In this document: piece by piece, positions 1 to 57,286 of the stretch | Numbering within the stretch: the stretch's first letter is position 1 | How the letters are laid out: each line of letters opens with the position of its first letter | Source: an uncultured Gammaproteobacteria bacterium | GTDB taxonomy: Bacteria > Patescibacteriota > Patescibacteriia > Magasanikbacterales > UBA922 | Assembly: GCA_964374115.1 (NCBI GenBank) | Contig: CAYJXK010000002.1 | Coordinates: 1 to 57,286, forward strand | Reading direction: 5' to 3' | Length of the DNA stretch: 57,286 nucleotides | Position numbers and translations under genes: made by a program | Notes under the pieces: generated by a model | The model's database searches: none | Seen by the model: only the letters and a program-made list of their open reading frames with translations | Told to the model about the DNA's origin: nothing

Positions 1-45
1 GGATAAAGCCATATTTTACCATTAAGGTGGTGCATTTAGATTAGA

Positions 46-614
46 CTACTGCGAGTTCGTTTGAGTTTTCGTTGTCAGGTCCGTTGCTTCCAATGTCGTT
101 TGATTGGTCAGTTTCATGAACTTACCCACATCCGCGGATTTACTGACTCTTAACACGTACCTCAACACTACAACCTATGATTTTGATCACCTTCTCGCCC
201 TTCACCATAAAAAATCCTCACTGTATCTACGGATACACCTGCGTTTTTTACGGTTCCAGGGCTTCGAATCTGACTCAAAATCATACCGTGTATTCGTTAA
301 GGTACGTGTTAAGAGTCAGTAGGAGTGATGGCCACATCAAACCAAGTCTGTGCTTGCTTGATGTCTTTTGGAAGTTTGGATATTTGCCAACGAACCTGTC
401 GCGTCGTTGGATTGTACGAGAGAACACCGATGTCTTTTCCCGATGTTTCTTTCCAAATGACATCTTGCGGAAGAATCGTTGACACTTCGACATTTCCAAG
501 ATCATGCAAGGAGTTCTTCAAATTCCAAATCACACGATAGGACGTTGTGACACCCATACGTGGAGGGAGATCACCCGTCCCGACGGGTGTCCCATCGTTG
601 TTGACACATGTCAT
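46..614 (-). pseudogene. Hypothetical ORF interrupted by MITE-A copy 1. Upstream part is 322..614; the remaining 31 codons plus stop are at 46..138.
   Basis: ORF 309..614(-) runs into the element and stops at a TAA inside its terminal repeat. The reverse strand of 46..138 is open (SADVGKFMKLTNQTTLEATDLTTKTQTNSQ*). It comes into frame with the upstream part only if the 182-bp element is removed, or 179 bp if a TA duplication is assumed. Both lengths are 2 mod 3, and 614-138=476. Confidence 0.55.
140..321 (+). mobile_element. MITE-like element, family A, copy 1 (~182 bp). It has 22-bp perfect terminal inverted repeats, TACTGACTCTTAACACGTACCT...AGGTACGTGTTAAGAGTCAGTA.
   Basis: Nearly identical to 16430..16612 (about 6 differences). 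Its 3' 55 bp are identical to the reverse complement of 57232..57286. The inverted arms extend to about 50 bp with mismatches. Both ends are flanked by TA. No coding capacity. Confidence 0.85.
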
Positions 615-630
615 CTTTTTAGCATAAGAT
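601..630 (+). promoter_or_regulatory. Sigma70-like promoter candidate for the exporter operon (TTGACA-18-TAAGAT)
   Basis: TTGACA at 601-606 and TAAGAT at 625-630. The ATG at 640 follows after 9 nt, which implies a very short leader. Confidence 0.4.
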
Positions 631-639
631 GACCAGACT

Positions 640-2412
640 ATGATTCACATTTCAAAACTTCGCGTTCCTAAAAAATACATTCCCTGGGTCATCATCGGCG
701 TCCTTGTGATTGGAGGGATAGCGATGAGCGCATTTGGAAAAGGAGAAAAAGATTCTCGCTATGAGTCCATCATTGCAAAGCGTCGTGATGTGATGGAAGA
801 GACGATTGTCACTGGCCGAGTGACTCCGGCAGATCGGGTGGATCTGTCATTTGAGCAAAGTGGCCGGATTGTTTCTCTTTTTGCCACCGTTGGAAATCAA
901 GTGAAAAAGAGCGCACTTTTGGCAGTCCTGAATAATGCCAATCTCATGGCAGAACTCACAAACGCGCAGGCTGGGATAGAGAGCGCTGAAGGCATGCTTG
1001 CACAATATCAGGCAGCGCGCGAGAGGGAAAAAGTGAAATTGAAAGAATTGGAGCTTGGGATTAGAAAAGAAGAGATCACGATCGCAGAAACGAGCGTGGC
1101 AAATGCCAAAAAAACACGCGCAGACGCAGAGGCCACGCTTGATGACGCAAAGAAAAAAGGCGATGTAGATCTTGCGAATGTGTATGGGGATGTTTCGGAT
1201 ATATTGCAAGATGTGTTTACGAAAATCGATGACGCGCAGAACAAACAGATTGATGAGCTTTTTATCGATGACAACGGTTCGAATCCGCAGATCGCATTCT
1301 CTATTCCGAATTTTCAACTTGAATTTGATACGGAATATCAGCGGTTGCTCGCTCGCAATGCTTTGCAAAAATTAAAAAATTCTGTTGACACGCTTCCATC
1401 TGATTATCCGGGAATAGATGTAGCTTTCATCGCGGTAGAAAAACAACTCGTCGTGATTCGAACTTTTTTTGAAAAACTTACCGAGGCAGTGGCGGCGGCG
1501 AACGCGGCATCGTATAAGTCAACTGTGAATACGGCGCGCGGGGTTATCAATACGCAAATCAGCGCGATCAATAACCAGAAACAATTCATTGTCGCGCAAA
1601 AGGCCACAAATGCGCAGTCAATCCTTGCGGCGCAAGCACAGCTCACAGAAGCGAAGAACGCGCTCGAAAGCGCGGAAAAAGAATTGGCGCTGAAAAAAGC
1701 CGGCGCCACAGCCGAGCAGATTGCGGTACAAAACACAGTGATAACGCAGGCTGAGGCTACGGTGCAGACATACGGAGCACAGGTAAAACAAGCGCAAGCG
1801 ACCGTTGCCCGTATTCAAGCAGAGCTCGGGAAAACGGTGATACGGTCGCCATTTGAGGGTACGATCACTGCGGCGCCGTCTCCGGTGGGAGCAATTGTCG
1901 CGGCGTATACCCCTGTGGTCTCCATGATTTCGAGTGATCCATTTGATATTGAGGCATATATTCCAGAAGCAGACATGGCAAAAGTGCGGGTGGGCAACGC
2001 GGTGGCCATGACGTTTGATGCCTATGGTGATGCGGAAGAATTCCACGGCGCCGTCATTGCCATTGATCCCGCAGAAACAGTGATTGATGGAGTGACCACA
2101 TACAAAACCACCATTCAGCTTGCGACGAATGATGATCGTGTGAAATCTGGGATGACGGTGGACGTCACCATTATTGGCGCATCAAAAAAGGACGTCGTCG
2201 CTATCCCACAGCGCGCAGTTATTTCAAAAGATGGAAAACAGATTGTTCGGGTGATCGAGACACCAAATCAAAAAGAAGAGATCGTGGAGAAAGAGGTGAC
2301 ACTCGGCCTTCGAGGCGCGGATGGATTTGTGGAGATTGTGGATGGTGTCGAGGAAGGGGAGAAGGTCGTGGTGTTTGTGGAGGAAAACAAACGATCAAAA
2401 ATTGAAAGTTGA
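640..2412 (+). CDS. HlyD/MacA-family membrane-fusion (periplasmic adaptor) protein with a long coiled-coil
   Basis: N-terminal TM segment, a long A/Q/E/K-rich coiled-coil and C-terminal beta-barrel-like segments. It lies directly upstream of the MacB-type ATPase and FtsX permease. Confidence 0.85.
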   Translation: MIHISKLRVPKKYIPWVIIGVLVIGGIAMSAFGKGEKDSRYESIIAKRRDVMEETIVTGRVTPADRVDLSFEQSGRIVSLFATVGNQVKKSALLAVLNNANLMAELTNAQAGIESAEGMLAQYQAAREREKVKLKELELGIRKEEITIAETSVANAKKTRADAEATLDDAKKKGDVDLANVYGDVSDILQDVFTKIDDAQNKQIDELFIDDNGSNPQIAFSIPNFQLEFDTEYQRLLARNALQKLKNSVDTLPSDYPGIDVAFIAVEKQLVVIRTFFEKLTEAVAAANAASYKSTVNTARGVINTQISAINNQKQFIVAQKATNAQSILAAQAQLTEAKNALESAEKELALKKAGATAEQIAVQNTVITQAEATVQTYGAQVKQAQATVARIQAELGKTVIRSPFEGTITAAPSPVGAIVAAYTPVVSMISSDPFDIEAYIPEADMAKVRVGNAVAMTFDAYGDAEEFHGAVIAIDPAETVIDGVTTYKTTIQLATNDDRVKSGMTVDVTIIGASKKDVVAIPQRAVISKDGKQIVRVIETPNQKEEIVEKEVTLGLRGADGFVEIVDGVEEGEKVVVFVEENKRSKIES

Positions 2413-2439
2413 TCGTTGACCATTGCTTATTGAACATGT

Positions 2440-2496
2440 AACTCATGAGCTAGGTTTTTTCCTCTCACGAGAGATACGGAAACTCGCTATGAGTTC
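2440..2496 (+). repeat. Family B palindromic element, short form (57 bp)
   Basis: AACTCATGAGCTAGGTTTTTTCC...GGAAACTCGCTATGAGTTC. This is the same architecture as 22568..22628 and 16374..16430. It corresponds to the two ends of the long copy at 18901..19077. Confidence 0.8.
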
Positions 2497-2511
2497 ATTG
2501 ATTATTTCGAT

Positions 2512-3192
2512 ATGTCTTTTATCGAAGTTCAAAACCTTACTAAAGTGTATTCCCATGATTTTCTCGAAACCCCCGCGCTCTGTGGTGTTTCTTTTTCTAT
2601 TATTGAAGGAGAATTTGTCGCGATCATGGGTCCGTCTGGTTCTGGAAAATCTACCCTTGTCCATATTTTAGGGCTTCTTGATCGCCATAGTGCCGGCACC
2701 TATCAATTTATGGGAAAATCTATTGAAGACTTTCCCGATGCAGAACTCGCTCATATTCGCAACGAGACCATGGGGTTTGTATTTCAAGCATTTTTTTTAT
2801 TGTCTCGGACATCAGTGCTTCACAATGTCATGTTGCCCCTCCTCTACTCGGATATTCCAGAGAAAGAATGGAAGGGTCGGGCTGAGGACGCGATTGCAAG
2901 TGTCGGGCTTACCCACCGCATCAATCATGAACCTTCGCAGTTATCCGGTGGTGAGAAACAGCGTGTCGCGATTGCTCGCTCTCTTGTCATGAACCCGCGC
3001 ATTCTTTTTGCTGATGAACCTACAGGCAATCTCGATTCTGTCTCTGGTCGACAAGTGATGGAGATTTTTCAGCGTCTGCATAGAGAAGGAAATCATACGA
3101 TTATTTTGATTACGCATGATCTCGCAATTGCGGGATATGCGAGAAGGACGATTCGGATGAAGGACGGAATTATTGAAAGTGATACGTATTGA
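2512..3192 (+). CDS. ABC transporter ATP-binding protein (MacB/LolD family)
   Basis: Walker A GPSGSGKST, signature LSGGEKQR, Walker B ILFADEPT and an H-loop ITHD. Confidence 0.93.
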   Translation: MSFIEVQNLTKVYSHDFLETPALCGVSFSIIEGEFVAIMGPSGSGKSTLVHILGLLDRHSAGTYQFMGKSIEDFPDAELAHIRNETMGFVFQAFFLLSRTSVLHNVMLPLLYSDIPEKEWKGRAEDAIASVGLTHRINHEPSQLSGGEKQRVAIARSLVMNPRILFADEPTGNLDSVSGRQVMEIFQRLHREGNHTIILITHDLAIAGYARRTIRMKDGIIESDTY

Positions 3193-3201
3193 TCAATAGA
3201 T

Positions 3202-4440
3202 ATGAAAACAAGACAATATGTCTCCACAGCATTTCGAGGCCTTCGAGTGAATACGGGCCGTTCGATTCTCACCATCCTTGGTATTGTGATTGGCATTACC
3301 GCGATTATTCTTGTCATGGCTGTCGGCAAAGGCGCCGAAGAACTGATCTTGAACCAAATTAGAGGACTCGGCGCTGAAACTATCTTTGTCGAACCTGGCC
3401 GAGAACCTGAAGGGCCGTCGAATTTCGCGGAAGTGTTTACCGATTCACTTACGTCTCGCGATCTCGAATCGCTCCTCAATCCGATCAATGTCCGTGGTAT
3501 TAAAGAAATAAGCCCCAATGTCATTCAAGTCGTACCCGTGACATTTCGAGAAGAGACAATACGGACGAATGTCCTCGGCGCGGCGTCAAGTATTGAAACC
3601 ATCATGGAGATTACTCCAGAGTTTGGCACTTTTTTTAATAAAGATGATGTGCGGGAAAAAGCAGCCGTCGCAGTGCTTGGGGCTGAAGTAAAAAAGAAAC
3701 TGTTTGGCGAATCTGAAGCGATGGGTTCACATATAAAAATTCGATCAAAAACATTTCGAGTCGTCGGCGTGCTTCCCAAAAAAGGCCAGGTAGCGTTTTT
3801 TCCGGTGGACGATACGGTGTTTATTCCCTATACCACGGCTCAGCAGTATCTCCTTGGCATTGATTATTTTCATACCATGATGATCCGTGCGGAAAATGAA
3901 ACAGTGGTTCCTCGCGTCGTGCATGATGTGATATTGACACTCCGAGAACAGCATGGGATTCTGGACCCGGACAAAGATGACTTTCATGTGATAACACAGG
4001 AAGACATTGTGAAGCGAGTGGGTTTTATCACAGGTATCCTCACCATTCTTCTCGTTTCTGTTGCAGGAATTTCACTCCTTGTTGGTGGAGTCGGCATTAT
4101 GAACATCATGCTTGTATCCGTCACAGAGCGGACTCGCGAGATTGGACTCCGCAAAGCCGTTGGCGCCACCAATCGGGATATTCTTTCCCAATTTTTATTT
4201 GAAGCAGTTCTTCTTACAAGTATTGGCGGCATGGCGGGTATTTTCTGTGGCGCGTTATTTTCGTTTGCCACTGTATTTATTCTTTCTCGTGTTGTTTCCG
4301 GAGGGTGGATGTTTCACTTTCCACTCTCCGCTACGTTCATCGGGCTTATTGTTTCCACAGCCACCGGTCTTGTCTTTGGGCTGTATCCTGCTCGTCAAGC
4401 ATCGCGCAAACATCCGATTGAGGCGTTGCGATACGAATGA
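3202..4440 (+). CDS. ABC transporter permease, MacB/FtsX family
   Basis: N-terminal TM, a large extracytoplasmic domain and a C-terminal FtsX-like 3-TM bundle. Adjacent to the ATPase. Confidence 0.9.
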   Translation: MKTRQYVSTAFRGLRVNTGRSILTILGIVIGITAIILVMAVGKGAEELILNQIRGLGAETIFVEPGREPEGPSNFAEVFTDSLTSRDLESLLNPINVRGIKEISPNVIQVVPVTFREETIRTNVLGAASSIETIMEITPEFGTFFNKDDVREKAAVAVLGAEVKKKLFGESEAMGSHIKIRSKTFRVVGVLPKKGQVAFFPVDDTVFIPYTTAQQYLLGIDYFHTMMIRAENETVVPRVVHDVILTLREQHGILDPDKDDFHVITQEDIVKRVGFITGILTILLVSVAGISLLVGGVGIMNIMLVSVTERTREIGLRKAVGATNRDILSQFLFEAVLLTSIGGMAGIFCGALFSFATVFILSRVVSGGWMFHFPLSATFIGLIVSTATGLVFGLYPARQASRKHPIEALRYE

Positions 4441-4606
4441 ACTCATATCGATTTTTTTTCCTCTCACGCCATCCCATCACTTTTTTTTGCCTCCAAAACA
4501 CGCACGCGCAAAACTCGAACAGCATCATAGTCACCCAGAACGCTCTCTACACGCCTGTTTTGCCCCTGAGAATTGGAGGCACAAAAAAAAGGAATCGTGA
4601 CGATGC
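4439..4606 (+). repeat. Family B element, divergent long-form copy lacking one terminus
   Basis: GAACTCATATCGATTTTTTTTCCTCTCACGCCATCCCATCACTTTTTTTTGCCTCCAAAAC matches the reverse complement of 19011..19077. An internal partner arm, GGAGGCACAAAAAAAAGGAATCGTGACGATGC, is present. The element starts inside the stop codon of the permease gene. Confidence 0.65.
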
Positions 4607-4743
4607 TTCATACAGCAGATATCCTTGACATGATAAGGAAAAGTGAGGTGGCCAGGCAACATCCCAGTAGGATCAGACCATCTCATCTTTGCATTTCTCA
4701 CAAAGTCATGTAGCATAAACGCAACGATACGTTTATTTTCAGT

Positions 4744-4931
4744 AGGACGTACGCGTTTGCCATCGGCGTTCACCTCTCTTTTTCTCGCTGAGGAAACTCG
4801 CGTCCTTCTGAGGATCGGTGATACGCCCTGCGACCGCACACGTCCGGGAACGGGCGTATCACCTCGCTCACACAGTCCTCACGAGAAAAAGAGAGGTGAA
4901 CGCCTCTTTGAGAGGCAAACGCGTATGTCCT
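4744..4931 (+). repeat. Family C palindromic element, long form (~188 bp)
   Basis: Terminal inverted repeats AGGACGTACGCGTTTGCC / GGCAAACGCGTATGTCCT. The inner arms are GGCGTTCACCTCTCTTTTTCTCG / CGAGAAAAAGAGAGGTGAACGCC. A short derivative lies at 47457..47512. Confidence 0.8.
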
Positions 4932-4935
4932 ACGT

Positions 4936-6066
4936 ATGAAACAAAAGCCAAAGCAGAAAGTTCTCGTTGCCCTGTCCGGCGGTGTTGATTCATCTGTGGC
5001 CGCCGCTTTGCTCGTGGAAAAAGGATATGATGTGGTGGGAGCGTTTATGGTGCAATATGACGACAGTTCAGAGAGAGGAAAAAGATCATGTTGGCCAAAC
5101 GAGTATAGGGATGCCCTGCGTGTTGCCGCGCATCTTGGCATTCCATTGTTGAAATTTGATTTTACCAAAGCATATTCGAATCATGTCCTTGACTATCTGT
5201 ATCGGGAATATCAGGCAGGAAGGACGCCAAATCCTGATGTGTTGTGCAATACGTTTATTAAGTTTGGCGTATGGCTTGAAAAAGCAAAAGCCTTAGGTTT
5301 CTATTATTTGGCGACAGGACATTATGCGAGAATCAAGAAAACAATCCCTTATTTTTTTCACCTTCTGCAAGCCAAAGATACAAATAAAGATCAGACGTAT
5401 TTTTTGCATCAACTGAGTCAGAATCAACTTTCTCATGTCTTATTTCCTATCGGCGAGTATACAAAACCAGAAGTCCGGGCTCTCGCTCGAACATTTGGAT
5501 TGCCAACCGCGGGAAAAGAAGAAAGTATGGGGATTTGTTTTGTGGGAGAAGTATCAATGAAGGAATTTTTGAAGAAAAAAATCAAGGAGAAGCGTGGAAA
5601 TATTGTGACGTCATCTGGGCAGATCATTGGGAAGCATGATGGTTTGGCGTTTTATACGATTGGACAGAGGCACTTTGGAGTTCAGAGTTCGGCGTTCGGA
5701 GTTCAGAGCAAAGACAATCCTCCATTATTTGTGGCTGATAAACGAAGAAGGACAAACGAACTCGTTGTCGGCTTTGAGAATGATCCGTTGTTGTATAAAA
5801 AAGAAATCACCGTGACCGATGTTCATTGGGTGAGAGGTGGACAGGAGTCGCGGTTTCCATTAAAATGTGAAGTGCGACTGCGGCATCGACAGCCACTTCA
5901 AAAGTCTCAAGTCAAAAGTCTCAAGTCTCCGCCAAAGGCGGATCCGCGTCGGGCGAAAAAAGTCATCATTGTTGCATTTGATCATCCGCAACGCGCCGTG
6001 ACCCCGGGACAGTTCGCGGTATTTTATAAAAAAGGTGAATGTTTGGGGGGAGGAGTGATTGAGTGA
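4936..6066 (+). CDS. mnmA: tRNA 2-thiouridine(34) synthase MnmA
   Basis: PP-loop SGGVDSS, the NPDxxCN motif, and the C-terminal GQFAVFY...CLGGGVI. Confidence 0.95.
   Translation: MKQKPKQKVLVALSGGVDSSVAAALLVEKGYDVVGAFMVQYDDSSERGKRSCWPNEYRDALRVAAHLGIPLLKFDFTKAYSNHVLDYLYREYQAGRTPNPDVLCNTFIKFGVWLEKAKALGFYYLATGHYARIKKTIPYFFHLLQAKDTNKDQTYFLHQLSQNQLSHVLFPIGEYTKPEVRALARTFGLPTAGKEESMGICFVGEVSMKEFLKKKIKEKRGNIVTSSGQIIGKHDGLAFYTIGQRHFGVQSSAFGVQSKDNPPLFVADKRRRTNELVVGFENDPLLYKKEITVTDVHWVRGGQESRFPLKCEVRLRHRQPLQKSQVKSLKSPPKADPRRAKKVIIVAFDHPQRAVTPGQFAVFYKKGECLGGGVIE
5678..5709 (+). repeat. Heptanucleotide tandem array inside mnmA (GAGTTCA|GAGTTCG|GCGTTCG|GAGTTCA|GAGC)
   Basis: The 7-bp period is read directly from the sequence. 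It is translated as FGVQSSAFGVQS. Confidence 0.8.
5902..5941 (+). repeat. Heptanucleotide array (AAGTCTC|AAGTCAA|AAGTCTC|AAGTCTC) plus the palindrome CCGCCAAAGGCGG, inside mnmA
   Basis: Four 7-bp units at 5902-5929 are followed by a 13-bp perfect palindrome at 5929-5941. Translated as KSQVKSLKSPPKAD. Confidence 0.85.
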
Positions 6067-6069
6067 ATT

Positions 6070-7980
6070 ATGATTACCGGCGACATTCGACAAAAATATC
6101 TTGATTTTTTTCAAACGAAAGGATACGCCATTGTACCCTCTGCTTCCCTGTTGCCAGAACATGATGCGACAACACTCTTTACCGGATCCGGCATGCAGCC
6201 CATGGTGCCGTATCTTCTCGGTCAAAAACATCCACTCGGGACCAACATTGCAAATTCGCAAAAATGTTTCCGTGCTCAGGATATGGATGAGGTGGGGGAT
6301 AATCGGCACACAACATTTTTTGAGATGCTTGGTAATTGGTCACTCGGGGATTATTTCAAAAAAGAACAGATCCTATGGATTTTTGAGTTTATCACAAAAG
6401 AACTCGGGCTTGATTCAAATCGATTATATGTCACGTGTTTTCGAGGGAAGGAAGAGATTGGCATTCCAAAAGATGAGGAATCAGCAAGATTGTGGCAGGA
6501 TCTTTTTCAGAAAGTCGGAGTATCAAATGGCATCCAAGATAATTCTCAGCGAGACGGCATGAATGGGGACGCTCGTATTTTCTATTATGGAGCCGAGAAA
6601 AATTGGTGGAGCCGAGCTGGCGTGCCAGAGCATATGCCGGTCGGCGAACCTGGTGGAACAGACACAGAAATGTTTTGGGATTTTGGTGAGCATCTTCGAC
6701 TTCATGAACAATCCGTCTGGAAAGATCAGCTCTGTCATGTTAATTGTGATTGCGGTCGATTTTTTGAAATTGGGAATAACGTCTTCATGGAATATGTAAA
6801 GAAAGATCATGGGTTTGAACAATTACCACAAAAGAATGTTGATTTTGGCGGCGGACTCGAGCGTCTAGCGGGAGCGGTAAACGACAACCCGGATGTATTC
6901 ATGATTGATATTTTTCAACCAATGCGACAAACGCTCGAGCGTGTTTCTCATCAATCATATGGCAGTGCTGAAGAGACGGACAAAGCCTTCCGGGTTATTA
7001 TGGATCATTTGCGCGCTGCGACATTCTTGATTGCTGACGGCGCAGTACCTTCTAATAAAGATCAAGGATATTTCACCAGGCGACTCATGCGTCGCTCGAT
7101 TCGTTTTGCCCAAATACTTGGTATTCAAGAGACGTTTTGTTCCGAGATCGCGACCTCTGTTATATCGGCCTATGAATTAGCCTATCCAGAACTGGCCAAA
7201 AAGAAGGACTACGTCATATTGGAAATGGAAAACGAGGAGAAAAAATTCAAGCGTACGCTCCAAGAAGGGATCAAAAAATTTTCGATTTTAAGTTCCGAGT
7301 TTTTAGGCAGTCGTGAGCAAATTTCTGCCAAAGATGCCTTTGATTTATATCAATCATATGGTTTTCCCATCGAGATGACCGAAGAGTTGGCAAAAGAACG
7401 TGGTTTGGCGGTGGACAGAGAAGGATTTGATACAGAGTTAAAAAAACATCAAGAACTTTCTCGCTCAGGTTCAGAACAAAAATTCAAAGGTGGGCTTTCG
7501 GATCATTCCGAAATGAGTGTCAAATATCATACAGCAACGCATTTGTTGCACGTCACTCTCAAACGCGTGCTCGGCGACCATGTGGAACAAAAGGGGAGTA
7601 ATATCACGCCCGAGCGATTGCGGTTTGATTTTTCTCATCCAGCAAAGATGACAGATGGAGAGATCAAAGAAGTTGAAGACCTCATCAATGCCGCTATTGC
7701 CTGCGACTACCCTGTCTCTTGGCAAGAAATGACAGTGAAGGAAGCTTATGATCAAAAAGTGATTGGCCTTTTTCCAGAGCGATATGAGGAGAAAGTAAAA
7801 GTATACACGGTTGGCGATCCAACCGGCATCGCTCGCGCGAATCCGGAAGACCCCACATTCAGTCGCGAAATTTGTGGGGGGCCTCATGTCGAGCAAACCA
7901 GAGTCTTAGGCCACTTTAAAATTCTCAAAGAAGAAGCGCTCGGCGCCGGGATGAGGAGAATGAAAGCGATATTGGAATAA
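6070..7980 (+). CDS. alaS: Alanine--tRNA ligase, short form (636 aa) lacking the C-terminal C-Ala/DHHA1 domain
   Basis: Class II catalytic core (FTGSGMQP, FFEMLGNWS). Editing-domain zinc motifs HTATHLLH and CGGPHV. The ORF ends right after the editing domain. Confidence 0.92.
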   Translation: MITGDIRQKYLDFFQTKGYAIVPSASLLPEHDATTLFTGSGMQPMVPYLLGQKHPLGTNIANSQKCFRAQDMDEVGDNRHTTFFEMLGNWSLGDYFKKEQILWIFEFITKELGLDSNRLYVTCFRGKEEIGIPKDEESARLWQDLFQKVGVSNGIQDNSQRDGMNGDARIFYYGAEKNWWSRAGVPEHMPVGEPGGTDTEMFWDFGEHLRLHEQSVWKDQLCHVNCDCGRFFEIGNNVFMEYVKKDHGFEQLPQKNVDFGGGLERLAGAVNDNPDVFMIDIFQPMRQTLERVSHQSYGSAEETDKAFRVIMDHLRAATFLIADGAVPSNKDQGYFTRRLMRRSIRFAQILGIQETFCSEIATSVISAYELAYPELAKKKDYVILEMENEEKKFKRTLQEGIKKFSILSSEFLGSREQISAKDAFDLYQSYGFPIEMTEELAKERGLAVDREGFDTELKKHQELSRSGSEQKFKGGLSDHSEMSVKYHTATHLLHVTLKRVLGDHVEQKGSNITPERLRFDFSHPAKMTDGEIKEVEDLINAAIACDYPVSWQEMTVKEAYDQKVIGLFPERYEEKVKVYTVGDPTGIARANPEDPTFSREICGGPHVEQTRVLGHFKILKEEALGAGMRRMKAILE

Positions 7981-8023
7981 ATGAAGTTTCTTTTTGTTTT
8001 TGTCCATGATATAGTGCAATATC

Positions 8024-8470
8024 ATGAAACCCTCTCTTTTCTACCTCTGGTCTATTCGGAAAGAATTTAGCAAGTATTTCATCGTCGGCGTCTCTGGTCT
8101 TGTTCTTGATCTGGGGACCCTTATTTTATTGAAAGAAAAATTAGGGCTGCTCCCAGAGGTTGCTGTTATTTCCAATCAAGCCCTCCTGCTTGTTTATAAT
8201 TTTACGTTGAATAAGTATTGGTCATTTCGTAATCGTGATATTCCTCATCAGCAGATGGTGCGGTATGGCATTCTCGCGGGATGGAATTATGCCTTTAGCG
8301 CCGGAACCATGTATCTCTTTCGAAGAATTCTTGGATTTGACTATCGGCTGGTTCGGCTGTGCGCGATTGCCGCTATGGTGAGCTGGAATTTTTTTCTGTA
8401 TAAATATTGGGTCTACCGAACCAAGATCTCAAAAGACGTTATACACACCCCGCAAAGAGGCGCTCCTTGA
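8024..8470 (+). CDS. GtrA-family membrane protein
   Basis: About 148 aa with 4 TM segments and a typical GtrA N-terminus ([17 protein letters not shown]). Confidence 0.8.
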
Positions 8471-8495
8471 CAGGGAGACGATCAGTCTGTACAAT
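8467..8495 (+). promoter_or_regulatory. Consensus sigma70-type promoter for infA and the ribosomal-protein block (TTGACA-17-TACAAT)
   Basis: TTGACA at 8467-8472, a 17-nt spacer and TACAAT at 8490-8495. It lies 23 nt upstream of the infA ATG. Confidence 0.65.
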
Positions 8496-8517
8496 ACGGG
8501 GGCTTAATTTCGTTTCA

Positions 8518-8736
8518 ATGGCAAAACAAAGAGACGTGGTAGAATTTCGTGGTGTTATCTATGAGGCACTCCCAGGCGCGATGTTTCGCGTCAAGCTCGA
8601 GAGTGATCACGAAGTCATCACCCATCTTTCCGGAAAGATGAGAATGCACAAAATTCGACTTTCGGTTGGTGATGAAGTCAAAGTAGAAATGACACCGTAC
8701 GATTTGACAAAAGGCCGGATAATCTATCGGTATTAA
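8518..8736 (+). CDS. infA: Translation initiation factor IF-1
   Basis: [25 protein letters not shown]...[15 protein letters not shown], an S1-like IF-1. The first in-frame ATG giving the canonical length was chosen. Confidence 0.95.
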
Positions 8737-8754
8737 TCGAGAATTTCAACTGAA

Positions 8755-8807
8755 ATATCAACCTGTGTCCGGCCGCGGTCGGACGGCAGTGGTTGATATG
8801 TTTTTTT
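8755..8807 (+). terminator. Intrinsic terminator/attenuator hairpin between infA and rpmJ
   Basis: A 9-bp stem ATATCAACC/GGTTGATAT encloses a GC-rich inner hairpin and is followed by GTTTTTTT. Confidence 0.6.
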
Positions 8808-8814
8808 GTATCTT

Positions 8815-8955
8815 ATGAAGGTGCAGGCATCGGTAAAAAAAAGATGTAAGAAATGCAAAGTGGTTCGCCGACAAGGGGTTGTTTATGTGATTTGTGAAAT
8901 CGCGCGCCACAAGCAACGACAGGGAAAGAAACAGAAGAAAAGAGCAGCATCATAA
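8815..8955 (+). CDS. rpmJ: 50S ribosomal protein L36, with a 9-aa basic C-terminal extension
   Basis: Hand translation gives [46 protein letters not shown]. It is below the ORF-track length cut-off. It sits in the canonical position between infA and rpsM. Confidence 0.9.
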
Positions 8956-8963
8956 CTTTTATT

Positions 8964-9350
8964 ATGCGTGTCGCAGGTATTACAATTCCAAAGGAAAAAC
9001 GCGTGGTGATCGCTCTTACCTATGTGTATGGAATCGGTTCACCGAATGCCCGATCGATTCTCAAGGTTTCTCGTGTCTCAGAAGATATTCGAGTGAAGGA
9101 TCTGACACGAGAACAAGAAGACGCGATTCGTAGCGTGGTGGAGCAGACGTATAAAACCGAAGGTGATCTGCGTCGAGAAGTTTCGAGTAATATCAAGCGA
9201 CTCAAAGATATTAAATGTTATCGGGGTGTTCGGCATACCAAGCGTTTGCCTGTGCGAGGACAGCGTACCAAAACGAATTCCCGCACTGTTCGTGGAAATA
9301 AGCGGAATCTTGCGCCAAGTGGCAAGAAACCGTCGGCGCAAAAAACCTAA
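8964..9350 (+). CDS. rpsM: 30S ribosomal protein S13
   Basis: [25 protein letters not shown]... matches the S13 family, and the gene order fits. Confidence 0.96.
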
Positions 9351-9369
9351 GGTTAAAGGTAATGAAACT

Positions 9370-9771
9370 ATGGTAAAAACTGTTCAAACAACCAAAACAA
9401 AGAAAAAGAAGAAAATTATTCAGCAGGTGAGCCATGCACGCGCCTATATTCAGGCCACATTTAATAATACAATCGTCACTGTTACCGATCAGAATGGTGA
9501 CGCGCTTGGTTGGAGTAGCGCCGGAGGTGTGGGATTCAAAGGACCAAAAAAGGCGACGCCGTATGCCGCGAGTCAGGTGGTCAAAAAAGTGGCGGAAGCG
9601 CTCAAGCCCTATGGCGTGAAAGAAGTAAGCGTATATATCAAAGGAATTGGCGGAGGACGCGAGGGGGCCATCCGAGCGTTTCACACCAATGGAATACAGG
9701 TGCTTTCTATAAAAGATGTCACACCCATTCCGCATAATGGCTGCCGTCCGCCCAAGAGACGACGAGTATAA
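9370..9771 (+). CDS. rpsK: 30S ribosomal protein S11
   Basis: ...HARAYIQATFNNTIVTVTDQNGDALGWSSAG...PHNGCRPPKRRRV. The start was set at the internal ATG (MVKTVQ). Confidence 0.93.
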   Translation: MVKTVQTTKTKKKKKIIQQVSHARAYIQATFNNTIVTVTDQNGDALGWSSAGGVGFKGPKKATPYAASQVVKKVAEALKPYGVKEVSVYIKGIGGGREGAIRAFHTNGIQVLSIKDVTPIPHNGCRPPKRRRV

Positions 9772-9801
9772 TGTTATAATGACAACTCCGAACTATTATT
9801 T

Positions 9802-10425
9802 ATGGGACGATACATTGGACCAAAAAATAAAATTGCAAGACGTTTTGGCATTCACTTGGGTCTCAAAACGAATCCGACAAAAGTCGCGCGTCGCCTTCAG
9901 CAACCGCCTGGCGTGCATGGGCAGAGACGACGACCAACTCGACGTTCTTCTTTTGGAGAACAACTCCTTGAAAAACAAAAGGCAAAATTTTTATACGGAA
10001 TCCGCGAAGAACAATTTCGTCGGTATGTGCGGGAAGCAACACGACGTACCGGTGACTCTGGGATCATGCTCCGCCAGACGCTCGAATTCCGACTTGATAA
10101 TGTCGTGTACCGGATGGGATTTGCAGGCACACGAGCGCAAGCCCGCCAATTTGTGAATCACGGCATGTTTGATGTGAATAAGAAAAAGATGGATATTCCA
10201 TCGTATGTGGTTCGGATAGGCGATGTAGTCACGCTTCGGGAGACGAAGAAAAAGAAGAAGATTTTTGTTTCGGTGGGAGAGCAGCTTCGCCGCCATACCC
10301 CTCCGTCGTGGATCGCTCTTGATCCTGAGAAACAAGAGGGAAAGATCCTTCATGCTCCCAAAGATGAAGACATGGAAAAAATTTTTGATGTCAAACCAAT
10401 CATCGAGTATTATTCATCTCGATAA
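9802..10425 (+). CDS. rpsD: 30S ribosomal protein S4
   Basis: MGRYIGPKNKIARRFG..., with an S4 domain (LDNVVYRMGFA). Confidence 0.96.
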   Translation: MGRYIGPKNKIARRFGIHLGLKTNPTKVARRLQQPPGVHGQRRRPTRRSSFGEQLLEKQKAKFLYGIREEQFRRYVREATRRTGDSGIMLRQTLEFRLDNVVYRMGFAGTRAQARQFVNHGMFDVNKKKMDIPSYVVRIGDVVTLRETKKKKKIFVSVGEQLRRHTPPSWIALDPEKQEGKILHAPKDEDMEKIFDVKPIIEYYSSR

Positions 10426-11264
10426 TGCACATCACTATGGAGCATATATTTCTTCCGACGACCATCGAATTTCAACAGACGAAGGATCCTACCATAGGTA
10501 AGGTAGTCATTTTGCCTTGTCATCAAGGGTATGGGACCACGATTGGCAATGCCCTGCGTCGTGTTCTTCTCTCATCTCTTCCTGGCGCGGCAGTGGAATG
10601 TGTGAAGATTGATGGAGTGCAGCACGAATTTTCCGCCATCGAAGGAGTACAGCAGGATGTGATAGAGGTTATTTTGAATTTAAAACAATTAGCGGTTCGC
10701 TGTTTTTCCGATGAACCAGTCGTTGTGCATGTATCAAAAAAGGGAATGGGCAACGTGACCGCGGCAGATATTGAAAAAAATTCCGCTGTCGAAATTGTGA
10801 ATCCGGATGTGGTGATTGCCACGATCACGGATAGCAAAAAGACTCTCTCGATGGATATCACCATCGGGAAAGGCCGAGGATATGTGTCTGCCGCAGAAAA
10901 AGATACGAAACATTTGGATTTGGGAACCATCGCGATTGATTCATTGTACACGCCTATTCGAGATGTCGGATATCATGTCGAGCTCACGCGTGTCGGCGAT
11001 GTGACCGATTACGAGAAGCTCCTGCTGACGGTTGCGACGAATGGAACCATTACCCCGCGAGAGGCGATTCGGCAAGCGACGAGAATTCTCATGGATCACT
11101 TTGCGCTCCTTCTCGATGTTGCGCAAGAAGAGGAAGCCCCATCGATTTCGACAAAGACAGATCAGGCCAAAGAAGACACTTTGGAAGAAAAGAGTGAAGA
11201 AGTCGCAGAAAAAGAAGCGACAGCAGAAAAACCTCGGACACGAAAAAAGAAATCAGCATCATAA
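10425..11264 (+). CDS. rpoA: DNA-directed RNA polymerase subunit alpha. It is short and has an acidic/basic tail in place of a recognisable canonical C-terminal domain.
   Basis: N-terminal domain motifs (GYGTTIGNALRRVLLSS, LDLGTIAIDSLYTP) and the gene order. The start overlaps the rpsD stop (TAATG). Confidence 0.9.
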   Translation: MHITMEHIFLPTTIEFQQTKDPTIGKVVILPCHQGYGTTIGNALRRVLLSSLPGAAVECVKIDGVQHEFSAIEGVQQDVIEVILNLKQLAVRCFSDEPVVVHVSKKGMGNVTAADIEKNSAVEIVNPDVVIATITDSKKTLSMDITIGKGRGYVSAAEKDTKHLDLGTIAIDSLYTPIRDVGYHVELTRVGDVTDYEKLLLTVATNGTITPREAIRQATRILMDHFALLLDVAQEEEAPSISTKTDQAKEDTLEEKSEEVAEKEATAEKPRTRKKKSAS

Positions 11265-11299
11265 ATGATTCAATCTGACATCTGATATTTAGTCATCGT

Positions 11300-11650
11300 A
11301 TGCGACATCGAAAGAAACAAGTAAAATTAGGAAGAAAGACTGACGCGCGACATGCGCTTCTGCGGCGAGGAGTCGAAAGTCTTGTGATTCATGGAGCGAT
11401 TCGAACAACAAGCGCCAAAGCGCGCGCCATTCGGTCTCTTGCAGAGCATCTTATCACTGTTGCAAAGACTGGCACACTCACTGCTGAGCGGCGTATCCGC
11501 AAAGAACTCACCGACGAAAAGGCAGTGAGGAGTATGATGCGGAACGTTGGTCCCAAATATCGTGAGCGGATGGGTGGATATACGCGCACGATTCATCTCC
11601 CCTCCCGTGTCAATGATGGAGCCGACATGGTACGGATCGAGCTTGTCTAA
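11300..11650 (+). CDS. rplQ: 50S ribosomal protein L17
   Basis: MRHRKKQVKLGRKTDARHALLR...TTSAKAR matches the L17 family. Confidence 0.95.
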   Translation: MRHRKKQVKLGRKTDARHALLRRGVESLVIHGAIRTTSAKARAIRSLAEHLITVAKTGTLTAERRIRKELTDEKAVRSMMRNVGPKYRERMGGYTRTIHLPSRVNDGADMVRIELV

Positions 11651-11663
11651 TTTTGAGATTTGT

Positions 11664-12032
11664 ATGAAGCAACAAAACGTCAAAAAGGCCAATGAACATG
11701 TGATTGACGCATCTGGAAGAGCAGTCGGGAGAGTGGCGACAGATGCTACACGGATTCTTACAGGCAAGCACATGGCTCGATACGCGCGAGATCGTGATAT
11801 GGGAGAATCGGTTCGGATTATTCACGCAAAACAAGTTTCGTTTTCAGGAAGAAAGCTCGCCCAAAAAGATTATCGGCACCACACTATGCATCCGGGAGGA
11901 CTGAAAGTCACCTCGATGCAGCGCGTATTTGAAAAGGATCCTGGGTCTGTTCTCCGCCGAGCGATCCATGGGATGCTTCCGAAAAATTCTTTTCGAAAAA
12001 AAATGATGAAAAGGCTTTTTATTGACCGTTGA
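11664..12032 (+). CDS. rplM: 50S ribosomal protein L13
   Basis: HVIDASGRAVGRVATDATRILTGKH...HHTMHPGGLK. The start was set at the internal ATG (MKQQN), 14 nt after the rplQ stop. Confidence 0.9.
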   Translation: MKQQNVKKANEHVIDASGRAVGRVATDATRILTGKHMARYARDRDMGESVRIIHAKQVSFSGRKLAQKDYRHHTMHPGGLKVTSMQRVFEKDPGSVLRRAIHGMLPKNSFRKKMMKRLFIDR

Positions 12033-12055
12033 CAATGAACATTTAAATTAGCTTT

Positions 12056-12454
12056 ATGGCAGAAGAAAAAACAACACTGCGAACTGTGGGCCGAAGAAAG
12101 ACCGCGGCAGCGCGGGTACGTCTCACGCTCGGAACAGGAGCTATTATGATCAACGGAAAATCACTCGAGATCTATTTTCCTCTTGCCTTGTTGCAAGAGA
12201 CTGTTGTCTCTCCTCTCAGCGTTGTGAGTAAACGAGACGATTTTGACGTTTCCGTAAAAGTACGTGGTGGAGGAGTACATGGGCAGGCGGGAGCGGTGCG
12301 TCATGGGATTGCGCGCGCGCTTGTGACATGGAATCCTGAATGGCGCAAAGCCCTGAAAGCCGAAGGATTTCTCACTCGTGATCCTCGAGCCAAAGAGCGC
12401 AAGAAACCGGGATTGTATCGAGCGCGACGTGGGCATCAGTGGAGAAAAAGATAA
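12056..12454 (+). CDS. rpsI: 30S ribosomal protein S9
   Basis: ...GRRKTAAARVRL...GGGVHGQAGAVRHGIARAL...KPGLYRARRGHQWRKR. Confidence 0.96.
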   Translation: MAEEKTTLRTVGRRKTAAARVRLTLGTGAIMINGKSLEIYFPLALLQETVVSPLSVVSKRDDFDVSVKVRGGGVHGQAGAVRHGIARALVTWNPEWRKALKAEGFLTRDPRAKERKKPGLYRARRGHQWRKR

Positions 12455-12461
12455 AAAAATG

Positions 12462-12500
12462 AAAAGAGATGCGTCAAAAGTGGCGCATCTCTTTTGAGTT
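12462..12500 (+). terminator. Rho-independent terminator after rpsI
   Basis: A 12-bp stem AAAAGAGATGCG / CGCATCTCTTTT with a 10-nt loop, followed by a T-rich run. Confidence 0.75.
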
Positions 12501-12541
12501 TTGAGTTTCTATTGTACACTGTTGGTTGTATGGCTTCAGTC

Positions 12542-13963
12542 ATGAAAAATACGGCCATTATGACACTGGCCTCTGTATTGCAGAAGGTAATTTCTTTTGG
12601 TTACTTCGCCTTTCTGGCTCGTGCGCTTGGGGCAGGGGATTTGGGAAAATATGGAACCGCGCTTTCGCTTGCGGCAATTATGGTGGTATGTGTAGACATG
12701 GGATTTACGAATGTATTTATTCGTGAATCATCGAAAACGCGTGAACGGATACAGGAATATCTTTCCACAGTTCTGTCTGCCAAAATACTCTTTGGGATTG
12801 GGACATATCTTGCTCTTTTGCTCGTAGCCAAGATTCTGCGCTATGAATCGGATGTGCAGATACTGGTGGCATTAGCCGGCATCACGATGCTTTTGGATTC
12901 TGTGCATCTCACGTTGTATGGCGCTATGCGAGCGCTTGGCACGGTGCGCTATGAAGCGCGTGGAATTATTTTTTCTCAATTCGCTACGTTTGTTTTTGGG
13001 GCCATATTCTTATCGCGTCATTTTCCGCTCTGGTCATTGATGATGGCATTTATTATTCCTTCTTTGGGAAATATATTGTACGCCTTCCGCCTCTTGCAAA
13101 AGAAGTATAGGCTCTCTATTCGACCGCGTTTCGAGAAAACACTCTTTCGTTCATTCGCGCGCCTCTCTTTTCCATTTGCTTTGGCTGCCATTTTTGCGAG
13201 GCTGTATGGAAACACTGATCTCCTCATGGTCAAAAGTCTTGCTGGGAACCATGCGGCCGGGCTGTATAGCACGCCGTATAAAATCAGCACGGCCTTTCAA
13301 TTCATACCCCTTGCCCTCATTGCCGCGACCTATCCGGCCATGAGCGCGGCATTCGCGAATGATCGAGCCTATCTCACACGCGTATTTCATGATTCATTCA
13401 AATATCTCCTCATGATCTCGCTCCCGATTGCTTTTGGTATTTTTTTGCTCGCGCCTGAGATCATTCTTTTTATTTTTGATCGGGGATTTGAAGGATCCAT
13501 ACAGCCGCTCAAATATATTATTCTTGGCATGGTTTTTACGTTTTTGAGCTTTCCAATCGGCGCGCTTTTGAATGCGTCAAACAAACAGGCAACCCAAACA
13601 GCGATTATGGGTGTTGTCATGGTGATAAATCTTGTCCTCGATTTTTTTCTTATTCAAAAATATGGGATTACGGGCGCCGCCATCGCGTCGCTTATCGGAA
13701 GCATCTTATTGCCTGTGGCTGGTTTTCTTTTCGTCTCTCGTATTATTCCGGTCTCGTATGGTTCGCTGTTCCAAGCGATTATTCAGGTTGTTGTTTCGGT
13801 TGGTGCGATGGGAGGAGTCATCTTCGCAATGAAGGAGTATGTGCCGCTGTCCATAACGATTCTTTTGGGAGGAATTGTGTATATCGGAATGATATTTTTG
13901 CTTCGAGTTGTGACATTTCGTGATGTGAAAGAGATGATGGGGCTGTTTCGGCGTGGTGCGTAA
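12542..13963 (+). CDS. Polysaccharide/oligosaccharide flippase (MOP superfamily, Wzx-like)
   Basis: About 470 aa and 12 or more TM segments, with a typical N-terminus (KNTAIMTLASVLQKVISFGYFAFLAR). The start was chosen at the ATG at 12542. The ORF track starts at a TTG at 12494. Confidence 0.8.
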   Translation: MKNTAIMTLASVLQKVISFGYFAFLARALGAGDLGKYGTALSLAAIMVVCVDMGFTNVFIRESSKTRERIQEYLSTVLSAKILFGIGTYLALLLVAKILRYESDVQILVALAGITMLLDSVHLTLYGAMRALGTVRYEARGIIFSQFATFVFGAIFLSRHFPLWSLMMAFIIPSLGNILYAFRLLQKKYRLSIRPRFEKTLFRSFARLSFPFALAAIFARLYGNTDLLMVKSLAGNHAAGLYSTPYKISTAFQFIPLALIAATYPAMSAAFANDRAYLTRVFHDSFKYLLMISLPIAFGIFLLAPEIILFIFDRGFEGSIQPLKYIILGMVFTFLSFPIGALLNASNKQATQTAIMGVVMVINLVLDFFLIQKYGITGAAIASLIGSILLPVAGFLFVSRIIPVSYGSLFQAIIQVVVSVGAMGGVIFAMKEYVPLSITILLGGIVYIGMIFLLRVVTFRDVKEMMGLFRRGA

Positions 13964-13975
13964 ACCGTAGCCTCA

Positions 13976-14004
13976 TTGGAATAAGGCAACGCTCGTGCTA
14001 CAAT
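13976..14004 (+). promoter_or_regulatory. Strong promoter candidate TTGGAA-17-(TGc)TACAAT upstream of the glycosyltransferase genes
   Basis: TTGGAA at 13976-13981, a 17-nt spacer ending in an extended -10 TG, and TACAAT at 13999-14004. Confidence 0.6.
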
Positions 14005-14010
14005 ACGACC

Positions 14011-14182
14011 ACATGCTATAGATCTCTTGCAGAAAAACATTCCGGCTCATTTTCCCAAATTTTGGCTGCAAAAGGCTTAAGCCTCCTCCGCGTAGTTCTG
14101 CGGCGAAACATCGTCGGCTATTCACCTTTTTCGCTCAAAATTTGAAAAAATTATCTCAAAAGCTTATTCTGCAAGAGGTCTT
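14011..14182 (+). promoter_or_regulatory. Structured ~170-nt leader (or single-copy MITE) closed by a 14-bp long-range helix next to the start codon
   Basis: GATCTCTTGCAGAA (14021-14034) pairs with TTCTGCAAGAGGTC (14167-14180), with one G.U pair. The helix ends 2 nt before the ATG at 14183. There are internal hairpins such as GGCTTAAGCC. Confidence 0.4.
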
Positions 14183-15325
14183 ATGAAAAAAGTCCTTCTT
14201 ATTACATTGGAATACCCTCCCCAGATAGGGGGGATTGGCGTGTATACGCATCAGATCGCGAGTGGATTTCCGAAGAATATCGCGGTTCTCGCTCCACTCC
14301 ATCATGACGCGGCAGTTTGGGACAGCGCTGTCCCGTATTCGGTGTATCGCAAAAAATTTTTGTTTCCAACATGGATATGGCCTCGGTGGTTGAGGTTGTT
14401 TTTTGTTGTATGGAAACTTGCGAACAAGGAACAGGTGACATCACTCTTTATCCACCATGCATTGCCGGTGGGATATGTGGGGTTTCTTCTCAAGCGGTTG
14501 AAAAAAATTCCATACGTTCTTTTTTTTCATGGAGCAGATATGACGAGCGCCAAGAGCCAGACGCCGTGGAAAAAACGGATGATTCGGTTTGTTGCCAGTA
14601 ATGCGGATCTCTGCGTGGTCAACAGTCAGGCAATGAAAAAAAGACTCGAGGATATTATCGGATCGGAAAAATTTATCGAAATACTTTTCCCTTGTCCAGA
14701 ATCGGCATTTTTTACGCCTTCCTCCAAAGAAGAGACAGAGACAGTGCGTAATCGGTATGCGCTCGATGGCAAGACGGTGATGCTGTCTGTTTCGCGTATT
14801 GCTGAGGGCAAAGGCTACCCGCATCTTGCTCGGCTTATGCCGCGACTCTTAGTCCGATTTCCGCATTTAGTGTGGGTGATTGTAGGAGACGGACCCAAGC
14901 GAGCTGAAGTGGAAAAACTCATTGATCAATTGTCACTCCAGAATGTGGTCCGTTTTGTCGGAGCGCTTCCTCGAGAAGATCTTCGGACCCTGTATGGAAT
15001 CGCTGATATTTTTGTTCTGCTCACGCATCCGGATGACGTGCGGGGAGAAGAGGGGTTTGGCATTGCGTTTCTTGAAGCTGCTCACGCTGGCGTGCCTGTT
15101 GTCGCAGGGCGCACAGGAGGTGTCGAGGAAGCAGTGATTCATGGGCGCACCGGCCTTGTTGTGAATCCGTATCAGCTCCCCGAGGTAGAGGAGGCGATTG
15201 TCAATATTTTGTCAAACCATGATGTTGCTACGTCTCTCAGAAACGCGGCAAAAGACCGCGTGCAGACAGAATTTCAGTGGAAGAAACAGATCGAAAAGCT
15301 GCGATCTTGGGTGGAGGGGGTATGA
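14183..15325 (+). CDS. Glycosyltransferase family 4 (GT-B, RfaG-like)
   Basis: N-terminal PPQIGGIGVY and the C-terminal EEGFGIAFLEAAHAGVPVVA (E-x7-E) motif. Confidence 0.9.
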   Translation: MKKVLLITLEYPPQIGGIGVYTHQIASGFPKNIAVLAPLHHDAAVWDSAVPYSVYRKKFLFPTWIWPRWLRLFFVVWKLANKEQVTSLFIHHALPVGYVGFLLKRLKKIPYVLFFHGADMTSAKSQTPWKKRMIRFVASNADLCVVNSQAMKKRLEDIIGSEKFIEILFPCPESAFFTPSSKEETETVRNRYALDGKTVMLSVSRIAEGKGYPHLARLMPRLLVRFPHLVWVIVGDGPKRAEVEKLIDQLSLQNVVRFVGALPREDLRTLYGIADIFVLLTHPDDVRGEEGFGIAFLEAAHAGVPVVAGRTGGVEEAVIHGRTGLVVNPYQLPEVEEAIVNILSNHDVATSLRNAAKDRVQTEFQWKKQIEKLRSWVEGV

Positions 15326-15343
15326 TGTCTCAAAGAAAAATAT

Positions 15344-16075
15344 ATGCGGCCTCTCATTAGCATTATTATTCCTCTCTATCGGCAAGAGAAAGAACTCGCG
15401 TTAGCGCTTCAATCTATTGGACGGCAATCCTATCGGCCGATTGAGGTGATTGTGGTGGATGATAATGAGGTGAAGAATGATCAGTTAGGGATGAAGAATA
15501 TAGCATTTTCTTTTCCTCTTATTTTCCTTCAGCCATCCCATAGTGGCGCGCCAGGAGCGAGAAATAGTGGATTTCAGGAGTCAAAAGGGGCGTATGTGAT
15601 TTTTTGGGATGCGGATGTGGTAGGAGAGCCGGGCATGATCGAGAAGATGGTGAATGAACTTGAGAAGAATGCATCCGCAAGTTTTGTGTATTGTAATTTT
15701 TATTTTGGTTGGAAAAAGATGAGAGGGCAATCGTTTGATCTCTCTGAACTTCGGAAGAAAAATTATATCATGACGACCAGTCTTATTCGTCGAGAACATT
15801 TTCCATTGTTTGATGAGTCGCTCAAGCGGTTTCAAGATTGGGATCTTTGGCTCACTCTTGCCGAGCAAGGAGAAAAGGGAATTTGGATTGACGAATATCT
15901 TTTTCGAGTAAAACCTGGGGGTACGATGAGCACATGGCTTCCATCATTCGCATATCAAAAACCTTGGAAATGGATTCCGGGGTTTCGAAGACGGGTGAAG
16001 GAATATGAAAAGGATCGAGCGGTGATAGTGCACAAGAGAGAGGTGGGGAGGAGACGTCACGATGATACGACGTGA
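15344..16075 (+). CDS. Glycosyltransferase family 2
   Basis: ISIIIPLYRQE..., a DD at VVVDD, and FWDADV (a DxD-like motif). Confidence 0.88.
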   Translation: MRPLISIIIPLYRQEKELALALQSIGRQSYRPIEVIVVDDNEVKNDQLGMKNIAFSFPLIFLQPSHSGAPGARNSGFQESKGAYVIFWDADVVGEPGMIEKMVNELEKNASASFVYCNFYFGWKKMRGQSFDLSELRKKNYIMTTSLIRREHFPLFDESLKRFQDWDLWLTLAEQGEKGIWIDEYLFRVKPGGTMSTWLPSFAYQKPWKWIPGFRRRVKEYEKDRAVIVHKREVGRRRHDDTT

Positions 16076-16082
16076 CGTCTCC
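16050..16082. terminator. 12-bp perfect hairpin straddling the GT2 stop codon, between convergent genes
   Basis: GGAGACGTCACG-atgatacga-CGTGACGTCTCC. There is no clear U-tract. Confidence 0.45.
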
Positions 16083-16099
16083 TTGAGTGATCCATGTTG

Positions 16100-16312
16100 T
16101 CACCTTCCTTTCTTGTATCGTTGGAGAACACGGCGAAGAAAGAGGGCTCGGTTTTTTGTCGCTCCGCTCCCAGTCGCTCGCTCCAGAAGTATAGCGAGAA
16201 CACCCGGTTTGTCCCAAAGAGCAAATGGAATGTCTAGGCCATAGCACCGAAGGGCGCGCAGAAGCTCACGCTGAAGCAGCTTCTTTGTTTTTCGTCGGCT
16301 TATCCGTTTCAT
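16100..16312 (-). CDS. Small, very basic hypothetical protein (~70 aa)
   Basis: ORF 16100..16330(-). A consensus promoter ends 2 nt before the first ATG, so the second ATG (MKRISRRK...) is the likelier start. No family recognised. Confidence 0.5.
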   Translation of the reverse strand: MKRISRRKTKKLLQRELLRALRCYGLDIPFALWDKPGVLAILLERATGSGATKNRALFLRRVLQRYKKGR

Positions 16313-16332
16313 GGCACACTCCAATGCCATTC

Positions 16333-16361
16333 ATTTTAGACGTTTTTGATCATTCTGTCAA
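16333..16361 (-). promoter_or_regulatory. Consensus promoter TTGACA-17-TAAAAT on the minus strand
   Basis: The reverse complement reads TTGACAgaatgatcaaaaacgtcTAAAAT, with hexamers at 16356-16361 and 16333-16338. Confidence 0.6.
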
Positions 16362-16373
16362 TAGTGACGTAGT

Positions 16374-16430
16374 GAAATTCATATCGAGTTTTTTCCTTTC
16401 GCGCGTCAGACACGGAAACTCGCTATGAGT
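16374..16430 (+). repeat. Family B element, short form, directly abutting MITE-A copy 2
   Basis: GAAATTCATATCGAGTTTTTTCCTTTCGCGCGTCAGACACGGAAACTCGCTATGAGTT. Confidence 0.75.
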
Positions 16431-16612
16431 TACTGACTCTTAACACGTATCTCAACACTACAACCTATGATTTTGGTCACCTTCTCGCCCTTCACCATAA
16501 AAAATCCTCACTGTATCTACGGATACACCTGCGGTTTTTTACGGCTCCAGGGCTTCGAATCTGACTCAAAATAATACCGTGTATTCGTTTAGGTACGTGT
16601 TAAGAGTCAGTA
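16430..16612 (+). mobile_element. MITE-like element, family A, copy 2 (183 bp)
   Basis: About 97% identical to 140..321 with the same 22-bp TIRs. TA is present at both ends. Its right TIR contains the last codon and the stop codon of rnhA. Confidence 0.85.
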
Positions 16613-17008
16613 GTGTTTATCTAATATGGCGTTCACCTCTCGATCCGCTTCTTTGTTGTACTCTCGCAAAACATGTTGTATCGTTGCTTTTTTGAATTGT
16701 TGCATCTCGTTCCACGCTTCTATAAATAATTTTTGAATGTGTGGTTTTTTTACTTTCCATTTTCTGTTCAATTGTTCGACGATTAATTTGCTATCAGCGA
16801 TGCACGTTACTTCTGTTGCGCCAAGAGCACGCGCTTTTTTGAGTCCAGAAATAATAGCGGAGTACTCGGCAACATTGTTCGTTTGTCTCCCAAGATATTC
16901 TCCATAGGACGAGATGACATTGCCGTGACTATTTTTGATAACAACGCCAGTCGCCGCAGGCCCCGGATTGCCACGGGAACCACCGTCTGTGTAGATAGTA
17001 AGTTTCAT
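16607..17008 (-). CDS. rnhA: Ribonuclease HI
   Basis: YTDGGSRGNPGPAATG...NNVAEYSAIISGL...NKEAD, which carries the DEDD-type residues. A 4-nt ATGA overlap links it to recJ. Confidence 0.92.
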   Translation of the reverse strand: MKLTIYTDGGSRGNPGPAATGVVIKNSHGNVISSYGEYLGRQTNNVAEYSAIISGLKKARALGATEVTCIADSKLIVEQLNRKWKVKKPHIQKLFIEAWNEMQQFKKATIQHVLREYNKEADREVNAILDKHY

Positions 17009-18771
17009 ACAGATTTCTTTAAATCTACTATCGTCATTTGCAACTCACGATTTCCATTCCATTCGTTGATACCGATTTCAAAGACGACATCAAGGAAAGT
17101 GCCTGGCGTCAACTCCTGACACCAGTTGGTTCCCTTCGTGGTGCATAAATTCCAGCCCATCATTTTTTTTGTTTGATTCCCCGTATGACGCACCATGAGA
17201 CGAAGATGTTTTTCATCTTGACCTACTCCTTCTTTCCCAACTACGGTGATTCCTTTCGCCACATATTTTGGTTTTGGATTTCCTTGTCCAAATGGCTCGA
17301 ATTTTTCGAGGATATCATAGAGTTCCCATGTCACATCTTCGAGCGTGAGTTCACAATCAATGGAAAGAGTGGGAGAGACGTCTTTGCCACTCGTTTTTTC
17401 TAAAAATTTTTGATTGATCTTCTCTGTACACTCTTTCAGATGATCTTCTGAGGCGAACGTGAATCCGCATGCCATAGGATGGCCGCCAAATTTGGCAAAA
17501 CATTCAGAAATTTCCTGTAACGTTTCGATCATATTAAATTCCTCGATACTTCGGCCTGACCCCATGAGATTCCCGTTATTTTTGGTAACAACAAGCGCAG
17601 GTTTTTGAAATTTTTCTTTGAGTTTACTTGCGATGAGACCCACAATCCCCACTGGCCATTCTTCGTGAAAGGCGACGAGGACAGGAGGTTTTTCATCCAT
17701 ACGCTCAATCTGGTTCACCGCTTCTGCCACACAGTGCTCTACAAGCTTTTGACGTTCCTGATTATTATCGTTGAGGGCACATGCGAGGGATGCTGCTTCT
17801 TCTGGGTCTTTGGTTGTCAGAAGTTCATAGGCCACGCTTGCGTGATCCATGCGTCCTGCGGCATTGATCCGCGGCGCAATCTGGAATCCAATGGTATCGG
17901 CATCAATGGTTCGTTTTTTTGTTCCGTTCTCCTGCGTAATTCGCGCTTCAAGAAGGAGTTTTTGTAAGCCGATACGTCTGGTTTTATTCAGCACAATGAG
18001 TCCGTATTTTGTGAGTGTTCGAGATTCCCCGAGAAGTGGCACCATATCAGCCACACTTGAAATCGCGACCATGTCCAGTGACCATTTTTCGAGTGATTCA
18101 TGCGCTTCCCCACTTCCGAGAACAGGATGAGTTTGCTTGTGGCGTCGGAGCACTGCTTGGAGTAGTTTGAATGCCACCCCTCCTCCGGAAAGGCCTTTGT
18201 CTGGGTATGTTTCCCCTTCGATTTTTGGATGGATGATGGCAAAGGCCGGGGGAAGGATTGCGGGAATAGCATGATGATCGGTGATAATCACATCAATGTC
18301 TTTTTTATTCGCAAGCATCACTTCTTCCCGATTGCTAATTCCGCAATCGCAAGTGATAATAATGCGAGTTCCCTGAGCCGCAAGAGATTGAACAGTATAT
18401 TTGTTCAGACCATATCCATCGGTCTCCCGATGAGGCAGAAAGACATTCACGTGCGGATATTCAAGAGCATGAAAAAGATTGGCAAGAATCACAGAGGCAG
18501 ATACGCCATCCGCGTCGTAGTCGCCATGAATCGTGATCTGTTCTTTCTTTTCCATTGCCACAAAAAGCCGATCCACGGCTTTTTGCATATCTTGAAAAAG
18601 ATATGGGTCATGGATATCTTCGCCATATTCTGGGTGCAAAAATTCATCAATCGCTTTTTGCGTTTGAATTCCTCGATGAAATAGGAGTGTTGCCACAATG
18701 TCAGGAAGCTCTGGATGTTCTTCGTAAAATGATTTGGGTGGATCGGGTATGAGCTGCCATTGCTTTTTCAT
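17005..18771 (-). CDS. recJ: Single-stranded-DNA-specific exonuclease RecJ
   Basis: DHH motifs (HGDYDADGVS, ITCDCG, ITDHH) and the DHHA1 motif (GGHPMACG). Confidence 0.94.
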   Translation of the reverse strand: MKKQWQLIPDPPKSFYEEHPELPDIVATLLFHRGIQTQKAIDEFLHPEYGEDIHDPYLFQDMQKAVDRLFVAMEKKEQITIHGDYDADGVSASVILANLFHALEYPHVNVFLPHRETDGYGLNKYTVQSLAAQGTRIIITCDCGISNREEVMLANKKDIDVIITDHHAIPAILPPAFAIIHPKIEGETYPDKGLSGGGVAFKLLQAVLRRHKQTHPVLGSGEAHESLEKWSLDMVAISSVADMVPLLGESRTLTKYGLIVLNKTRRIGLQKLLLEARITQENGTKKRTIDADTIGFQIAPRINAAGRMDHASVAYELLTTKDPEEAASLACALNDNNQERQKLVEHCVAEAVNQIERMDEKPPVLVAFHEEWPVGIVGLIASKLKEKFQKPALVVTKNNGNLMGSGRSIEEFNMIETLQEISECFAKFGGHPMACGFTFASEDHLKECTEKINQKFLEKTSGKDVSPTLSIDCELTLEDVTWELYDILEKFEPFGQGNPKPKYVAKGITVVGKEGVGQDEKHLRLMVRHTGNQTKKMMGWNLCTTKGTNWCQELTPGTFLDVVFEIGINEWNGNRELQMTIVDLKKSV

Positions 18772-18784
18772 ACAACTGTATTGT

Positions 18785-18886
18785 TCAAAAAAACGCCGGC
18801 AACACCGTAAAGAAGAGCATCGAGAAAATAGCGATAACCGAGATGATAATCCAAAGGATTTTTAGCGCTTTGTCTTTTGGTTTCAT
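18785..18886 (-). CDS. Possible 33-aa single-TM peptide
   Basis: Hand translation gives MKPKDKALKILWIIISVIAIFSMLFFTVLPAFF*. It lies between lepA and recJ on the same strand. No RBS and no family recognised. Confidence 0.3.
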   Translation of the reverse strand: MKPKDKALKILWIIISVIAIFSMLFFTVLPAFF

Positions 18887-18900
18887 ATAAAAATATAAAT

Positions 18901-19077
18901 GAACTCATAGCGAGTTTCTGTGTCTCTCGCGCTTTCCCAAGCGCCATTCAGTCACTTTTTCTTTGCCCGCAACTCTGTGGGTTATATCTGACCGTATGGC
19001 GGGGTCGAGAGCGGGTTTTGGAGACAAAGAAAAAGTGATGGGATGGCGCGAGAGGAAAAAACCTAGCTCATGAGTTC
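18901..19077 (-). repeat. Family B element, full-length long form (177 bp)
   Basis: Termini are GAACTCATAGCGAG... and ...CTAGCTCATGAGTTC. The internal arms GCGCCATTCAGTCACTTTTTCTTTG / CAAAGAAAAAGTGATGGGATGGCGC enclose a ~55-nt GC-rich core. Confidence 0.85.
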
Positions 19078-19091
19078 TATAGTAAATTGGA

Positions 19092-20951
19092 TTATCTTTT
19101 GAGAACTGCCAAATAGGCCTCTGTCGGAATTTCAACTTTTCCTTTTCCCAGTTCTTTCATCTTTTTCTTTCCTTTTTTTTGTTTTTCCAGCAGTTTTCTT
19201 TTTCTAGTCACGTCTCCGCCATAGAGCTTCGCGGTCACATCTTTCCGAAGAGCCGAGAGCCGTTCTGCCGCGACGATTTTCCCTCCGATGGCTGCTTGAA
19301 TTTTTATTTCAAACTGTTGCCTCGGGAGCGTCTCTTTGAGAGATGCAACAATCTTTTTCCCAACCTGATACGCCTGATCTCGCCAGACCAGGCTTGCGAG
19401 TGATTCTACTGCCTCTTCTGCGATGAGAATATCGAGGCGCACGACGTCGGTATTTCGATATTCCTTTAATTCATAATTCAAAGAAGCATAGCCACTCGTT
19501 GCCGTTTTGAGTTTATCATAAAAGTCTGTGATGAGCGAGGCAAGCGGCATCTCATAGTGGAGGAGCGCGCGTTGATCCGGACCGGTACTCAAATAATCGG
19601 TATTGAGATAGGCGCCTTTTCGATCGGACACAAGAGTCATCACCCCACCCATAAACGTTTTTGGGACGATAATATCCACATTCATCCATGGTTCTTCCAT
19701 ACGTTCGATATGTTCGATTCGAGGTAAATCCTGAGGACTTTTTACCATCATGATGTGTTTATTTGTCCCATACACCCGATAGGCCACACTTGGGACTGTT
19801 GCAATAATATGAATGGCGAATTCTCTTTTGAGTCGCTCTTGGAATATGTCGAGGTGTAGCATGCCTAAGAACCCACAACGAAAACCAAATCCCAGGGCTT
19901 GCGATTGTTCTGGTTCATACGAGAGCGCGGCATCATTGAGTTTCAATTTTTCCATGGCGTCGCGAAGTTCTGTGTATGCGTCTCCCTCTTGGGGGAAAAT
20001 GCCGGCAAACACCATGGGTTTCACTTCTTTATAGCCGGGTAGCGGTTTTCCTTTTTCATCTGCATGCGCCGCGGTTGTGATCGTGTCTCCTACCCGCACT
20101 TCTCCGAGTTCTTTCAGCCCTGTGACGACATATCCAATCTGTCCGTTCTCAAGAGATGGATCAGAGACCAGAGTAGGGGAGTAATGGCCAGTTTCGAGGG
20201 CTTGGCCTCGCGCAAGGGTCCCCATACAAAGAATGTTTTGGCCTTTTTTCAGAGATCCATCCACCACACGAACCGATGCGACCACACCGCGATAATCATC
20301 ATAAAACGAGTCAAAAATAAGAGCACGCAGTGGTTTTGATTGGTTTGGAAGAGGAGATGGAACGCGGGTAATGACCGCCTCAAGGAGTTCAAGAATTCCC
20401 TCCCCTGTTTTTCCAGAGACACGGAGAATTTCTTTTTTTGCGCATCCCAGAAGATGAATGATTTCTTCTTCTGTTTTTTGAATTTCAGCGTTGGGCAGAT
20501 CAATTTTATTCATGACTGGAATGATGGTGAGTCCTTGGTCGATCGCAAGATAGAGATTCGCAATGGTTTGAGCCTGGACACCCTGGCTTGCATCAACCAA
20601 AAGAATAGCACCCTCTACAGCAGCGAGCGATCGTGAGACTTCATAGGTAAAGTCCACGTGTCCGGGTGTATCGATCAAATTGAGTTCATAGTTCACAATT
20701 TCTGCCAGAGGCGAACCCGCCTTTGGCGGGCGCAGTTCGGAGTTTGTTGATTGAAGTTGATAATGCATTCTGACCGGTTGCAACTTAATCGTAATTCCTC
20801 GCTCTTGCTCGAGTTCCATCTGGTCGAGCAGTTGCGCGCGCATATTTCTTTTTTCTATTGTTCCTGTCATTTCAAGAAAGCGATCCGCAAGTGTGGATTT
20901 TCCATGATCAATATGGGCAATGATGCAAAAATTTCGGATGGATTGGTTCAT
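19092..20951 (-). CDS. lepA: Elongation factor 4 (LepA)
   Basis: IRNFCIIAHIDHGKST, DTPGHVDF, NKID and the LepA C-terminal domain. The start was set at MNQSIRNF, which gives an ATGA overlap with the murJ stop. Confidence 0.95.
   Translation of the reverse strand: MNQSIRNFCIIAHIDHGKSTLADRFLEMTGTIEKRNMRAQLLDQMELEQERGITIKLQPVRMHYQLQSTNSELRPPKAGSPLAEIVNYELNLIDTPGHVDFTYEVSRSLAAVEGAILLVDASQGVQAQTIANLYLAIDQGLTIIPVMNKIDLPNAEIQKTEEEIIHLLGCAKKEILRVSGKTGEGILELLEAVITRVPSPLPNQSKPLRALIFDSFYDDYRGVVASVRVVDGSLKKGQNILCMGTLARGQALETGHYSPTLVSDPSLENGQIGYVVTGLKELGEVRVGDTITTAAHADEKGKPLPGYKEVKPMVFAGIFPQEGDAYTELRDAMEKLKLNDAALSYEPEQSQALGFGFRCGFLGMLHLDIFQERLKREFAIHIIATVPSVAYRVYGTNKHIMMVKSPQDLPRIEHIERMEEPWMNVDIIVPKTFMGGVMTLVSDRKGAYLNTDYLSTGPDQRALLHYEMPLASLITDFYDKLKTATSGYASLNYELKEYRNTDVVRLDILIAEEAVESLASLVWRDQAYQVGKKIVASLKETLPRQQFEIKIQAAIGGKIVAAERLSALRKDVTAKLYGGDVTRKRKLLEKQKKGKKKMKELGKGKVEIPTEAYLAVLKR
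20716..20744 (-). repeat. Two heptamers (AACTCCG|AACTGCG) plus the palindrome CCCGCCAAAGGCGGG, inside lepA
   Basis: The coding strand reads AACTCCGAACTGCGCCCGCCAAAGGCGGG, translated as NSELRPPKAG. The palindrome core is the same as at 5929-5941 in mnmA. Confidence 0.7.
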
Positions 20952-22558
20952 AAAATTTCTTCTGGGGCAGACGCGTGAACATCTCGGAGTTTTGTCCATC
21001 GTCTCTTGAGAGACTGCGAGAAATCACGGAGTTCCTGGAGTTGTAAGCAATAGCTTACGATACCATAGACAAAAAGTCCAGAAAGAACTGTCACAGATGT
21101 CTGGGTAAAAACTCCCCAAAGCCGGGTCATGTCTACCAGGCGAGCCAGAGGCTCTTTGAGCAGTTCAATCGTAAGCCCCATTGCGAGGCTCGCGATAGAT
21201 ATTTTGTAGAGAAATGGCACAAGAGTGGCTTCATTCAATGTCCCGAGATATCGTCTGAGGCTCATCCAGAGAAGGGTGAGCTGGACGACCATGGCAAGAG
21301 AATAGGCGAACGCAAGGCCTGCGATCCCGAAATGATCTTTGAGATACCATCCAAGCACAATATTGAGCGCAAAACTTATCGTACTCATAAGAAATGGGAT
21401 GAATGTATTTTCCATAGCATAAAACACTCGCGTGAGAAGGGGGATGAGACATTGAGCAAACAGTGATAATACAAAAAACGCAAGAGTATCCGAGGTTCGA
21501 ATCGTTGCGTCCCAATCAAAGGCCCCACTGCCAAGGAAAATCCGTACGATTCTCGCACGGAGAAGTAAGAGAATAATCATGGCCGGGATAATCAGAAAAA
21601 GAACGGATCGGATCGTCTGAGAGATTGAAATACGCATTTCTTCTACTTTTTTTTCTGCATAGAGCGTGGAGAACAAGGGAAACGCTGCAAGCGCGAATGG
21701 GATCCCAATAATGCCCACAGGCGCGTATTGCAGATTATCAGCAAGATGAAAGACGGTAATACTTCCTTCTCCGATACGGGAAGCAAAAAAAATCATTGCG
21801 AGCCAGTTTAATTGATGCGCAGCGAGTCCGAGAGTCCGTGGGATCATCAGTTTTCCAATCATGCGTACGGATGGATCTTGGTGATTCCAACAAAATCGGA
21901 ATCGGAATCCTTTTTTGAGAAGGGCTGGGATCTGCACGACAAAGTGAAGCGCTGCGCCGATCACCACTCCGAACGCTAATCCAATTTCGCCCCAAAGGGG
22001 ATAGAAAAAGAGCACTCCTACTATAATTCCAAGATTGTAGACAATGGGAGTAATCGCATACGTGACAAAATATCGAAGAGATTGGAGAACGCCACTTGTC
22101 ACACTGCTCAGTCCCAAGAATACGGGACTGAGGAGCATGATCCTGGTGAGCGTGATGGTCCTCTCCTGCAATGCCGCATCAAATCCAGGAACCATGAGGG
22201 GAATAAGGAACGGGATACAAAAAAATAACAGAACAGAAAAAACGAGCAAGATAATAGAGAGAATACTCATGATCTCGCGGGTCAGTTGCCATGCTTGCTC
22301 TTTGTTTTTGGTGTAAAGCGAAGTAAATATAGGGATGAATCCGGCAGACAGCGCGCCAATAACCACAAGATAAAACAAGAAATCTGGAATCCGAAACGCA
22401 GCATAGTAGACATCGAGGGTGGCGCTTGCTCCAAAGACATGCGCAAAAAGGCGATCACGGATAATTCCAATAATACGGCTCAACAAAGACGCTGCCCCAA
22501 GAATGATGGCAGCGCTTGCAATGGTGCTCGTTTGTGTCTGGAACAGACGACGGATCAT
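20948..22558 (-). CDS. murJ: Lipid II flippase MurJ
   Basis: About 536 aa, multi-TM, with a MurJ/MviN N-terminus (SRIIGIIRDRLFAHVFGAS...DVYYAAFRIPD). Confidence 0.92.
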   Translation of the reverse strand: MIRRLFQTQTSTIASAAIILGAASLLSRIIGIIRDRLFAHVFGASATLDVYYAAFRIPDFLFYLVVIGALSAGFIPIFTSLYTKNKEQAWQLTREIMSILSIILLVFSVLLFFCIPFLIPLMVPGFDAALQERTITLTRIMLLSPVFLGLSSVTSGVLQSLRYFVTYAITPIVYNLGIIVGVLFFYPLWGEIGLAFGVVIGAALHFVVQIPALLKKGFRFRFCWNHQDPSVRMIGKLMIPRTLGLAAHQLNWLAMIFFASRIGEGSITVFHLADNLQYAPVGIIGIPFALAAFPLFSTLYAEKKVEEMRISISQTIRSVLFLIIPAMIILLLLRARIVRIFLGSGAFDWDATIRTSDTLAFFVLSLFAQCLIPLLTRVFYAMENTFIPFLMSTISFALNIVLGWYLKDHFGIAGLAFAYSLAMVVQLTLLWMSLRRYLGTLNEATLVPFLYKISIASLAMGLTIELLKEPLARLVDMTRLWGVFTQTSVTVLSGLFVYGIVSYCLQLQELRDFSQSLKRRWTKLRDVHASAPEEIL

Positions 22559-22567
22559 ATCTTAATA

Positions 22568-22628
22568 GAACTTCATGAGCTAGGTTTTTTCCTTTCGCGC
22601 GAGAGACACGGAAACTCGCTATGAGTTC
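22568..22628 (+). repeat. Family B element, short form (61 bp)
   Basis: GAACTTCATGAGCTAGGTTTTTTCCTTTCGCGCGAGAGACACGGAAACTCGCTATGAGTTC. Its right end overlaps the corA stop codon. Confidence 0.85.
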
Positions 22629-23568
22629 AGAGCCATCGTTTTCGTTTCAAACGATATATGATCACAGCGATGATACCGGACAGGACAGCAAACATGGCCC
22701 ATACCCAAATAGGATTTTCCACAAAAGGGAGACCGCGGATATTCATGCCATAAATACTTGAGAGCACGGAAAATGGCAGAAGGGAAACGGAAATGACTGT
22801 GAGGGTAGACACCGTTTTGTTGATTCTTCGATTGATAAGAGACTCGACCGTGGTATGGAGTCCATTCAGCGTATCTTTGTATGTGTCCACAATCGTCCAA
22901 ATTTTGTTCAAATAATCATTGAGATCATCAAAATACAGACTCGTTTCCTCATTGAGGAATGGTTTGTGGATGTGAGTGATCGTGCTCACAAGATACCGTT
23001 GGGGGTCAATCACCCGTCGAAAATTCACCACGTTTCTGCGATGACGAGCGAGCTCGTAAATGATGCCTGTGTCTGGTTCACTCCCAAAGATTTCTTGTTC
23101 CAAAAGAATAATTTTTTTTCCAATATTATTCAAAATAGGTTGAGAATGTCGAAATAATGCTTCGATAATTCTGTAGAGAAGATATCCAGACGATTGCTCC
23201 ATCCAATCCTGCTTTACGCTTCTATTTTTCATGCAGCGATAAAAAAAATTTTTCATTTCTTTGGATTTTTCATTTTGGATGGTCACGAGGTATCCTTCTC
23301 CCAGAAAAATATCCACTTCATGATGAACAACGGTGCGGTCGTGCGCCTGCCACTGGGGAAATTGGAGAATGACAAAAAGGTAATTTTTGTATACATCCAC
23401 CTTGGGAATGTGGCTTTCTCCCTGCACATCTTCGAGATCCAGGTGATGAAATGAAAAGTTCTGACGCAGATAAGTGACTGCCGTCTCGTCCACATGATCA
23501 ATGTTGATCCATTTGAGTCGTGCTGACTCGATAATTTTGATGGCCATATAGGTTTTTCGATATTGCAA
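22627..23568 (-). CDS. corA: Magnesium/cobalt transporter CorA
   Basis: The YGMNIRGLP (GMN) motif followed by the C-terminal TM pair. Confidence 0.93.
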   Translation of the reverse strand: MQYRKTYMAIKIIESARLKWINIDHVDETAVTYLRQNFSFHHLDLEDVQGESHIPKVDVYKNYLFVILQFPQWQAHDRTVVHHEVDIFLGEGYLVTIQNEKSKEMKNFFYRCMKNRSVKQDWMEQSSGYLLYRIIEALFRHSQPILNNIGKKIILLEQEIFGSEPDTGIIYELARHRRNVVNFRRVIDPQRYLVSTITHIHKPFLNEETSLYFDDLNDYLNKIWTIVDTYKDTLNGLHTTVESLINRRINKTVSTLTVISVSLLPFSVLSSIYGMNIRGLPFVENPIWVWAMFAVLSGIIAVIIYRLKRKRWL

Positions 23569-23604
23569 AGAAATGATCTATCAATGTGTATGATACAAAG
23601 GTAT

Positions 23605-24249
23605 TCATGTTCGAGGAACGGCAACGATAAGAATCATCATGTCTGTGCCTGTTTTTTCTTTTTGATCTTGAATGATGAGTGTGCCATTCACTTGATCTTT
23701 GGAAAAACGCAGAGCGGCAGTGTTGTCTGTATCCGTATTTTCCTCTAGAGAGAAATCCTGCTTTTTCAAATTCGTTCGAAAAAATTCAGATAAAAATCGT
23801 GGTTCCGCGCTGAGCGCCTGCCATTCGATGATAAGAATATCGCGATCATCAACATATTTTTGATATAAAAACTCCACATTTTTCCATCCGCCCGGAGCAT
23901 CTTCAAGTGGGTACTGCTCCCATACGTACGCCATGGGTTTCAAAATAATCCGGGGGATAAATAATGCCACTTCCACACTTTTTTTTCTTTGTTTGCCTGA
24001 AATGTATGTGACACGGGAAATCGTATCTTTGTCGTAGAGCGGAATATCCGGAAACCATTCGGGGACCTGCTTTAGTTTTTTTGGTTTCGCGATCAAGAAA
24101 TGCTGTAATGTAAACCCTACGATACAAAGCAGGATAAGGATCGTCACGCACCCTGTAACACACCCTCGTCCTAATCGGGAACGGGTTTTCTTCATTTCTT
24201 CAATCGGTGGTTCTTGAATTTCGACATGATCTTCGTATGGTCGTTGCAT
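23605..24249 (-). CDS. Hypothetical membrane-anchored protein
   Basis: One TM segment (VTILILLCIVGFTL) and then a ~150-aa extracytoplasmic domain. The start was set at MQRPYEDH to avoid a 30-nt divergent overlap. Confidence 0.6.
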   Translation of the reverse strand: MQRPYEDHVEIQEPPIEEMKKTRSRLGRGCVTGCVTILILLCIVGFTLQHFLIAKPKKLKQVPEWFPDIPLYDKDTISRVTYISGKQRKKSVEVALFIPRIILKPMAYVWEQYPLEDAPGGWKNVEFLYQKYVDDRDILIIEWQALSAEPRFLSEFFRTNLKKQDFSLEENTDTDNTAALRFSKDQVNGTLIIQDQKEKTGTDMMILIVAVPRT

Positions 24250-24312
24250 AGGGAGTGCAGATAGTATATCATAGTCGGTGGAGGAAGTACATCTTTTAGA
24301 ATTTTTATCCGT

Positions 24313-25665
24313 ATGCATCTCACATTCTATGGAGCCGCGCATGAAGTGACTGGATCATGTCATCTTCTTGACACAGGACAGACCAGGGTCCTCTTTGATT
24401 GTGGCATGTTCCAGGGCACTGATTTCAATGAAGCGCGTAATTTTGATCCATTTGGATTTGACCCAAAGACGATTGATGCGGTTCTCGTGTCTCATGCGCA
24501 CCTCGATCATGTGGGTCGTATCCCCAAATTGCTGCGAGAAGGGTTCAAAGGAAAGATATGGATGACCAAAGGAACCCGAGAGCTGGCGCGACTTGTGTGG
24601 GAAGACGCGCACAATGTGATGGCCGCTGATCACGAGAAATTTCAGTCGCCGATTCTATTCACTCCCGGAGATATCGCCGAGGCCTATATCCGCTCTACAG
24701 GCATCGAATATGAATTTCCCATACAAATCGCCCCGGATATCACAGCGATCTGGCATGATGTGGGGCATATTTTGGGATCAGCGTTTATTGAAGTTCGCGC
24801 TCTGGGAAAGACGATTGTGTTTTCAGGCGATGTAGGCAATGATCATGTGCCTATTCTCAAAGATACCTCACGTTTGCCCGCGGCAGACATTCTTCTCATT
24901 GAATCTACCTATGGGGATCGAGAGCATGAAACCGAAGGAACGCGTCGGGATATGTTATTAAAACTCCTAACAGAGGGTGTGCAAAAAGGAGGAACGATTA
25001 TGATTCCGTCTTTTTCGATTGAACGCACACAAGAGCTTTTGTACGAAATGCACACCTTGAGCGAACATGATCATCGACTTCCCAAAGTGCCCATTTTTCT
25101 CGATAGTCCGCTTGCGATTAATGCCACCAACGTATTCAAACAATATCCGCAATATTATGACAAAGAAGCCGCGAGCGCGTATATGCTTCATGATGATTTC
25201 CTTAGTTTCCCGACCTTGCACATTGCGTATACTCAAGATGAATCCAAAGCAATCAATATGGTGAAAGGCGCAAAAATTGTGATTGCTGGCGCGGGCATGA
25301 TGAATGGTGGACGTATTTTGCATCATGCGCGCCGATATGTGAGTGATCCACGATCCACGCTTATTATTGTTGGCTATCAAGCCACAGGCACACTTGGTCG
25401 GCGATTATACGAAGGCGCACAGCATGTCACGATTTTTGGAGAAGAGATCCCTGTGCGGTGCCGGGTGAAAGCGATTGGGGCGCTCTCTGCCCATGCAGAT
25501 CAACACAAACTTTTGGCATGGATCCGAGAAGCAAAAGGATTGCCAAAAACCGTATATTGTATTCATGGAGAACCGCACGCGGCAACGGAACTGGCTCACC
25601 GTATCCGAGAACGTTTTTCTATCAATGCCTTCGTTCCAGAATATGGTGAAACAGTAGAAATGTAG
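24313..25665 (+). CDS. MBL-fold beta-CASP hydrolase (RNA-metabolising, CPSF73/RNase J-like)
   Basis: HAHLDHVGRIP (HxHxDH), ESTYGDREH, and C-terminal beta-CASP His motifs (SAHAD, IHGE). Confidence 0.88.
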   Translation: MHLTFYGAAHEVTGSCHLLDTGQTRVLFDCGMFQGTDFNEARNFDPFGFDPKTIDAVLVSHAHLDHVGRIPKLLREGFKGKIWMTKGTRELARLVWEDAHNVMAADHEKFQSPILFTPGDIAEAYIRSTGIEYEFPIQIAPDITAIWHDVGHILGSAFIEVRALGKTIVFSGDVGNDHVPILKDTSRLPAADILLIESTYGDREHETEGTRRDMLLKLLTEGVQKGGTIMIPSFSIERTQELLYEMHTLSEHDHRLPKVPIFLDSPLAINATNVFKQYPQYYDKEAASAYMLHDDFLSFPTLHIAYTQDESKAINMVKGAKIVIAGAGMMNGGRILHHARRYVSDPRSTLIIVGYQATGTLGRRLYEGAQHVTIFGEEIPVRCRVKAIGALSAHADQHKLLAWIREAKGLPKTVYCIHGEPHAATELAHRIRERFSINAFVPEYGETVEM

Positions 25666-25706
25666 CGGACGGAGTGATCTGCCATCGGCAAATGACCCCG
25701 TCCGCT
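25664..25706. terminator. Hairpin between convergent genes (9-bp stem AGCGGACGG/CCGTCCGCT)
   Basis: The inverted repeat is read directly. The loop is 25 nt and contains an inner TGCC/GGCA stem. No clear U-tract. Confidence 0.4.
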
Positions 25707-25709
25707 GTG

Positions 25710-26951
25710 TTATCCACGATAGTTCGGATCCTTGCGAACCAGCCGCTGGAGGAGCATCTCTCGCTCTTGAGCCGAGATGAGTTCGTTTGTTTCAAGATCC
25801 ATGATGTAGCGGACACCAAGAATCCGCTTGAAGAAGTTGTATCCAATTCGCTGGCCTGCGTAGTAGCGGTTGTCGGAATAGCACCGCAGGCGTTCTCTGA
25901 GGTATGCGAGGTCATGGCCTTCGCTTTTGATCCACTTTGCAACGGCCGGAACATACGTGAGAACCTGCAAAAACCGGGCTGTGTATTCAGGATGCAATTG
26001 TGTTCCGATCGCGAATGGGCCAGCAGACAACACTTCGACAATGTCTTGTCTGACTTCAGACACAGGGCCTTTTTTGGATCGGCCTCTCGCGATTCTGTCT
26101 CGGAATAGCCGGTAGCTCGAGGCGATCACATGGCCAGAGAGACGTGCGTCATTCGGGTCAAACTTTTGGGAGTGGACTTCGAGTCCTGGAACATGGTCTA
26201 CCCGATTCATCACGGGGTGGGAAACGATTTTTCGAATGCGTTCCACACCGAAAACCATGTATCGCTTCCCTGGGACTACTTTGGTAAAATGAGTCGTGAG
26301 GTCGCCGAACGGTCGATGCATGTGGAATGCATGACCATGCGGGACATGCAGATATGATGGAACAACGCCATAGGCCGCAAGACCTAAGAGGTGCAGTCCA
26401 AAGCAGTTGCCGAAGATTGGAATGTCCAGGTCAAGACAATACCGGATGAGCTCCAATGTTTTTTGAATGATCCGGTGTTTTTTGACCCTGGAGAGCATTT
26501 TTGGCGAGCCACTCAGGCTCAAGCCAGCGATCCGAATCTTCTGACGGATGACGAGATCGCAGAGTTCATAGATATGGCTCTCGGCATGCGCCACCACGAC
26601 ACGCAGGGGACGAACGCGCGGTATTGATTCAAAATTCGCGAAAGAATTCACCGCTCCAATCCACTCCGCGATCTTGGTCCAGTCGAGGTATGAGCCATCA
26701 GCAAGCCCTTGGCGGACTATCTGTTCGAGATCTCCTGGGACCTCTTTGATGTCCAAAAATTCAAGCGGGATGTTTCCGCCCTCCAGAAGAGGGACAAGAG
26801 CTGTCTTGATGAGCGTATGATATTTGCCCTCTTGGCCCGGTCGGTTGTCAAGGTGCAAATGGATCTCATATCCAAGCGATTGGTCGTTTCGAAAGAGCGT
26901 AACAGGACACCGATGGGCAGTAGGCCATCGGTGTGTGATTGCCTTTGCCAT
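25710..26951 (-). CDS. Class-I glutamine amidotransferase-like protein with unknown N- and C-terminal extensions
   Basis: GATase1-type motifs: LSGSP, PIFGNCFGLHLLG (nucleophile-elbow Cys) and GTQLHPEY (His-x-Glu). The start was set at MAKAITH, preceded by GAAGGA. G+C is visibly higher than in the neighbours. Confidence 0.65.
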   Translation of the reverse strand: MAKAITHRWPTAHRCPVTLFRNDQSLGYEIHLHLDNRPGQEGKYHTLIKTALVPLLEGGNIPLEFLDIKEVPGDLEQIVRQGLADGSYLDWTKIAEWIGAVNSFANFESIPRVRPLRVVVAHAESHIYELCDLVIRQKIRIAGLSLSGSPKMLSRVKKHRIIQKTLELIRYCLDLDIPIFGNCFGLHLLGLAAYGVVPSYLHVPHGHAFHMHRPFGDLTTHFTKVVPGKRYMVFGVERIRKIVSHPVMNRVDHVPGLEVHSQKFDPNDARLSGHVIASSYRLFRDRIARGRSKKGPVSEVRQDIVEVLSAGPFAIGTQLHPEYTARFLQVLTYVPAVAKWIKSEGHDLAYLRERLRCYSDNRYYAGQRIGYNFFKRILGVRYIMDLETNELISAQEREMLLQRLVRKDPNYRG

Positions 26952-27057
26952 GGTGTTTCCTTCTGTTGTGAGATACACTCACAATCCTTTTTGGTATACT
27001 GGAATGGATGTAAGAAGTCAAGAGCGTGGCGTTTTTTGTGGTATTTTTGTGTATCTT

Positions 27058-27066
27058 TGTTAGAAT
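27058..27066 (+). promoter_or_regulatory. Extended -10 promoter element (TGtTAGAAT) upstream of uvrB
   Basis: TG at 27058-27059 and TAGAAT at 27061-27066, 20 nt before the ATG at 27086. No good -35. Confidence 0.4.
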
Positions 27067-27085
27067 GATCCAATATAGAGCTCAT

Positions 27086-29140
27086 ATGCAATTCAAAATT
27101 CATTCTTCTTATAAACCAAGTGGAGACCAGCCAGAGGCAATCGAAGCGCTCGTGGACGGCATGCAAAAAAATATGTCCAAACAGACGCTCCTTGGGGTCA
27201 CTGGTTCAGGCAAGACGTTTACTATTGCCAATGTGATTGAGCATGTGCAGATCCCCACGCTTGTGATTGCGCACAACAAAACCCTTGCGGCGCAATTGTG
27301 CAATGAATTTCGCGAATTTTTTCCGGAGAATACTGTGGAGTATTTTGTGTCTTACTATGATTATTACCAGCCCGAAGCATACATGCCGCATTCAGATACG
27401 TATATTGAAAAAGAAGCGCAGATTAATAAGGAGATTGACCGTTTGCGTCACGCCTGCACTCAGGCGCTTTTGACGCGTAGCGATGTCATTATTGTGGCGT
27501 CTGTATCCGCGATATATGGATTGGGGTCACCAACAGAATATCAAAAGATCGTCTTGCATCTTCGCGCAGGAGATCTTTTGGATCGTCGAGGCATGATGGA
27601 ACAGTTGATTGAGATGCAATTTCAGCGCACCAACGCAGATCTTATCCGTGGGACATTCCGCATGCGAGGACAAGTATTCGAGGTGATGCCGGTACATGAA
27701 GAAATGATCTATCGTTTGGAGATCAATGATCGCATTGATCTAATTGAGAAGGTGGATCCGGTGACGCGGCATGTGGTAGAAACACAACATCGCATGCCTG
27801 TGAGAGACATGTGGCTCTTTCCAGCCCGTCATTATATTGCCTCGTCTGATCTGCGCGCAAAGGCGATCAAATCAATTCGCCAGGAATTAGAAGAGCAGCT
27901 CGCACTGTTGCAAAAGCAGAAAAAAATTTTGGAATATGAACGCCTAAAGCGCCGGGTCGCTCATGATCTCGCGCTCATTGAGCATGTGGGATATTGCAAT
28001 GGGATTGAAAATTATTCGAGACATTTTGAAGGAAGAAAAGCAGGAGAACCTTCGTTTACGTTACTTGACTATTTTAGGCATACGAATGAGAAATTTTTAA
28101 CCGTCATTGACGAATCTCATGTGACCATTCCTCAACTTCGTGGCATGTATCATGGGGATAAATCTCGGAAAGATACACTTGTGACATATGGATTTCGGTT
28201 GCCAAGCGCGAGAGACAACAGGCCACTCACGTTTGAAGAGTTCGAAGCGCGAATCGGTTCAGCTATTTTTGTTTCCGCTACCCCAGCAGCGTATGAAAAA
28301 AAGATGAGCGATCAGATTGTCGAGCAGATTGTGCGACCGACAGGGCTGGTGGATCCGGAAGTCTTGGTATTGCCGATTACAGCAAGAAATTCAAAAAATT
28401 CTCAAAAAAATATTTCAGGTCTGTCTCAAATTGACGACGTCATTGCTCGCATTCATGATCGCGTGAAAAAAGGCGAGCGCGCGCTTGTGACTACACTCAC
28501 GAAAAAAATGGCAGAAGACTTGGCCGAATATCTCAAGGAACAGAAGATTTCTGTTCGATATCTCCACAGTGGCATTGATACGCTCGAGCGAATACAACTG
28601 CTTACGGATTTACGAAAGGGAACGATTGATATTCTGGTCGGGGTCAACTTGCTCCGTGAAGGTTTGGATCTTCCAGAAGTATCTTTTGTTGCCATTCTCG
28701 ACGCGGACAAAGAAGGATTTTTGCGCAGTGATACCAGTTTGGTTCAAACCATTGGGCGAGCCGCGCGAAATGTGAATGGGTTAGTCGTGCTCTACGCGGA
28801 TCAGATGACTGGCTCGATTGAACGCGCTCTTGATGAGACACGACGACGTCGAGAGATTCAGCTTGCGTATAATAAGAAACACGGGATCACGCCGAAGACG
28901 ATTCAGAAAGCGATTCGAAATTTGTTGGAAGAGTTTGGAATAACCGCGCAAGGGCAAGAAAACAAAAAATCAAGAAAACAAACATTTCGTGCCACCGCAG
29001 AGCTCGATTTGTTCGGGGATGACCGACCGCGAGCGGACATCATCCGAGAAAAAGAAAAACAGATGAAAATAGCCGCGAAAAATTTGGAATTTGAGCTCGC
29101 GGCGATTTTGCGAGATGAAATTCGGATATTAAATTCATAG
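27086..29140 (+). CDS. uvrB: Excinuclease ABC subunit B
   Basis: MQFKIHSSYKPSGDQPEAI, Walker A GVTGSGKT, DESH, and the C-terminal UVR motif (ELAAILRDEI). Confidence 0.96.
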   Translation: MQFKIHSSYKPSGDQPEAIEALVDGMQKNMSKQTLLGVTGSGKTFTIANVIEHVQIPTLVIAHNKTLAAQLCNEFREFFPENTVEYFVSYYDYYQPEAYMPHSDTYIEKEAQINKEIDRLRHACTQALLTRSDVIIVASVSAIYGLGSPTEYQKIVLHLRAGDLLDRRGMMEQLIEMQFQRTNADLIRGTFRMRGQVFEVMPVHEEMIYRLEINDRIDLIEKVDPVTRHVVETQHRMPVRDMWLFPARHYIASSDLRAKAIKSIRQELEEQLALLQKQKKILEYERLKRRVAHDLALIEHVGYCNGIENYSRHFEGRKAGEPSFTLLDYFRHTNEKFLTVIDESHVTIPQLRGMYHGDKSRKDTLVTYGFRLPSARDNRPLTFEEFEARIGSAIFVSATPAAYEKKMSDQIVEQIVRPTGLVDPEVLVLPITARNSKNSQKNISGLSQIDDVIARIHDRVKKGERALVTTLTKKMAEDLAEYLKEQKISVRYLHSGIDTLERIQLLTDLRKGTIDILVGVNLLREGLDLPEVSFVAILDADKEGFLRSDTSLVQTIGRAARNVNGLVVLYADQMTGSIERALDETRRRREIQLAYNKKHGITPKTIQKAIRNLLEEFGITAQGQENKKSRKQTFRATAELDLFGDDRPRADIIREKEKQMKIAAKNLEFELAAILRDEIRILNS

Positions 29141-29178
29141 CGAGTTTTTTCCTTCCGCGCCGTCCAATCACTTTTTAT
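29131..29178 (+). repeat. Family B element fragment overlapping the uvrB stop codon
   Basis: AAATTCATAGCGAGTTTTTTCCTTCCGCGCCGTCCAATCACTTTTT matches the family B terminus plus the start of the internal arm. Confidence 0.6.
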
Positions 29179-29630
29179 TATTTTACTTCCACTATCACAT
29201 CATTGCTATATATCGTGCATGTTTTGTTCTTCACCACACAGATACGAAAGTGTTGCGTGCCGCTTGGCCAGCCTGCCTTTGTCAATTCGCGGTGGGCTGG
29301 ACCTCGTTCATGCCAATAGGTGGACGGCCATTCTGGATTTGGATCTTTACTCTGCACAATTCTGTATCCTTCGGCATCTTCTGCAATATTTTCACGCACT
29401 TCCCATTGAAATTGCACGGTGCTCGTGGATGCCAATCCTTCGGCTTTGAGTGTTATGCCACTGTTCAGATCTGTGATGGAAGTGTCGTCCACGGATTCTG
29501 GTCGCGTGGATTCTTGTTGTATTCCCGGCGTTATGGTAGGAGCAGGGTTGAGAGAGCCAACCTTCTCACATCCAACACCCATGAGGAGTAATCCAAAAAA
29601 CGGGACTATGATGCGCGCGCGCCTATACAT
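29178..29630 (-). CDS. Secreted or lipid-anchored hypothetical protein
   Basis: Signal peptide ending in ...LLLMGVGC. Downstream of the GH-like gene on the same strand. Confidence 0.65.
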   Translation of the reverse strand: MYRRARIIVPFFGLLLMGVGCEKVGSLNPAPTITPGIQQESTRPESVDDTSITDLNSGITLKAEGLASTSTVQFQWEVRENIAEDAEGYRIVQSKDPNPEWPSTYWHERGPAHRELTKAGWPSGTQHFRICVVKNKTCTIYSNDVIVEVK

Positions 29631-29689
29631 AGAAAAAGAAGAAAAAATTACAACGAGAGTATATCAAGAAGAAAAAAATACGCAAGGGC

Positions 29690-29726
29690 ATGAAAAATAC
29701 GAAGGAGCTCGAAATGCGAGCTCCTT
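29690..29726 (-). terminator. Rho-independent terminator after the GH-like gene
   Basis: A 10-bp stem AAGGAGCTCG/CGAGCTCCTT with a 5-nt loop, followed on the minus strand by a T-rich tract (TCGTATTTTTC). Confidence 0.65.
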
Positions 29727-29755
29727 TCCGTTCTCTCGGTTGTTTTTGTCGTTCT

Positions 29756-31216
29756 TCAGTAGGTGTGAAGGATTTCTGTGAAGGCGATCCCCCATGGAGT
29801 AAAGGAGCATCCATCGGCGCAATCAGTAAGCAAATGGAAGTACCACTCGCCAGAGCTGAATTGCGCTCCCTCAAACGGTCCGTAGATGCCGATGCTTTCG
29901 ATGGGGAAACGCTGTGGGTTTGCATCCGGATTTTCCGCAGAGGTAGGAGAGCGTACCTGGTCGAGATACCACGTGAGCCATGTACCCTGCTGTTTGGTAT
30001 CTCCAGAAGAAAAACCGATCTCGCTTACCTGCATCTTCAGATCAGGATATCGCGCGTTCATCATGGAAAGGGCAGTGTGAAAGCGGGTTCCATCAGGAGA
30101 GAAATCCATTGCTGGAATACTGAAAGCGATGTCTTCTCCACTGCTCAGAGTAATAACGTGGGTGTCCTCTGTCACGTGCATCGTGCCATAGAATGTGATT
30201 CCGACGCGCTGGAACGTGGTGTTTCGTGGACGGCGCGTACAGGGAATCTGCGCGTTATCATCAAGTGCATCGAAATTAGTGTCTGTACACGCATAGAGCA
30301 GTGTATCGAGCAACCAGTAGTTGAACACGTACTCGAGCCGCCACGCTGACTCTGATTGTTCATTCTCTTCAGCAGAGGGAACGAGCGGCCGCACGTTTTG
30401 CGCGATGAGCGGATCCCAGCCGGCCTTTGAGATGAGGTCTCCCGCATCTTTCAGAGCATCGCGAAGGTGGGTAAGAGCTATGGCGAATGATTTTTTTGCT
30501 TTTTTTCCACCTGGCGGCCAGTTGCCATTGCCGAGGTAGCTGTTGAAGAGCATGCCCATTGGCTCGTCCATGAGACAGACTTGTGATCCAGACGGCAAAA
30601 TGCCTGTGAGTTCCACAATAACATTTTCAGTGAAAGTGACGAACGCACTCTGCGCATCATCGTTTGTCCATCCTGCGTTCGTGATAGCGAACGCTTGTCG
30701 AGTAGACAGGTTCTCAAACAGCGATGCTGGGCCAGCGTCATGGTGGCTGAGCACGATCTCGACTTCCACACCCCGATCGAGGAGCATGCCGATGATTTGT
30801 TTCATCTCTTGTCGCCATGTCGTATCTGCCATCCAACACGGCCAGACGATTGGCAGGCGAACGATCGGTTTGAGATCATCGAGCGCTTCGAGGGCGTTTC
30901 CCAGCGCCGTCTGGTACTGGGATAGACTATCGAAGAACGGCTGCACGTACATCGTCTGGAGCGGCACGATGGCTTTTTCGTTTTGTGAGAGAGACTTCAG
31001 GAATACCGTCCAGCCGCTGGGGCAGGTCGCAGGATGCACCGCGCTTTGGACTTCCTGAATCGGTGAGACGAGAAGGGCGAGCCGTGGCAAAGCGACTGGT
31101 TCTGATGTCGTTTCGAGTTGACTCGCAGAGTCACTGCTCGGAGTAGTCTCTCCTTCGGCGATGCACGACCACAGAGAAGAGAGAATGAAAAGAACAACGA
31201 GAGAACGGATGTTCAT
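29756..31216 (-). CDS. Secreted clan GH-A (TIM-barrel; GH1/GH5-like) glycoside-hydrolase-like protein
   Basis: Signal peptide with LWSC. An acid/base-like segment is LMDEPMG (NEP-like) and a nucleophile-like segment is VSEIGFS. A strong SD, GAAGGAGG, lies 5-6 nt before the ATG. G+C is higher than in the neighbours. Confidence 0.55.
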   Translation of the reverse strand: MNIRSLVVLFILSSLWSCIAEGETTPSSDSASQLETTSEPVALPRLALLVSPIQEVQSAVHPATCPSGWTVFLKSLSQNEKAIVPLQTMYVQPFFDSLSQYQTALGNALEALDDLKPIVRLPIVWPCWMADTTWRQEMKQIIGMLLDRGVEVEIVLSHHDAGPASLFENLSTRQAFAITNAGWTNDDAQSAFVTFTENVIVELTGILPSGSQVCLMDEPMGMLFNSYLGNGNWPPGGKKAKKSFAIALTHLRDALKDAGDLISKAGWDPLIAQNVRPLVPSAEENEQSESAWRLEYVFNYWLLDTLLYACTDTNFDALDDNAQIPCTRRPRNTTFQRVGITFYGTMHVTEDTHVITLSSGEDIAFSIPAMDFSPDGTRFHTALSMMNARYPDLKMQVSEIGFSSGDTKQQGTWLTWYLDQVRSPTSAENPDANPQRFPIESIGIYGPFEGAQFSSGEWYFHLLTDCADGCSFTPWGIAFTEILHTY

Positions 31217-31263
31217 GATGCCTCCTTCCTCATGGAATCATGGTTCAAAAAAAAGTATAGCAT

Positions 31264-31287
31264 GACAATTGACTATTCACAATTGTC
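31264..31287. promoter_or_regulatory. Operator-like palindrome GACAATTG-N8-CAATTGTC upstream of the uvrA promoter
   Basis: Perfect 8-bp inverted repeat, 16 bp upstream of the candidate -35. Confidence 0.3.
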
Positions 31288-31302
31288 TGTACGCATACAT
31301 TC

Positions 31303-31332
31303 TTGACCACTATCTTGTATTGAGAGTATGCT
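31303..31332 (+). promoter_or_regulatory. Promoter candidate TTGACC-18-TATGCT for uvrA
   Basis: Hexamers at 31303-31308 and 31327-31332, about 40 nt upstream of the ATG. Confidence 0.4.
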
Positions 31333-31371
31333 ATCCCCTCTACCCTCGTTTCAAGGGATTTTTATGGTTTT

Positions 31372-33927
31372 ATGCAAGAAAAAATAATCATTCGTGGGGC
31401 GCGAGAACATAATCTCAAAAATATTTCTTTGGAATTGCCACGCAATGCCATGATCGTGTTTACTGGTCTTTCTGGTTCAGGAAAGTCGTCTCTTGCGTTT
31501 GATACGATTTTTGCCGAAGGACAACGCCGGTATATTGAGAGTTTGTCCGCGTACGCGCGGCAATTTTTGGGTGGTCTTCAGAAGCCAGACGTGGATGAGA
31601 TTGAAGGGCTGTCTCCGGCGATTTCGATTAACCAAAAAGCCCATGGCGCCAATCCGCGCTCTACGGTCGCGACGATCACGGAAGTGTATGATTATCTTCG
31701 GGTGCTTTTCGCGCGTATCGGCAGTCCCTATTGTCCGCTGTGCGGAACAAAGATTGAAAAGATGACTGTGGATCAGATGATCGAGCGGATTTCAAAAAAA
31801 CAAGTCACCCCGCTCATCATTTTTTCTCCCGTCGTCCGAGGGAGGAAAGGGGAGTATTATCAAATGCTCTATGATATGTATAATTCTGGATTTCTCGAGG
31901 TGCGAGTGGATGGGAAAATGAAAAGTTTGCGTGAAAGGATTGTGTTGTCGAAGCACATCAAACATACGATTGAGATTGTTGTGGACAACATACCTTTCAT
32001 AAAACACAAAAAAGATGGGTCTTCTCTTCAAAGATTGACAGAAGCAGTCGAGACCGCTATAGACCTATCGAATGGTCTTTGCACTATTGCTTTTCCAGAT
32101 GGAAGTGAAGAGATTTTTAGTACCCAATATTCATGCCCAAATGATGGATTTAGTTTTCCAGAAATCGAGCCACGATTGTTTAGTTTCAATAGTCCTTATG
32201 GATATTGCACACGCTGCACGGGGCTTGGGACAAAAGAATTGTTCAGTGAAGACATATGCACACAATGCCGGGGGAAACGGTTGAGCGACACAGCTCTTTC
32301 TGTAAAAATTCAAAAGAAAAATATTTGGGAAATCACCGCCATGACGATTTATGAAGCAGGAGAATTTTTTCTCGAAGTCGAGGACAAACTGACTGAAACA
32401 GAAAAAGAAATCGCCGGAGTAGCGATACGAGAAATACACAATCGTCTGAGATTTATGCTCGATGTGGGGCTTCATTATTTGACACTTCATCGAACCGCGG
32501 GAACACTTTCGGGCGGAGAAGCGCAACGGATTCGTCTTGCTTCGCAAGTAGGTCAAAAGTTAGTTGGCGCTCTGTATGTGCTCGACGAGCCCACGATTGG
32601 CTTGCATCAAAAAGATAATGAGCAATTAGTGCGGACGCTCAGAAATCTTTGTGATGTCGGCAATACCATTGTTATAGTCGAACATGACGAAGATACGATT
32701 CTCGCGAGTGATTGGATCGTGGATATTGGGCCAGGAGCAGGAAAACATGGAGGAGAGATTGTGTATTCAGGACCCTTGGTCACGCTTTTGAAAGAAAAAA
32801 GTCAAAAGTCTAAAAATTTTGAGTGCCAAATTGCTGGAGACGCAAACACGTCTCTCACTGGTCAGTATCTTCGAGGTGAAAAATCTGTTCCTCTTCCTGA
32901 GAAGCGCCGAAAAGTAGATGGGTCAACACCGAAATTGAAACTTATTGGCGCTGAAGAAAATAATCTTAAACATCTTACGCTCGAGATTCCATTGCGTCGG
33001 CTTATTTGTCTCACCGGCGTATCTGGATCTGGAAAGTCCACGTTGATGCATTCTATTTTGTATCGTGCGATTGCGAATCGTCTGAATCACACGCGATATA
33101 CCGTCGGCAAACACAAAGATATCAAAGGGCTTGAATATATTGATCGTATCATTGAGATTGACCAGAGTCCGATTGGTCGCACGCCCCGGAGTAATCCGGC
33201 GACATATACCAAGGCGTTCGATCACATTCGCGATTTGTTTGCCGCAACGCCAGAAGCAAGAATTCGTGGATACAAAAAAGGGCGATTTAGTTTCAATCAA
33301 AAAGGTGGGCGATGCGAGCAGTGCGAAGGACGGGGGACGATTGAAATCGAAATGCATTTTTTGCCGAGTGTGGAAATCGTCTGCGATGCGTGCAAAGGCA
33401 AACGTTTTACGCAAGAGACACTCCTCGTTCATTACAAAGAAAAAAATATTTTTGAAATTCTATCAATGACGATCGAAGACGCCAAAATTTTTTTTGAGGA
33501 TATTCCACACATTTATGATATACTCAACATGTTGAACAACGTGGGTCTCGATTATCTCACGCTTGGTCAATCTGCGACCACGCTCTCGGGTGGAGAGGCC
33601 CAGCGGATTAAGCTTAGCCGAGAGCTTGCCAAACGCGGAACCACGAAAACGCTCTATCTTCTTGATGAGCCTACCACCGGACTTCATTATGATGATGTGC
33701 GCAAACTCATTGATGTGCTCCAGCGCCTCGTGGGCCAAGGAAATACGGTGATGGTGATCGAGCACAATTTGGACGTGATCAAATGCGCGGATTGGATTAT
33801 TGATCTCGGGCCGGAGGGAGGAGATCGGGGTGGGGAACTCGTGGCTGTCGGGCGGCCGGAAGATGTGGTACAATCCAGGAAAAGCCACACAGGACAATAT
33901 TTAAAAAATTTTCTTTCAATGTTATGA
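31372..33927 (+). CDS. uvrA: Excinuclease ABC subunit A
   Basis: Two ABC modules (GLSGSGKSS and GVSGSGKST; LSGGEAQR twice) and zinc-finger CxxC pairs. Confidence 0.96.
32799..32812 (+). repeat. Two AAGTCNA heptamers (AAGTCAA|AAGTCTA) inside uvrA
   Basis: Same unit family as in mnmA and murB. Translated as KSQKSK within a loop-like segment. Only two units, so this is weak. Confidence 0.4.
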
Positions 33928-35132
33928 TATATTTTTTTGATCGAGAAGAAGGATTTCACGCAGAGGACATAGAATATGACATGACCCTGACCGATCCAAA
34001 AAGAAGGAAACTGCCAGAAACAGTGGTAGCAAAAACAAAGAAGGAAGACGCGCACGAGAATGTTCCTTATTTCGTGGATCCGAAATGGGAAGTAGTCAAT
34101 ATGCTTGGAAGAGGAGGGATGGGGGATGTCTGGCTTGCTCATGAATTTGCCGCGAGCCACAACGGACCACTTCTACGCGATGAGGAGGGAGAGTTGCTCA
34201 TAAAAAGGAACGTGGTAATCAAAGTACTTAAAAAAGAATGTTTGCCAGAGGGAGCGGAAAAATTGTTTCAAAGGGAACGAGAGGCGCTCATCGCGGTTGA
34301 GAATCCCCATGTGCTTCCTATCTATGATGTGATACGAACGGTAGAAGGCGATATCGGTTTGGTCATGGGATACGCGTCAGGTGGCGATCTGCATACGTTG
34401 ATGGAAAAAAGATGGAGTAACAGATCTGTCCCCCCTGATATTGTCGCAAACATTGGGGCACAAATATGCATAGGTCTCGAAGAAGTGCATCGGCAGGGAT
34501 TTCTTCATCGTGACATCAAAGAAACGAATATTTTGGTTGTGGATCCAGAAGAAAAAGAACCACGAGTGATGGTGAGTGATTTTGGTATCGCTGGGCTTTT
34601 GGAAAAATCAAAGGACAGGGAGAATCGTCTATCCTTTTTGGGTCGGCCAATACAAGATACAGCCTCAAGAACAGAGGTTGATGAAAGCAATTTTACTGTT
34701 GGCTCTCCTATGTATATGGCGCCAGAGCAATGTCTTGGTGAACAGATTGATGAGCGGGTTGATTTGTACGCTCTGGGGACGCTTCTCTACGGGATGTGGA
34801 CAGGGCAGCATCCCTATGAGGATTATATTGATGATGAGGATCCACGCGCTGTTATGTCCGCGATTATATCAAAAGAAAATAAACCGAAATCGATTCACGC
34901 GGTGCTCGGAGAAGAAGAAAGAAATTTGGAGCGTATTATTATGCAGTTGTTGGAAAAAGATACAAAGATTCGTTCTTCTGTGCAACTTCGCGACGGCAAG
35001 ACATATTCTCTGCGCACTGCCCTCGATGTCGCCAAAACCATAACAGCCGCGATGGTGCGCGAGGATCCGAAACGCGCGATGAAATATCCGTATTATCTTT
35101 TTTCAAAGCCGGCTTACTTTCCTAAAAGCTAA
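33924..35132 (+). CDS. Hanks-type serine/threonine protein kinase (soluble; no TM or PASTA domains)
   Basis: G-loop LGRGGMGDVW, VIKVLKK, HRDIKETNILV, DFG and APE (MYMAPEQ). An ATGA overlap links it to the uvrA stop. Confidence 0.9.
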   Translation: MIYFFDREEGFHAEDIEYDMTLTDPKRRKLPETVVAKTKKEDAHENVPYFVDPKWEVVNMLGRGGMGDVWLAHEFAASHNGPLLRDEEGELLIKRNVVIKVLKKECLPEGAEKLFQREREALIAVENPHVLPIYDVIRTVEGDIGLVMGYASGGDLHTLMEKRWSNRSVPPDIVANIGAQICIGLEEVHRQGFLHRDIKETNILVVDPEEKEPRVMVSDFGIAGLLEKSKDRENRLSFLGRPIQDTASRTEVDESNFTVGSPMYMAPEQCLGEQIDERVDLYALGTLLYGMWTGQHPYEDYIDDEDPRAVMSAIISKENKPKSIHAVLGEEERNLERIIMQLLEKDTKIRSSVQLRDGKTYSLRTALDVAKTITAAMVREDPKRAMKYPYYLFSKPAYFPKS

Positions 35133-35138
35133 TAATTT

Positions 35139-36113
35139 TCATCGCGTATCAAGCAAGTTTCGCTCACGGATAAATTTTTTTGTTTCTTCTTTCAGGAATT
35201 CAAAAGAAGATATCACAAAATATCGTTGTTGTAAAAAAGAATAATTGTAGTCAGTATTGATAACCTCTTCGATAGTAAATGGGCGAATATCGGCATCAGC
35301 GCGAAAGGCATTATTCATGTCTTCAATCCCGGCCAGTAATCCAGCGCCAAAGGCCTTGGGATTTCCATGCTCTTCAATCATACCGTATTCCAACGTAAAC
35401 CAGTAGAGCCGTTCTAATTGTTTCAATTCCTCCTCCGAAGCCTCTGTGGCTGCTTGACCAATCAGACGGGTGAATTCAACCAAATCCGCATCGGCAAATG
35501 TGGGCACATGCCCAATAAATTCATGAATCGCGTCTGGTTCTGGGGTGAACGTGGGTCGAGAATGGTGCCGAATGTATTGGGTACATAACATTCGTTTGTT
35601 AGCCAAAGAGATCAAAAAAGATCGACTATCCACCAATCCTTCGATCGGCGCGAGTCGCATGCCATTGAACAATGAAACAGAGTGGCTGAGTTCGCGCATT
35701 TGAGGAATATGATTTTGAGGAATATGCAACTTTTTACGCGCACGCAAATACATGCCACACGCTCGATCCGGATGCAGACTGGACAACACGCCGTTTACTT
35801 CTTTCCAAGTCGCATGTTCCTGCGGTGTGTATTCCAACAGAGGAATCGCATTCGGTTCGCGACGAAATTGTTGAGCCAATCGGGCAATCTGTTCTCGTCG
35901 GGTTCGATATTCCGGATCAGTAGCGCCAGGATGATCGAGATCCAGAATTGCCAAGATTTGCTTTGGTTCTAAGGGTTTCCATTCATTGTTCATATACGGT
36001 AGATCCACCGATGTTTTTTCTCCCCGTGAGGATTGAGAGCCTGTCTCACAAGTCCATATGTATGATTTTCGCGATGAAAGAGACTGGTGAGATAGACTCT
36101 TAGTGAGATTCAT
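35139..36113 (-). CDS. phhA: Phenylalanine-4-hydroxylase (pterin-dependent aromatic amino acid hydroxylase)
   Basis: Iron ligands in PEPDAIHEFIGHVP and YWFTLEYG, plus DLDHPGATDPEYRTRR. The start is uncertain. An alternative ATG at 35993 (MNNEWKP) gives a more typical bacterial length. Confidence 0.88.
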   Translation of the reverse strand: MNLTKSLSHQSLSSRKSYIWTCETGSQSSRGEKTSVDLPYMNNEWKPLEPKQILAILDLDHPGATDPEYRTRREQIARLAQQFRREPNAIPLLEYTPQEHATWKEVNGVLSSLHPDRACGMYLRARKKLHIPQNHIPQMRELSHSVSLFNGMRLAPIEGLVDSRSFLISLANKRMLCTQYIRHHSRPTFTPEPDAIHEFIGHVPTFADADLVEFTRLIGQAATEASEEELKQLERLYWFTLEYGMIEEHGNPKAFGAGLLAGIEDMNNAFRADADIRPFTIEEVINTDYNYSFLQQRYFVISSFEFLKEETKKFIRERNLLDTR

Positions 36114-36296
36114 CCATCTCGGCCAGTCGGCGTGACAAAAAACACCGCCTCACTAGGGCGATGATGGCAAACAACATAATCATCTTTACCCTAGTCGACA
36201 AAGATGTAATAATACACTGAGTGGCTTGAATTGTTCGGATAGGTGAGAGCCATATTTTATAGCATATCATCTCTTCATCAATAGCGCAATGACGAT

Positions 36297-37673
36297 GTGG
36301 AACATTCTTTGTTTCTTCAGCGTGTGCCAGCGCTTCCGGATGAGCCGGGAGTATATTTATTTTACAACAAAAGAAGAGAAATAGTGTATGTGGGCAAGGC
36401 AACATCGCTCAAGAATCGCGTAAGAAGTTATTTCGCTCCACAAGGATCAGCGCGTCCCATCGAGTGGCTTTTCCATGAGGTCGTGGATTTGAAGACTGAA
36501 AAGACAGCATCTGTGCTCGAAGCAATCATTCTCGAATCGATCTACATCAAAAAGTTTCAGCCAGTATACAATGTGATTGGCAAGGATGATAAAAGTTGGA
36601 ATTATCTTGTCATGAGCAATGAGATGTATCCAACACTTCGCGCCATTCGAGAGCATGATCTTGAAGGAAAGTATCGATCTGAGGCTATCGGTTTCACACG
36701 AGAACCATCGGATCGACTCACTGGGGCGATGAAAAAAGATTTTTTATATCTTTTCGGTCCATTTCCTGGGTTGAACGCAAAGGCAACCATGCAAATATTG
36801 CGGCGATTATTTTATTTTTCGACCTGTCAACAAAGACGATCGGGGAAGAAAAATTCCGTTCACACCCGCTCCCTCCACAGGGGATGGCACGGGAGGGGTC
36901 CGTGTTTTTATTACCAAATCAAACAGTGTCTTGGTGTATGCACGGGCGAGATAACACCAAAAGAATATCAACAAAAAGTGATTCGGCCGCTTGTTCTTTT
37001 TTTGAAAGGAAAGAAGATGAGTGTTATTCGGACGCTTGAAAAAGAAATGAAAGTTGCGGTGCGGCGGGAAGATTTCGAAGAGGCGGCGCGTGTTCGTGAT
37101 CAACTGTCTCATTTGGAGCGGATCGAGGATGTCGCGCTCATGAACGCGTCGTTTTTTTCCGACCAATCCGCTTCGGGTGGATCGGGCGGGAGAATGAAAA
37201 AAATAGAAGGGTACGATATCTCAAACCTCGGCTCAACCGGCGCTGTTGGGAGCATGGCGGTATTTGTGTTTGGTGAACCAGACAAAAGCCAATATCGTCG
37301 ATTTCGCATCAAAACAGTAGTGGGCCAAAGCGATGTGGATTGTTTGGAGGAAGTCATCCGAAGACGTTTGAGACATGCTGATTGGCCACTGCCAAATCTT
37401 TTCCTCATTGACGGCGGCAAACCGCAAGTGAATCGAATACAAAAAGTGTTCAAAGAATGCTCGGTGCATATTCCCATCGTCGGGATTGCCAAAGGGCCGG
37501 AACGAAAGCGAAACGATATCTTGATTGCAAATGATTCTTCTTTTGGTTCAAATGATGCCAACAATAGAATCATGATTCGATGGATTCAGAACAACCAAAA
37601 CCTTCTCATTCGAGTTCGAGACGAAGCGCATCGGTTTGCGCTTGTGTATCAGAGGAAGACGAGGCAGTTGTGA
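36297..37673 (+). CDS. uvrC: Excinuclease ABC subunit C
   Basis: GIY-YIG (PGVYLFY...IVYVGKA), a UVR domain (EEAARVRDQL) and the RNase H-like endonuclease domain. GTG start. No C-terminal (HhH)2 domain is apparent. Confidence 0.9.
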   Translation: MEHSLFLQRVPALPDEPGVYLFYNKRREIVYVGKATSLKNRVRSYFAPQGSARPIEWLFHEVVDLKTEKTASVLEAIILESIYIKKFQPVYNVIGKDDKSWNYLVMSNEMYPTLRAIREHDLEGKYRSEAIGFTREPSDRLTGAMKKDFLYLFGPFPGLNAKATMQILRRLFYFSTCQQRRSGKKNSVHTRSLHRGWHGRGPCFYYQIKQCLGVCTGEITPKEYQQKVIRPLVLFLKGKKMSVIRTLEKEMKVAVRREDFEEAARVRDQLSHLERIEDVALMNASFFSDQSASGGSGGRMKKIEGYDISNLGSTGAVGSMAVFVFGEPDKSQYRRFRIKTVVGQSDVDCLEEVIRRRLRHADWPLPNLFLIDGGKPQVNRIQKVFKECSVHIPIVGIAKGPERKRNDILIANDSSFGSNDANNRIMIRWIQNNQNLLIRVRDEAHRFALVYQRKTRQL

Positions 37674-37711
37674 GAGGACACTCTTTGATATATACTTTTT
37701 CATGAAGTCTT

Positions 37712-38662
37712 ATGGATCACATATATCAGATGTTGAAACAATTTGGTCATGTCACACTTCACGAATTCCTTGCCAAGCATACAACATTTAAAATTGGCGG
37801 ACAGGCTGACTATTTTGTGACGGCAAAAAGTACGGATGATTTGATAGAATTGCTCAAATATCTCGATCAAGAAGGCACACCGTATTTTATTTTGGGTGGG
37901 GGAAGTAATGTTTTGGTGAGGGATGATGGATTTGATGGGGTCGTGGTAAAAGTCCGAAGTCAGAAGTCCGAAGTCAGAAGTCCATTTCTTGAAGCCGATG
38001 CAGGGTGTGTTACGGTTGAAATGGCACAACAATCAATCAAAGCAGAGCTGACGGGATTTGAGTGGGGTGTCGGAGTGCCCGGGACGATTGGTGGAGCGGT
38101 GCGAGGCAATGCCGGGGCAATGGATGGAGAGATGAAAGATGTTGTTGAATCAGTTGATGTATATCAAGATGGAGAAGTCGTAACGCTTTCGAATACAGCA
38201 TGCGAGTTTCGTTATCGAGATAGTGTGTTTAAACATGGGGGCGGTGTTGTTTTGAGAGCGAGGTTACGGTTGAGGATAAAAGAAAAAAAAGATGAAGCAG
38301 GCATAAAAAAAGCACTTGAATATCTACAGTATCGCAGTAAAACACAGCCTCAGGGGTGGGCGAATACAGGATGTATTTTTAAAAACAGTCATCAGCTATC
38401 AGCCATCAGCCATCAAATTGAAATGCCAAAAGAATTCATTCAGAAGGGCAAAATTCCTGCGGGATGGTTGGTAGAAAAGGCTGGGATGAAAGGGGCACAA
38501 GTCGGGAACGCAAAGGTGAGCGATGTGCATGGGAATTTTATTGTGAATATGGGTGGAGCAACCGCGGCCGATGTGTCGGCACTTATTGAAAAGGTGAAAG
38601 GGGCAGTGTATACTCGATGTGGGGTAGTGCTAGAAGAAGAAATACAGATTCTTGGAAATTAG
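37712..38662 (+). CDS. murB: UDP-N-acetylenolpyruvoylglucosamine reductase
   Basis: FAD-binding domain (HTTFKIGGQADYF, ILGGGSN) and C-terminal SAGWLVEKAGMKG...HGNFIVN. Confidence 0.94.
   Translation: MDHIYQMLKQFGHVTLHEFLAKHTTFKIGGQADYFVTAKSTDDLIELLKYLDQEGTPYFILGGGSNVLVRDDGFDGVVVKVRSQKSEVRSPFLEADAGCVTVEMAQQSIKAELTGFEWGVGVPGTIGGAVRGNAGAMDGEMKDVVESVDVYQDGEVVTLSNTACEFRYRDSVFKHGGGVVLRARLRLRIKEKKDEAGIKKALEYLQYRSKTQPQGWANTGCIFKNSHQLSAISHQIEMPKEFIQKGKIPAGWLVEKAGMKGAQVGNAKVSDVHGNFIVNMGGATAADVSALIEKVKGAVYTRCGVVLEEEIQILGN
37950..37984 (+). repeat. Five-unit heptanucleotide array inside murB (AAGTCCG|AAGTCAG|AAGTCCG|AAGTCAG|AAGTCCA)
   Basis: Read directly from the sequence. Translated as KVRSQKSEVRSP. 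Confidence 0.85.
38386..38413 (+). repeat. Four-unit heptanucleotide array inside murB (CAGTCAT|CAGCTAT|CAGCCAT|CAGCCAT)
   Basis: Read directly from the sequence. Translated as SHQLSAISHQ. Confidence 0.8.
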
Positions 38663-38677
38663 GTTCATGTTTCAACT

Positions 38678-39022
38678 ATGATCATCACCATCCATGGCAG
38701 TGGCATCGAACTCACGGATGCCCTCAGGCAATACGCGGAGGAAAAAGTGCAAACACTTACCAAACATTTTGATAATATTCAGAAAGCGGAAATAGATATT
38801 GGCCTACGCACGCATCATCATCAAAAAGGAGATATTTATTACGCGGAAGTAAATTTATGTGTTCCGCAGCATGTGCTCCGTGTCGTCAAAGAAGAGGCAG
38901 ACTTGTATAAAGCGATTGACAAGGTGAAAGATCATTTGAAAATGGAATTGGAAAAAATGAAGGGCAAGATGCGGGCGAAGAACAAACGTGTGCTTCGGGA
39001 AAACAAAGAATACCACACATAG
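38678..39022 (+). CDS. hpf: Ribosome hibernation promoting factor (HPF/RaiA, S30AE family), short form
   Basis: MIITIHGSGIELTDALRQYAEEKV...LYKAIDKV is typical of HPF. Confidence 0.88.
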   Translation: MIITIHGSGIELTDALRQYAEEKVQTLTKHFDNIQKAEIDIGLRTHHHQKGDIYYAEVNLCVPQHVLRVVKEEADLYKAIDKVKDHLKMELEKMKGKMRAKNKRVLRENKEYHT

Positions 39023-39109
39023 TCGCATGACGCATGCCATAAATTCACGACGTATCATGAAGATGAAAGGGAAGTCCAGAGACTTCCCTTTGCGTTCCTC
39101 CCATTGTTT

Positions 39110-39283
39110 CTATGGCAGGATCGGACCACGTGGCGTGTTCTGCCGCACATACACGCATGCTTCGCATCGGCATGGTTGTTCTCCGAGTCCGCAATCAGTA
39201 AGGTGGCCGCAGAGCGCGCATGTGTCTTTCCCGACCCCCCCAATGGGCCGAGCACATGCCCGACATGTTTTTTCTTTTTTCAT
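39110..39283 (-). CDS. Cys-rich 57-aa protein (8 Cys; CxxC-x10-CxxC plus CxCxxC)
   Basis: MKKEKTCRACARPIGGVGKDTCALCGHLTDCGLGEQPCRCEACVYVRQNTPRGPILP*. A strong SD (AAGGAG) lies 6 nt upstream and a promoter is present. The segment is G+C-rich. Confidence 0.6.
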   Translation of the reverse strand: MKKEKTCRACARPIGGVGKDTCALCGHLTDCGLGEQPCRCEACVYVRQNTPRGPILP

Positions 39284-39306
39284 GCTAGCTCCTTTTCCCA
39301 GTTTGT

Positions 39307-39336
39307 AGTATAGAGAAAAGGATCTACATTTGTCCA
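39307..39336 (-). promoter_or_regulatory. Promoter candidate TGGACA-18-TATACT for the Cys-rich ORF
   Basis: Minus-strand hexamers at 39331-39336 and 39307-39312. Confidence 0.5.
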
Positions 39337-39410
39337 TTTCTCAGGCGCAGTCTGGACAACAAGGGGGAAAAGATGATATCCTCGCAGACAGGAAAGAGAT
39401 TACATCCATT

Positions 39411-39509
39411 CTCGACCACGCCATATGGTGAGATATGGCCCACAGAGTTGCCGGCAAAGAAAAAGTGACTGAATGGCGCTCGGGAGAGCGCGAGAGACAC
39501 GGAAACTCG
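39411..39509 (+). repeat. Family B element, half copy (core plus one terminus)
   Basis: The reverse complement aligns with 18901..19010 of the long copy, with scattered substitutions. It ends in GGAAACTCGCTATGAGTTC. Confidence 0.8.
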
Positions 39510-39541
39510 CTATGAGTTCGGAATTAGGAATTCACACTCGT

Positions 39542-42427
39542 ATGTCTTGGTACACAAAAATTTTCGGCGATCCATCGAAAAAAGAGTTACAAAAATTGCA
39601 ACCCATCGTAGAAAAAATCAACCATCTTGAGCTTGAATATCAGGCGCTTTCAGATGAGGGATTGCGAGAGAAGACCGATACATTCAAAGTACGGTTGCAA
39701 CAGGGAGAAACCCTCGAGGATCTTATCCCGGAAGCATTCGCGGCAGTCCGCGAAGCATCCAGGCGCACCACAGGCATGCGTCATTTTGATGTCCAGCTTA
39801 TTGGGGGCATGGCTCTGCATCAGAGAAAGATCGCGGAAATGCGAACCGGAGAAGGAAAAACACTGGTTGCCACACTTCCGGCCTATCTCAACGCGCTTGA
39901 GGGAAAAGGGGTGCATATCGTGACCGTCAATGATTACCTCGCTCGCCGTGATGCGGTGTGGATGGGGCAGATTTATGATTTTTTGGGGATGCGTGTGGGT
40001 ATTGTTCAGAATTTGAGGATTTCGTATGTGTACAGTTCAGAATTCAGAGTGCAGAGTGCAGAGGAACAGGAAACATTGAAAGAGGGAAGTGATACAGATA
40101 AAGAACGAGACGAGATGGGTAGTTTCAAAGTAGAGTACGATTATCTACAATCCTGTTCGCGACAAGAGGCGTATCGTTGCGATATTACCTATGGCACGAA
40201 CAATGAATTTGGGTTTGATTATCTTCGCGACAACATGGTGCAAGATGTGTCGGAGATGGTGATGCGGCCTGGTGCGGAAATGCATTACGCCATTGTGGAT
40301 GAAATTGATTCTATTCTCATTGACGAGGCGAGGACTCCCCTTATTATCTCAACGCCAGCAGAAGAGGCAGGAGAGCAATATTATATGTTTGCCCGATTGG
40401 TGCGACAGCTCACAGAGCATGATGATTTCGCGATTGATGAAAAACTGCGGAGTGTCACGCTGACAGAATCAGGGATTGCAAAATTTGAGGAGTGGCTCGG
40501 CGTGGAAAATCTTTACGTCGAAGGCGGCATTCCAATGGTCCATCATATTGAACAGGCGCTCAAAGCCGAGTATCTTTTCAAACGTGATAAAGAATACGTC
40601 GTTGATATGGATGAAATTCTTATCATTGATGAATTTACCGGACGCAAAATGCCAGGGCGCAGATATTCCGAAGGACTGCACCAGGCGATCGAAGCGAAAG
40701 AAGGCGTCACGATCAAGCGCGAGAGCGTCACGCTTGCGACCATTACATTTCAAAATCTCTTCCGCATGTATCGTAAATTATCGGGCATGACTGGGACGGC
40801 AAAAACAGAGGAAGAAGAGTTTTATCGAATTTATGGACTTGAAGTATTTACGATTCCCACAAACAAATCCGATCACAGGTCTGATCACCCGGATCGCATT
40901 TATCGAAGTAACAGCGGCAAATACGCCGCGATCGTAGAAAAGATAAAAGAAGCCCAAACAAAATCGCAGCCACTCCTCATCGGCACCATCTCTGTAGAAA
41001 AAAATGAAGAGCTGAGCGCTTATTTGGATGCGAACGGCATTGCGCATGAAATTTTGAACGCGAAAAATCATGAACGTGAAGGAGAGATTATCGCGCAAGC
41101 CGGTCGGCCCGGCGCGGTGACACTCGCGACCAATATGGCAGGACGTGGTGTGGATATTAAGCTCGGAGGTAGCCCGGTGAATGAGGAAGAGGCAGTACGG
41201 GTCGTTGCCGCAGGCGGGCTTTTTGTACTCGGTACGGAGCGGCATGAGGCACGACGTATCGACAATCAACTTCGAGGGCGCGCGGCTCGTCAGGGCGATC
41301 CGGGTGAAACGCAATTTTTTGTGTCTACTGAAGACGATCTCATGCGTATTTTTGCGGGCGATCGGATGAAAGCGGTGATGACACGGCTCAAGGTTCCAGA
41401 AGACATGCCGATCGAACAGCGCATGATTACTCGCATGCTCGAAAGCGCGCAGAAAAAAGTAGAAGGATTTCATTTTGATTCGCGCAAACACGTGCTCCAG
41501 TACGACGATGTGCTCAATCGTCATCGCCATGTGATCTATACCAAGCGCCGGCAAATTCTTGAAATCGCTGCCAAAGCCGAAGGGGTTCTCGATCCTTTCA
41601 TCCAGCTTGTCACACTCGAAGAAGGCGATGTGCGTTATGATACACTCAAAGACATGATGCTCGAAATGATTGATGGAGAAATTGAGTTTCTGGTGAGTTT
41701 TCACACCATGATGCCCGGAGAAGAATCAGCAGATTTTTTGAGAGAGACAAAAGGATTATGGGATATGGAGGGAATTATAGAAGGAATCAAATCGATATTT
41801 CCAATGAAAAGCGAGGACATAGCGCATCTGCGCGAAACATTTAGACCAGCGGCAATGGGCAACAAAAGCACAATAGAACACAAAGATGCCATGATTCAGT
41901 TTATAGCTCAAAAAGCCCGCGCCGAGTATGCGCTTATTGAAGAAAAGATGCGGACAGTGGGCGATGGGCAAGCGGAAGCTGGTAATCGTCTGATGCAAGG
42001 GGTCGAGCGCAGTGTTCTTATTCGAGCGATTGACACGCTCTGGGTTGAACATTTAGTTTCTGTGGATTATCTGCGCACCGGCATTGGTCTTCGTGGTTAT
42101 GGGCAACGCGATCCACTGATTGAATACAAAAAAGAAGCATATCGTTTATTCCAGGAGTTGCTTGGCAATATTCAAAAAGAAGTGGTGACGTCATTTTTCA
42201 AAATTGGGCTCGGGATTCAAATGGCGCCGCGAATGATCGGCGAATTGGCGTTTGGTCCCTCGATTATGGCAAAAGACAAGATGGTGATGACTGGCGCCAA
42301 AAAATCGGAAGAAGAACATTTGGCTCCATCATCCACTCCTCGGTCAGCAGATGGAAAAAAAGTTGGGCGCAATGATCCGTGTCCGTGTGAAAGCGGCAGA
42401 AAGTACAAAAAGTGTCATGGGAAATAA
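39542..42427 (+). CDS. secA: Preprotein translocase ATPase SecA
   Basis: KIFGDPSKKELQK, MRTGEGKT, DEID/DEAR, and the C-terminal zinc tail CPCESGRKYKKCHG. The start was set at MSWYTKIFG. The upstream part of the ORF runs through a repeat. Confidence 0.96.
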   Translation: MSWYTKIFGDPSKKELQKLQPIVEKINHLELEYQALSDEGLREKTDTFKVRLQQGETLEDLIPEAFAAVREASRRTTGMRHFDVQLIGGMALHQRKIAEMRTGEGKTLVATLPAYLNALEGKGVHIVTVNDYLARRDAVWMGQIYDFLGMRVGIVQNLRISYVYSSEFRVQSAEEQETLKEGSDTDKERDEMGSFKVEYDYLQSCSRQEAYRCDITYGTNNEFGFDYLRDNMVQDVSEMVMRPGAEMHYAIVDEIDSILIDEARTPLIISTPAEEAGEQYYMFARLVRQLTEHDDFAIDEKLRSVTLTESGIAKFEEWLGVENLYVEGGIPMVHHIEQALKAEYLFKRDKEYVVDMDEILIIDEFTGRKMPGRRYSEGLHQAIEAKEGVTIKRESVTLATITFQNLFRMYRKLSGMTGTAKTEEEEFYRIYGLEVFTIPTNKSDHRSDHPDRIYRSNSGKYAAIVEKIKEAQTKSQPLLIGTISVEKNEELSAYLDANGIAHEILNAKNHEREGEIIAQAGRPGAVTLATNMAGRGVDIKLGGSPVNEEEAVRVVAAGGLFVLGTERHEARRIDNQLRGRAARQGDPGETQFFVSTEDDLMRIFAGDRMKAVMTRLKVPEDMPIEQRMITRMLESAQKKVEGFHFDSRKHVLQYDDVLNRHRHVIYTKRRQILEIAAKAEGVLDPFIQLVTLEEGDVRYDTLKDMMLEMIDGEIEFLVSFHTMMPGEESADFLRETKGLWDMEGIIEGIKSIFPMKSEDIAHLRETFRPAAMGNKSTIEHKDAMIQFIAQKARAEYALIEEKMRTVGDGQAEAGNRLMQGVERSVLIRAIDTLWVEHLVSVDYLRTGIGLRGYGQRDPLIEYKKEAYRLFQELLGNIQKEVVTSFFKIGLGIQMAPRMIGELAFGPSIMAKDKMVMTGAKKSEEEHLAPSSTPRSADGKKVGRNDPCPCESGRKYKKCHGK
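40034..40061 (+). repeat. Four-unit heptanucleotide array inside secA (AGTTCAG|AATTCAG|AGTGCAG|AGTGCAG)
   Basis: Read directly from the sequence, with degenerate continuation to about 40075. Translated as SSEFRVQSAEE. Confidence 0.8.
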
Positions 42428-42656
42428 TCTTCAGCTCGGCATCTACGAGCACTACAAAGGCAACCGGTACGAAGTGATCGCGGTTGCAGAACACAGTGAA
42501 ACAGGGGAGCGTTTTGTGGTATACAAGGCGCTGTATGGGACAGGGACGATGTATATTCGGCCGTTTGAAATGTTTGTCGAGGATGTGGAAGTGGATGGGA
42601 GGGGAATGCCGAGGTTTCGATGGTGTAAAAATTCTGCGACCCCAGGGGTTGCCTAG
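42417..42656 (+). CDS. DUF1653-family small protein
   Basis: IYEHYKGNRYEVIAVAEHSETGERFVVYKALYG...MYIRPFEMF matches the DUF1653 pattern as I recall it. It overlaps the secA end by 11 nt. Confidence 0.7.
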   Translation: MGNNLQLGIYEHYKGNRYEVIAVAEHSETGERFVVYKALYGTGTMYIRPFEMFVEDVEVDGRGMPRFRWCKNSATPGVA

Positions 42657-42671
42657 GGTCGTCAGAGGAAA

Positions 42672-42700
42672 TTGACGATTTTCGTCATTGTCTGTAGAAT
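42672..42700 (+). promoter_or_regulatory. Promoter TTGACG-17-TAGAAT immediately upstream of secD
   Basis: Hexamers at 42672-42677 and 42695-42700. The ATG at 42711 is only 10 nt after the -10. Confidence 0.55.
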
Positions 42701-42710
42701 ACGTCCAGCT

Positions 42711-44762
42711 ATGCAACCACGGAAACAGCCACAATATCGTTCCAAAGTGCGCGCAAAAATGCGCTGGGGGGTTGTGAGTATTTTTGCGTTGCTTCTTCTT
42801 TCGGTGTGGTATGTCGCGCCGCAATGGGTGAATCGAGGCATTGATGGACTCAATGCCATCCTGCCACGTGCTCTGCCACACATTTCAGAGTCCTCATTCA
42901 AGCTCGGTTTAGATCTTCAGGGCGGCGCTCATCTTGTGTACCGGGCGGATGTGCAAAATATTCCGAGCGGCGAACAAGGAGACGCGGTCGAGGGCGTGCG
43001 CGATGTGATTGAGCGCCGTGTGAATGGCCTGGGAGTTGTCGAAGCAAATGTTCAAACCACGAAAGTAGGAGAAGAGCATCGGCTTATCATCGAGATGCCT
43101 GGCGTTTTGGATGTGCAGCAAGCCATTGATCGTATTGGAGAAACACCTATTTTGGAATTCAAAGAACGAAATACCGAACCGCTCCGCGAGCTTACTACAG
43201 CAGAAAAGAAAGAACTGGAAGAATTTAATATCGCGGCAGAGAAAAAAGCACAAGATATTTTGAATCGCGTGCAGAAAGGAGAGGATTTTTCAAACGTAGC
43301 GACCGAAGCATCCGAAGATGACGCGACAAAAAACACGGGCGGCGCCATGGGGTATCTCACCAAGAATTCCATTTACCAGGAAATATATGCATGGGCAACA
43401 CTCGCAAAAGAAGGCGAAATCGGAAAGAAATTCGTCACATCAACCGAAGGATACAATATCGTGAAACGCGAGGCTGAAAAAGAGGGTCCGCTCCAGGTTT
43501 CCGCGAGTCATATCTTGATTTGTTACCTGGGATCCAAAGGATGTGACAATCCATCCCGCACCAAAGAAGAAGCTCAGAAAAAAGCAGATGAGCTTCGCGC
43601 GCAGGCAACACCAGAGAATTTTGCGGATCTTGCCAAAGAATTTTCCGACGATCTTGGGAGTAAAGCGACGGGGGGAGACTTGGGCGCATTTGGAAAAGGC
43701 GCCACTGTTCTTCCGTTTGAAGAAGCGGCATTTCAAGCCACTAGCGGAACAATTGTCGGGCCGGTGGAAACAGAATATGGACTCCATTTGATTTACAAAA
43801 AAGGACAAGAGATAAGCAAAGAATACGAGGTATTCCGTATTCTTGTAAAAACAAAAAAGCCAGAAGATATTATTCCACCGGCAGATCCATGGAAATACAC
43901 AGGACTCTCTGGAAAGCAACTCACACGCGCGGAAGTCGTGTCGGATCAACAGACTGGAGCGGTGATGGTGTCATTGCAGTTTGATGATGAGGGTAAACAG
44001 CTGTTCAAAGATCTCACAGAGCGGAATGTCAAACAACCAGTCGCGATTTTTCTCGATGGAGCGCCAATCAGTATCCCAATCGTGGATGAGCCGATTACAG
44101 ATGGCAGAGCAGTGATCCGAGGCACATTCACGCTTGCAGACGCTCAGGAGCTCAAACAGCGATTGAATGCCGGAGCGCTCCCTGTCCCGATTGAGATTGT
44201 TTCACAGCAGACCGTCGGAGCAAGTCTTGGCAGTGATTCACTCACCAAAAGTCTGTATGCTGGTATTGCCGGTACGATTCTTGTTATTATTTTTATGATG
44301 CTCTATTATCGCGTGCCTGGAGTGGTTGCGATGATTGCGATTGTATTATATGTTTTTCTGAATCTCGCCATTTTCAAACTCATCGGTGTCACTCTTTCGC
44401 TTGCCGGGATTGCCGGATTTATTCTTTCAATCGGTATGTCGGTGGATGGCAATATCTTGATTTTTGAACGCATGAAAGAAGAGCGTGGCTGGGGAAAAAG
44501 TTTGCAACTTGCTGTCCAAGAAGGATTTTCGCGCGCGTGGACATCCATTCGAGATGGCAATGTGGCGACATTTATTACATGTCTTCTCCTTTTGGGATTT
44601 GGATCGAGTTTTGTGAAAGGTTTTGCCGTGACGCTTGCGATCGGGACGCTCCTCAGCATGTTCACCGCGATTACCATTACCCGAATTCTCCTCCGATTTA
44701 TCGTGCCGTGGTTTGCGAAGAATGATGGGGGACGGTGGTTTTTAAAGTTAAAGGTCAAATAA
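42711..44762 (+). CDS. secD: Protein translocase subunit SecD with an inserted parvulin-type PPIase module
   Basis: SecD motifs: LGLDLQGGAHLVY, the P1 base and a C-terminal 6-TM bundle. Between them lies a parvulin signature, SASHILI...FADLAKEFSDD..GGDLGAF...FEEAAF...GPVETEYGLHLIY. Confidence 0.9.
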   Translation: MQPRKQPQYRSKVRAKMRWGVVSIFALLLLSVWYVAPQWVNRGIDGLNAILPRALPHISESSFKLGLDLQGGAHLVYRADVQNIPSGEQGDAVEGVRDVIERRVNGLGVVEANVQTTKVGEEHRLIIEMPGVLDVQQAIDRIGETPILEFKERNTEPLRELTTAEKKELEEFNIAAEKKAQDILNRVQKGEDFSNVATEASEDDATKNTGGAMGYLTKNSIYQEIYAWATLAKEGEIGKKFVTSTEGYNIVKREAEKEGPLQVSASHILICYLGSKGCDNPSRTKEEAQKKADELRAQATPENFADLAKEFSDDLGSKATGGDLGAFGKGATVLPFEEAAFQATSGTIVGPVETEYGLHLIYKKGQEISKEYEVFRILVKTKKPEDIIPPADPWKYTGLSGKQLTRAEVVSDQQTGAVMVSLQFDDEGKQLFKDLTERNVKQPVAIFLDGAPISIPIVDEPITDGRAVIRGTFTLADAQELKQRLNAGALPVPIEIVSQQTVGASLGSDSLTKSLYAGIAGTILVIIFMMLYYRVPGVVAMIAIVLYVFLNLAIFKLIGVTLSLAGIAGFILSIGMSVDGNILIFERMKEERGWGKSLQLAVQEGFSRAWTSIRDGNVATFITCLLLLGFGSSFVKGFAVTLAIGTLLSMFTAITITRILLRFIVPWFAKNDGGRWFLKLKVK

Positions 44763-44766
44763 GTAT

Positions 44767-45684
44767 ATGTACGACATCATTGGAAAAAGCAAACGAAAAT
44801 TTTTTTTTCTCCTCTCCGCGGCACTCGTGCTTGCGAGTATGATGAGTTTGATTATATTCGGATTGAAACCTGGGATCGATTTTACTGGAGGAACACTCAT
44901 TGATGTTCGATTTGATGGTATTCAGCCAGAGCTCTCGGAAATGCAATTCACACTTGATTCATTGGGGTGGGGCAACGTGGTCATTCAGCCAACGGATGCC
45001 AATGGGTATCTCTTGAAGTTACGTTTTCTTTCAGAGCCGGAGCATCGGGATCTTTTGCAGAAAATAAAAGAAACATATGAAAAGGATAGCGTGATCGTGC
45101 GAGAAGAAAGTATTCAGACCATCGGTCCATCCATTAGTGAGCAATTGCGTGAACGCGCGTTCACGGTGACGATTGCAACCATTCTTGCCATTGGTTTGTA
45201 TATTGCGTATGCCTTTCGTAAAGTGTCGCGCCCGGTACGCTCATGGAAATATGGCATGGCTGCCATTCTCGCTCTCGCCCATGATGTGCTTATCACACTT
45301 GGCGCGTTTGCGATCCTTGGAAAGTTGTTTGAGATCGAGGTGGATATTCCTTTTGTCGTTGCAGTGCTTACCATTGCTGGATATTCAGTCAATGACACGA
45401 TTGTGGTATTTGACCGCACACGAGAAAATCTGATCAAATACAGTGGCGAGCGTTTTGAAACTATTGTCAATCGCGGGCTCAATGAAACACTCGTTCGGTC
45501 GTTGAATACCTCGCTTGCTACACTGCTCGTTTCTCTTGCCTTATTTTTCTTTGGTGGGGGGACCATACATTATTTCTCCCTCGCGCTTATCGTCGGCATT
45601 GTTTCCGGCACTTATTCTTCTATTTTTGTGGCAAGCGCCCTTCTCGTTGCGTGGAATGAATGGGGACATCGCGATCGGTCATAA
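44767..45684 (+). CDS. secF: Protein translocase subunit SecF
   Basis: GIDFTGGTLI, a 6-TM bundle, and YSVNDTIVVFDRTREN. Confidence 0.94.
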   Translation: MYDIIGKSKRKFFFLLSAALVLASMMSLIIFGLKPGIDFTGGTLIDVRFDGIQPELSEMQFTLDSLGWGNVVIQPTDANGYLLKLRFLSEPEHRDLLQKIKETYEKDSVIVREESIQTIGPSISEQLRERAFTVTIATILAIGLYIAYAFRKVSRPVRSWKYGMAAILALAHDVLITLGAFAILGKLFEIEVDIPFVVAVLTIAGYSVNDTIVVFDRTRENLIKYSGERFETIVNRGLNETLVRSLNTSLATLLVSLALFFFGGGTIHYFSLALIVGIVSGTYSSIFVASALLVAWNEWGHRDRS

Positions 45685-45712
45685 TACGGTTTTTTCTCAT
45701 TTGGCCTCACTG

Positions 45713-45721
45713 TGGTATACT
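45713..45721 (+). promoter_or_regulatory. Extended -10 element TGgTATACT
   Basis: Located at 45713-45721, downstream of secF and upstream of the small TM ORF and the 490-aa gene. Confidence 0.4.
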
Positions 45722-45775
45722 GGGAGAAATTTTGGATTGTAACAATAAAAGTCTTCTATTTTTTATTTCACCATT

Positions 45776-45937
45776 ATGTCTGATCATTTCGTTCGTCATC
45801 TCATCTCGTTTGTCGTCACACTCGTTTCCTTTCTTATTTTTTGGGTTGGATACATGTCTGGGACATATCGATGGGGGTGGGCAGCCATCTCGGTTCTTGT
45901 CATGTACGTGATTATTTATAAGCTTTTGGATATTTAG
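45776..45937 (+). CDS. Possible 53-aa two-TM protein
   Basis: Hand translation gives MSDHFVRHLISFVVTLVSFLIFWVGYMSGTYRWGWAAISVLVMYVIIYKLLDI*. It is below the ORF-track cut-off. The alternative frame, 45660..45911, looks non-coding. Confidence 0.35.
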   Translation: MSDHFVRHLISFVVTLVSFLIFWVGYMSGTYRWGWAAISVLVMYVIIYKLLDI

Positions 45938-45980
45938 CCAATAGCCAATAATTTTCTACTGGTTATTGGTTATGAATCCA
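45938..45980. repeat. Hairpin built from inverted heptamers (CCAATAG|CCAATAA ... CTGGTTA|TTGGTTA)
   Basis: AGCCAATAA pairs with TTATTGGTT (8/9). Both arms show a 7-bp period. Confidence 0.5.
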
Positions 45981-45985
45981 TCAGT

Positions 45986-47458
45986 ATGTCCCTCGGCGCT
46001 CTCTTTACCACCATTCTGAATGGCACTGCCAATTTTTTCGCGCAACCTGCTCCGGCAGTTATTTTTCAGCTTTTTGTCATGGGAGGATGGGCTATTTTTG
46101 CTTGGCTACTTCTCTATGCCGCTTTTTACGTCCATGTCTATGATTACAAACATGACAAGGCAATCAAAAATTGGCAGTGGGTATTATTGGCAATTGATAT
46201 TCCTCCGCTCAATGTGCAGACGCCAAAAGCAGTGGAACAATTGTTTGCACATCTCGCAGGAGCGCTTCAAAAACCTGATATCGCGCAGCGATTTCGCCAC
46301 GGCTTCAAACAGCGGTGGTTCAGTTTTGAAATTATTAGCATCGAAGGATACATTCAATTTTTGATTCGCACAGAAGTGATGCTTCGAGATCTTGTTGAGT
46401 CTGCCATATATGCGCAATATCCAGAAGCAGAGATCACAGAAGTCGAGGATTATGTTGAGAGTGTGCCAGATCATTTTCCGAACGATACACATGATATCTG
46501 GGCGGCTGATTTCGCGCTCGCGGAAAAAGACGCATTTCCGATTCGAACGTATCGAGAGTTTGAGCACACTATTTCCAAAGATACCATTCTCAAAGACCCG
46601 ATGGGGACATTTTTGGAAAGTTTTACGCGGATCGGTCCTGGCGAACAAGTCTGGTTTCAGATCATTGTGGAACCGATTTCGAATAGCTGGAAAGAAAAGG
46701 CAATCCAGAAAGTGCAAGAGCTGATCGGGGACACGACTGCTCACGCGCATGGAAAGAAAAATATCTCGGATATGATCGCCGATCTGCCTATCAAACTCCT
46801 TGGGGGTGTGAGTGATCGGATATTCGGTGCTCTGGGAGAAACCGCCACCCATGTGGTAGAGAAGCCCGAGGAACCAAACAAGATTCGTTATCTCACCCCT
46901 GGACAAACAAAAGTGGTGGAAGCGATTGAAGAGAAGATCAGTAAAATTGGGTTCAAAACCAAAATGCGGGCAATCTATGTCGCGAAAAAACAATTGTTTC
47001 GGCCAGAACGAGCCGTGAACGCGATTATCGGGGCGATCAATCAGTTCAACATTCCCAGCGCGAATTCAATTATCCCAAAATTTGGGGTGCGGACGTCGTA
47101 TTTGTTCAAAACATCGCGATCAAATTATAAGAAGACTCTTCTCATGAAAGCCTACATCAAGAGGAAACCGAAAACGGGCGCCACTCCGTTTATTCTCAAT
47201 ATCGAAGAGCTCGCGACTGTCTGGCATTTCCCCATGTCGCATGTAAAAACGCCGCTTTTGCAAAAAGCGATTGGCAAGCGCGCGGAGCCGCCCGCAGGGC
47301 TCCCTGTTGGGATACCGATCGGAATGGCAGAATCTCTTGGTGTGTCCGCAGCTTCTTTTGGAGAAAAGACAGAGGGGCAGAAAGAAGAGGGACGCGCGAC
47401 CTACCAGACGGATTCTGGAGATATCGGATATCGGGATGAGGATGTGAGGCTCGGGTGA
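45986..47458 (+). CDS. Conserved-looking hypothetical membrane protein (2 N-terminal TM segments plus a ~400-aa soluble domain)
   Basis: Long ORF with host-like composition. No family can be named from memory. Confidence 0.8.
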   Translation: MSLGALFTTILNGTANFFAQPAPAVIFQLFVMGGWAIFAWLLLYAAFYVHVYDYKHDKAIKNWQWVLLAIDIPPLNVQTPKAVEQLFAHLAGALQKPDIAQRFRHGFKQRWFSFEIISIEGYIQFLIRTEVMLRDLVESAIYAQYPEAEITEVEDYVESVPDHFPNDTHDIWAADFALAEKDAFPIRTYREFEHTISKDTILKDPMGTFLESFTRIGPGEQVWFQIIVEPISNSWKEKAIQKVQELIGDTTAHAHGKKNISDMIADLPIKLLGGVSDRIFGALGETATHVVEKPEEPNKIRYLTPGQTKVVEAIEEKISKIGFKTKMRAIYVAKKQLFRPERAVNAIIGAINQFNIPSANSIIPKFGVRTSYLFKTSRSNYKKTLLMKAYIKRKPKTGATPFILNIEELATVWHFPMSHVKTPLLQKAIGKRAEPPAGLPVGIPIGMAESLGVSAASFGEKTEGQKEEGRATYQTDSGDIGYRDEDVRLG

Positions 47459-47512
47459 CGTACGCGTTTGCTATCGGCGTTCACCTCTTTGAGAGGCAAA
47501 CACATACGTCCT
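47457..47512 (+). repeat. Family C element, short form (56 bp hairpin)
   Basis: GACGTACGCGTTTGCTATCGGCGTTCACCTCT|TTGAGAGGCAAACACATACGTCCT. This equals the left ~35 bp plus the right ~24 bp of the long copy at 4744..4931. It overlaps the upstream stop codon. Confidence 0.8.
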
Positions 47513-47579
47513 AACGTCATAAAAAACAATGCCTCCAACGTCGAAACGTGGAGGTCTGCGGCGTGCCCTGTGAACCAGC

Positions 47580-47882
47580 TCAGCTGTAGAAGCCGAGTCT
47601 TTTTTGGTACCAGTGAGGCGGGTACGTCGAGATCACGGCGATGCCATGGTCGTCTGATCGGACGAGGCCGTAGTAGTCGAAATAGGAGTACCCGAGCACA
47701 GGGATGTCCAGCTTGAATCCGACCAGCGCACAGAACGGCTTCTCTCCGTGCAGAACGATGTTGCGCATGCCGGACTTGGGACCTTCGAGGCCTCGGTAGT
47801 GCCAGACGACCATCTGGTTGGAGTCTCCGATGAAGTCGCGCATGAAGCCGAACTTCTTCAGGAACTCAGAGCCGAGGAACAT
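47580..47882 (-). CDS. Foreign-looking hypothetical protein (about 100 aa; start uncertain) with extreme G/C-ending codon bias
   Basis: By hand count, 82 of the last 100 codons of ORF 47580..48314(-) end in G or C. The upstream part of that ORF loses this bias and is antisense to a hydrophobic ORF. No family recognised. Confidence 0.6.
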   Translation of the reverse strand: MFLGSEFLKKFGFMRDFIGDSNQMVVWHYRGLEGPKSGMRNIVLHGEKPFCALVGFKLDIPVLGYSYFDYYGLVRSDDHGIAVISTYPPHWYQKRLGFYS

Positions 47883-47981
47883 GACGATTGAAGTAGCGAC
47901 ATCGACCCGGCGTTTACAAGCAAGCGCTGGGTGGGGGCCGCAGCACGTGGGTTTGAAGCCTGCGAAAGGAGCTAGCCAACA

Positions 47982-48185
47982 GTGAATGTTCTCTTGAAAG
48001 TTCTCACGTTCCTGGCAAGCGTCCTGAGGCGGGCGGTGTTTGCCCTCGGCCTCTGGGGCCTCGCCGCGTTCGCTCTCACCAATGGATTGGTCGGTCCAAT
48101 GGCAGAGATTATGACTCGAGGTGTGTTGTTCTATACTCTGTTCCTGTCTCTGCTCATTGAGTGGCGTTGTAGAACGCACAAGTGA
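47982..48185 (+). CDS. Possible 67-aa two-TM membrane protein in the G+C-rich island
   Basis: A GTG start is preceded by GAAAGGAG at 9-nt spacing. The hydrophobic segments are LKVLTFLASVL...FALGLWGLAAFAL and VLFYTLFLSLLI. A 12-bp hairpin follows. Confidence 0.45.
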   Translation: MNVLLKVLTFLASVLRRAVFALGLWGLAAFALTNGLVGPMAEIMTRGVLFYTLFLSLLIEWRCRTHK

Positions 48186-48202
48186 AGCATTTGCGCGTCC
48201 CC

Positions 48203-48244
48203 GCCGATGCGAAGTCACAACCAACCAGGTGGCTTCGCATCGGC
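48203..48244 (+). terminator. 12-bp perfect hairpin GCCGATGCGAAG-N18-CTTCGCATCGGC
   Basis: Read directly from the sequence. It starts 18 nt after the stop of the 67-aa ORF. The U-tract is weak (ATTTGT). Confidence 0.45.
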
Positions 48245-48322
48245 ATTTGTCAATGCAATTGAAGCACTTGCTCGTGTACACTTGTTTGATTTTTTTGTTC
48301 TGATCGGCTAGCATGGGGAAAT

Positions 48323-49354
48323 ATGTGGATTCAAGAGATTTTACAGAAAAATAAGCCTATTCTTGCGCTCTCCCCAATGGCAGATATGACAGATTCCCCA
48401 TTCTGCCAGATTGTGCGCCGCATTGGCGGGGCAGATATTGTGTTTCGAGAGATGGTTTCCAGTGAGGCGATCGTGAGAGAGAATGAAAAAACACTTGGCA
48501 TGACAGATTTTGTGCCAGAAGAAAGGCCTATTGTGCAGCAAATTTTTGGCGCGTATCCGCTTACCATGGCTCGCGCGGCCGCAATTGTCATGGAGCATGC
48601 CAATCCCGAAGGGATTGATATCAACATGGGTTGTCCGGTATACAAAATCACGAGTAACTTCAATGGCTGCGCGCTGATGCGTGAGCCTGAGCGAGCGGCT
48701 CTCATCATACGCGAGATCAAACGAGCGATAGGCTCGACTCCGATTTCAGTAAAAATCAGACTCGGGTGGAGCAATCCAGATGATTTTAAAACTTTTATCC
48801 CTGTGATCGAGGATGCTGGCGCAGATTTGATCACGATTCATGGGCGTACGAAGGCTCAAGGATACAGCGGGAAAAGTGATTGGAAACGGATCGCGCAAGC
48901 CAAAAAAATAGCACGCGTTCCGGTCTTGGCGAATGGTGATATTCACGAACCGTTTCAAGTGAAAAAAGCGCTGGAAGTGACAGGAGCTGATGGCGTTCTG
49001 ATCGCACGAGGCGCGTTGGGCAATCCGTGGTTCTTCCAACAGACTTTAGCCGAAGTCAGACAGCAGGAAGCCGATGTCAGTCTGAAAGAGCGAGTGAACG
49101 TTATTTTAGAGCACGCGAAATTGCATGTTGCCCACTATGGAGAGCGGGGGATTGTGTCGTTTCGAAAACATCTTTCGTGGTATTTCAAAACACAGAAAAT
49201 TGGATTTGAAATTCCTAGGATTTCAGAATTTCGTTCTCGGTTGGTGCGGGTAGAACATATCTGGGAACTTCAGGATATGTTGATTGATTTTTCTAACGTT
49301 ACCTCACCAATTTTTGTCACTCCCACTCAATCGTCCCTGGCGGCTTATTCGTGA
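48323..49354 (+). CDS. dus: tRNA-dihydrouridine synthase
   Basis: LSPMADMTDSPF, INMGCP, and HGRT...G.SDW, consistent with an FMN TIM barrel. Confidence 0.92.
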   Translation: MWIQEILQKNKPILALSPMADMTDSPFCQIVRRIGGADIVFREMVSSEAIVRENEKTLGMTDFVPEERPIVQQIFGAYPLTMARAAAIVMEHANPEGIDINMGCPVYKITSNFNGCALMREPERAALIIREIKRAIGSTPISVKIRLGWSNPDDFKTFIPVIEDAGADLITIHGRTKAQGYSGKSDWKRIAQAKKIARVPVLANGDIHEPFQVKKALEVTGADGVLIARGALGNPWFFQQTLAEVRQQEADVSLKERVNVILEHAKLHVAHYGERGIVSFRKHLSWYFKTQKIGFEIPRISEFRSRLVRVEHIWELQDMLIDFSNVTSPIFVTPTQSSLAAYS

Positions 49355-51098
49355 CATCGTAGAAGATAAAATCGATATCTTTGAAAATAGAATGAGTTGA
49401 GATCTGCGACAATGTTTCATCCTTCAGTTTTGCAAATGTCACTGTCATCGCCTCAATCGAGCTCACAGGACGAAGCACGATTGATTCGCCACTCTTGTAT
49501 CCAAATGGCACGAGAATGATAGGCATTTGCCAGATCGTTTTAAATTCTGGATCTTTTTCTACGATAGTATTCACGATCGCATCAATCTCGCGCAATAAAT
49601 CGAGTCTTTCTTTGGTAATATTTTTTTTGAAAAGATGAGAAGAGAGGAGTTTTTCTTCGTCTCCATGGATGAGTCGGAGGACGCGGTTCACTTGGGGAAT
49701 GTTATTGGTGATTTCAGGAGCAATGTGTTCAAAAAAATTCCAGCTTTTGTCATCAGCGTGTACCGCCACTGGGTGCGCGTATGATCGTTCATCGCCTTGG
49801 ACACCAACAGATTGGATGGGAAGTTTGTACAGGGGAGGGAAGGCAGGGGTCTGTATCAGTCCGACCAACTCATCTCCACCATTCGACGACAAGCATCGAA
49901 TCGCGAGCCCTGGCCCAGGGAATGGATGACGATCAATGAGATTTTTTGGAAGACCAAGCATGGAGGCGAGCTCTCGCACCTCATCTTTGTACAAATCTTT
50001 GATCGGTTCAATAATACGGCCTTGTTCAATAAGTTCAGTCACGCGTGGGACGCGGTTATGATGGGTTTTGATAGTATCTGCCTGTTTTGTTCCACCGGAT
50101 TCGATGGTGTCCGGATAAATCGTGCCTTGGGCAAGAATCCACTCGTCTTTGTTGCACCCCAGTTCTTCCATGACGCGCTCGGTAATATCAAGAAAAAGAT
50201 TTCCAATTCTTTTTCTTTTTTCTTCAGGATCGACCACACCCTCGAGTGCTCCAAGAAATTCTTTTTCAGCATTATACACATGCAAATCGTTCCACCCAAT
50301 TTGTTTGAGGATTTTTATGATTTCTTTCGATTCATTTTTTCGCATGAGTCCATGATCAATATGAAGCCCGTAGACTCTGTGTTTTCCCAGATATGTTTCA
50401 AAGAGAGCAAAACAAAGGGTTGAGTCAATGCCGCCGCTCACAAGGAGGAACATCTTTTTTGATGAAGGAATGGATCCGAGAAGATTTCGAATATCGTGAA
50501 GTCGCGCGGCAGTATCCCAGTTTTTTGGAGCAAAGCAAATACCAAAAACAAAATTCGAGAGCATCATCATACCGTGCTCGGTATGTGATACTTCGGGATG
50601 AAACTGTAGTCCGTATATCTTTCGCTTCCTCTCTTCCATTGCAGTTATTGATTCACCGTCAGTTTTTCCAATTTTTTCAAATCCGTCGGGGATTTTTTTT
50701 ACATGATCTCCATGACTCATCCAAACCGTTGTTTCCTTGGGCAGACCTTTGAACAAATCTGAATCAGACATACATAATCTTGCCATTCCATACTCTCGTG
50801 CTGTGCCAGATGTCACAGTGCCGCCAAACACTTTTGCGACAAGCTGATGTCCATAACAGAGGCCGAGGATGGGGGTTCCAAGCTCAAAAATATTTGGATC
50901 ATAGGAAAGAACTGGTTCTTTGACTACACTCCGAGGACCTCCAGAGAGAATGATTCCTTTTGCATTTTTTAGTTTCTTGCTAGAAACATCGTGTGGATAA
51001 ATGTGCGAGCGCACACCGAGTTCCCGGATACGCCGGGCAATGAGATGGGTATATTGCGATCCAAAGTCGAGGATAGCGATTTCGTGGTCTCGGGGCAT
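49317..51098 (-). CDS. guaA: GMP synthase (glutamine-hydrolysing), long form
   Basis: GATase domain (LGLCYGHQL, HPE), PP-loop SGGIDS, and the C-terminal PPGTIEWE. Confidence 0.95.
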   Translation of the reverse strand: MPRDHEIAILDFGSQYTHLIARRIRELGVRSHIYPHDVSSKKLKNAKGIILSGGPRSVVKEPVLSYDPNIFELGTPILGLCYGHQLVAKVFGGTVTSGTAREYGMARLCMSDSDLFKGLPKETTVWMSHGDHVKKIPDGFEKIGKTDGESITAMEERKRKIYGLQFHPEVSHTEHGMMMLSNFVFGICFAPKNWDTAARLHDIRNLLGSIPSSKKMFLLVSGGIDSTLCFALFETYLGKHRVYGLHIDHGLMRKNESKEIIKILKQIGWNDLHVYNAEKEFLGALEGVVDPEEKRKRIGNLFLDITERVMEELGCNKDEWILAQGTIYPDTIESGGTKQADTIKTHHNRVPRVTELIEQGRIIEPIKDLYKDEVRELASMLGLPKNLIDRHPFPGPGLAIRCLSSNGGDELVGLIQTPAFPPLYKLPIQSVGVQGDERSYAHPVAVHADDKSWNFFEHIAPEITNNIPQVNRVLRLIHGDEEKLLSSHLFKKNITKERLDLLREIDAIVNTIVEKDPEFKTIWQMPIILVPFGYKSGESIVLRPVSSIEAMTVTFAKLKDETLSQISTHSIFKDIDFIFYDVTNKPPGTIEWE

Positions 51099-51146
51099 AA
51101 AAAAGTACTTGAATCATACCAACATTTGTGCTACACTTCAATCACT

Positions 51147-52628
51147 ATGTTCTCCCAATTTCAAGAAACACTCACATTTGACGACGTTCTTCTCGTCCCG
51201 CAACATTCGCGGGTTTTGCCCAAAGACCCTATCCTTGAGTCGCACGTGACAAATCGCATCACAGTGAATATGCCTTTTTTGAGCGCACCAATGGATACCG
51301 TCACAGAGCACAGCATGGCAATCGCGCTTGCGCTTGCCGGGGGTATGGGATTTATCCACAAAAATCTTCCCATAGAGGAGCAAGTCAAAGAGGTGGAACT
51401 TGTGAAGCGGTTTAAAAATGGATTTATTGAAGACCCTGTGACGGTTCGCCCAGAAGATACGATTGCCAAAGTGATCGAGATCCGCAAAGAATATGGATAC
51501 AAAAAAGTGCCAGTGGTCAACGAGCGAGGAGTGCTTATTGGGATGATTAGCGATGTGGATTATTTTCCTGTTGAGGACAAAAATCTCATGATAAAATTTC
51601 GCATGGTGGCTGTGAAGGAGTTGGTCGTTGCAAAAAGAGGCATTCGATTGGAAAAGGCAAATGAAATGATTCGGGAACTTAGATTAGAATCACTCTGTGT
51701 TGTCGACAAAGCAGGAAGGCTTGTCAGTTTGGTGACCCGCCGGGATATTGAGAAAAATGAACAATTTCCTTACGCCTGCAAGGATGACGATAAACAGTTG
51801 CGCGTTGGCGCAGCAGTCGGAGTGGGGAAAACTGCTATCGAGCGTGCAGGGGCGCTTTTTGAAGCTGGGGTTGATGTGATTGTGGTGGACACTGCCCATG
51901 GGCATTCAGAGGGGGTGATGGCGACGGTAAAAGCGCTCAGAAAAAAATTCAGAGATAGTAATCTCATCGCAGGAAATATCGCGACAGCCGAAGCAGCTGA
52001 GGCTCTCGTATCTGCCGGGGTTGATGCTGTGAAAGTTGGTATCGGACCTGGATCCATTTGCACCACGCGTGTGGTCGCAGGAGTCGGTGTTCCTCAGCTT
52101 TCCGCGCTTCTTGATGTGCAAAAAGGAATTCGAAAATCCAAAAGAAAAGTTCCCATGATCGCAGACGGCGGCATCACATCATCTGGCGATATTGTGAAAG
52201 CGCTTGCGATCGGCGCGTCCACTGTTATGATGGGCAATATCTTTGCGGGGACAGATGAATCACAGGGTAAAGTCGAATTCCTCGATGGGCATATGTACAA
52301 AGTGTATCGCGGTATGGGGAGTCTCGAGGCGATGGAATTTGGAAGCAAAGATCGTTATGGTCAGGGGCACATTGATGAAAAGAAAAAGTTTGTGCCAGAA
52401 GGCGTCAGTGGCCGCGTGCGATACAAAGGTCCAGTGGATCGGATCATATATCAGCTTGCAGGCGGTCTTCGAAGCGGCATGGGATATTGCGGAGCAAGAA
52501 CAATTCTAGAGCTTCAAAAAAATGCGCGGTTTGTGCGCATGACACATGCGGGTCTCAAGGAGAGCCATCCGCATGATCTTGGACCGGTGGAGAATGCGCC
52601 GAACTACGCTACAGATCGGTACCAATGA
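51147..52628 (+). CDS. guaB: Inosine-5'-monophosphate dehydrogenase
   Basis: [13 protein letters not shown], a CBS pair, [11 protein letters not shown] (catalytic Cys) and [11 protein letters not shown]. The start was set at MFSQFQ. Confidence 0.96.
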
Positions 52629-52652
52629 AGGTCTATATCATTTCTACCGTCT

Positions 52653-54056
52653 CTATTTTTTAGAAGTTTTTCCACGCAACTTCATATGCGCCTTTTGCAA
52701 ATTTTCAAGAAGTTTGCTTTCATTGACAAAACAATGCCTACGATCAGAAACCACGAAGACGCCTCGGATCATGAGATCGCGCACATCGCGACTCCCGTGC
52801 GTGATCATGTTACTCACCAATGTTTTCGGTCGTCGTTCATCGTATGGCATGAAGCCGCGGTCTTTCAGTTTCCAAAACGAGAGATTCGCGGTGTAGCCAG
52901 GAAGAATTTTTCCAAGTTTTGAAAGGCCAAGCAGACGTGCTGGTCGCGCTGTTACCATGTCAAAGAGATCTTCATATGACACAATGGTGCTGGCTTGGTG
53001 CAGTGTTTTCATGGTGAGCGCTTCGGTAAGAAGGTCGAGCCTGTTTTTACTGACCACACTATCGGTTCCAAGTGTCACCAGATGCTCAGCGCCGACTTTT
53101 TTGAATGCCTGATAATTGAAAAATCCGGACCGATGGAGGAGATTGGATGTGGGAAGATGCACGACAATGGCGCGCGCTTTTTTGATTGCCAGGATTTCTT
53201 CCTCTGTGAGATGCACACCATGGCTCATAATCGTACGGGAATTGAGCAGTCCATAACGCGAGAGCACACCAATCGGTCGCTCACCAAAGAGTCGGAGGCA
53301 ATTGCCAACCGTTTCCTCGCTTTCCGCAACATGCAATGTAAGATACACTTGATATTTTTTTTGGATTTTTTGGATGGCGCGAAGAGTCGTGGGTGTGGCT
53401 TTCCAAACATAATGTAACGCGATGCCGGGAGTGGTGTATGTATTTTTTTTCTTAAGATATGACTCGACGAGTTTTGGCGAATTCTCTGGATGGGTATTGC
53501 TTGCCGCTGACACACAATGAATCACATGCTGGCGAGTGGCAATCGCGGCTTTTTCGATCGGGTCAAACACCGCGTAGTGGCTGAGTGTCGTTGTGATTCC
53601 CGCCTTCTGTTCTTCCGTGAAATCGCCAATCGCGCCAAGCGTATAATCTTCTTCGTCCATCAGCCGCTCGAGTCTGGCCATGCCAGAGAGCGCTTTTGCA
53701 AGATTTGGTTCCGCGAGAGTGAGCGAGGAGCGCAACAGATACATGGGCGGGTGCGCGTGCATGTTGATGAATCCAGGAGTGAGCGCAATGCCTCCTTTTT
53801 GATCTCCGTCATAAATAAGATCAATGGTGTCAAGGTTTATTTCTGTGTGGAGAGCATTTTTGGGAAAAATTTTTACAATTGTTTCATTCTCGATAAGCAA
53901 AGACATGTCTTTCTGAACCACAAGCCGATCTTGTCCATTCATGGTCATAACAAAACGAATTCCATGGATAAGAATTCGTTTTGGGTGTTTTTTGGGATGG
54001 AGAATGTTGTAGCGGTGAGAGAGGGGAGGTGTGAGCATATTGCTATGAGTTGGCAC
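52653..54056 (-). CDS. Amidohydrolase-superfamily deaminase-like protein (MtaD/SsnA/guanine-deaminase-like)
   Basis: Metal ligands: NMHAHP (HxH), LHVAES, VHLTE and GTDS. The exact substrate cannot be inferred and the start is uncertain. Confidence 0.8.
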   Translation of the reverse strand: MPTHSNMLTPPLSHRYNILHPKKHPKRILIHGIRFVMTMNGQDRLVVQKDMSLLIENETIVKIFPKNALHTEINLDTIDLIYDGDQKGGIALTPGFINMHAHPPMYLLRSSLTLAEPNLAKALSGMARLERLMDEEDYTLGAIGDFTEEQKAGITTTLSHYAVFDPIEKAAIATRQHVIHCVSAASNTHPENSPKLVESYLKKKNTYTTPGIALHYVWKATPTTLRAIQKIQKKYQVYLTLHVAESEETVGNCLRLFGERPIGVLSRYGLLNSRTIMSHGVHLTEEEILAIKKARAIVVHLPTSNLLHRSGFFNYQAFKKVGAEHLVTLGTDSVVSKNRLDLLTEALTMKTLHQASTIVSYEDLFDMVTARPARLLGLSKLGKILPGYTANLSFWKLKDRGFMPYDERRPKTLVSNMITHGSRDVRDLMIRGVFVVSDRRHCFVNESKLLENLQKAHMKLRGKTSKK

Positions 54057-54100
54057 GTTGACCCGTTTGCCAGTTGGTCAGTGCCCAACTTGTAAATTTG

Positions 54101-54976
54101 CTAACTGGCAAACTTCTCAGCACATAAGACAGTATTAAGAAGCAATTTCGCCACTGTGATTGGCCCAACACCGCCAGGCGTTGGTGTCACCGCATACGCT
54201 ATATCTTTCACACCCTCGACATCCACATCACCATACATCACGTCATCATCAAAATCAACGCCCGTGTCAATCACAATTGCGCCTGTCTTTACCATATCTT
54301 TCTTAATCACATATTTTTTTCCAATACCACTCACCAACATATCCGCTGCAAGGCATTTTTCTTTCATATCTCTCGTCGCGCTGTTACACGTCGTGACACT
54401 TGCTCGCGCATTCATCATCATGATCGCAAGCGGTTTGCCGACCAGCGGGCCGACTCCGACAATCGTGACATTTTTTCCAGTAATGGCGACATTCAAATGC
54501 TCGAGAATACTCATGACAGCTCCAGGTGTTGGAGGAATAATGGTCGCTCGGTTCATCATCAGTTTTCCGAGATTCTGTGGTGTAAGACAATCCACGTCTA
54601 TCGCAGGATCAATCACGTCCAAGACGTTTTGCGTGTCAATGTGTTTGGGAAGTGGAAGTTGCACAATAAGCCCGGAGAGAGTATGAGATGATTGGAGTGT
54701 TTTGATTTTTGAAATAATATCTTCAGTCGTTGATTCTTCTTTCATTTCCACTCGTTCAAATGTGATGCCGACTTCCTCAGCCGTTTCTTGTTTTTTGCGC
54801 ACATACGTATGAGACGGCTTATCATTGCCAACCAAAAGAACGGCGAGTTTTGGGGTGATGCCTTGCGTTTTTAGCGCTTCAACTTTCTCTTTTGTTTTTT
54901 TATGGATAGCCTGCGCAATCGCATGGCCATCAATGAGGGGTGCGCTCATAGATCGGAGATCTGGTGTATATACCAT
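54101..54976 (-). CDS. folD: Bifunctional methylenetetrahydrofolate dehydrogenase/cyclohydrolase
   Basis: LVGNDKPSHTYVRKK, VQLPLP, and PGGVGPITVA. Confidence 0.95.
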   Translation of the reverse strand: MVYTPDLRSMSAPLIDGHAIAQAIHKKTKEKVEALKTQGITPKLAVLLVGNDKPSHTYVRKKQETAEEVGITFERVEMKEESTTEDIISKIKTLQSSHTLSGLIVQLPLPKHIDTQNVLDVIDPAIDVDCLTPQNLGKLMMNRATIIPPTPGAVMSILEHLNVAITGKNVTIVGVGPLVGKPLAIMMMNARASVTTCNSATRDMKEKCLAADMLVSGIGKKYVIKKDMVKTGAIVIDTGVDFDDDVMYGDVDVEGVKDIAYAVTPTPGGVGPITVAKLLLNTVLCAEKFAS

Positions 54977-54977
54977 T

Positions 54978-55051
54978 TGGCTCGGGGACCTGGATTCGAA
55001 CCAAGATACTCAGGTTCAGAGCCTGATGTCCTACCATTAGACGATCCCCGA
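54978..55051 (-). tRNA. tRNA-Gln (anticodon CUG) with encoded CCA
   Basis: Hand-folded cloverleaf with a 7-bp acceptor stem and U1-A72. The D stem is GTCT/GGAC, the anticodon loop is CT-CTG-AA, the T loop is TTCGAAT, and the discriminator is G followed by CCA. Confidence 0.85.
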
Positions 55052-55112
55052 ATGTGATGTGGCTCTCATGCTATCGCACTGTTGTCCTATGTTCAACTCA
55101 TACGCACCGTAT

Positions 55113-56630
55113 TCATTGCACCACATCGCCTCCGAGAGCCGTCGCGAGCTCTGTCATGGCTTCTTGATTTGGTATCGAAGGAGTCTCCAATACCACGGCT
55201 GTGAGGCGAAGTGGGGTGCCGAGAAGTGAGGAGAGAATCGATTCAATAGTGGATCGTCGCGTTTTTTCCATGACAGAGTCGCGGTGAAATGGGTATGCAA
55301 GATGCAATTCCACGTTGTCTTCGTGAACGCCAGTCACGTCTGCCATGTGCAGAATTGAGCAGAGTGATGGGTGTTTTTTTTCGATGTTTTCAAGAAGAGC
55401 GCTCCAAACGTTCTTGACATCCTCGACATGTATCAATGGCTTTTTGGCAGAAGAAGCTGAGAAAGCCTCCTTGTTCTCTTCAATTATTTTTTCAGTTTTT
55501 TTTTGTGGAGAAGGAGGAGGGGTGAGAGGATGCGTTTGTGGAGGAGGAGTCGACCATTCCACCAGGGCGAGTTCAATAGGTAATTGAGGGAGCGGAGAGG
55601 TACGGATATGGTTTCTTCGCTCAGACAAAATATCTATGAGCGTCACTAGGTTGTTTGGCGCGATATTTTTTTCAATGTTTTTTAATGTTTTCAGCGTTTC
55701 ATCGCTCAAGTCAGCAACCAGATCATTTCGAGCACTCTGAATAGAGAGAAGAAGCACGGTGCGAGATAAAGAAATAAGATCGTCCATAATGTGCACCAAA
55801 TCTGTATTGGTCGTTGCAAACTCGTTGATCACTTCCAATCCTTTCTCTATGTTTTTTTCCACAAAACATAAAAATAGGCGTACACTTTCGTCAATCGCAG
55901 TGGTTGGGAGAAGAAGCGATGCCGTCTCGGCTGTAATATGTTTTTCTCCTGCCGACATGAGCTGGTCGAGAAAACTGAGCGCATCTCGCATGCACCCATC
56001 GCTTTTGCCAATAATACGGTCGAGAACAACTGAATCGATTGTGACATCTTCTTTTTTTGCAATAGCAAGAAGGGCATGCTTCATTGTGTTCGCGCTCAAT
56101 CGATGAAAGTCGAATCGTTGACATCGAGAAAGAATCGTTGCTGGAATCTTGTGTCTTTCTGTGGTCGCGAAGATGAAAAGAATGTGAGTTGGCGGCTCTT
56201 CGAGGATTTTGAGAAGCGCGTTGAACGCGTTTGTCGAGAGCATGTGCGCTTCGTCTATAATATAGATTTTGTATCGATTTTTTGTGGGTTGAAATTGCGC
56301 GTGTTCAATAATCTGTTCCCGAACATTGTCAACGCCTGTATGGCTCGCCGCGTCGATTTCAACCACATCGATCGCCCGAGCGCGCTGAATTTCTATACAG
56401 CTCGCGCACGTTGTACAGGGGTTGGGGTCAGACACGCTACGATTCGTACAGTTCACCGCTTTGGCAAGCAGGCGCGCGAGCGATGTTTTCCCGACGCCAC
56501 GCGGGCCAGAAAAAAGATAGGCGTGTGAAACAGAATCGCGCAGAATTTGGTTGGTGATGGTCTGCACAATGTGTTCTTGATCAACAACATCGCGAAATGT
56601 TTGGGGACGGTAGGTGTGGTAGAGAGCCAT
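55113..56630 (-). CDS. dnaX: DNA polymerase III subunit gamma/tau
   Basis: YRPQTFRDVVDQEH, GPRGVGKTS, the zinc module CTTCASC, DEAHMLS and SRCQRF. The start was set at MALYHTYRP. Confidence 0.94.
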   Translation of the reverse strand: MALYHTYRPQTFRDVVDQEHIVQTITNQILRDSVSHAYLFSGPRGVGKTSLARLLAKAVNCTNRSVSDPNPCTTCASCIEIQRARAIDVVEIDAASHTGVDNVREQIIEHAQFQPTKNRYKIYIIDEAHMLSTNAFNALLKILEEPPTHILFIFATTERHKIPATILSRCQRFDFHRLSANTMKHALLAIAKKEDVTIDSVVLDRIIGKSDGCMRDALSFLDQLMSAGEKHITAETASLLLPTTAIDESVRLFLCFVEKNIEKGLEVINEFATTNTDLVHIMDDLISLSRTVLLLSIQSARNDLVADLSDETLKTLKNIEKNIAPNNLVTLIDILSERRNHIRTSPLPQLPIELALVEWSTPPPQTHPLTPPPSPQKKTEKIIEENKEAFSASSAKKPLIHVEDVKNVWSALLENIEKKHPSLCSILHMADVTGVHEDNVELHLAYPFHRDSVMEKTRRSTIESILSSLLGTPLRLTAVVLETPSIPNQEAMTELATALGGDVVQ

Positions 56631-56703
56631 AGTTGATTCATTATAAAGAATATTCTCGCGTGAGTAAATATCCCTCCTCTCAGAGGCGTTTAGCCGCGAC
56701 ACC

Positions 56704-56732
56704 TTGCTTTATAATTCCCTCTATGCTATACT
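56704..56732 (+). promoter_or_regulatory. Promoter TTGCTT-17-(TGc)TATACT, followed by the palindrome TTGGAAtcTTCCAA
   Basis: Hexamers at 56704-56709 and 56727-56732. A perfect 6+6 inverted repeat lies just downstream at about 56741-56754. Confidence 0.5.
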
Positions 56733-56782
56733 GTGGATAACTTGGAATCTTCCAAAGGATTATCTTATTCATTTTTAAACTC

Positions 56783-57049
56783 ATGGCTATGCCAAGAAAA
56801 GCAAATCCAGCGCTCTTAAAGCCGCTGAATTTAACCCCCGAGCTCCAAGCAGTAGTCGGGAAAGGTCCACTCCCACGAGGGCAAGTCGTCAAGCAATTGT
56901 GGGTATACATCAAGGAAAATAACTTGCAGGATCAGACGAACAAACGAAACATCAAAGCGGACGCCAAGCTCAAAGTGCTCTTTGGCGGCAAGGATGTCGT
57001 GAATATGTTCGAGATGACGAAGCTGGTTTCAGCACACATGTCGAACTAA
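56783..57049 (+). CDS. SWIB/MDM2-domain protein
   Basis: LKPLNLTPELQAVVGKGPLPRGQVVKQLWVYIKENNLQD...NMFEMTKLVSAHM matches the SWIB domain pattern. Confidence 0.85.
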   Translation: MAMPRKANPALLKPLNLTPELQAVVGKGPLPRGQVVKQLWVYIKENNLQDQTNKRNIKADAKLKVLFGGKDVVNMFEMTKLVSAHMSN

Positions 57050-57071
57050 TCCTCAAGCAAAGCATTCGAGA

Positions 57072-57106
57072 AAAAATACTCCGTTTCTAGCGGGGTATTT
57101 TTGTTG
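57072..57106 (+). terminator. Rho-independent terminator after the SWIB gene
   Basis: The stem AAAAATACTCCG / CGGGGTATTTTT has one mismatch and is followed by TGTTGT. Confidence 0.55.
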
Positions 57107-57231
57107 TCGGTGTTTATCTCCTTCCACCGCATCCAACTCATGACGAATGTTACCCCGCATCGTCTGATTCCTTTTTCTTCCCTCCAAAATCCGCGTGTCG
57201 AAAACTCAAAGCACATCATAGCGTGGACGTT

Positions 57232-57286
57232 TTACTGACTCTTAACACGTACCTTAACGAATACACGGTATGATTTTGAGTCAGAT
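57232..57286 (-). mobile_element. MITE-like element, family A, copy 3 (inverted orientation, truncated by the window end)
   Basis: The 55 bp are identical to the reverse complement of 267..321. Confidence 0.85.

Follow-up and report, generated by a model that had tools for sequence, protein, structure and literature searches.

The palindromic sequence at 143..319 of the window is a prokaryotic MITE by its size, non-coding content, terminal inverted repeats (TIRs), copy number and filled and empty sites. The explanation that best accounts for the data as a whole is that it is, most probably, a non-autonomous cut-and-paste MITE that duplicated a TA dinucleotide on insertion and now lies within the dead relic of a foreign DUF11 gene. 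The window, the whole 57,286-nucleotide stretch of DNA analysed here, is the entire contig C2 of a host assembly (G000) of 901,695 bp (0.9 Mb) in 46 contigs with 46% G+C. Contigs of the host genome are denoted by C and a number, and five public metagenome runs are denoted X1 to X5. The features at the left end of the window and the further copies of the element are collected in the table.

Features of the window that bear on the MITE insertion (., strand does not apply)
Feature	Position	Strand	Evidence or remark
Outer end of multi-copy IS30-family insertion sequence	1..52	-	end GCAGTAGTCTAATCTAAATGCACC...; cuts the 3' end of the relic
3' piece of DUF11-gene relic	53..140	-	residues about 554-583 of P0152; blastn 98.9%; tblastn P0152 553-583
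Left TA of target-site duplication	141..142	.	single TA at L041 empty site; 2-nt block overlap; 2 ambiguous letters at run joint
MITE family A body, 177 bp	143..319	.	TIRs 141-162 and 300-321 including TA
Right TA of target-site duplication	320..321	.	L041 empty site and run joint
5' piece of DUF11-gene relic	322..598	-	residues about 461-553 of P0152; blastn L041 96.8%
Upstream region of HlyD-like gene	599..639	+	unrelated to L041; sigma-70-like promoter
HlyD-family membrane-fusion protein gene (590 aa)	640..2412	+	Pfam HlyD_D23 and HlyD_3; resident neighbour, outside the MITE
MITE-A copy 2, 182 bp	16431..16612	.	96.7% identical; TA within stop codon of a 132-aa minus-strand ORF
MITE-A copy 3	57233..57286	.	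inverted; cut by contig end

An earlier note on this DNA had called the element a 182-bp MITE with perfect 22-bp TIRs. The call as a MITE stands and the length does not: counted with both TAs the copy at 141..321 measures 181 bp, and the figure of 182 bp applies to copy 2, in which 1 nt is inserted. The repeats (TACTGACTCTTAACACGTACCT and AGGTACGTGTTAAGAGTCAGTA) match at 22 of 22 positions when the TA is counted and at 25 of 26 on extension; without the TA the repeat is 20 bp long and the end reads TACTGACTCTTAACAC, or TA-CTGACTMTTMACAC with the flanking dinucleotide. The sequence folds as a single long hairpin (-79.6 kcal/mol, z = -14) around a conserved central core, A6-TCCTCA-hairpin-CTGCG-T6. 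No Rfam match was found for the element, a simple scan called no terminator in it despite the A-run, hairpin and T-run of the core, and the ORFs that overlap it are short and without homologues.

The genome-wide count of copies that the earlier note had proposed was made by blastn against the host genome, which identified 8 full copies of this family (family A; two on C2, one on C3, two on C6 and one each on C11, C13 and C19), about 13 at contig ends and 5 degenerate or truncated, together with 7 full copies of a sister family, B. About 20 near-identical MITE-A copies are thus carried in a 0.9-Mb genome, and the two families are spread over 25 or more contigs. Mean pairwise identity is 96.5% among the 8 full A copies and 99.0% among the 7 full B copies. 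The TA that the earlier note saw on the flanks of the copies is present at all visible ends, 47 of 47 in the host genome; the family copies, the hairpin and the TA at every visible end exclude a chance palindrome. For annotation it is worth noting that about 13 contig breaks in this MAG stem from MITE-A alone.

Copy 2 directly adjoins another short palindromic repeat (16375-16430). A third, unrelated palindromic repeat family was observed in the window at 2429-2507, 16375-16431, 18890-19087, 22573-22630 and 39410-39521, with ends TGAACTCATAGCGAGTTT.../...AAACTCGCTATGAGTTCA and in two sizes, a short one of about 60 bp and a long one of about 180 bp. Elsewhere in the host genome, C12:283-3900 holds a direct tandem duplication of 1812 bp with 99.9% identity.

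Two open frames adjoin the element, as the earlier note described: one at 309..614 on the minus strand, which ends at a TAA within the right TIR, and one at 46..138 on the same strand, open but in a different frame. The two are fused by a deletion of 179 or 182 bp and stay apart when 177 or 181 bp are removed. The correct excision is 179 bp, the MITE plus one TA, because the precise empty site, with one TA, is present at an orthologous locus. This locus (L041, CAYJVQ010000007.1 in GCA_964373605.1, genome G041) encodes the uninterrupted homologue that the earlier note had suggested be looked for, a 606-aa protein (P0152) that is 97% identical to the restored sequence. By blastn, L041 7382-7660 corresponds to window 598-320 (96.8%) and L041 7659-7748 to window 142-53 (98.9%); the two blocks overlap by exactly 2 nt, the TA. 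Around the insertion point L041 reads CC-TA-AATC against CC-TA-[177]-TA-AATC in the window or, with longer flanks, GGCCATCACTCC-TA-AATCTGCGG at the empty site and GGCCATCACTCC-TA-[177 bp]-TA-AATCCGCGG at the filled one. Excision of 179 bp in silico gives ...FDVAITPKSADVGKFMKLTNQTTLEATDLTTKTQTNS and the peptide ITPKSADVGKF across the junction, which is identical in P0152; close relatives have ITPKSSDAGKF (P0153), ITPKKADVGKF (P0155) and ITPKSQDVGKF (P0002) at the same place.

The same 179 bp are skipped exactly (140 to 320, with 2 ambiguous letters at the joint) in contigs of two metagenome runs, X1 at 8.3x versus 23x for the filled form and X2 at 4.75x, although run contigs probably share samples with the MAG and are therefore not independent of it. 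The contigs that skip 179 bp have the L041-type base at position 351, so these empty-site contigs come from the owner of the intact gene and not from a strain of the host genome. We conclude that the TA is a target-site duplication and not part of the TIR, as the earlier note had proposed, since the orthologous empty site keeps a single TA and the 179-bp skip recurs in two runs. Taken alone, one site would formally fit just as well a 179-bp element that has TA at one end and duplicates nothing.

The sequence that the MITE interrupts is coding sequence, which agrees with the earlier statement that the element splits an ORF, but the MITE did not inactivate a gene here: the ORF is a doubly truncated fragment. 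L041 homology stops at 598|599 and at 52|53, which leaves a 367-bp piece from the 3' part of a 606-codon gene for a DUF11 membrane protein, corresponding to residues about 461-583 of P0152 (window 53..598). The gene's last 23 codons are missing from the relic. P0152 itself carries Pfam DUF11 (PF01345) at residues 200-278, and the full architecture of DUF11 proteins, an N-terminal transmembrane helix, DUF11 repeats and a C-terminal domain, is not present in the relic. P0152 came up with a query extended by X residues to about 500 aa, which made long proteins candidates. When 41 related genomes were searched in six frames, 37 proved to carry the domain, as the C-terminal ~120 residues of frames that are 551-781 aa long save for one hit, and the alignments run straight across the MITE insertion point; an exhaustive HMMER search returned 1523 hits with the same architecture. 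The restored 129 aa are, by these comparisons, the C-terminal domain of 600-650-aa DUF11 proteins. The 101-aa ORF should accordingly not be annotated as a gene.

Beyond the 5' end of the relic lies the resident HlyD-like gene, preceded at a distance of 10 bp by a promoter-like TTGACA (601-606) and TAAGAT (625-630) with an 18-nt spacer, in which 10 of 12 positions match. The foreign relic stops 3 bp short of the -35 box of this promoter.

Comparison of the host genome with G041 places the source of the relic far from the host. Protein identity between the two genomes is 29% for RuvA, 28% for FemAB, 34% for DUF4012 and 35-53% for three GT4 glycosyltransferases. A syntenic locus of the host itself lies on C19 (three GT4 genes, DUF4012 and DUF11), and its DUF11 protein is only 22% identical to P0152. 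The relic matches G041 over 367 bp at 97-99% DNA identity, whereas the RuvA proteins of the two genomes are only 29% identical, and it therefore appears to be a recent import from a distantly related bacterium of the same groundwater. At the DNA level the rest of the 10.8-kb L041 locus is absent from the host genome, including the gene's first 1.4 kb and its last 73 coding bases.

The simplest history we can infer orders the events as transfer, MITE insertion, IS30 insertion and 5' loss. The foreign DUF11 gene, or a larger piece, would have entered the lineage first; a resident MITE-A would then have landed in the imported sequence, inserting at the TA within CC-TA-AA and duplicating that TA; a resident IS30 element would have cut the 3' end of the imported gene, and the 5' part would have been lost. 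A 505-nt contig of run X3 extends from the MITE end through window 322-598, where it has L041-type bases at two positions (489, 498), into 199 further nt on the 5' side, the first 30 of which are L041 upstream sequence (encoding ...LDAYALYFAD). This haplotype would support an intermediate in which the MITE lay in a longer foreign gene. The insertion would have no functional consequence today, as its host sequence is already dead, and the element is probably ordinary selfish DNA without effect on a working gene.

We analysed the bases next to the TA and found a pyrimidine directly outside it at 44 of 47 intact ends in the host genome (p = 1.2e-10 against 0.5; background, 33% of all TAs in the genome preceded by a pyrimidine) and, outside the host, at 23 of 24 ends from genomes and metagenome contigs. 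Given this excess, the target is the palindrome YTAR, of which the central TA is duplicated. For the placement of copies, each of the 15 full copies (8 A and 7 B) was excised in silico and ORFs were then called. The relic copy is the sole full copy deep in a reading frame (1/15); the other 14 are divided among intergenic positions (8), a stop codon or at most 5 codons from one (5) and a position 7 codons after the first possible ORF start (1, on C46). Of 2682 YTAR sites, 72% lie deep in ORFs, whereas all full copies but one avoid such positions, 14 of 15 being placed between genes or at an ORF end (P about 2.5e-7).

Inward from its end, the repeat reads TA-C TGA or, in another frame, T-ACT-GAC-TCT-TAA (T-ACTGACTCTTAA); owing to these stop codons near the start of the TIR, a gene hit in or near its own stop gains 1-4 codons only. 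Outside the relic, it would appear that copies survive only in intergenic DNA, in stop codons or a few codons from the end of a gene, where the TIR would give an instant new stop. The gene-end bias may reflect either targeting or the mere survival of harmless insertions.

Several other readings of the left end of the window were weighed against these results. Restoration of the frame by the 179-bp excision, together with the ATG at 614, could be taken to mean that the insertion destroyed a small gene of the host bacterium (the 129-aa ORF) that had been intact and functional, a reading to which we give hardly any credence. Among proteins of 71-226 aa the restored frame has no homologue save the window's own ORF, and relatives carry the domain at the end of far longer proteins, mostly of 600-650 aa. 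Both ends of the supposed gene are accidental: the ATG (612-614, minus strand) lies in the upstream region of the HlyD-like gene, past the end of homology at 598|599, so that the first five codons are the neighbour's promoter-like region, and the stop codon (TAG, 46..48) lies inside the IS30 end. It is also very improbable that the TA belongs to the terminal repeat and that no target was duplicated, the palindromic element having spread by a REP/RAYT-like or recombinational route. The presence of TA at every end can be read as repeat sequence, but removal of 181 bp breaks the frame that removal of 179 bp restores, exactly one TA is kept at the empty site, and the preference for a pyrimidine and a purine beyond the TA means that a palindromic 4-bp target is recognised.

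The relic has a contig end within 600 bp, it matches at 97-99% identity a gene from a distant organism of the same samples, and the de Bruijn graph branches at its edge (598), all of which would suit an assembly chimera in which another organism, a G041 relative with MITE and IS30, was wrongly joined to the host over the first 598 bases. We consider this improbable. The junction 598|599 is present in independently built contigs of four runs (X1, X2, X4 and X5), with equal depth on either side (22.6 versus 23.4 in X1; 8.18 in X2 and 8.82 in X4, each in a single contig), and both MITE-A and the IS30 element are abundant in the host genome and absent from the donor-like genome G041.

The mobilising enzyme is the part of the preferred reading that lies beyond the assembly. 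The observation in the earlier note that the window holds no transposase matching the element was borne out and extends to the whole assembly, in which searches for IS630 transposase (NF033545) and for DDE_Tnp_1 (PF01609, IS4/IS5) returned none. Assembly breaks at repeats, and a resident transposase copy could therefore remain unassembled. The earlier note also proposed an IS630/Tc1-mariner origin, for which the TA duplication and the YTAR target speak, while an IS630 element with matching ends was not found. IS630-like hits occur in 6 of 240 genomes of the host's order, and matching ends in none of them. In two MITE-B genomes, G043 and G044, the IS630 elements (TA/CTAG-flanked) have repeats that differ from those of the MITE, and the degenerate TIR pattern TACTGACTMTTMACACRTA, searched in 185,579 species genomes and in JGI/ENA metagenome contigs, retrieved only MITE copies and lone chance matches. 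The missing autonomous partner may reflect sampling. Strict duplication of TA within a palindromic YTAR/CTAG target is a hallmark of IS630/Tc1-mariner elements. On the TA duplication and the YTAR preference, mobilisation of IS630 type is plausible, if unproven, and the MITE would have been moved in trans by an IS630/Tc1-mariner-type DDE transposase encoded outside the present assembly.

IS30 elements make 2-3-bp duplications and members of the IS5/IS427 group 2-4-bp duplications, and the resident IS30 element or a member of the IS5/IS427 group might have mobilised the MITE instead. In favour of such a non-IS630 source, no transposase other than that of IS30 was recognised in the assembly, IS30 is multi-copy there, and no IS630 partner was found. 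Positions 1..52 of the window are 100% identical to C13:19432-19483 and to contig ends of C44 and C35, and the adjoining ORF on C13 matches NF033563 (transpos_IS30) at 125 bits (cut-off 80); among five genomes tested, the element is present only in the host. We reject it as the mobiliser, since its end (GCAGTAGTCTAATCTAAATG; GCAGTAGTCTAATC...) is unlike the MITE end (TACTGACTCTTAAC) and its five visible insertion sites are not TA. For IS5/IS427, the genome contains no DDE_Tnp_1 and no element with MITE ends was found. With the TA duplication in YTAR/CTAG pointing to IS630/Tc1-mariner, and with RUP and IS630-Spn1 as a precedent (PMC2229807), we regard a non-IS630 mobiliser as unlikely. The IS30 copy on C13 (19432-20246) has an in-frame stop near its N-terminus and runs into the contig end. 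Comparison of the genome with itself for long repeats yielded no assembled full-length IS.

The sister family, MITE-B, was found through a 70-bp central stretch with 81% identity and is represented in the host by copies of 183 bp with the TIR TACTGACTATTCACACATAGCT. It agrees with family A in its first 8 nt, in the greater part of the repeat and in the core at the centre (A-run, TCCTCA, short hairpin, CTGCG, T-run), and the arms differ. We identified MITE-B at 95-97% identity in 3 other MAGs of the study that yielded the host, with several copies in one of them; loci with 92-97% identity, mostly from that study, are L009, L012, L013 and L016 (CAYHQU01, CAYIPF01 and CAYHZE01) and L024, L029 and L031 (metagenome contigs with the prefix 'Hain-'). 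The sequences that flank MITE-B in these MAGs and contigs have no DNA similarity to the host genome. One of the MAGs is labelled Gammaproteobacteria, but its genes resemble those of a candidate-phylum bacterium with a small genome. The two carriers G043 and G044 appear to lie outside the host's order, as they are not among its six IS630-positive genomes.

A third MITE variant occurs at 1-150 of a metagenome contig (L025, Ga0209343_10268665); it is 79% identical to family A, has the same core, and is accompanied by a second MITE end at 1082-1103. We considered this contig as a 1.1-kb 'long element' with TIRs and rejected it, as it really holds two MITEs that flank a 242-aa ORF, which, read by eye from the sequence, is presumably an rsmE-like methyltransferase gene. 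As L025 comes from an unrelated metagenome, the MITE superfamily is wider than the present samples.

We tentatively raise the possibility, which we hold to be the less probable reading, that A and B together form a currently active MITE system that spreads horizontally among distantly related small-genome (Patescibacteria-type) bacteria in one aquifer, with no resident transposase. It is suggested by the 95-97% identity of family B in at least 3 other species-level genomes, two of them apparently outside the order, by the position of family A in a gene fragment that was itself recently transferred, and by a TIR that may be shaped to regenerate a stop (TA-C TGA, with one added codon) on landing in a stop codon, TAA and TAG being contained in the YTAR target. 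If the TIR does so, insertions would be nearly harmless in the host genome, of which 90% is coding.

A MITE as such is routine. The present case has modest value in that the filled site of a TA-duplicating MITE and its empty counterpart are both fully documented, in a compact and very small genome of candidate-phyla type, and the near-identical gene fragment from a distant bacterium of the same groundwater testifies directly to very recent exchange and decay of DNA in these organisms. A full-text literature search found no paper on MITEs in Patescibacteria.

Among the elements we examined, an IS630-family element at L042 (G044:C19, 971-2161) offers one comparison with a complete insertion sequence. 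It is 1191 bp long and apparently intact, with perfect 30-bp TIRs and C-TA-G on both sides, and its transposase is read in two frames. It has the 8-mer CTCTTAAC in common with MITE-A at nearly the same distance from the TA, whereas the rest of the terminal repeat is unmatched, and the genome that holds it carries MITE-B and is not the host genome.

The bacterial precedent is RUP, the repeat unit of pneumococcus, with IS630-Spn1 (PMC2229807). RUP and other IS630-derived MITEs resemble MITE-A in being about 100-200 bp long and non-coding, with TIRs, TA insertion and many near-identical copies; an IS630-family transposase is believed to move them in trans (PMC2229807). RUP ends match those of IS630-Spn1 in the same genome, in contrast to MITE-A, for which no matching IS630 was found in the genome, the order or the public collections scanned; MITE-A is also longer than RUP, at 177 bp with 20-bp repeats (22 with the TA). 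The Correia/NEMIS elements of Neisseria, for which the review names no cognate transposase, are about 107-155 bp long with roughly 24-bp TIRs (PMC2229807). They differ from MITE-A in a host of unrelated phylum, and MITE-A has no terminator call. By description, not by sequence, they resemble it in their TA termini and duplication, their long hairpins (those of transcripts in the case of Correia) and their mostly intergenic placement (PMC2229807).

Follow-up and report, generated by a model that had tools for sequence, protein, structure and literature searches.

The gene mnmA in the DNA studied here raises the question of how a conserved housekeeping enzyme comes to be encoded in part by short tandem repeats. 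In the stretch that was analysed, 57,286 nt at its full length (the window), mnmA is a 376-aa ORF at positions 4936..6066 of the + strand, encoding the tRNA 2-thiouridine synthase. An earlier sequence-only reading had claimed that it carries two in-frame arrays of 7-nt period, one of them fused to a palindrome, and the sequence, TRF and the ORF agree on both arrays. The identity of the enzyme is supported by homologues, by precomputed Pfam assignments (PF03054, PF20259 and PF20258) and by PDB matches, those to 2hma/9hlv having E ~1e-91, with 2der also matched. The closest MnmA match in databases is 66% identical, none higher being present in the collection searched, and the AF2 model of the window protein has a mean pLDDT of 84.9. 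In all, two heptamer arrays are seen in mnmA, two in murB and one in secA; Rfam and tRNA scans gave nothing relevant.

Array 1 (5678..5708, + strand) is returned by TRF with period 7, 4.4 copies and 83% matches. Its units, GAGTTCA GAGTTCG GCGTTCG GAGTTCA GAG, are read in frame as FGVQSSAFGVQS, (F)GVQSSAFGVQS, in a loop that is 17 aa long compared with 10 aa in the minimal orthologue form. The additional 7 aa correspond to 21 nt, exactly three units, and the site can be reconstructed as GAGTTCA GAG plus three units. As an instance of native seeds, the conserved motif LQ[KN][AC] has the coding sequence TGCAGAATGC. The loop is modelled with low confidence (pLDDT 61 and 55, blocks 241-260). We conclude that MnmA site 1 is a surface loop expanded by 21 nt.

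The left part of array 2 (5898..5929, + strand) comprises four AAGTCTC/AAGTCAA units and contains a perfect 14-nt repeat in 2.1 copies from position 5898; positions 5902-5929 read AAGTCTC AAGTCAA AAGTCTC AAGTCTC (TRF period 7, 4.0 copies), again in frame. The array is interrupted by a 30-nt element and, in our reconstruction, resumes beyond it as AAAAGTCA (5958..5965, + strand). The peptide encoded is KSQVKSLKSPPKADP, and the left part, QKSQVKSLKS, includes a predicted β-strand, residues 322-328, in a block with pLDDT 91. With the 30-nt element removed, site 2 is 21 aa long, compared with 20-21 aa in orthologues, the array becomes a 14-nt repeat in 2.4 copies, and the peptide PLQKSQVKSLKSKVIIVAFDH is similar to the orthologue sequence PLQKSKVIKSVKSKVVIEFDE. 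The site 2 heptamer tract is a normal-length structural segment and not an insertion. The proposal that both arrays enlarge short loops therefore holds at site 1 and fails at site 2, where the extra residues come from the 30-nt element. It had also been argued that orthologues with the same peptides on non-periodic DNA would tell against a DNA-level repeat. Such a case is found in part: the orthologue L163 has a site 2 peptide of the same length, with 14/21 residues identical, but its DNA is itself loosely AAGTC-repetitive, with looser, mixed spacing. No complementarity was found between the two mnmA arrays.

The palindrome next to array 2, described at first as 13 bp long and fused to the array, is present but measures 15 nt (TCCGCCAAAGGCGGA, 5928-5942, with a 6-bp stem) and forms the first half of the 30-nt element, which consists of two 15-nt hairpins, TCCGCCAAAGGCGGA followed directly by TCCGCGTCGGGCGAA (5928..5957, strand unassigned). 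We reject it as a part of the array and assign it to a separate dispersed element; when this is cut out of mnmA, the segment returns cleanly to the length seen in orthologues. The element adds ten codons (the SPPKADPRRAK loop, pLDDT 59); it is inserted in the AAGTC array and lengthens a β-hairpin turn of MnmA.

A second copy, CCCGCCAAAGGCGGG followed by TTCGCCTCTGGCAGA, lies at 20701..20730 on the - strand within lepA (EF4; 19092..20999, - strand). It encodes RPPKAGSPLAE in a 44-aa hairpin loop, for which 23 aa is the commonest length among orthologues, and is preceded by the decayed heptamers AACTCCG AACTGCG; tblastn found no LepA among the fetched loci. Outside the window the element is present in murB of L101, L123 and L152, the copy in L123 being a perfect 30-nt palindrome, and in distant CPR genomes. 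A strict scan for the family gives 7 matches in CPR loci compared with 0.3 in shuffles; in the window the 13-mer core occurs twice, and an 18-nt pattern allowing up to 3 mismatches gives 0.11 matches in shuffles. MITEs have terminal inverted repeats and target-site duplications; here target-site duplications are not visible at 5928/5957, at 20701/20730 or at 5223/5252 of L123, the boundaries being ambiguous by 2 nt and the whole element palindromic. Small GC-rich hairpins as a whole are only ~2-fold in excess in the window (40 compared with 20 in shuffles), which is unconvincing, and the specific element alone is significant.

The remaining arrays in the window lie in murB and secA. The gene murB (37712..38662, + strand) is a 316-aa ORF, called as 310 aa from 37730. 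Its array A (37950..37983, + strand) has 4.7 copies of AAGTCCG/AAGTCAG, with a perfect 14-nt repeat in 2.4 copies, and encodes KVRSQKSEVRS, a native β-hairpin stretch as long as that of orthologues; the segment length is constant in 30/35 orthologues, and PDB 4pyt has 2 aa more here than the window protein. Array B (38386..38415, + strand), with 4.3 copies of CAGCCAT, encodes SHQLSAISHQ; the MurB segment concerned is CPR-specific, and against the shortest orthologues the array is length-neutral. The murB genes of L083 and L089, only 74% identical in DNA, have both retained periodic arrays at the orthologous position, with one variant common to two adjacent units, which favours copying from unit to unit. 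In secA (39473..42427, + strand) the array at 40034..40063 (+ strand), CAGTTCA GAATTCA GAGTGCA GAGTGCA GAG, encodes SSEFRVQSAE in a variable NBD1 insertion, in a region that exceeds its counterpart in the closest relatives by 5-8 aa. Like MnmA site 2, the two MurB tracts, with others, are ordinary structural segments of unchanged length.

Comparisons with shuffled and related DNA show that the excess at period 7 is specific. When arrays of 3.5 copies or more with 80% identity or better are counted, the window holds four at period 7, or five when a looser filter admits the array at 5902, and none at the remaining periods between 4 and 15, whereas thirty dinucleotide shuffles of the window give 0.0 period-7 arrays. 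The survey was extended to loci from a Magasanikbacteria-like CPR clade (848 kb) and from other Parcubacteria-type CPR (600 kb), together ~1.45 Mb, and to outgroup loci (894 kb). The clade has 25 period-7 arrays compared with 4, 5 and 2 at periods 6, 8 and 9, and the other CPR loci have 17 compared with 3, 2 and 3 at the same periods; the outgroup has two period-7 arrays. Recurrence of 5-mers in related CPR DNA is likewise raised, with 3828 at distance 7 compared with about 2400-2550 at distances 10, 11 and 13, and the excess at distances 7 and 14 is found in CPR loci only, the outgroup having none. The check for heptamer periodicity that the sequence-only reading had called for thus comes out in its favour, both against shuffles in the window and against neighbouring distances and the outgroup in CPR DNA. 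We conclude that this class of array is widespread in Magasanikbacteria-like and other Parcubacteria-type CPR genomes.

Distinct differences are seen between arrays inside and outside genes. Arrays of at least 3.5 copies are ~6x denser outside ORFs (~157 per Mb) than inside (~25 per Mb), and by count ~70% of arrays lie within ORFs. Outside ORFs the copy-number distribution falls off (11, 5, 5, 4, 1, 1, 2), whereas inside ORFs it has a peak at 4-4.5 copies (32, 3, 8, 10, 15, 2, 0, 0, 1), the single long ORF array, of 7.6 copies, being consistent with 1 + 6 units. Units containing TAA or TAG are seen only outside ORFs. Within arrays the units follow the patterns AABB, ABAB-A and ABBA, and two arrays are perfect 14-nt repeats in 2.4 copies, again in favour of unit-to-unit copying. 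Inverted array pairs are present in L097, L123 and L002.

We think it somewhat probable, on balance, that the tracts are genuine heptanucleotide simple-sequence arrays that arise by 7-nt out-of-register mispairing and are then passed through a selection filter, with the palindrome a separate element. Native seeds of the form XYZnnnnXYZ would provide the starting point. While the DNA is replicated or repaired, adjacent 7-nt units may then pair out of register, through slipped-strand mispairing or template switching, and this would both add units and spread variants from unit to unit. In genes, the distribution of arrays shows that only frame-keeping versions survive, with about one native and three added units giving 4.x copies, that the unit must be free of stops in all three phases, and that the peptide must suit the local fold. 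A reading-frame filter predicts a coding peak such as the one observed at 4-4.5 copies. Most likely the arrays have no function of their own and are tolerated mutational products that serve as raw material for loops. Among the CPR loci there were no informative strain pairs for array births, and cluster look-ups for close strains returned only the window's own sample.

In a strict form, with one native and three added units, this account fits MnmA site 1 and roughly SecA, but it fails where the length is unchanged. This is the case for three of the five window arrays (both of those in murB, A and B, and mnmA site 2) and for several in relatives, judged against orthologues with ~60-66% protein identity. 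Simple slippage alters length, so these arrays would require a putative length-neutral copying or replacement of units. Nor does slippage alone explain why period 7 alone is favoured, why units are biased towards ACT/AGT, or why unrelated genes in distant genomes have units in common. ACT or AGT is present in 20/42 units compared with 17% expected (p 4.5e-6), AGT being the most enriched trinucleotide; a stop-codon filter was considered as the source of this bias and rejected, since the bias remains after filtering. AAGTCAG is common to murB of the window and secA of L123, and GAGTTCR to mnmA and lepA of the window and an ORF of L112.

Some of these features favour mobile or templated cassettes of ~30 nt, inserted or overwritten by some machinery, with the 30-nt hairpins as a possible second output, an origin that we consider unlikely. 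Cassettes would account for the recurrence of identical units, for the strong ACT/AGT bias and for the substitution of native sequence at constant length by several arrays. They would also fit the total length of coding arrays, characteristically 28-32 nt and so near that of the hairpin element, and the position of both window copies of that element within or beside heptamer tracts. Against this, 42 arrays have 36 different canonical units; shared flanks and target-site duplications are not seen, and native 10-nt seeds are present at the sites. The peak at 4-4.5 copies is moreover confined to coding sequence, and outside ORFs there is a steady fall-off, as stepwise growth with a frame filter expects.

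A related and rather unlikely proposal is that Parcubacteria-type CPR possess a dedicated RAGTY-biased process that would rewrite patches of ~30 nt into arrays of 7-nt register in a length-neutral way, essential genes included, with the double hairpins as its second product. If true, it would be a new templated repair or mini-element system and not ordinary slippage, and over time conserved proteins would have gained structural segments from it, the MurB β-hairpin among them.

We regard as improbable the possibility that the arrays are selected nucleic-acid signals at fixed gene positions, acting in protein or RNA binding, translation pausing or recoding. It draws on the recurrence of arrays at the same positions in lineages only 40-65% identical: at MurB site A in six loci (the window and five others), at MurB site B in four or more, in MnmA, and in SecA, where L123 has an AAGTCAG array at the position of the window secA array. 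Against this, the units at one site differ by lineage (AAGTCAG, AAGTTAC, AAAGTTC, AAATTTC), periodicity is absent at these sites in many orthologues, and the single-strand folding energy of the arrays is ~0, giving no self-structure. The sites are simply variable or tolerant protein segments.

Selection at the protein level for peptides such as K/S/V-rich β-strands, leaving DNA periodicity as a by-product, is disfavoured and very improbable. At murB site A and at mnmA site 2 the peptides do resemble those of orthologues, and AAGTCNG repeats can encode KSEV exactly. The 7-aa peptide repeat is nevertheless present in at most ~1.4 copies, the perfect 14-nt duplications include synonymous positions, arrays are several-fold denser outside ORFs, as noted above, and the orthologues in L087 and L168 encode similar peptides with weakly periodic DNA. 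On this point, that the repeat belongs to the DNA and not to the protein, the sequence-only reading is upheld. Assembly or sequencing artefacts are scarcely credible: nothing specific points to them beyond the fact that assemblers can in principle be confused by short repeats, whereas a typical sequencing read is longer than a tract of ~30 nt, conserved-gene frames stay intact through them, Logan contigs from an independent assembly (run ERR3478686) show 0 mismatches to the window over 4904-6345 and 36063-39448, and similar arrays occur in unrelated assemblies, dozens of them, from NCBI, JGI and ENA.

Heptanucleotide arrays have parallels among known repeats. According to Mrazek, Guo & Shah (2007), as cited in PMC4692102, heptameric SSRs are over-represented in bacteria, and a polymerase-slippage hypothesis for them has already been published (PMC4692102). 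Rehm et al. (2015) described GGGAATC arrays in Xanthomonas and GGGGAYT arrays in Nostoc with a preference for four units, and found no detailed literature on heptameric repeats (PMC4692102). The claim that such arrays had not been reported thus survives for CPR, for which we found no report of heptamer repeats in the literature, and not for the general bacterial excess or the four-unit preference.

The present arrays resemble heptanucleotide SSRs in having tandem head-to-tail 7-nt units, as seen by TRF and by scan, and in the excess of period 7 over other periods and shuffles. With the Xanthomonas and Nostoc arrays they share the preference for about four units and occasional inverted pairs; their density, too, is greater in intergenic DNA, but ~70% of them by count lie within ORFs. 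Unlike those, their units (GAGTTCA, AAGTCTC, AAGTCAG, CAGCCAT, CAGAGTG) are not G-rich and cannot give G-quadruplexes; most by count are in frame and translated in compact housekeeping genes, several encode structural strands with length unchanged, and the four-unit peak is coding-specific, which fits a frame filter rather than G4 formation.

In cyanobacteria, the STRR heptamers CCCCAGT, TTGGTCA and CAACAGT were reportedly described by Mazel and colleagues in 1990. STRRs form longer arrays and are mostly intergenic. The likeness to STRRs suggested earlier extends to the period, and AGT, present in 2/3 STRR units, is the most enriched trinucleotide here as well; unit sequences and taxon differ, the organism here being Magasanikbacteria-like, and by unit the arrays do not belong to the STRRs.

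Rickettsia palindromic elements (RPEs), also invoked at first, are ~150 bp long (PMC10969869) and fall into defined sequence families, each encoding a conserved peptide, described from Rickettsia. The comparison applies to the behaviour of the 30-nt element only, which is palindromic, dispersed, in frame in unrelated housekeeping genes, sited in loops and tolerated by the fold. At 30 nt, with only TCC...GGA ends shared, it falls outside their families, and the heptamer arrays are non-palindromic. Small dispersed repeats (SDR) are said to have been described from cyanobacteria by Elhai and co-workers in 2008, and these, too, are dispersed elements of very small size (20-30 nt), which may lie within other repeats. 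The taxon differs, and the likeness concerns size and dispersal; to our knowledge, in-frame coding insertion is not a hallmark of SDR. Contingency-locus SSRs share short, slippage-prone tandem units, but the arrays described here are internal and in frame in housekeeping genes, and nothing suggests the on/off switching of phase-variable loci.

Among DNA-level repeats, translated, frame-filtered heptamers in housekeeping genes are little known. CPR genomes are in effect a natural experiment, in which one mutational product is seen both free, outside genes, and filtered by frame and fold in conserved genes, and the process is thus measurable. Part of the variability in CPR protein length stems from DNA-level repeats, comprising heptamer arrays, the 30-nt hairpin element and larger palindromic elements, in loops and in some β-strands of housekeeping enzymes, so that evolution at the protein level is not its sole source. 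This has a bearing on alignment, phylogeny, gene calling and structure prediction across the large uncultured CPR radiation.

The 376-aa MnmA reading frame (mnmA, 4936-6066, + strand; precomputed Pfam domains PF03054, PF20259 and PF20258), which matches solved structures in a structure-database comparison (9hlv/2hma, E ~1e-91; 2der, E 2e-77), contains two tracts to which Tandem Repeats Finder assigns a period of 7: GAGTTCA GAGTTCG GCGTTCG GAGTTCA GAG at 5678-5708 (site 1, + strand, 4.4 copies) and AAGTCTC AAGTCAA AAGTCTC AAGTCTC at 5902-5929 (site 2, + strand, 4.0 copies), with a perfect 14-nt repeat of 2.1 copies at 5898-5927. Both in-frame tracts, and their peptides, are as the sequence-only reading described them. 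Three further period-7 arrays that it missed also lie on the + strand, two in murB, at 37950-37983 (site A; AAGTCCG/AAGTCAG units in a perfect 14-nt repeat of 2.4 copies) and 38386-38415 (site B; CAGCCAT, 4.3 copies), and one in secA at 40034-40063. An assembler artefact is very unlikely, since Logan contigs of run ERR3478686, from a different assembler, match 4904-6345 and 36063-39448 with 0 mismatches. The ~500 nt 5' of mnmA (4440-4936), long for a compact CPR genome, hold no convincing ORF and match nothing in Rfam, even with the cut-off at E <= 1.

The comparison drew on GTDB genomes for 80 MnmA loci, on metagenomes for 80 MurB loci and on exact-protein look-ups for a few more (L numbers below). 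The top matches to MnmA, MurB and LepA carry the name Candidatus Magasanikbacteria or Patescibacteria group; there is no close strain to compare, because the nearest MnmA is only 66% identical and the clusters of the window's proteins have members solely from the same sample. Several GTDB records titled 'uncultured Gammaproteobacteria bacterium' (L005-L008, L010, L011, L014-L017, L020, L030, L079) have MnmA 56-64% identical to that of the window, grouping among records named Magasanikbacteria, so that these titles are probably wrong. The window also encodes a biopterin-dependent aromatic amino-acid hydroxylase (35139-36113, - strand; PF00351, E 4e-76), here in a reduced CPR genome, and a SecD with PpiC-type peptidyl-prolyl isomerase (rotamase) domains between P1 sub-domains (42672-44762, + strand), a fusion also present in the relative L162 (2623-4665).

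When periods 4-15 were scanned for arrays with 3.5 or more copies and an identity of 80% or higher, the window gave arrays at period 7 only, and 30 dinucleotide shuffles of it gave none at periods 5-15. With the same thresholds, Magasanikbacteria-like loci (848 kb) carry 10, 1, 4, 25, 5 and 2 arrays at periods 4 to 9 respectively and none at periods 10-15; more distant CPR loci (MurB 39-46% identical; 600 kb) carry 12, 0, 3, 17, 2 and 3, with two at periods 10-15, both of period 15. The outgroup (Saccharibacteria, Bacillota, Legionella and others; 894 kb) has two period-7 arrays, both in one Thiohalobacter contig. As an alignment-free check, exact 5-mers in CPR DNA recur 3828 times at distance 7, 3283 times at 14 and ~2400-2550 times at 10, 11 and 13, whereas the outgroup has no distance-7 excess (996 at distance 7 versus ~1150-1250). 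The refuting condition set in the sequence-only reading, heptamer periodicity no commoner than in shuffled sequence, does not hold. The repeats are a DNA-level, period-7-specific and lineage-wide feature. The Thiohalobacter pair is adjacent (L052, 8952-9005), consisting of CTTCCAG units and alternating TTCTGAA/TTCTGTA units, the second array holding the complement of the window secA unit CAGAATT.

The arrays bear the mark of a mutational process under selection. Long open frames (1.41 Mb) contain ~25 arrays of at least 3.5 copies per Mb, and the DNA outside them (83 kb) ~157 per Mb. In this non-ORF DNA the copy-number histogram declines (11, 5, 5, 4, 1, 1, 2 across 2.5 to 5.5 copies), whereas inside ORFs it has a sharp peak (32, 3, 8, 10, 15, 2, 0, 0, 1) with its maximum at 4-4.5 units and one long array of 7.6 units. 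Such a peak is expected under a frame filter, with three (or six) units, +21 (or +42) nt, added to a seed of ~1 unit; periods 5, 6, 8 and 9 show no such 4-4.5-unit peak in their histograms. Units containing TAA or TAG are found solely outside ORFs, and the strand choice of coding arrays is explained in large part by only 13 of 31 being stop-free in the opposite orientation. Genes are thus poor in arrays, and the arrays they do hold have passed a frame filter.

Other lineages carry period-7 arrays at the same protein sites, with units that differ from those of the window: AAGTTAC (L106, L129), AAAGTTC (L153) and AAATTTC (L161, L104) at MurB site A; ACAACAG (L083, L089) and CAAAAGC (L107) at MurB site B; AAGTCAA x4.4 (L164), ACAATTA (L006) and AAGTC with mixed 7 and 9 spacing (L162, L165) at MnmA site 1; GAATGCA x4, with no length gain, at MnmA site 2 (L164); and AAGTCAG in SecA (L123). 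Some units recur in unrelated genes: AAGTCAG is common to window murB and L123 secA, with the identical peptide VRSQKSEVR, and the complement of GAGTTCR, a window mnmA unit, is found in window lepA and an L112 ORF. ACT/AGT is the trinucleotide most enriched in array units (20/42 versus 17% expected, p 4.5e-6; next in rank, p 1.5e-3), a bias that persists under a stop-free filter. The L083 and L089 murB genes, 74% identical in DNA, both have near-perfect arrays at the orthologous site, and in L089 one variant is common to two adjacent units; AABB, ABBA and ABAB-A patterns are frequent, pointing to unit-to-unit copying. Heptamer arrays also occur as inverted pairs that would form long hairpins, at L097 952-1049 and 1969-2071 (flanking murB on both sides), L123 15441-15526 and L002 7192-7266 (within mnmA). 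Period-8 in-frame arrays lie at MnmA site 2 in two relatives, L003 (10976-11050, GCACGACA x3) and L030 (11027-11101, CAAAAAAA x4), so this hot spot is not exclusive to heptamers.

One clear case adds three units to the protein-coding sequence, and several are length-neutral. At MnmA site 1 the YTIGQR-to-PLFV segment has 17 aa compared with 10 aa in the commonest minimal orthologue form (e.g. HVGVKTDKNE), a gain of exactly 7 aa or three units; CAC TTT G/GAGTTCA/GAG C... could plausibly have been the native seed, at 1.4 units. An AlphaFold model with a mean pLDDT of 84.9 scores the site 1 stretch at 55-61. The proposal that the arrays enlarge short MnmA loops therefore holds for site 1 but not for the site 2 tract, whose product QKSQVKS is a predicted strand (322-328, block pLDDT 91). 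The site 2 RLRHRQ-to-PQRA segment has 31 aa compared with 20-21 aa in most relatives; removing 5928-5957 in silico leaves PLQKSQVKSLKSKVIIVAFDH, 21 aa, matching the 21 aa of the orthologue L163 (PLQKSKVIKSVKSKVVIEFDE), and rejoins a tract AAGTCTCAAGTCAA AAGTCTCAAGTCAA AAGTCAT, a 14-nt repeat of 2.4 copies with the same architecture as the murB site A array. We conclude that the heptamer tract is length-neutral and structural, and that the extra residues come from a 30-nt element; the ten inserted residues are modelled as a loop (pLDDT 59) ahead of strand 344-353. In MurB, the length of the site A segment (KVRSQKSEVRSP) is constant in 30/35 orthologues, the window protein being two residues shorter there than the Bacillus-type MurB 4pyt, and site B has 41 aa compared with 40-42 aa in the shortest orthologues. 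The secA array falls in an NBD1 insertion, one shared with Thermotoga SecA and 5-8 aa longer in the window than in the closest relatives. The length-neutral arrays remain periodic against orthologues ~60-66% identical in protein. That conserved MurB and MnmA strands should be encoded by perfect 14-nt repeats is unexpected.

The 30-nt element is separate from the heptamer arrays. What had been read as a 13-bp palindrome fused to the array is really 15 nt (TCCGCCAAAGGCGGA, 5928-5942), and belongs to a dispersed double hairpin inserted into the array, as indicated by a copy in L123, a hairpin scan and the clean removal. The window has two copies of its 13-mer CCGCCAAAGGCGG, one at 5929-5941 and one on the - strand in lepA (within 20713-20730); shuffles give 0.11 matches to the 18-nt pattern at up to three mismatches. 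The copy in L123, a CPR locus with MurB 40% identical, is a perfect 30-nt palindrome (TCCGCCAAAGGCGGA TCCGCCTTTGGCGGA) at murB site B, where it encodes SAKGGSAFGG; the window copies in mnmA (5928-5957, encoding SPPKADPRRAK) and lepA (20701-20730, - strand, encoding RPPKAGSPLAE) each match it at 25/30 positions. Adjacent pairs of 15-nt hairpins, under strict scan settings, number 7 in CPR loci, 2 in outgroup loci and 0.3 in shuffled sequence; TCC...GGA-type ends occur in 5 of the 7 (L011, L089, L101, L123, L152), and the L101 (TCCACCAAAGGTGGA TCAGCCTCTGGCTGA) and L089 (TCCCGCAGAGCGGGA TCCCGCTCTGCGGGA) copies retain them with compensating stem changes. The elements fold at -8.6 to -16.9 kcal/mol, the heptamer arrays at ~0. 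In LepA (EF4; 19092-20999, - strand) the β-hairpin loop before LNLIDTPGH is 44 aa long, where orthologues most commonly have 23 aa; decayed heptamers AACTCCG AACTGCG precede the element there (region 20701-20760), and in relatives this loop has other in-frame repeats, one of them a larger element that encodes ...VGRVEESLSN..QKRDSS..ARND.

We suggest that out-of-register pairing between adjacent 7-nt units, when DNA is replicated or repaired, both creates the arrays and keeps them periodic. The process would begin at native seeds, for example GAGTTCAGAG or TGCAGAATGC (the latter encodes the conserved LQ[KN][AC]), and selection would purge frameshifts, stop-containing units and misfitting lengths.

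Many bacteria have an excess of heptameric simple sequence repeats (Mrazek et al., as cited in PMC4692102), and those of Xanthomonas and Nostoc are G-rich and mainly intergenic, prefer four units and at times form inverted pairs (PMC4692102). The CPR arrays fit this heptanucleotide class in their period, their excess and their number of units, but differ in unit sequence from both the G-rich family and the cyanobacterial STRR, and are members of neither. The 30-nt element behaves like Rickettsia palindromic elements, being dispersed, palindromic, in frame and in loops (PMC10969869), but is five times shorter and unrelated, and so is not one of them. A literature search of incomplete coverage found no description of CPR heptamer arrays or of such mini-palindromes. 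The dense in-frame occurrence of the arrays is unexpected, and their coding/non-coding contrast makes the old puzzle of heptamer excess measurable.

Follow-up and report, generated by a model that had tools for sequence, protein, structure and literature searches.

Probable copies of a dispersed 30-nt double-hairpin element within the lepA and mnmA genes of a Magasanikbacteria contig

We found that lepA and mnmA, two genes in the 57,286-nt stretch of Magasanikbacteria DNA analysed here in its entirety (the window), very probably each carry a copy of a dispersed family of inserted hairpin elements. The element is a GC-rich double hairpin of 30 nt (36 nt counting its TTT and AAA flanks) with the consensus TCCGCC-RRR-GGCGGA followed by TCCGCC-YYY-GGCGGA, that is, two 6-bp stems with 3-nt loops. 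Both window copies are old and partly decayed, with two mismatches (mnmA) and four mismatches (lepA) to the 24 specified positions of the consensus. We infer that the family is best read as a mobile palindrome of very small size, non-autonomous and inserting without target duplication. The features of the two loci are collected in Table 1.

Table 1. Positions of the two element copies, their host genes and the adjoining heptamers in the window
Feature	Position	Strand	Sequence or basis
mnmA (tRNA 2-thiouridine synthase), host gene	4936..6066	+	translation, orthologues, PDB 9hlv, 2hma, 2der
Heptamer array, directly 5' of the element	5900..5927	+	AAAAGTC TCAAGTC AAAAGTC TCAAGTC; TRF: period 14, 2.1 copies, 100% match
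30-nt double-hairpin element in mnmA	5928..5957	+	TCCGCCAAAGGCGGA then TCCGCGTCGGGCGAA; adds PPKADPRRAK
Heptamer directly 3' of the element	5958..5964	+	AAAAGTC; native K-V codons; orthologue alignment
lepA (elongation factor 4), host gene	19092..20951	-	translation; orthologues named elongation factor 4 / LepA
Heptamers 3' of the element	20680..20700	-	AATTGTG (extra unit), AACTATG AACTCAA; orthologue comparison
Decayed 30-nt double-hairpin element in lepA	20701..20730	-	CCCGCCAAAGGCGGG then TTCGCCTCTGGCAGA on the coding strand = PPKAGSPLAE
Heptamers directly 5' of the element (coding strand)	20731..20744	-	AACTCCG AACTGCG; local AACTnnG array

The preliminary description of this DNA had pointed to an identical palindromic core in the two genes, translated as PPKA in both, and this proved exact. 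There are exactly two copies of the 13-mer CCGCCAAAGGCGG in the window, one at 5929-5941 on the forward strand in mnmA and one at 20717-20729 on the reverse strand in lepA; both copies lie on the coding strand, read PPKA and are adjoined by 7-nt repeats. No exact copy was present in any of 100 dinucleotide-preserving shuffles of the window; when 2 mismatches were allowed, 33 of the 100 shuffles matched, so that this looser test is not significant alone. The similarity between mnmA and lepA extends beyond the 13-mer, to 31 nt at 81% in a repeat search within the window. A scan of the 57 kb revealed no other site close to the consensus, and no further hairpin of the family was found in the window. 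The unit had been described as heptamers followed by a 13-bp palindrome; it is instead the 30-nt double hairpin, in which the 15-nt unit TCCGCCNNNGGCGGA is present twice; only the first unit had been noticed because the second hairpin is decayed in both window copies. In mnmA, hairpin 1 is perfect and hairpin 2 has 2 mismatches. In lepA, all pairs of hairpin 1 are preserved, the closing one as a compensatory C-G pair, while hairpin 2 is weakened by one T.G pair and one C/A mismatch; the whole is predicted to fold into two hairpins at -10 kcal/mol. For the consensus, the predicted folding energy is -15.7 kcal/mol (z = -5.9). When 86-nt windows of the coding strand were folded as RNA, only the small hairpin appeared, without overall significance.

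Comparison with orthologues showed that the element is a discrete insertion in both genes. On the forward strand of lepA, positions 20716-20730 read CCCGCCTTTGGCGGG and positions 20731-20744 read CGCAGTT CGGAGTT; on the coding strand, the two upstream heptamers and the first 15-nt unit are translated as NSELRPPKAG. Within the G domain, the insert falls in the turn of the beta2-beta3 hairpin, after RGITIK (G2) and before DTPGH (G3). Most Magasanikbacteria orthologues (about 100 of 120) have only a minimal turn at this point, and the LepA structures 2ywe and 3deg/3cb4 show a gap of 14-16 residues there in the alignment. Against the orthologue L127, lepA shows a single 51-nt gap (window 20694-20744), which comprises two heptamers, the 30 nt and one more heptamer. 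Extra residues before DTPGHVDF, put at about 14 in the preliminary description, are thus confirmed by orthologues and structures, their number being 17 relative to the closest empty-site orthologues. LepA orthologues devoid of the palindrome do not encode the same PPKA loop. The two last heptamers downstream of the element, AACTATG AACTCAA, are native codons (N-Y-E-L-N) kept in orthologues, and arrays are found at the orthologous place in L126 (AACTATC AACTATC AACTGGC AACTATG AACTCAA) and in L127 (CAAACTA three times). Judging from these two arrays, the AACTnnG array of lepA is local and predates the element. An RVT_1 gene adjoins lepA in L126, which may be coincidence.

In mnmA, pairwise alignment with affine gap costs against the orthologue L125 placed one clean 30-nt gap exactly over 5928-5957; MAFFT misplaced this gap because of the repeats, and the placement given here is that of the pairwise alignment. 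The register of the heptamer array is unbroken across the insertion. The MnmA orthologues P0161 and P0146 read KSLKSKV, without the 10 residues, and L124 and L125 carry an imperfect AAGTC-periodic array at the same place. The insertion site is a beta-hairpin turn of the C-terminal domain, at which PDB 9hlv, 2hma and 2der are gapped. In the orthologue L128 (P0175), this MnmA hairpin holds a variant copy of independent origin, whose loops read AGA and then TTT. Both host open reading frames are intact across the insert. The consensus has a length that is a multiple of three and is stop-free in all six frames; it can therefore sit within genes without breaking them.

Scans of genome contigs and metagenomes revealed a family of near-identical sequence that is scattered over non-homologous sites in numerous lineages of uncultivated bacteria, with more than 200 intact copies as a lower bound. 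The genome contig scan gave at least 120 loci, of which about 90 among those listed have the full 30-mer, and a loop-agnostic metagenome scan gave at least 120 further loci. Among the genome matches listed, about 55% are labelled Patescibacteria and the rest Omnitrophota, Ignavibacteriota, Planctomycetota and further phyla, with the proviso that the taxon labels of many MAGs are possibly unreliable (as with 'uncultured Gammaproteobacteria' or 'Saccharibacteria' among TPA assemblies). The palindrome was not found to be common at random positions genome-wide. The host genes are unrelated (RecG, GyrB, ArsA, Mfd, PheT, UvrB, LeuRS (leuS), PolX, CTP synthase and GH57), positions along them are uniform, and further copies lie in spacers of rRNA operons and in intergenic DNA (L021, L081). 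Open frames of at least 200 codons hold 75 of 123 copies, in the SA frame for 63, PP for 9 and RQ for 3; these long-frame copies are mostly translated SAxGGSAxGG, and the first (genome) set agrees. The PPKA reading is hence no trait of the family, most intragenic copies elsewhere being in the SAxGG frame. Within genomes, loop 2 is identical in 72% of copy pairs, against 14% between genomes, a similarity that is also compatible with gene conversion.

Stem sequences are either conserved or altered on both sides at once, while the loops vary. Across about 90 full copies, stem positions left unconstrained by the search pattern are 95-100% invariant, variation being confined to loop 2, and the GGATCC centre is kept in 81 of 90. 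Variants of the same geometry have two-sided stem changes (TCTCCC/GGGAGA, TGCGCC/GGCGCA, TCCGGC/GCCGGA, CCACCC/GGGTGG and CCAGCC/GGCTGG), and 220 double hairpins of this geometry were observed versus 0 in shuffled sequence. Position frequencies in 90 copies revealed a flank bias, T-T-T before and A-A-A after, which extends the long palindrome and is ambiguous between target and element. Orientation relative to the host gene is uninformative, the element reading purine loop then pyrimidine loop on both strands. An intrinsic transcription terminator was rejected, since the T-run precedes the hairpins, the A-run follows them and the element lies inside ORFs; so was a conserved protein motif, since the host proteins are unrelated, third codon positions are invariant, and all frames as well as non-coding sites occur. 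Rfam searches of six element-bearing loci at E<=1 returned only rRNA, tRNA and chance matches away from the element.

Boundaries between the units of tandem heptamer arrays hold the element far more often than control positions do. Eight of 89 copies lie inside such arrays, against 0.24% of control positions, and 11 of 123 in a second set, against 0.12%; the enrichment is thus 40-75x and concerns about 9% of copies. Both window copies sit at a unit boundary within an array. The heptamers vary by locus (AAGTC-type in mnmA, AACT-type in lepA, many others elsewhere), and the orthologous empty sites of L124, L125, L126 and L127 already carry heptamers. We rejected the heptamers as part of the element because they differ per locus and match native codons of each host gene; they are best explained as local arrays produced by local slippage, not as element cargo. 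The earlier proposal of one discrete insertion element, which slippage would not suffice to explain, is thus borne out by the empty orthologous sites and the more than 200 dispersed non-homologous copies, except that the heptamers drop out as a component. There is no target-site duplication, whether of 7 bp or of any length from 3 to 10 bp: at the borders of 87 copies, perfect direct repeats of 3-10 nt were limited to one of 4 nt, one of 5 nt and three of 7 nt. The 7-nt border identity averaged 0.37 versus 0.29 in controls, a slight excess due to the copies in heptamer arrays. A 7-bp duplication, or arrays left as footprints of insertion and excision, was rejected since identical flanking heptamers occur in 3 of 87 copies and empty sites carry the array.

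How might such an element spread? A trans-acting factor would copy the non-autonomous element within genomes, and selection would then retain only copies that fall in surface loops able to tolerate them and in a frame that does no harm, mostly Ser-Ala-x-Gly-Gly twice and more rarely Pro-Pro-Lys-Ala, as in lepA and mnmA. The type of mechanism that we judge most likely would be single-strand DNA transposition with hairpin recognition (HUH/Y1, in the style of IS200/IS605 or REP-RAYT), which depends on hairpins, creates no target duplication and would favour slippage-prone arrays exposing single strands; as a specific proposal, this single-strand transposase mechanism is possible, if doubtful. In the window, the element would now be inactive and absorbed into LepA and MnmA as a loop longer by 10 residues. 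Within about 8 kb of 87 copies neither a transposase nor another partner gene turned up, and a cis-encoded mobilising gene was rejected because no family recurred near the element in an all-against-all comparison of 1548 ORFs from the 87 loci. Such an absence is expected for a trans-acting factor, yet leaves the mechanism unsupported. A phage or plasmid vector was rejected likewise: only 2 matches were found in 2.9 million viral contigs (IMG/VR), and no full-length element in PLSDB plasmids or GenBank phages. Vertical descent can hardly account for a 30-mer that is almost the same in different phyla; horizontal spread or a conserved template would be needed, neither of which we identified. Between near-identical genomes no filled/empty polymorphism was observed, so that recent movement may be deduced but was not seen; no current activity was shown in this genome, since both window copies are decayed.

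As an alternative to DNA transposition, the element may have spread by reverse transcription of an RNA intermediate, or other copies may have served as templates for patch repair or gene conversion, with the heptamer arrays offering microhomology or slipped structures from which to prime. We consider this unlikely. It would agree with the lack of target duplication, with an element too small for terminal-repeat recognition, with within-genome copies homogenised as gene conversion would have them, and with the location of most copies inside transcribed genes; reverse transcriptases are moreover common in these genomes, as exemplified by the RVT_1 gene beside lepA in L126 (perhaps coincidental), and an RNA route has reportedly been proposed for the cyanobacterial SDR elements. 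However, the copies bear no poly-A or other retro-insertion signature, and some are in rRNA-operon spacers and intergenic DNA. A bias of orientation with respect to transcription is undefinable here because the element is nearly identical on both strands.

Invariant or two-sidedly changed stems with variable loops, the retained GGATCC centre and the conserved TTT/AAA flanks that extend the palindrome could also mean that a host function keeps the double hairpin, by selection rather than selfish copying: a protein or nuclease site, a role in mRNA stability or ribosome pausing, a GGATCC methylation or restriction-related role, or an uptake or recombination signal. This is very unlikely, given a density far under that of uptake or Chi-like signals (two copies in the 57 kb of the window and, as a rule, one per 8-kb locus), uniform positions along unrelated host genes, the many orthologues (most of them) that lack the element, and the exclusion of a terminator; besides, the second hairpins of the window copies have decayed, as by neutral decay, which indicates that the structure is not maintained here. 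The chance that the two sites are a coincidence of local origin, with hairpins arising independently by slippage or snap-back synthesis beside arrays, or with a shared PPKA peptide motif, is practically negligible. Heptamer arrays do arise locally, chance alone gives many 13-mer repeats among all pairs in a 57-kb window, and the 2-mismatch test is not significant, but the shuffles never gave the exact copy, the host proteins are unrelated, and nucleotide conservation extends to synonymous positions, all three frames and non-coding DNA; this explanation is already refuted by the 30-nt agreement with a consensus from outside the window, found at more than 200 loci. The dispersed inserted element thus stays our preferred reading of both sites.

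Several known systems resemble the element. REP/REPIN sequences are imperfect palindromes of 20-40 nt, often paired, mobilised through hairpin recognition by a trans-acting RAYT (Y1 HUH) with no target-site duplication; REPs are extragenic by definition, have a conserved 5' GTAG and flank the RAYT gene. The element shares hairpins and the absence of target duplication with REP/REPIN-RAYT and IS200/IS605 systems, but it lies mostly inside ORFs (75/123 in frames of at least 200 codons, and both window copies), lacks GTAG (90 copies, TTT-TCCGCC...) and has no recurrent neighbour family within flanks of up to 8 kb. For IS200/IS605-type (PATE-like) elements, hairpins are present and duplication absent here too, the T-T-T and A-A-A flanks are ambiguous as a target, and no transposase is linked in the flanks of up to 8 kb. 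A MITE was rejected for want of target-site duplication and on size (30 nt versus 50-500 bp). Cyanobacterial SDRs are reportedly hairpin-forming sequences of 21-27 nt, often within tandem heptamer (STRR) arrays and with compensatory stem changes, and are said to have been proposed as the smallest mobile elements. Our element is likewise a very small hairpin repeat often found in heptamer arrays; in contrast, its copies are mainly intragenic and in frame, and no cyanobacterial genome with a full copy appears among the 120 genome matches listed, which argues against membership, the SDRs being compared by description. The existence of SDRs, the link between SDR5 and HIP1 and their confinement to Nostocaceae are documented (PMC5861425).

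Rickettsia palindromic elements (RPEs) are also palindromic, in frame in unrelated housekeeping genes, translated and tolerated at permissive sites. They add extra peptide segments at permissive sites of housekeeping genes in small, reduced genomes, measure about 100-150 bp, form ten sequence families and are confined to Rickettsia (PMC10969869). In-frame insertion with predicted translation is likewise observed in lepA, mnmA and the long-ORF copies elsewhere; the element nevertheless differs from RPEs in length (30 nt), in its unrelated sequence and in its hosts, which are Magasanikbacteria/Patescibacteria and other phyla. Mitochondrial GC clusters, double-hairpin elements and repetitive hairpin-forming elements, known from yeast, Allomyces and sponges, are short, GC-rich and dispersed through compact AT-rich genomes, where each forms a single hairpin or two side by side; they lie sometimes in protein or rRNA genes and sometimes in tandem, show complementary substitutions between variants and have no known function (PMC2800124; also PMC4478555). 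Unlike these organellar, lineage-specific elements of unrelated sequences, the present one is bacterial, with one 30-mer across phyla. Literature searches with nucleotide strings returned cloning primers only, and searches with peptide strings or on palindromic in-frame elements in CPR returned nothing relevant, so the family is apparently undescribed so far. A broader claim, against which we lean somewhat, would be that of an undescribed pan-phylum mobile family of about 30-nt double hairpins, among the smallest mobile DNAs, that may be active in Patescibacteria, Omnitrophota and other uncultivated lineages, cross phyla, target heptamer arrays and routinely remodel LepA, MnmA, GyrB, UvrB and aminoacyl-tRNA synthetases by 10-residue loops, with a trans enzyme recognising the TCCGCCNNNGGCGGA hairpin.

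The window itself tells a more modest story: its two copies are old, fixed and decaying and show no sign of present activity. If the family is indeed undescribed, it would be a bacterial cross-phylum counterpart of RPEs, SDRs and mitochondrial double-hairpin elements, and its hundreds of natural insertions, for which empty sites are known, would allow one to test how mobile sequences far too short to code for anything propagate. It would account for part of the lineage-specific loop insertions in Patescibacteria housekeeping proteins, affecting alignments, phylogenies and structure predictions, and would tie intragenic heptamer arrays to palindrome insertion, a link whose earlier reports were limited to Nostocaceae. 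The very strong frame bias (Ser-Ala-x-Gly-Gly twice) would amount to a natural experiment on tolerated 10-residue insertions in essential proteins.

The preliminary description had placed two heptamers and a palindrome, encoding NSELRPPKAG, on the lepA coding strand, and a 13-bp core, translated as PPKA, in both lepA and mnmA. Both were found as described (AACTCCG AACTGCG CCCGCCAAAGGCGGG in lepA), and the 57,286-nt window contains exactly two copies of the core, CCGCCAAAGGCGG (see table). None of 100 dinucleotide-preserving shuffles of the window held an exact copy; a two-mismatch version of this test was not significant by itself. A repeat search of the window showed that the likeness between the genes extends 3' past the hairpin (31 nt, 81% identity). 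LepA and MnmA homologues assign the contig to Candidatus Magasanikbacteria (Patescibacteria/CPR), the top non-self matches being 73-75% and 60-66% identical, respectively. The extra residues noted before DTPGHVDF in LepA are indeed present; they number 17, not about 14, against the minimal turn M-x-Y-K-x-Y-x-LNLIDTPGH, which lacks the insert, in about 100 of 120 orthologues, and in about 20 of the 120 that very turn holds a different, unrelated insertion of 5-70 residues. Solved LepA structures (2ywe, 3deg/3cb4) leave an alignment gap at the insert, a site that, from translational GTPases generally, we take to be the beta2-beta3 hairpin running from G2 (RGITIK) to G3 (DTPGH). The MnmA insert lies in a C-terminal beta-hairpin, where the orthologous proteins P0161 and P0146 read KSLKSKV and the window reads KSLKS-PPKADPRRAK-KV; solved MnmA structures likewise have a gap there.

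Insert boundaries were drawn by affine-gap alignment with orthologue DNA. Against the orthologous locus L125, mnmA showed a single clean 30-nt gap, TCCGCCAAAGGCGGATCCGCGTCGGGCGAA; against L127, lepA showed a single 51-nt gap, in which three heptamers (AACTCCG AACTGCG before, AATTGTG after; 21 nt together) enclose the 30 nt CCCGCCAAAGGCGGGTTCGCCTCTGGCAGA. Judged by these alignments, the 30-mer is the foreign piece in both genes. It sits exactly at a heptamer-unit boundary in each, with the array in register on the far side, and 7-nt periodicity is already present at the empty orthologous sites (L124, L125, L126, L127). Because the empty sites hold arrays and the register is continuous across the 30-mer, the heptamers are local and predate the insert; native codons (N-Y-E-L-N in lepA, K-V in mnmA) are their basis, and they serve as the landing site of the element, not as its cargo. 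The unit proposed initially, heptamers plus palindrome, therefore stands for the palindrome, which is hairpin 1 of a 30-nt double hairpin, and falls for the older heptamers.

Searching CCGCCAAAGGCGGNTYCGC in one genome per GTDB species returned at least 120 loci. Among the matches listed, about 90 of 120 carry the same 30-nt sequence, with the consensus T-CCGCC-AAA-GGCGG-A followed by T-CCGCC-TCN-GGCGG-A; positions 20 and 24-29, left free by the search pattern, are 95-100% invariant, only the second loop varies, the flanks favour TTT on the left and AAA on the right, and the centre is usually GGATCC. The other matches listed are chance occurrences in high-GC genomes, for example in a conserved alphaproteobacterial gene. 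Scanning JGI metagenome contigs with the loops left unspecified gave at least 120 further loci; among those listed, loop 1 is purine-rich (AAA, AGA, GAA, CAA) and loop 2 pyrimidine-rich (TCN, TTC, TTG, TTT). Orthologous empty sites and dispersal over non-homologous sites thus establish the element as a discrete insertion, as first proposed. Among the matches listed, 48 of 87 full-element genome loci are labelled Patescibacteria and others Omnitrophota, Ignavibacteriota, Bacteroidota, Planctomycetota, Lentisphaerota, Kiritimatiellia, Auribacterota, Zixibacteria, Margulisbacteria or unclassified MAGs, some of these labels being possibly unreliable. Just two IMG/VR contigs contained the element, and searches of 7.3 Gb of plasmid and 2.3 Gb of phage sequence from cultivated hosts gave no full-length copy.

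The hairpins are constrained. The 36-nt consensus, which can fold either as a single long hairpin or as a pair of small hairpins, has a folding energy of -15.7 kcal/mol (z = -5.9), and the fetched loci contain 220 double hairpins versus 0 in shuffled sequence. Stems vary there by two-sided changes that keep the 6-3-6, 6-3-6 geometry (TCTCCC/GGGAGA four times, TGCGCC/GGCGCA, TCCGGC/GCCGGA, CCACCC/GGGTGG, CCAGCC/GGCTGG), and among the genome matches listed every copy with C for T at the start also has G at position 14. Genomes contain their own sub-families, loop 2 being common to 13 of 18 same-MAG copy pairs (72%) versus 14% between genomes. The element leaves no target duplication: the only perfect border direct repeats of 3-10 nt were one of 4 nt, one of 5 nt and three of 7 nt, and copies within heptamer arrays account for the slight 7-nt excess. 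Tandem copies in L184, and flanks that are also alike in L094 and L012/L075, hint at composite or nested arrangements. In the window, the mnmA copy has 2 and the lepA copy 4 mismatches to the 24 specified consensus positions, and no further site has a comparable score. Both retain hairpin 1 and have a degraded hairpin 2, which is why only a 13-15-nt palindrome had been noticed; the lepA copy has a compensated closing pair, C...G replacing T...A. They are old, decaying copies, now simply 10-residue loop extensions, and their PPKA frame is a minority class within the family.

The element is enriched in repeat arrays: clear in-register 7-nt arrays cross 8 of 89 copies in the genome set (versus 0.24% of control positions), and 11 of 123 copies in the metagenome set lie inside heptamer arrays (versus 0.12%). 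The heptamer varies by locus; that of L048, from a Moranbacteria MAG, is AAAAGTC, identical to that in the window's mnmA. The window's lineage seems generally to carry in-frame 7-nt arrays in protein loops, and other Magasanikbacteria, too, have a hot spot at the LepA beta-turn (L001 to L003).

The element's hosts are housekeeping genes unrelated to one another (RecG, GyrB, ArsA-type ATPase, Mfd, PheT, UvrB, LeuRS, PolX, CTP synthase, GH57), and copies also lie in intergenic DNA and in an rRNA-operon spacer next to tRNAs (L021), so rRNA operons are among the places where the element settles. At 30 nt it adds 10 codons, and the consensus is stop-free in all six frames, some loop variants (TGA or TAG, for example) introducing a stop. 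The SA, PP and RQ frames, named by their first residues, give SAxGGSAxGG, PPxADPPxAE and RQRRIRLxRK; counting open frames of 200 codons or more, they number 63, 9 and 3 in the metagenome set, with the same pattern in the genome set. In L019 (Bacteroidota MAG), the element lies at codon 401 of a 403-codon ORF, whose stop codon it apparently provides, its loop being TGA when read in the SA frame. Another Patescibacteria MnmA (P0175, locus L128) carries a variant copy, TCCAGCCAGAGGCTGG followed by TCAGCCTTTGGCTGA, located in the same hairpin of the protein and again among AAGT repeats; its loops are AGA then TTT and those of the window's mnmA copy AAA then TCG, and it is independent of the latter. 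The LepA and MnmA alignments also contain other recurring in-frame inserts, CHSERSE.../CHSDRSG..., SPLGRGRGG, VILSETKDP... and ...RDSS...GMTN (P0053, P0119, P0122, P0181, P0206, P0208, P0209, P0235, P0140, P0237). These inserts resemble translated copies of further GC-rich palindromic repeat families, which suggests colonisation of the same loops by several families of small elements.

We infer that the element is non-autonomous and that a trans-acting factor copies it within genomes. Of the known chemistries, hairpin-dependent single-strand DNA transposition (Y1/HUH, of the IS200/IS605 or REP-RAYT type) fits best: hairpins are needed, no duplication is made and slippage-prone arrays exposing single strands would be favoured; no recurrent protein family was found near the element, and because no enzyme is linked to it we hold this mechanism to be possible at best. 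Its main rival is copying by an RNA/reverse-transcription or gene-conversion route. Selection acting once the element has inserted best accounts for the frame bias and for the location in loops: short, flexible peptides of Ser, Ala and Gly would be harmless in beta-turns, and all others would be purged.

Elhai et al. 2008 reportedly described cyanobacterial SDR elements as small, hairpin-forming and associated with heptamer arrays. Compared by description, our element resembles them in these three respects and differs in host taxa, SDR elements being restricted to Nostocaceae (PMC5861425). Like Rickettsia palindromic elements, which are translated in frame inside housekeeping genes (PMC10969869), it is read in frame within such genes; it differs from them in being five times smaller, in its unrelated sequence and in having no lineage restriction. 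It shares size and absence of duplication with REP/REPIN sequences, from which it departs on the extragenic and GTAG criteria, and geometry with mitochondrial double-hairpin and GC-cluster elements (PMC2800124). A MITE is ruled out by the lack of target-site duplication at the borders, an intrinsic terminator by a T-run before and an A-run after the hairpins, and membership of an Rfam family for the six element-bearing loci scanned. Full-text literature searches with nucleotide and peptide strings and related CPR concepts returned no description; one outside the searchable literature is possible. It is a small palindromic element able to sit in frame within genes, notable for its extreme smallness, cross-phylum identity and heptamer-array preference; no polymorphism for its presence was observed.

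Coordinates of the element, heptamer arrays and other repeats in the window and in fetched loci (L-numbers)
Feature	Locus	Position	Strand	Remarks
Heptamers plus palindrome	window	20716-20744	-	lepA
13-mer copy	window	20717-20729	-	lepA, coding strand, PPKA
13-mer copy	window	5929-5941	+	mnmA, coding strand, PPKA
30-nt gap	window	5928-5957		mnmA vs L125
51-nt gap	window	20694-20744		lepA vs L127
Empty-site array	L126			lepA; AACTATC AACTATC AACTGGC AACTATG AACTCAA
Empty-site array	L127			lepA; CAAACTA x3
Empty-site arrays	L124, L125			mnmA; AAGTC-periodic
GAGTTCA x4.4	window	5678-5708		mnmA, giving FGVQSSAFGVQS; many differing inserts in this loop of orthologues
AAGTCCG/AAGTCAG array	window	37950-37983		ORF 37712-38662
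CAGCCAT x4.3 array	window	38386-38415		ORF 37712-38662
TTCAGAA/GTGCAGA array	window	40020-40063		ORF 39473-42427
Inverted heptamer arrays	L001	10001-11854 (lepA)		(xCAGAAT)n ... (ATTCTGA)n on native ATTCTTAAT
AAATNCN heptamers	L002	358-2238 (lepA)		broken by different 21-nt GC palindrome CCGTGCCTGCCGGCAGGCAGG
Heptamers alone	L003	641-2491 (lepA)		(ATACGAAATCCCAA)x2
Two elements in tandem	L184	2331-2404		14 nt (two heptamers) between
Elements with like flanks	L094	6186, 7179		seemingly inside longer repeated units
Elements with like flanks	L012/L075			seemingly inside longer repeated units
Two copies flanking tRNA genes	L021	4071-4089, 4362-4380		Magasanikbacteria MAG, 16S-23S spacer; both with G at position 14 and TGT loop
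RVT_1 reverse-transcriptase gene, 668 residues	L126	1-1771		immediately upstream of lepA, related Magasanikbacteria contig
Dispersed repeat, ~190 nt	window	137-322, 16427-16613		
Its partial inverted copy	window	57233-57286		contig end
Intergenic repeat family	window	2429-2507, 16388-16431, 18890-19087, 22573-22630, 39410-39519, also 4454-4488, 29144-29179		

Also dispersed in the window is a repeat some 190 nt long, with blocks of 113 nt and 80 nt (96% identical) and an internal 26-nt inverted repeat. An intergenic repeat family, GTTTTTTCC..CGCGAGAGACACGGAAACTCGCTATGAGTT plus TTTTTTCCTCTCACGCC..CACTTTTT, occurs in either orientation and often directly precedes ORF starts; among its members is an inverted pair of 110 nt (92%). 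The family could represent a shared promoter/leader or one more mobile repeat.

Follow-up and report, generated by a model that had tools for sequence, protein, structure and literature searches.

The murB gene of the window, by which is meant the whole stretch of 57,286 nucleotides that was analysed, raises the question of how an essential gene comes to carry two tandem arrays of a seven-nucleotide unit within its reading frame. murB is essential and, together with secA and mnmA, counts among the core housekeeping genes. It occupies positions 37712-38662 of the forward strand as an intact open reading frame of 316 aa that encodes UDP-N-acetylenolpyruvoylglucosamine reductase. Homologues of this protein bear the Pfam domains PF01565 (FAD_binding_4) and PF02873 (MurB_C), MurB proteins in the PDB match it with an E-value of 1e-46, and its AlphaFold model (31 sequences used, mean pLDDT 81.6) superposes on the MurB structure 4pyt with a TM score of 0.81. 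The closest MurB in the databases is only 64% identical, the MAG proteins being labelled Candidatus Magasanikbacteria or Parcubacteria, and a search of the protein collection for strain-level variants of the window MurB returned none. The only other contig found to encode the same protein comes from the Logan assembly of ERR4904391 (L205), which is 100% identical to positions 37157-39332 of the window over 2176 nt spanning murB. An assembly artefact is ruled out by this identical independent contig and by the presence of arrays at the same sites in 14 other assemblies.

Array 1 (MurB site 1) extends over positions 37948-37984 of the forward strand and, like array 2, was detected both by a lag-7 scan and by Tandem Repeats Finder. 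The periodicity begins at 37948 and five units of the AAGTCMG type follow at 37950-37984, in the order AAGTCCG, AAGTCAG, AAGTCCG, AAGTCAG and AAGTCCA. The encoded peptide is KVRSQKSEVRSP (aa 80-91, K80-P91), which in the model covers the end of a strand (residues 74-81), a turn (82-85), a second strand (86-89) and a further turn (90-91). In the output of Tandem Repeats Finder array 1 appears twice, once as 2.4 copies of a 14-nt unit with a 100% match (score 68) and once as 4.7 copies of a 7-nt unit. The 14-nt superperiod arises because the C/A differences between units sit at silent positions, as drift after array formation would leave them; where present they are synonymous, with CGA/AGA both specifying Arg and TCC/TCA both Ser. 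Array 2 (MurB site 2) lies at 38386-38415 on the forward strand and consists of four full units, CAGTCAT, CAGCTAT, CAGCCAT and CAGCCAT, at 38386-38413, from which the period runs on through a final CA to 38415; Tandem Repeats Finder describes it as a 7-nt unit in 4.3 copies with an 86% match (score 46). Its peptide SHQLSAISHQ (aa 226-235, S226-Q235) is placed between the conserved GCIFKN motif, directly upstream, and the clade-conserved PxEFxxKGKIxAGWL, in a region modelled as a loop and a short helix with a pLDDT of about 85. With 4.7 and 4.3 head-to-tail copies both arrays reach the at least about four copies of a tandem 7-nt repeat, and the unit differs between the two. The earlier note had described a five-unit and a four-unit array in frame in murB, and the sequences and translations are as it gave them.

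As far as the model goes, the array residues are ordinary loop or hairpin residues written in periodic codons. We see no sign that the murB arrays have a function of their own, and they are translated as plain loop residues. Folding z-scores of +2.07 for array 1 and +0.62 for array 2 give no RNA hairpin at the window arrays, and no inverted partner of either was found between positions 37600 and 38800.

It had further been claimed that such arrays are not due to chance, and the counts bear this out. With thresholds of at least four copies and at least 80% matches, the lag-match scan detects five arrays of period 7 in the 57-kb window, all of them in coding DNA, whereas 400 triplet shuffles yield 0.01 on average; the same scan finds no arrays at period 6 or at periods 8-12 in the window, and no period-7 arrays in a control of 50 kb of E. 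coli that includes murB. Two arrays lie in mnmA, which was identified by Pfam and PDB, both on the forward strand. The first belongs to the GAGTTCA family (5677-5708, peptide GVQSSAFGVQ, aa 248-258) and the second (5902-5929) comprises the units AAGTCTC, AAGTCAA, AAGTCTC and AAGTCTC and encodes KSQVKSLKS (aa 323-332). A further array, of AGTTCAG/AGTGCAG units, is found in secA at 40032-40065 on the forward strand, where it encodes part of a variable linker (aa 187-198). The supposed sharing of the AAGTC unit with mnmA and uvrA is correct for mnmA, whose array at 5902-5929 has the AAGTC core in common with murB array 1, but not for uvrA, where the forward strand at 32792-32810 (AAGAAAA AAGTCAA AAGTC) holds a weak proto-array of just two perfect copies and one degenerate copy. 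Eight more perfect two-copy heptamers are present in the window, mostly within genes.

The comparison was widened to 80 murB loci of GTDB species representatives and four more obtained by exact-protein look-up, here designated by L numbers, and the scan covered 83 orthologues of murB in Magasanikbacteria, Uhrbacteria and lineages related to them. Specificity for period 7 is as marked here as in the window, with 64 arrays in 1.31 Mb of the relatives' loci compared to 8, 5 and 8 at periods 6, 8 and 9. Within the 83 orthologues the strong period-7 arrays fall without exception (18/18) at the two sites that carry them in the window, site 1 (window aa 78-93) having strong arrays in nine genomes and site 2 (window aa 222-250) in seven; the other periods contribute one array at period 6 and one at period 8. 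When the cut-off is relaxed to 13/21 lag-7 matches or more, periodicity shows up in 21 of 81 orthologues at site 1, as compared with 0-2 for control regions of murB. Array density is 0.224 per kb in murB versus 0.040 per kb elsewhere in the loci, and the genomes are over-dispersed in the number of arrays they carry (chi-square 240, 83 df, p 3e-17). A tandem-repeat process specific to period 7 appears to be active across Magasanikbacteria, Uhrbacteria and their relatives in the candidate phyla radiation. Its phylogenetic distribution is patchy: array bearers are dispersed across the MurB tree and their closest neighbours mostly have no strong arrays, degenerate arrays in the same register being present in the neighbours L010 (next to L004), L040 (next to L060), L009 and L071. 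Recurrence at one site extends to other genes. Arrays are found in the SecA variable linker of the window, L014, L080 and L084, at a single position of a Mur ligase in L014, L050 and L039, and in a 230-aa protein of L014 and L021.

Most of the clade arrays (49 of 69) reside in coding DNA; their density is nonetheless about five times higher between genes, where they often adjoin the start or stop of murB (L017, L048, L058, L079, L008). The sequences of the units are not evenly drawn, ACCTA/CCTAA being enriched 16-18-fold among the clade arrays, AAGTC about 9-fold and AACTA 9-fold. Single-linkage clustering of the units produces a continuum and no informative groups. Purely local slippage would not lead one to expect that unrelated sites and different genomes strongly favour the same few unit families, nor does it predict the roughly fivefold denser arrays in intergenic DNA. 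AAGTCNN was considered as a lineage-specific unit and rejected, at least 120 metagenome contigs with a GC content of 34-72% carrying AAGTCNN arrays. A dispersed motif akin to uptake sequences was likewise discarded, single units occurring at about their Markov expectation when ten units were counted in all rotations on both strands.

The bias towards a few families could mean that the heptamers are functional cis-elements which are bound, as DNA or as mRNA, by OB-fold proteins of the cold-shock or S1 type, one per heptamer, and which are maintained by selection. This would account for the same families being favoured across genomes and sites, for the dense intergenic arrays that so often flank murB, and for VRSQKSEV, which is read from one unit in one frame both in the window MurB and in the SecA of L080. 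There is also a precedent, since TAACTGA repeats have been proposed to be regulatory and binding of heptamer repeats is reported for CspB (PMC4679880). The two murB sites of the window are nevertheless built from different units, the nearest relatives have no arrays, outside arrays the units are no more frequent as single copies than expected, and the window arrays lack RNA structure (z +2.1 and +0.6). In addition, coding arrays sit where the protein tolerates any sequence, which fits neutral passengers. A selected binding function is consequently held to be rather unlikely.

Exchange of sequence between arrays is the second subject on which the unit families bear. Unit pairs with no more than one mismatch are more frequent within a genome (17%) than between genomes (5.8%; permutation p ~0.001), so that unit families are genome-specific. 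In L018 both MurB sites carry a block of about 95 nt, made up of an array, a 42-nt GC-rich hairpin and another array, with two core mismatches, and in L008 the two sites share one unit pair. Inverted pairs of arrays, which inside murB fold into long hairpins in L008 and L084 (z -6.5 and -4.2), are confined to these two genomes and some intergenic sites, while L021 is set apart from the 91%-identical L078 by a 21-nt perfect hairpin beside the array. These features of L018, L008, L084 and L021 suggest that arrays in the clade undergo template switching and ectopic copying; the inverted-partner search and the folding revealed none of them in the murB gene of the window. One might go further and suppose a directed process that writes preferred heptamer families (AACCTAA, AAGTCNN, TAACTAR) across the genome, tolerant codons of essential genes included, keeps the length and possibly creates protein-binding arrays. 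Its route could be ectopic conversion from array to array or a dedicated templated or enzymatic system, and the arrays might bind a putative single-strand-binding or RNA-binding protein. Such a process is thought unlikely. If it were real, bacteria of the candidate phyla radiation would possess an undescribed genome-editing drive that has left its visible trace in the murB arrays, and unit preferences due to a directed process would raise the importance of the arrays considerably.

The earlier note had favoured an insertion or expansion process, in which heptamer arrays are added to variable loops of MurB and the protein grows longer. Two alignments, one with 30 homologues and the other with 84 orthologues, allowed segment lengths to be compared. 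Site 1, counted from GSN to the helix after ADAG, measures 43 aa in the window and in nearly all others, both in seven of the nine array bearers and in nearly all non-bearers, and in the window is 1-2 residues shorter than in the Firmicutes MurB structures of the PDB. Site 2 measures 49 aa in the window versus 48-50 aa in the nearest relatives. At neither site are residues added relative to orthologues, and relatives carry the same loops without periodic DNA, which is what the insertion reading should not find. Nor is site 1 a variable loop; alignment and model agree on a well-predicted beta-hairpin of fixed length in which the sequence alone varies. What stands of the original proposal is a real, lineage-wide period-7 process, whereas the extra residues in murB do not, the segments being as long as those of array-free relatives. 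As read from the alignments, the arrays of the window murB overwrite existing loop codons and add no residues.

There are cases in the clade that would suit insertion better. Site 1 is longer in L018 (+18 aa) and L050 (+9 aa), site 2 is longer in L008, L084 and L018, and site 2 as a whole belongs to a segment some 19 aa longer than in Firmicutes MurB. The additional DNA in L018 and L021 is, however, a GC-rich hairpin that contains no heptamer units, and the extra site 2 segment found throughout the clade is the conserved PEEFxxKGKISAGWL, outside the array. The Mur ligase illustrates both outcomes at one place. The array segment of L050 is 52 aa long, as in about 25 array-free orthologues, and its array SKTYNLKPKT leaves the native K-T-Y-N-L in place and substitutes the four residues that follow, with no change in length. 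At the same place the L039 enzyme has gained 7 aa, corresponding to three units, which is the single instance, outside murB, of the in-frame change by three units that had been anticipated. With both window segments matching their array-free nearest relatives in length and seven of nine site 1 bearers length-neutral, it is quite improbable that the murB arrays originated as insertions.

The fine structure of site 1 bears on whether the arrays are old or repeatedly renewed. Its 5' edge is nearly fixed (murB nt 227-239) and adjoins conserved residues, and its 3' end varies (nt 263-278). The register is common to the window, L050, L039, L072 and L018, in which the codons read AAA GTC CGA AGT CAG, CAA GTC AAA AGT CAA, AAA ATC AAA AAT CAA, CAA ATC CGA AAT CCG and AAA CTC AAA ACT CAA, respectively. 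As the heptamer requires, residues co-vary in the pairs V/S, I/N and L/T, and the perfect arrays use lineage-specific units such as AAAGTCA, AAAATCA, AAATCCG and GTTCGCA. A single ancestral array per site that has decayed in most lineages could explain the common register, the degenerate arrays in the neighbours L010, L040, L052 and L009, and persistence beyond synonymous saturation (third-position identity between L004 and L010 is 47%). Independent decay, on the other hand, cannot produce perfect arrays with different units; these require homogenisation in place, by which an array is made or kept periodic within each lineage. The mean residual lag-7 signal in non-bearers is moreover weak (0.30 vs ~0.26), and Firmicutes MurB has the same segment with no array-type peptide. 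Inheritance and decay of one array per site is therefore regarded as improbable.

A possible native starting point is nevertheless visible at site 1, where the motif K-[V/I]-K-[S/T]-Q of the family, when written AAA NTC AAA ANT CAA, amounts to nearly two heptamers, and non-bearers show 3.2/8 lag-7 matches at aa 80-82 versus a gene mean of 2.12 (sd 0.51). At aa 117, 128 and 252 of MurB the native lag-7 similarity is equal or higher, yet these positions are conserved and never have arrays, so that nucleation by itself accounts for little and the main part must fall to tolerance. Array 2 of the window has no obvious native proto-repeat.

That murB is a phase-variable contingency locus, toggled by gain or loss of one 7-nt unit, is barely credible, because even though the unit length is not a multiple of three, as in known phase-variable repeats, and Haemophilus influenzae is reported to use heptanucleotide repeats in this manner (PMC2651432), a cell with murB switched off cannot grow and hence cannot switch back, the arrays are internal to a cytoplasmic protein (aa 80-91 and 226-235) and not at the promoter or 5' end, where contingency repeats of dispensable, usually surface, genes are placed, and no frameshift at an array site occurs in any of the 83 orthologues. 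The sole broken murB copy, in L038, breaks near aa 55-60, outside both sites.

The murB arrays are probably heptanucleotide microsatellites that start from native quasi-repeats and spread into tolerant codons in a mostly length-neutral way, subject to filtering by selection, with gains of three units being rare. An array would be born where the native codons already make up a quasi-repeat of two units, as in the motif of MurB site 1. It would then spread to adjoining codons by copying between units that are out of register, which overwrites the codons and mostly keeps the length of the protein; slipped pairing followed by correction, or template switching, could serve as the route. Both the nucleation step and the conversion or template-switch mechanism are what we infer from the patterns above, and a search of the literature for experimental precedent of conversion between 7-nt units found no direct one. 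Purifying selection would subsequently retain those arrays whose periodic peptide, repeating every seven residues, suits a sequence-tolerant surface segment. The same sites in MurB, SecA and the Mur ligase would be hit repeatedly because purifying selection keeps tolerated arrays only. Slips by a single unit would shift the frame and be lost, and gains of three units, which stay in frame, would occur occasionally.

If the murB arrays are microsatellites of this kind, the cores of essential enzymes can harbour repeats whose unit length is not divisible by three, and these recur at identical structural positions even between deeply diverged lineages. Nature would here offer a clean case of how repeats are born and evolve in concert under constraint on frame and length, with codons mostly overwritten, and the arrays could serve as a marker, readable from sequence alone, of those surface segments of MurB, SecA and Mur ligases that tolerate mutation. 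A literature search for heptamer arrays in Patescibacteria found no report, the lineage was absent from the papers retrieved, and the repeat class is not yet described for the candidate phyla radiation, where it may confuse gene callers, alignment-based phylogeny and assembly.

Heptanucleotides as such are familiar, being the most abundant class of long simple sequence repeats (LSSRs) in many bacterial genomes (Mrazek et al. 2007, as relayed in PMC4679880; see also PMC4692102), and polymerase slippage over a 7-nt contact has been proposed as the cause (Mrazek et al. 2007, again as relayed in PMC4679880). The clade arrays resemble heptanucleotide LSSRs, as these are summarised there, in having 7-nt tandem units of about 4-6 copies, an excess of period 7 and an abundance that depends on the lineage. 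LSSRs are described as mainly intergenic (Mrazek, Guo and Shah 2007, as summarised in PMC4679880 and PMC4692102), and units that are not multiples of three as disfavoured in genes. In contrast, the clade arrays are coding in 49 of 69 cases and lie in core enzymes, at orthologous internal sites, mostly with no effect on length. The STRR heptamers of Calothrix PCC 7601 (cited in PMC4692102) are lineage-specific tandem families that occur in both orientations and are reported as intergenic. The clade arrays likewise form lineage-specific tandem heptamer families in both orientations, but hot spots in essential genes are not described for the STRRs. The unit sequences of the Calothrix STRRs reportedly differ from those of the clade arrays.

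The TAACTGA repeats of marine Beggiatoaceae, cyanobacteria and Bacteroidetes have 2-6 copies and are often located near start or stop codons, and those copies that fall within open reading frames are found at protein termini or in hypothetical proteins (PMC4679880). Intergenic arrays of the clade (TAACTAG, TAACTAA, GAACTAA) are only one or two bases away from TAACTGA, but no single unit dominates in the clade and its arrays also occupy internal loops of MurB, SecA, MnmA and the Mur ligase. The GGGAATC/GGGGAYT repeats of Xanthomonas and Nostoc (PMC4692102) prefer about four heptamer units and form inverted pairs, as is the case here. Both they and the TAACTGA repeats are described as lying mainly between genes. 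They differ from the clade arrays in base composition, the latter being A-rich or mixed and free of G-tracts. The palindromic elements of Rickettsia are said to be in-frame palindromic insertions of 100-150 bp that add residues to protein genes. Common to them and to the arrays is that repetitive DNA is tolerated in essential genes at surface-exposed, tolerant positions; the window arrays, however, are non-palindromic and add zero residues, and only the hairpin inserts of L018 and L021 resemble the Rickettsia elements. Tandem repeats within open reading frames of Borgs create new disordered regions (PMC9879509). Common to the Borg repeats and the clade arrays is that perfect nucleotide tandem repeats in open reading frames give rise to periodic peptides in tolerant regions. 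The Borg units within open reading frames are reportedly multiples of three and the protein expands, in contrast to the 7-nt unit of the clade, which is not divisible by three and leaves the length as it was. The heptanucleotide repeat is a known class, from which the present arrays differ in occupying internal loops of core enzymes, in recurring at orthologous positions and in being length-neutral.

The murB gene of L018, one of the relatives, carries a block of about 95 nt composed of a heptamer array, a 42-nt GC-rich hairpin (CACCCGCCTTCGTTCTCATGAACTACGGCGAGGCGAAGAAAC) and a second heptamer array, which is found in frame at each of the two MurB hot spots within this one gene (L018:9136-9236 and L018:9630-9726). 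The two copies have two mismatches in the core, and the block is either an ectopic copy made within the gene or a very small mobile element. Site 2 (window residues 222-250) harbours hairpins in further relatives. L021 murB contains at this site (about nt 685-710 of the gene) an in-frame 21-nt perfect hairpin, CCTGCCTG-CCGGA-CAGGCAGG, which adjoins an AAAGCCA array and is extra compared with L078, a relative with 91% nucleotide identity. Inverted pairs of heptamer arrays within site 2 at L008:2743-2828 and L084:10670-10774 are predicted to fold into long hairpins of -40.5 kcal/mol (z -6.5) and -53.3 kcal/mol (z -4.2), respectively.

A heptamer hot spot is also found in the variable linker of SecA, between the IQN..S.VY and G.FKVE motifs, with arrays in the window (40032-40065) and in three relatives (L014:13055-13091, L080:6278-6315 and L084:11995-12101). 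The AVRSQKSEVRE peptide of L080 SecA is identical in unit and frame to the first MurB array of the window (37948-37984). A Mur ligase contains a further hot spot, where the array is length-neutral in L050 (L050:4483-4518), adds 13 aa in L014 (L014:3015-3049) and adds 7 aa, equal to three units, in L039 (L039:3355-3392). The Mur ligase unit AACCTAA includes a TAA, and the in-frame copy reads TAT, a conserved Tyr codon.

Intergenic arrays touch the murB stop codon in four relatives (L017:10960-10988, L048:10940-10970, L058:10983-11011 and L079:1842-1911) and the start codon in L008 (L008:2043-2075). Their units are TAACTAR, TAGGTTT or A/T-rich, and both the TAACTAR and the TAGGTTT family give arrays with stop codons in all frames. 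Far longer AAGTC-type arrays, of up to at least 276 nt, occur among the listed matches in metagenome contigs (L133:598-873, L131:5184-5338 and L193:10336-10491); the matching contigs, at least 120 in number, also contain at least 170 further period-7 arrays beyond those searched for.

Elsewhere in the window, at the start of an ORF (45986..47458), the two-copy heptamers TAGCCAA TAGCCAA and TGGTTAT TGGTTAT (45935-45973) are separated by about 10 nt and look like a partly complementary pair. Tandem Repeats Finder additionally reported a 19-nt repeat of 2.2 copies (29674-29714) and a 17-nt repeat of 2.6 copies (45785-45827).

Many MAG records, among them L006, L010, L013, L016 and L017, are titled 'uncultured Gammaproteobacteria bacterium'. 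The MurB proteins of MAGs so titled are 40-61% identical to the Magasanikbacteria-like MurB of the window, and these labels look wrong. In L027 murB a masked run of N falls exactly on site 2. L038 murB (L038:5400-5760) has a frameshift near aa 55-60, which falls in neither of the array sites and is due to either an assembly error or pseudogenisation.

Next to site 2, MurB of the window and its closer relatives contains the motif GCIFKN with an invariant Cys221 (G220-C221-I222, window 38372-38380), whereas more distant orthologues and the MurB proteins in the PDB have GS(F/V)FKN at this position. The serine of the latter is the catalytic proton donor of MurB (Ser229 in E. coli), and compared with these proteins the subclade carrying Cys221 displays an apparent Ser-to-Cys change.
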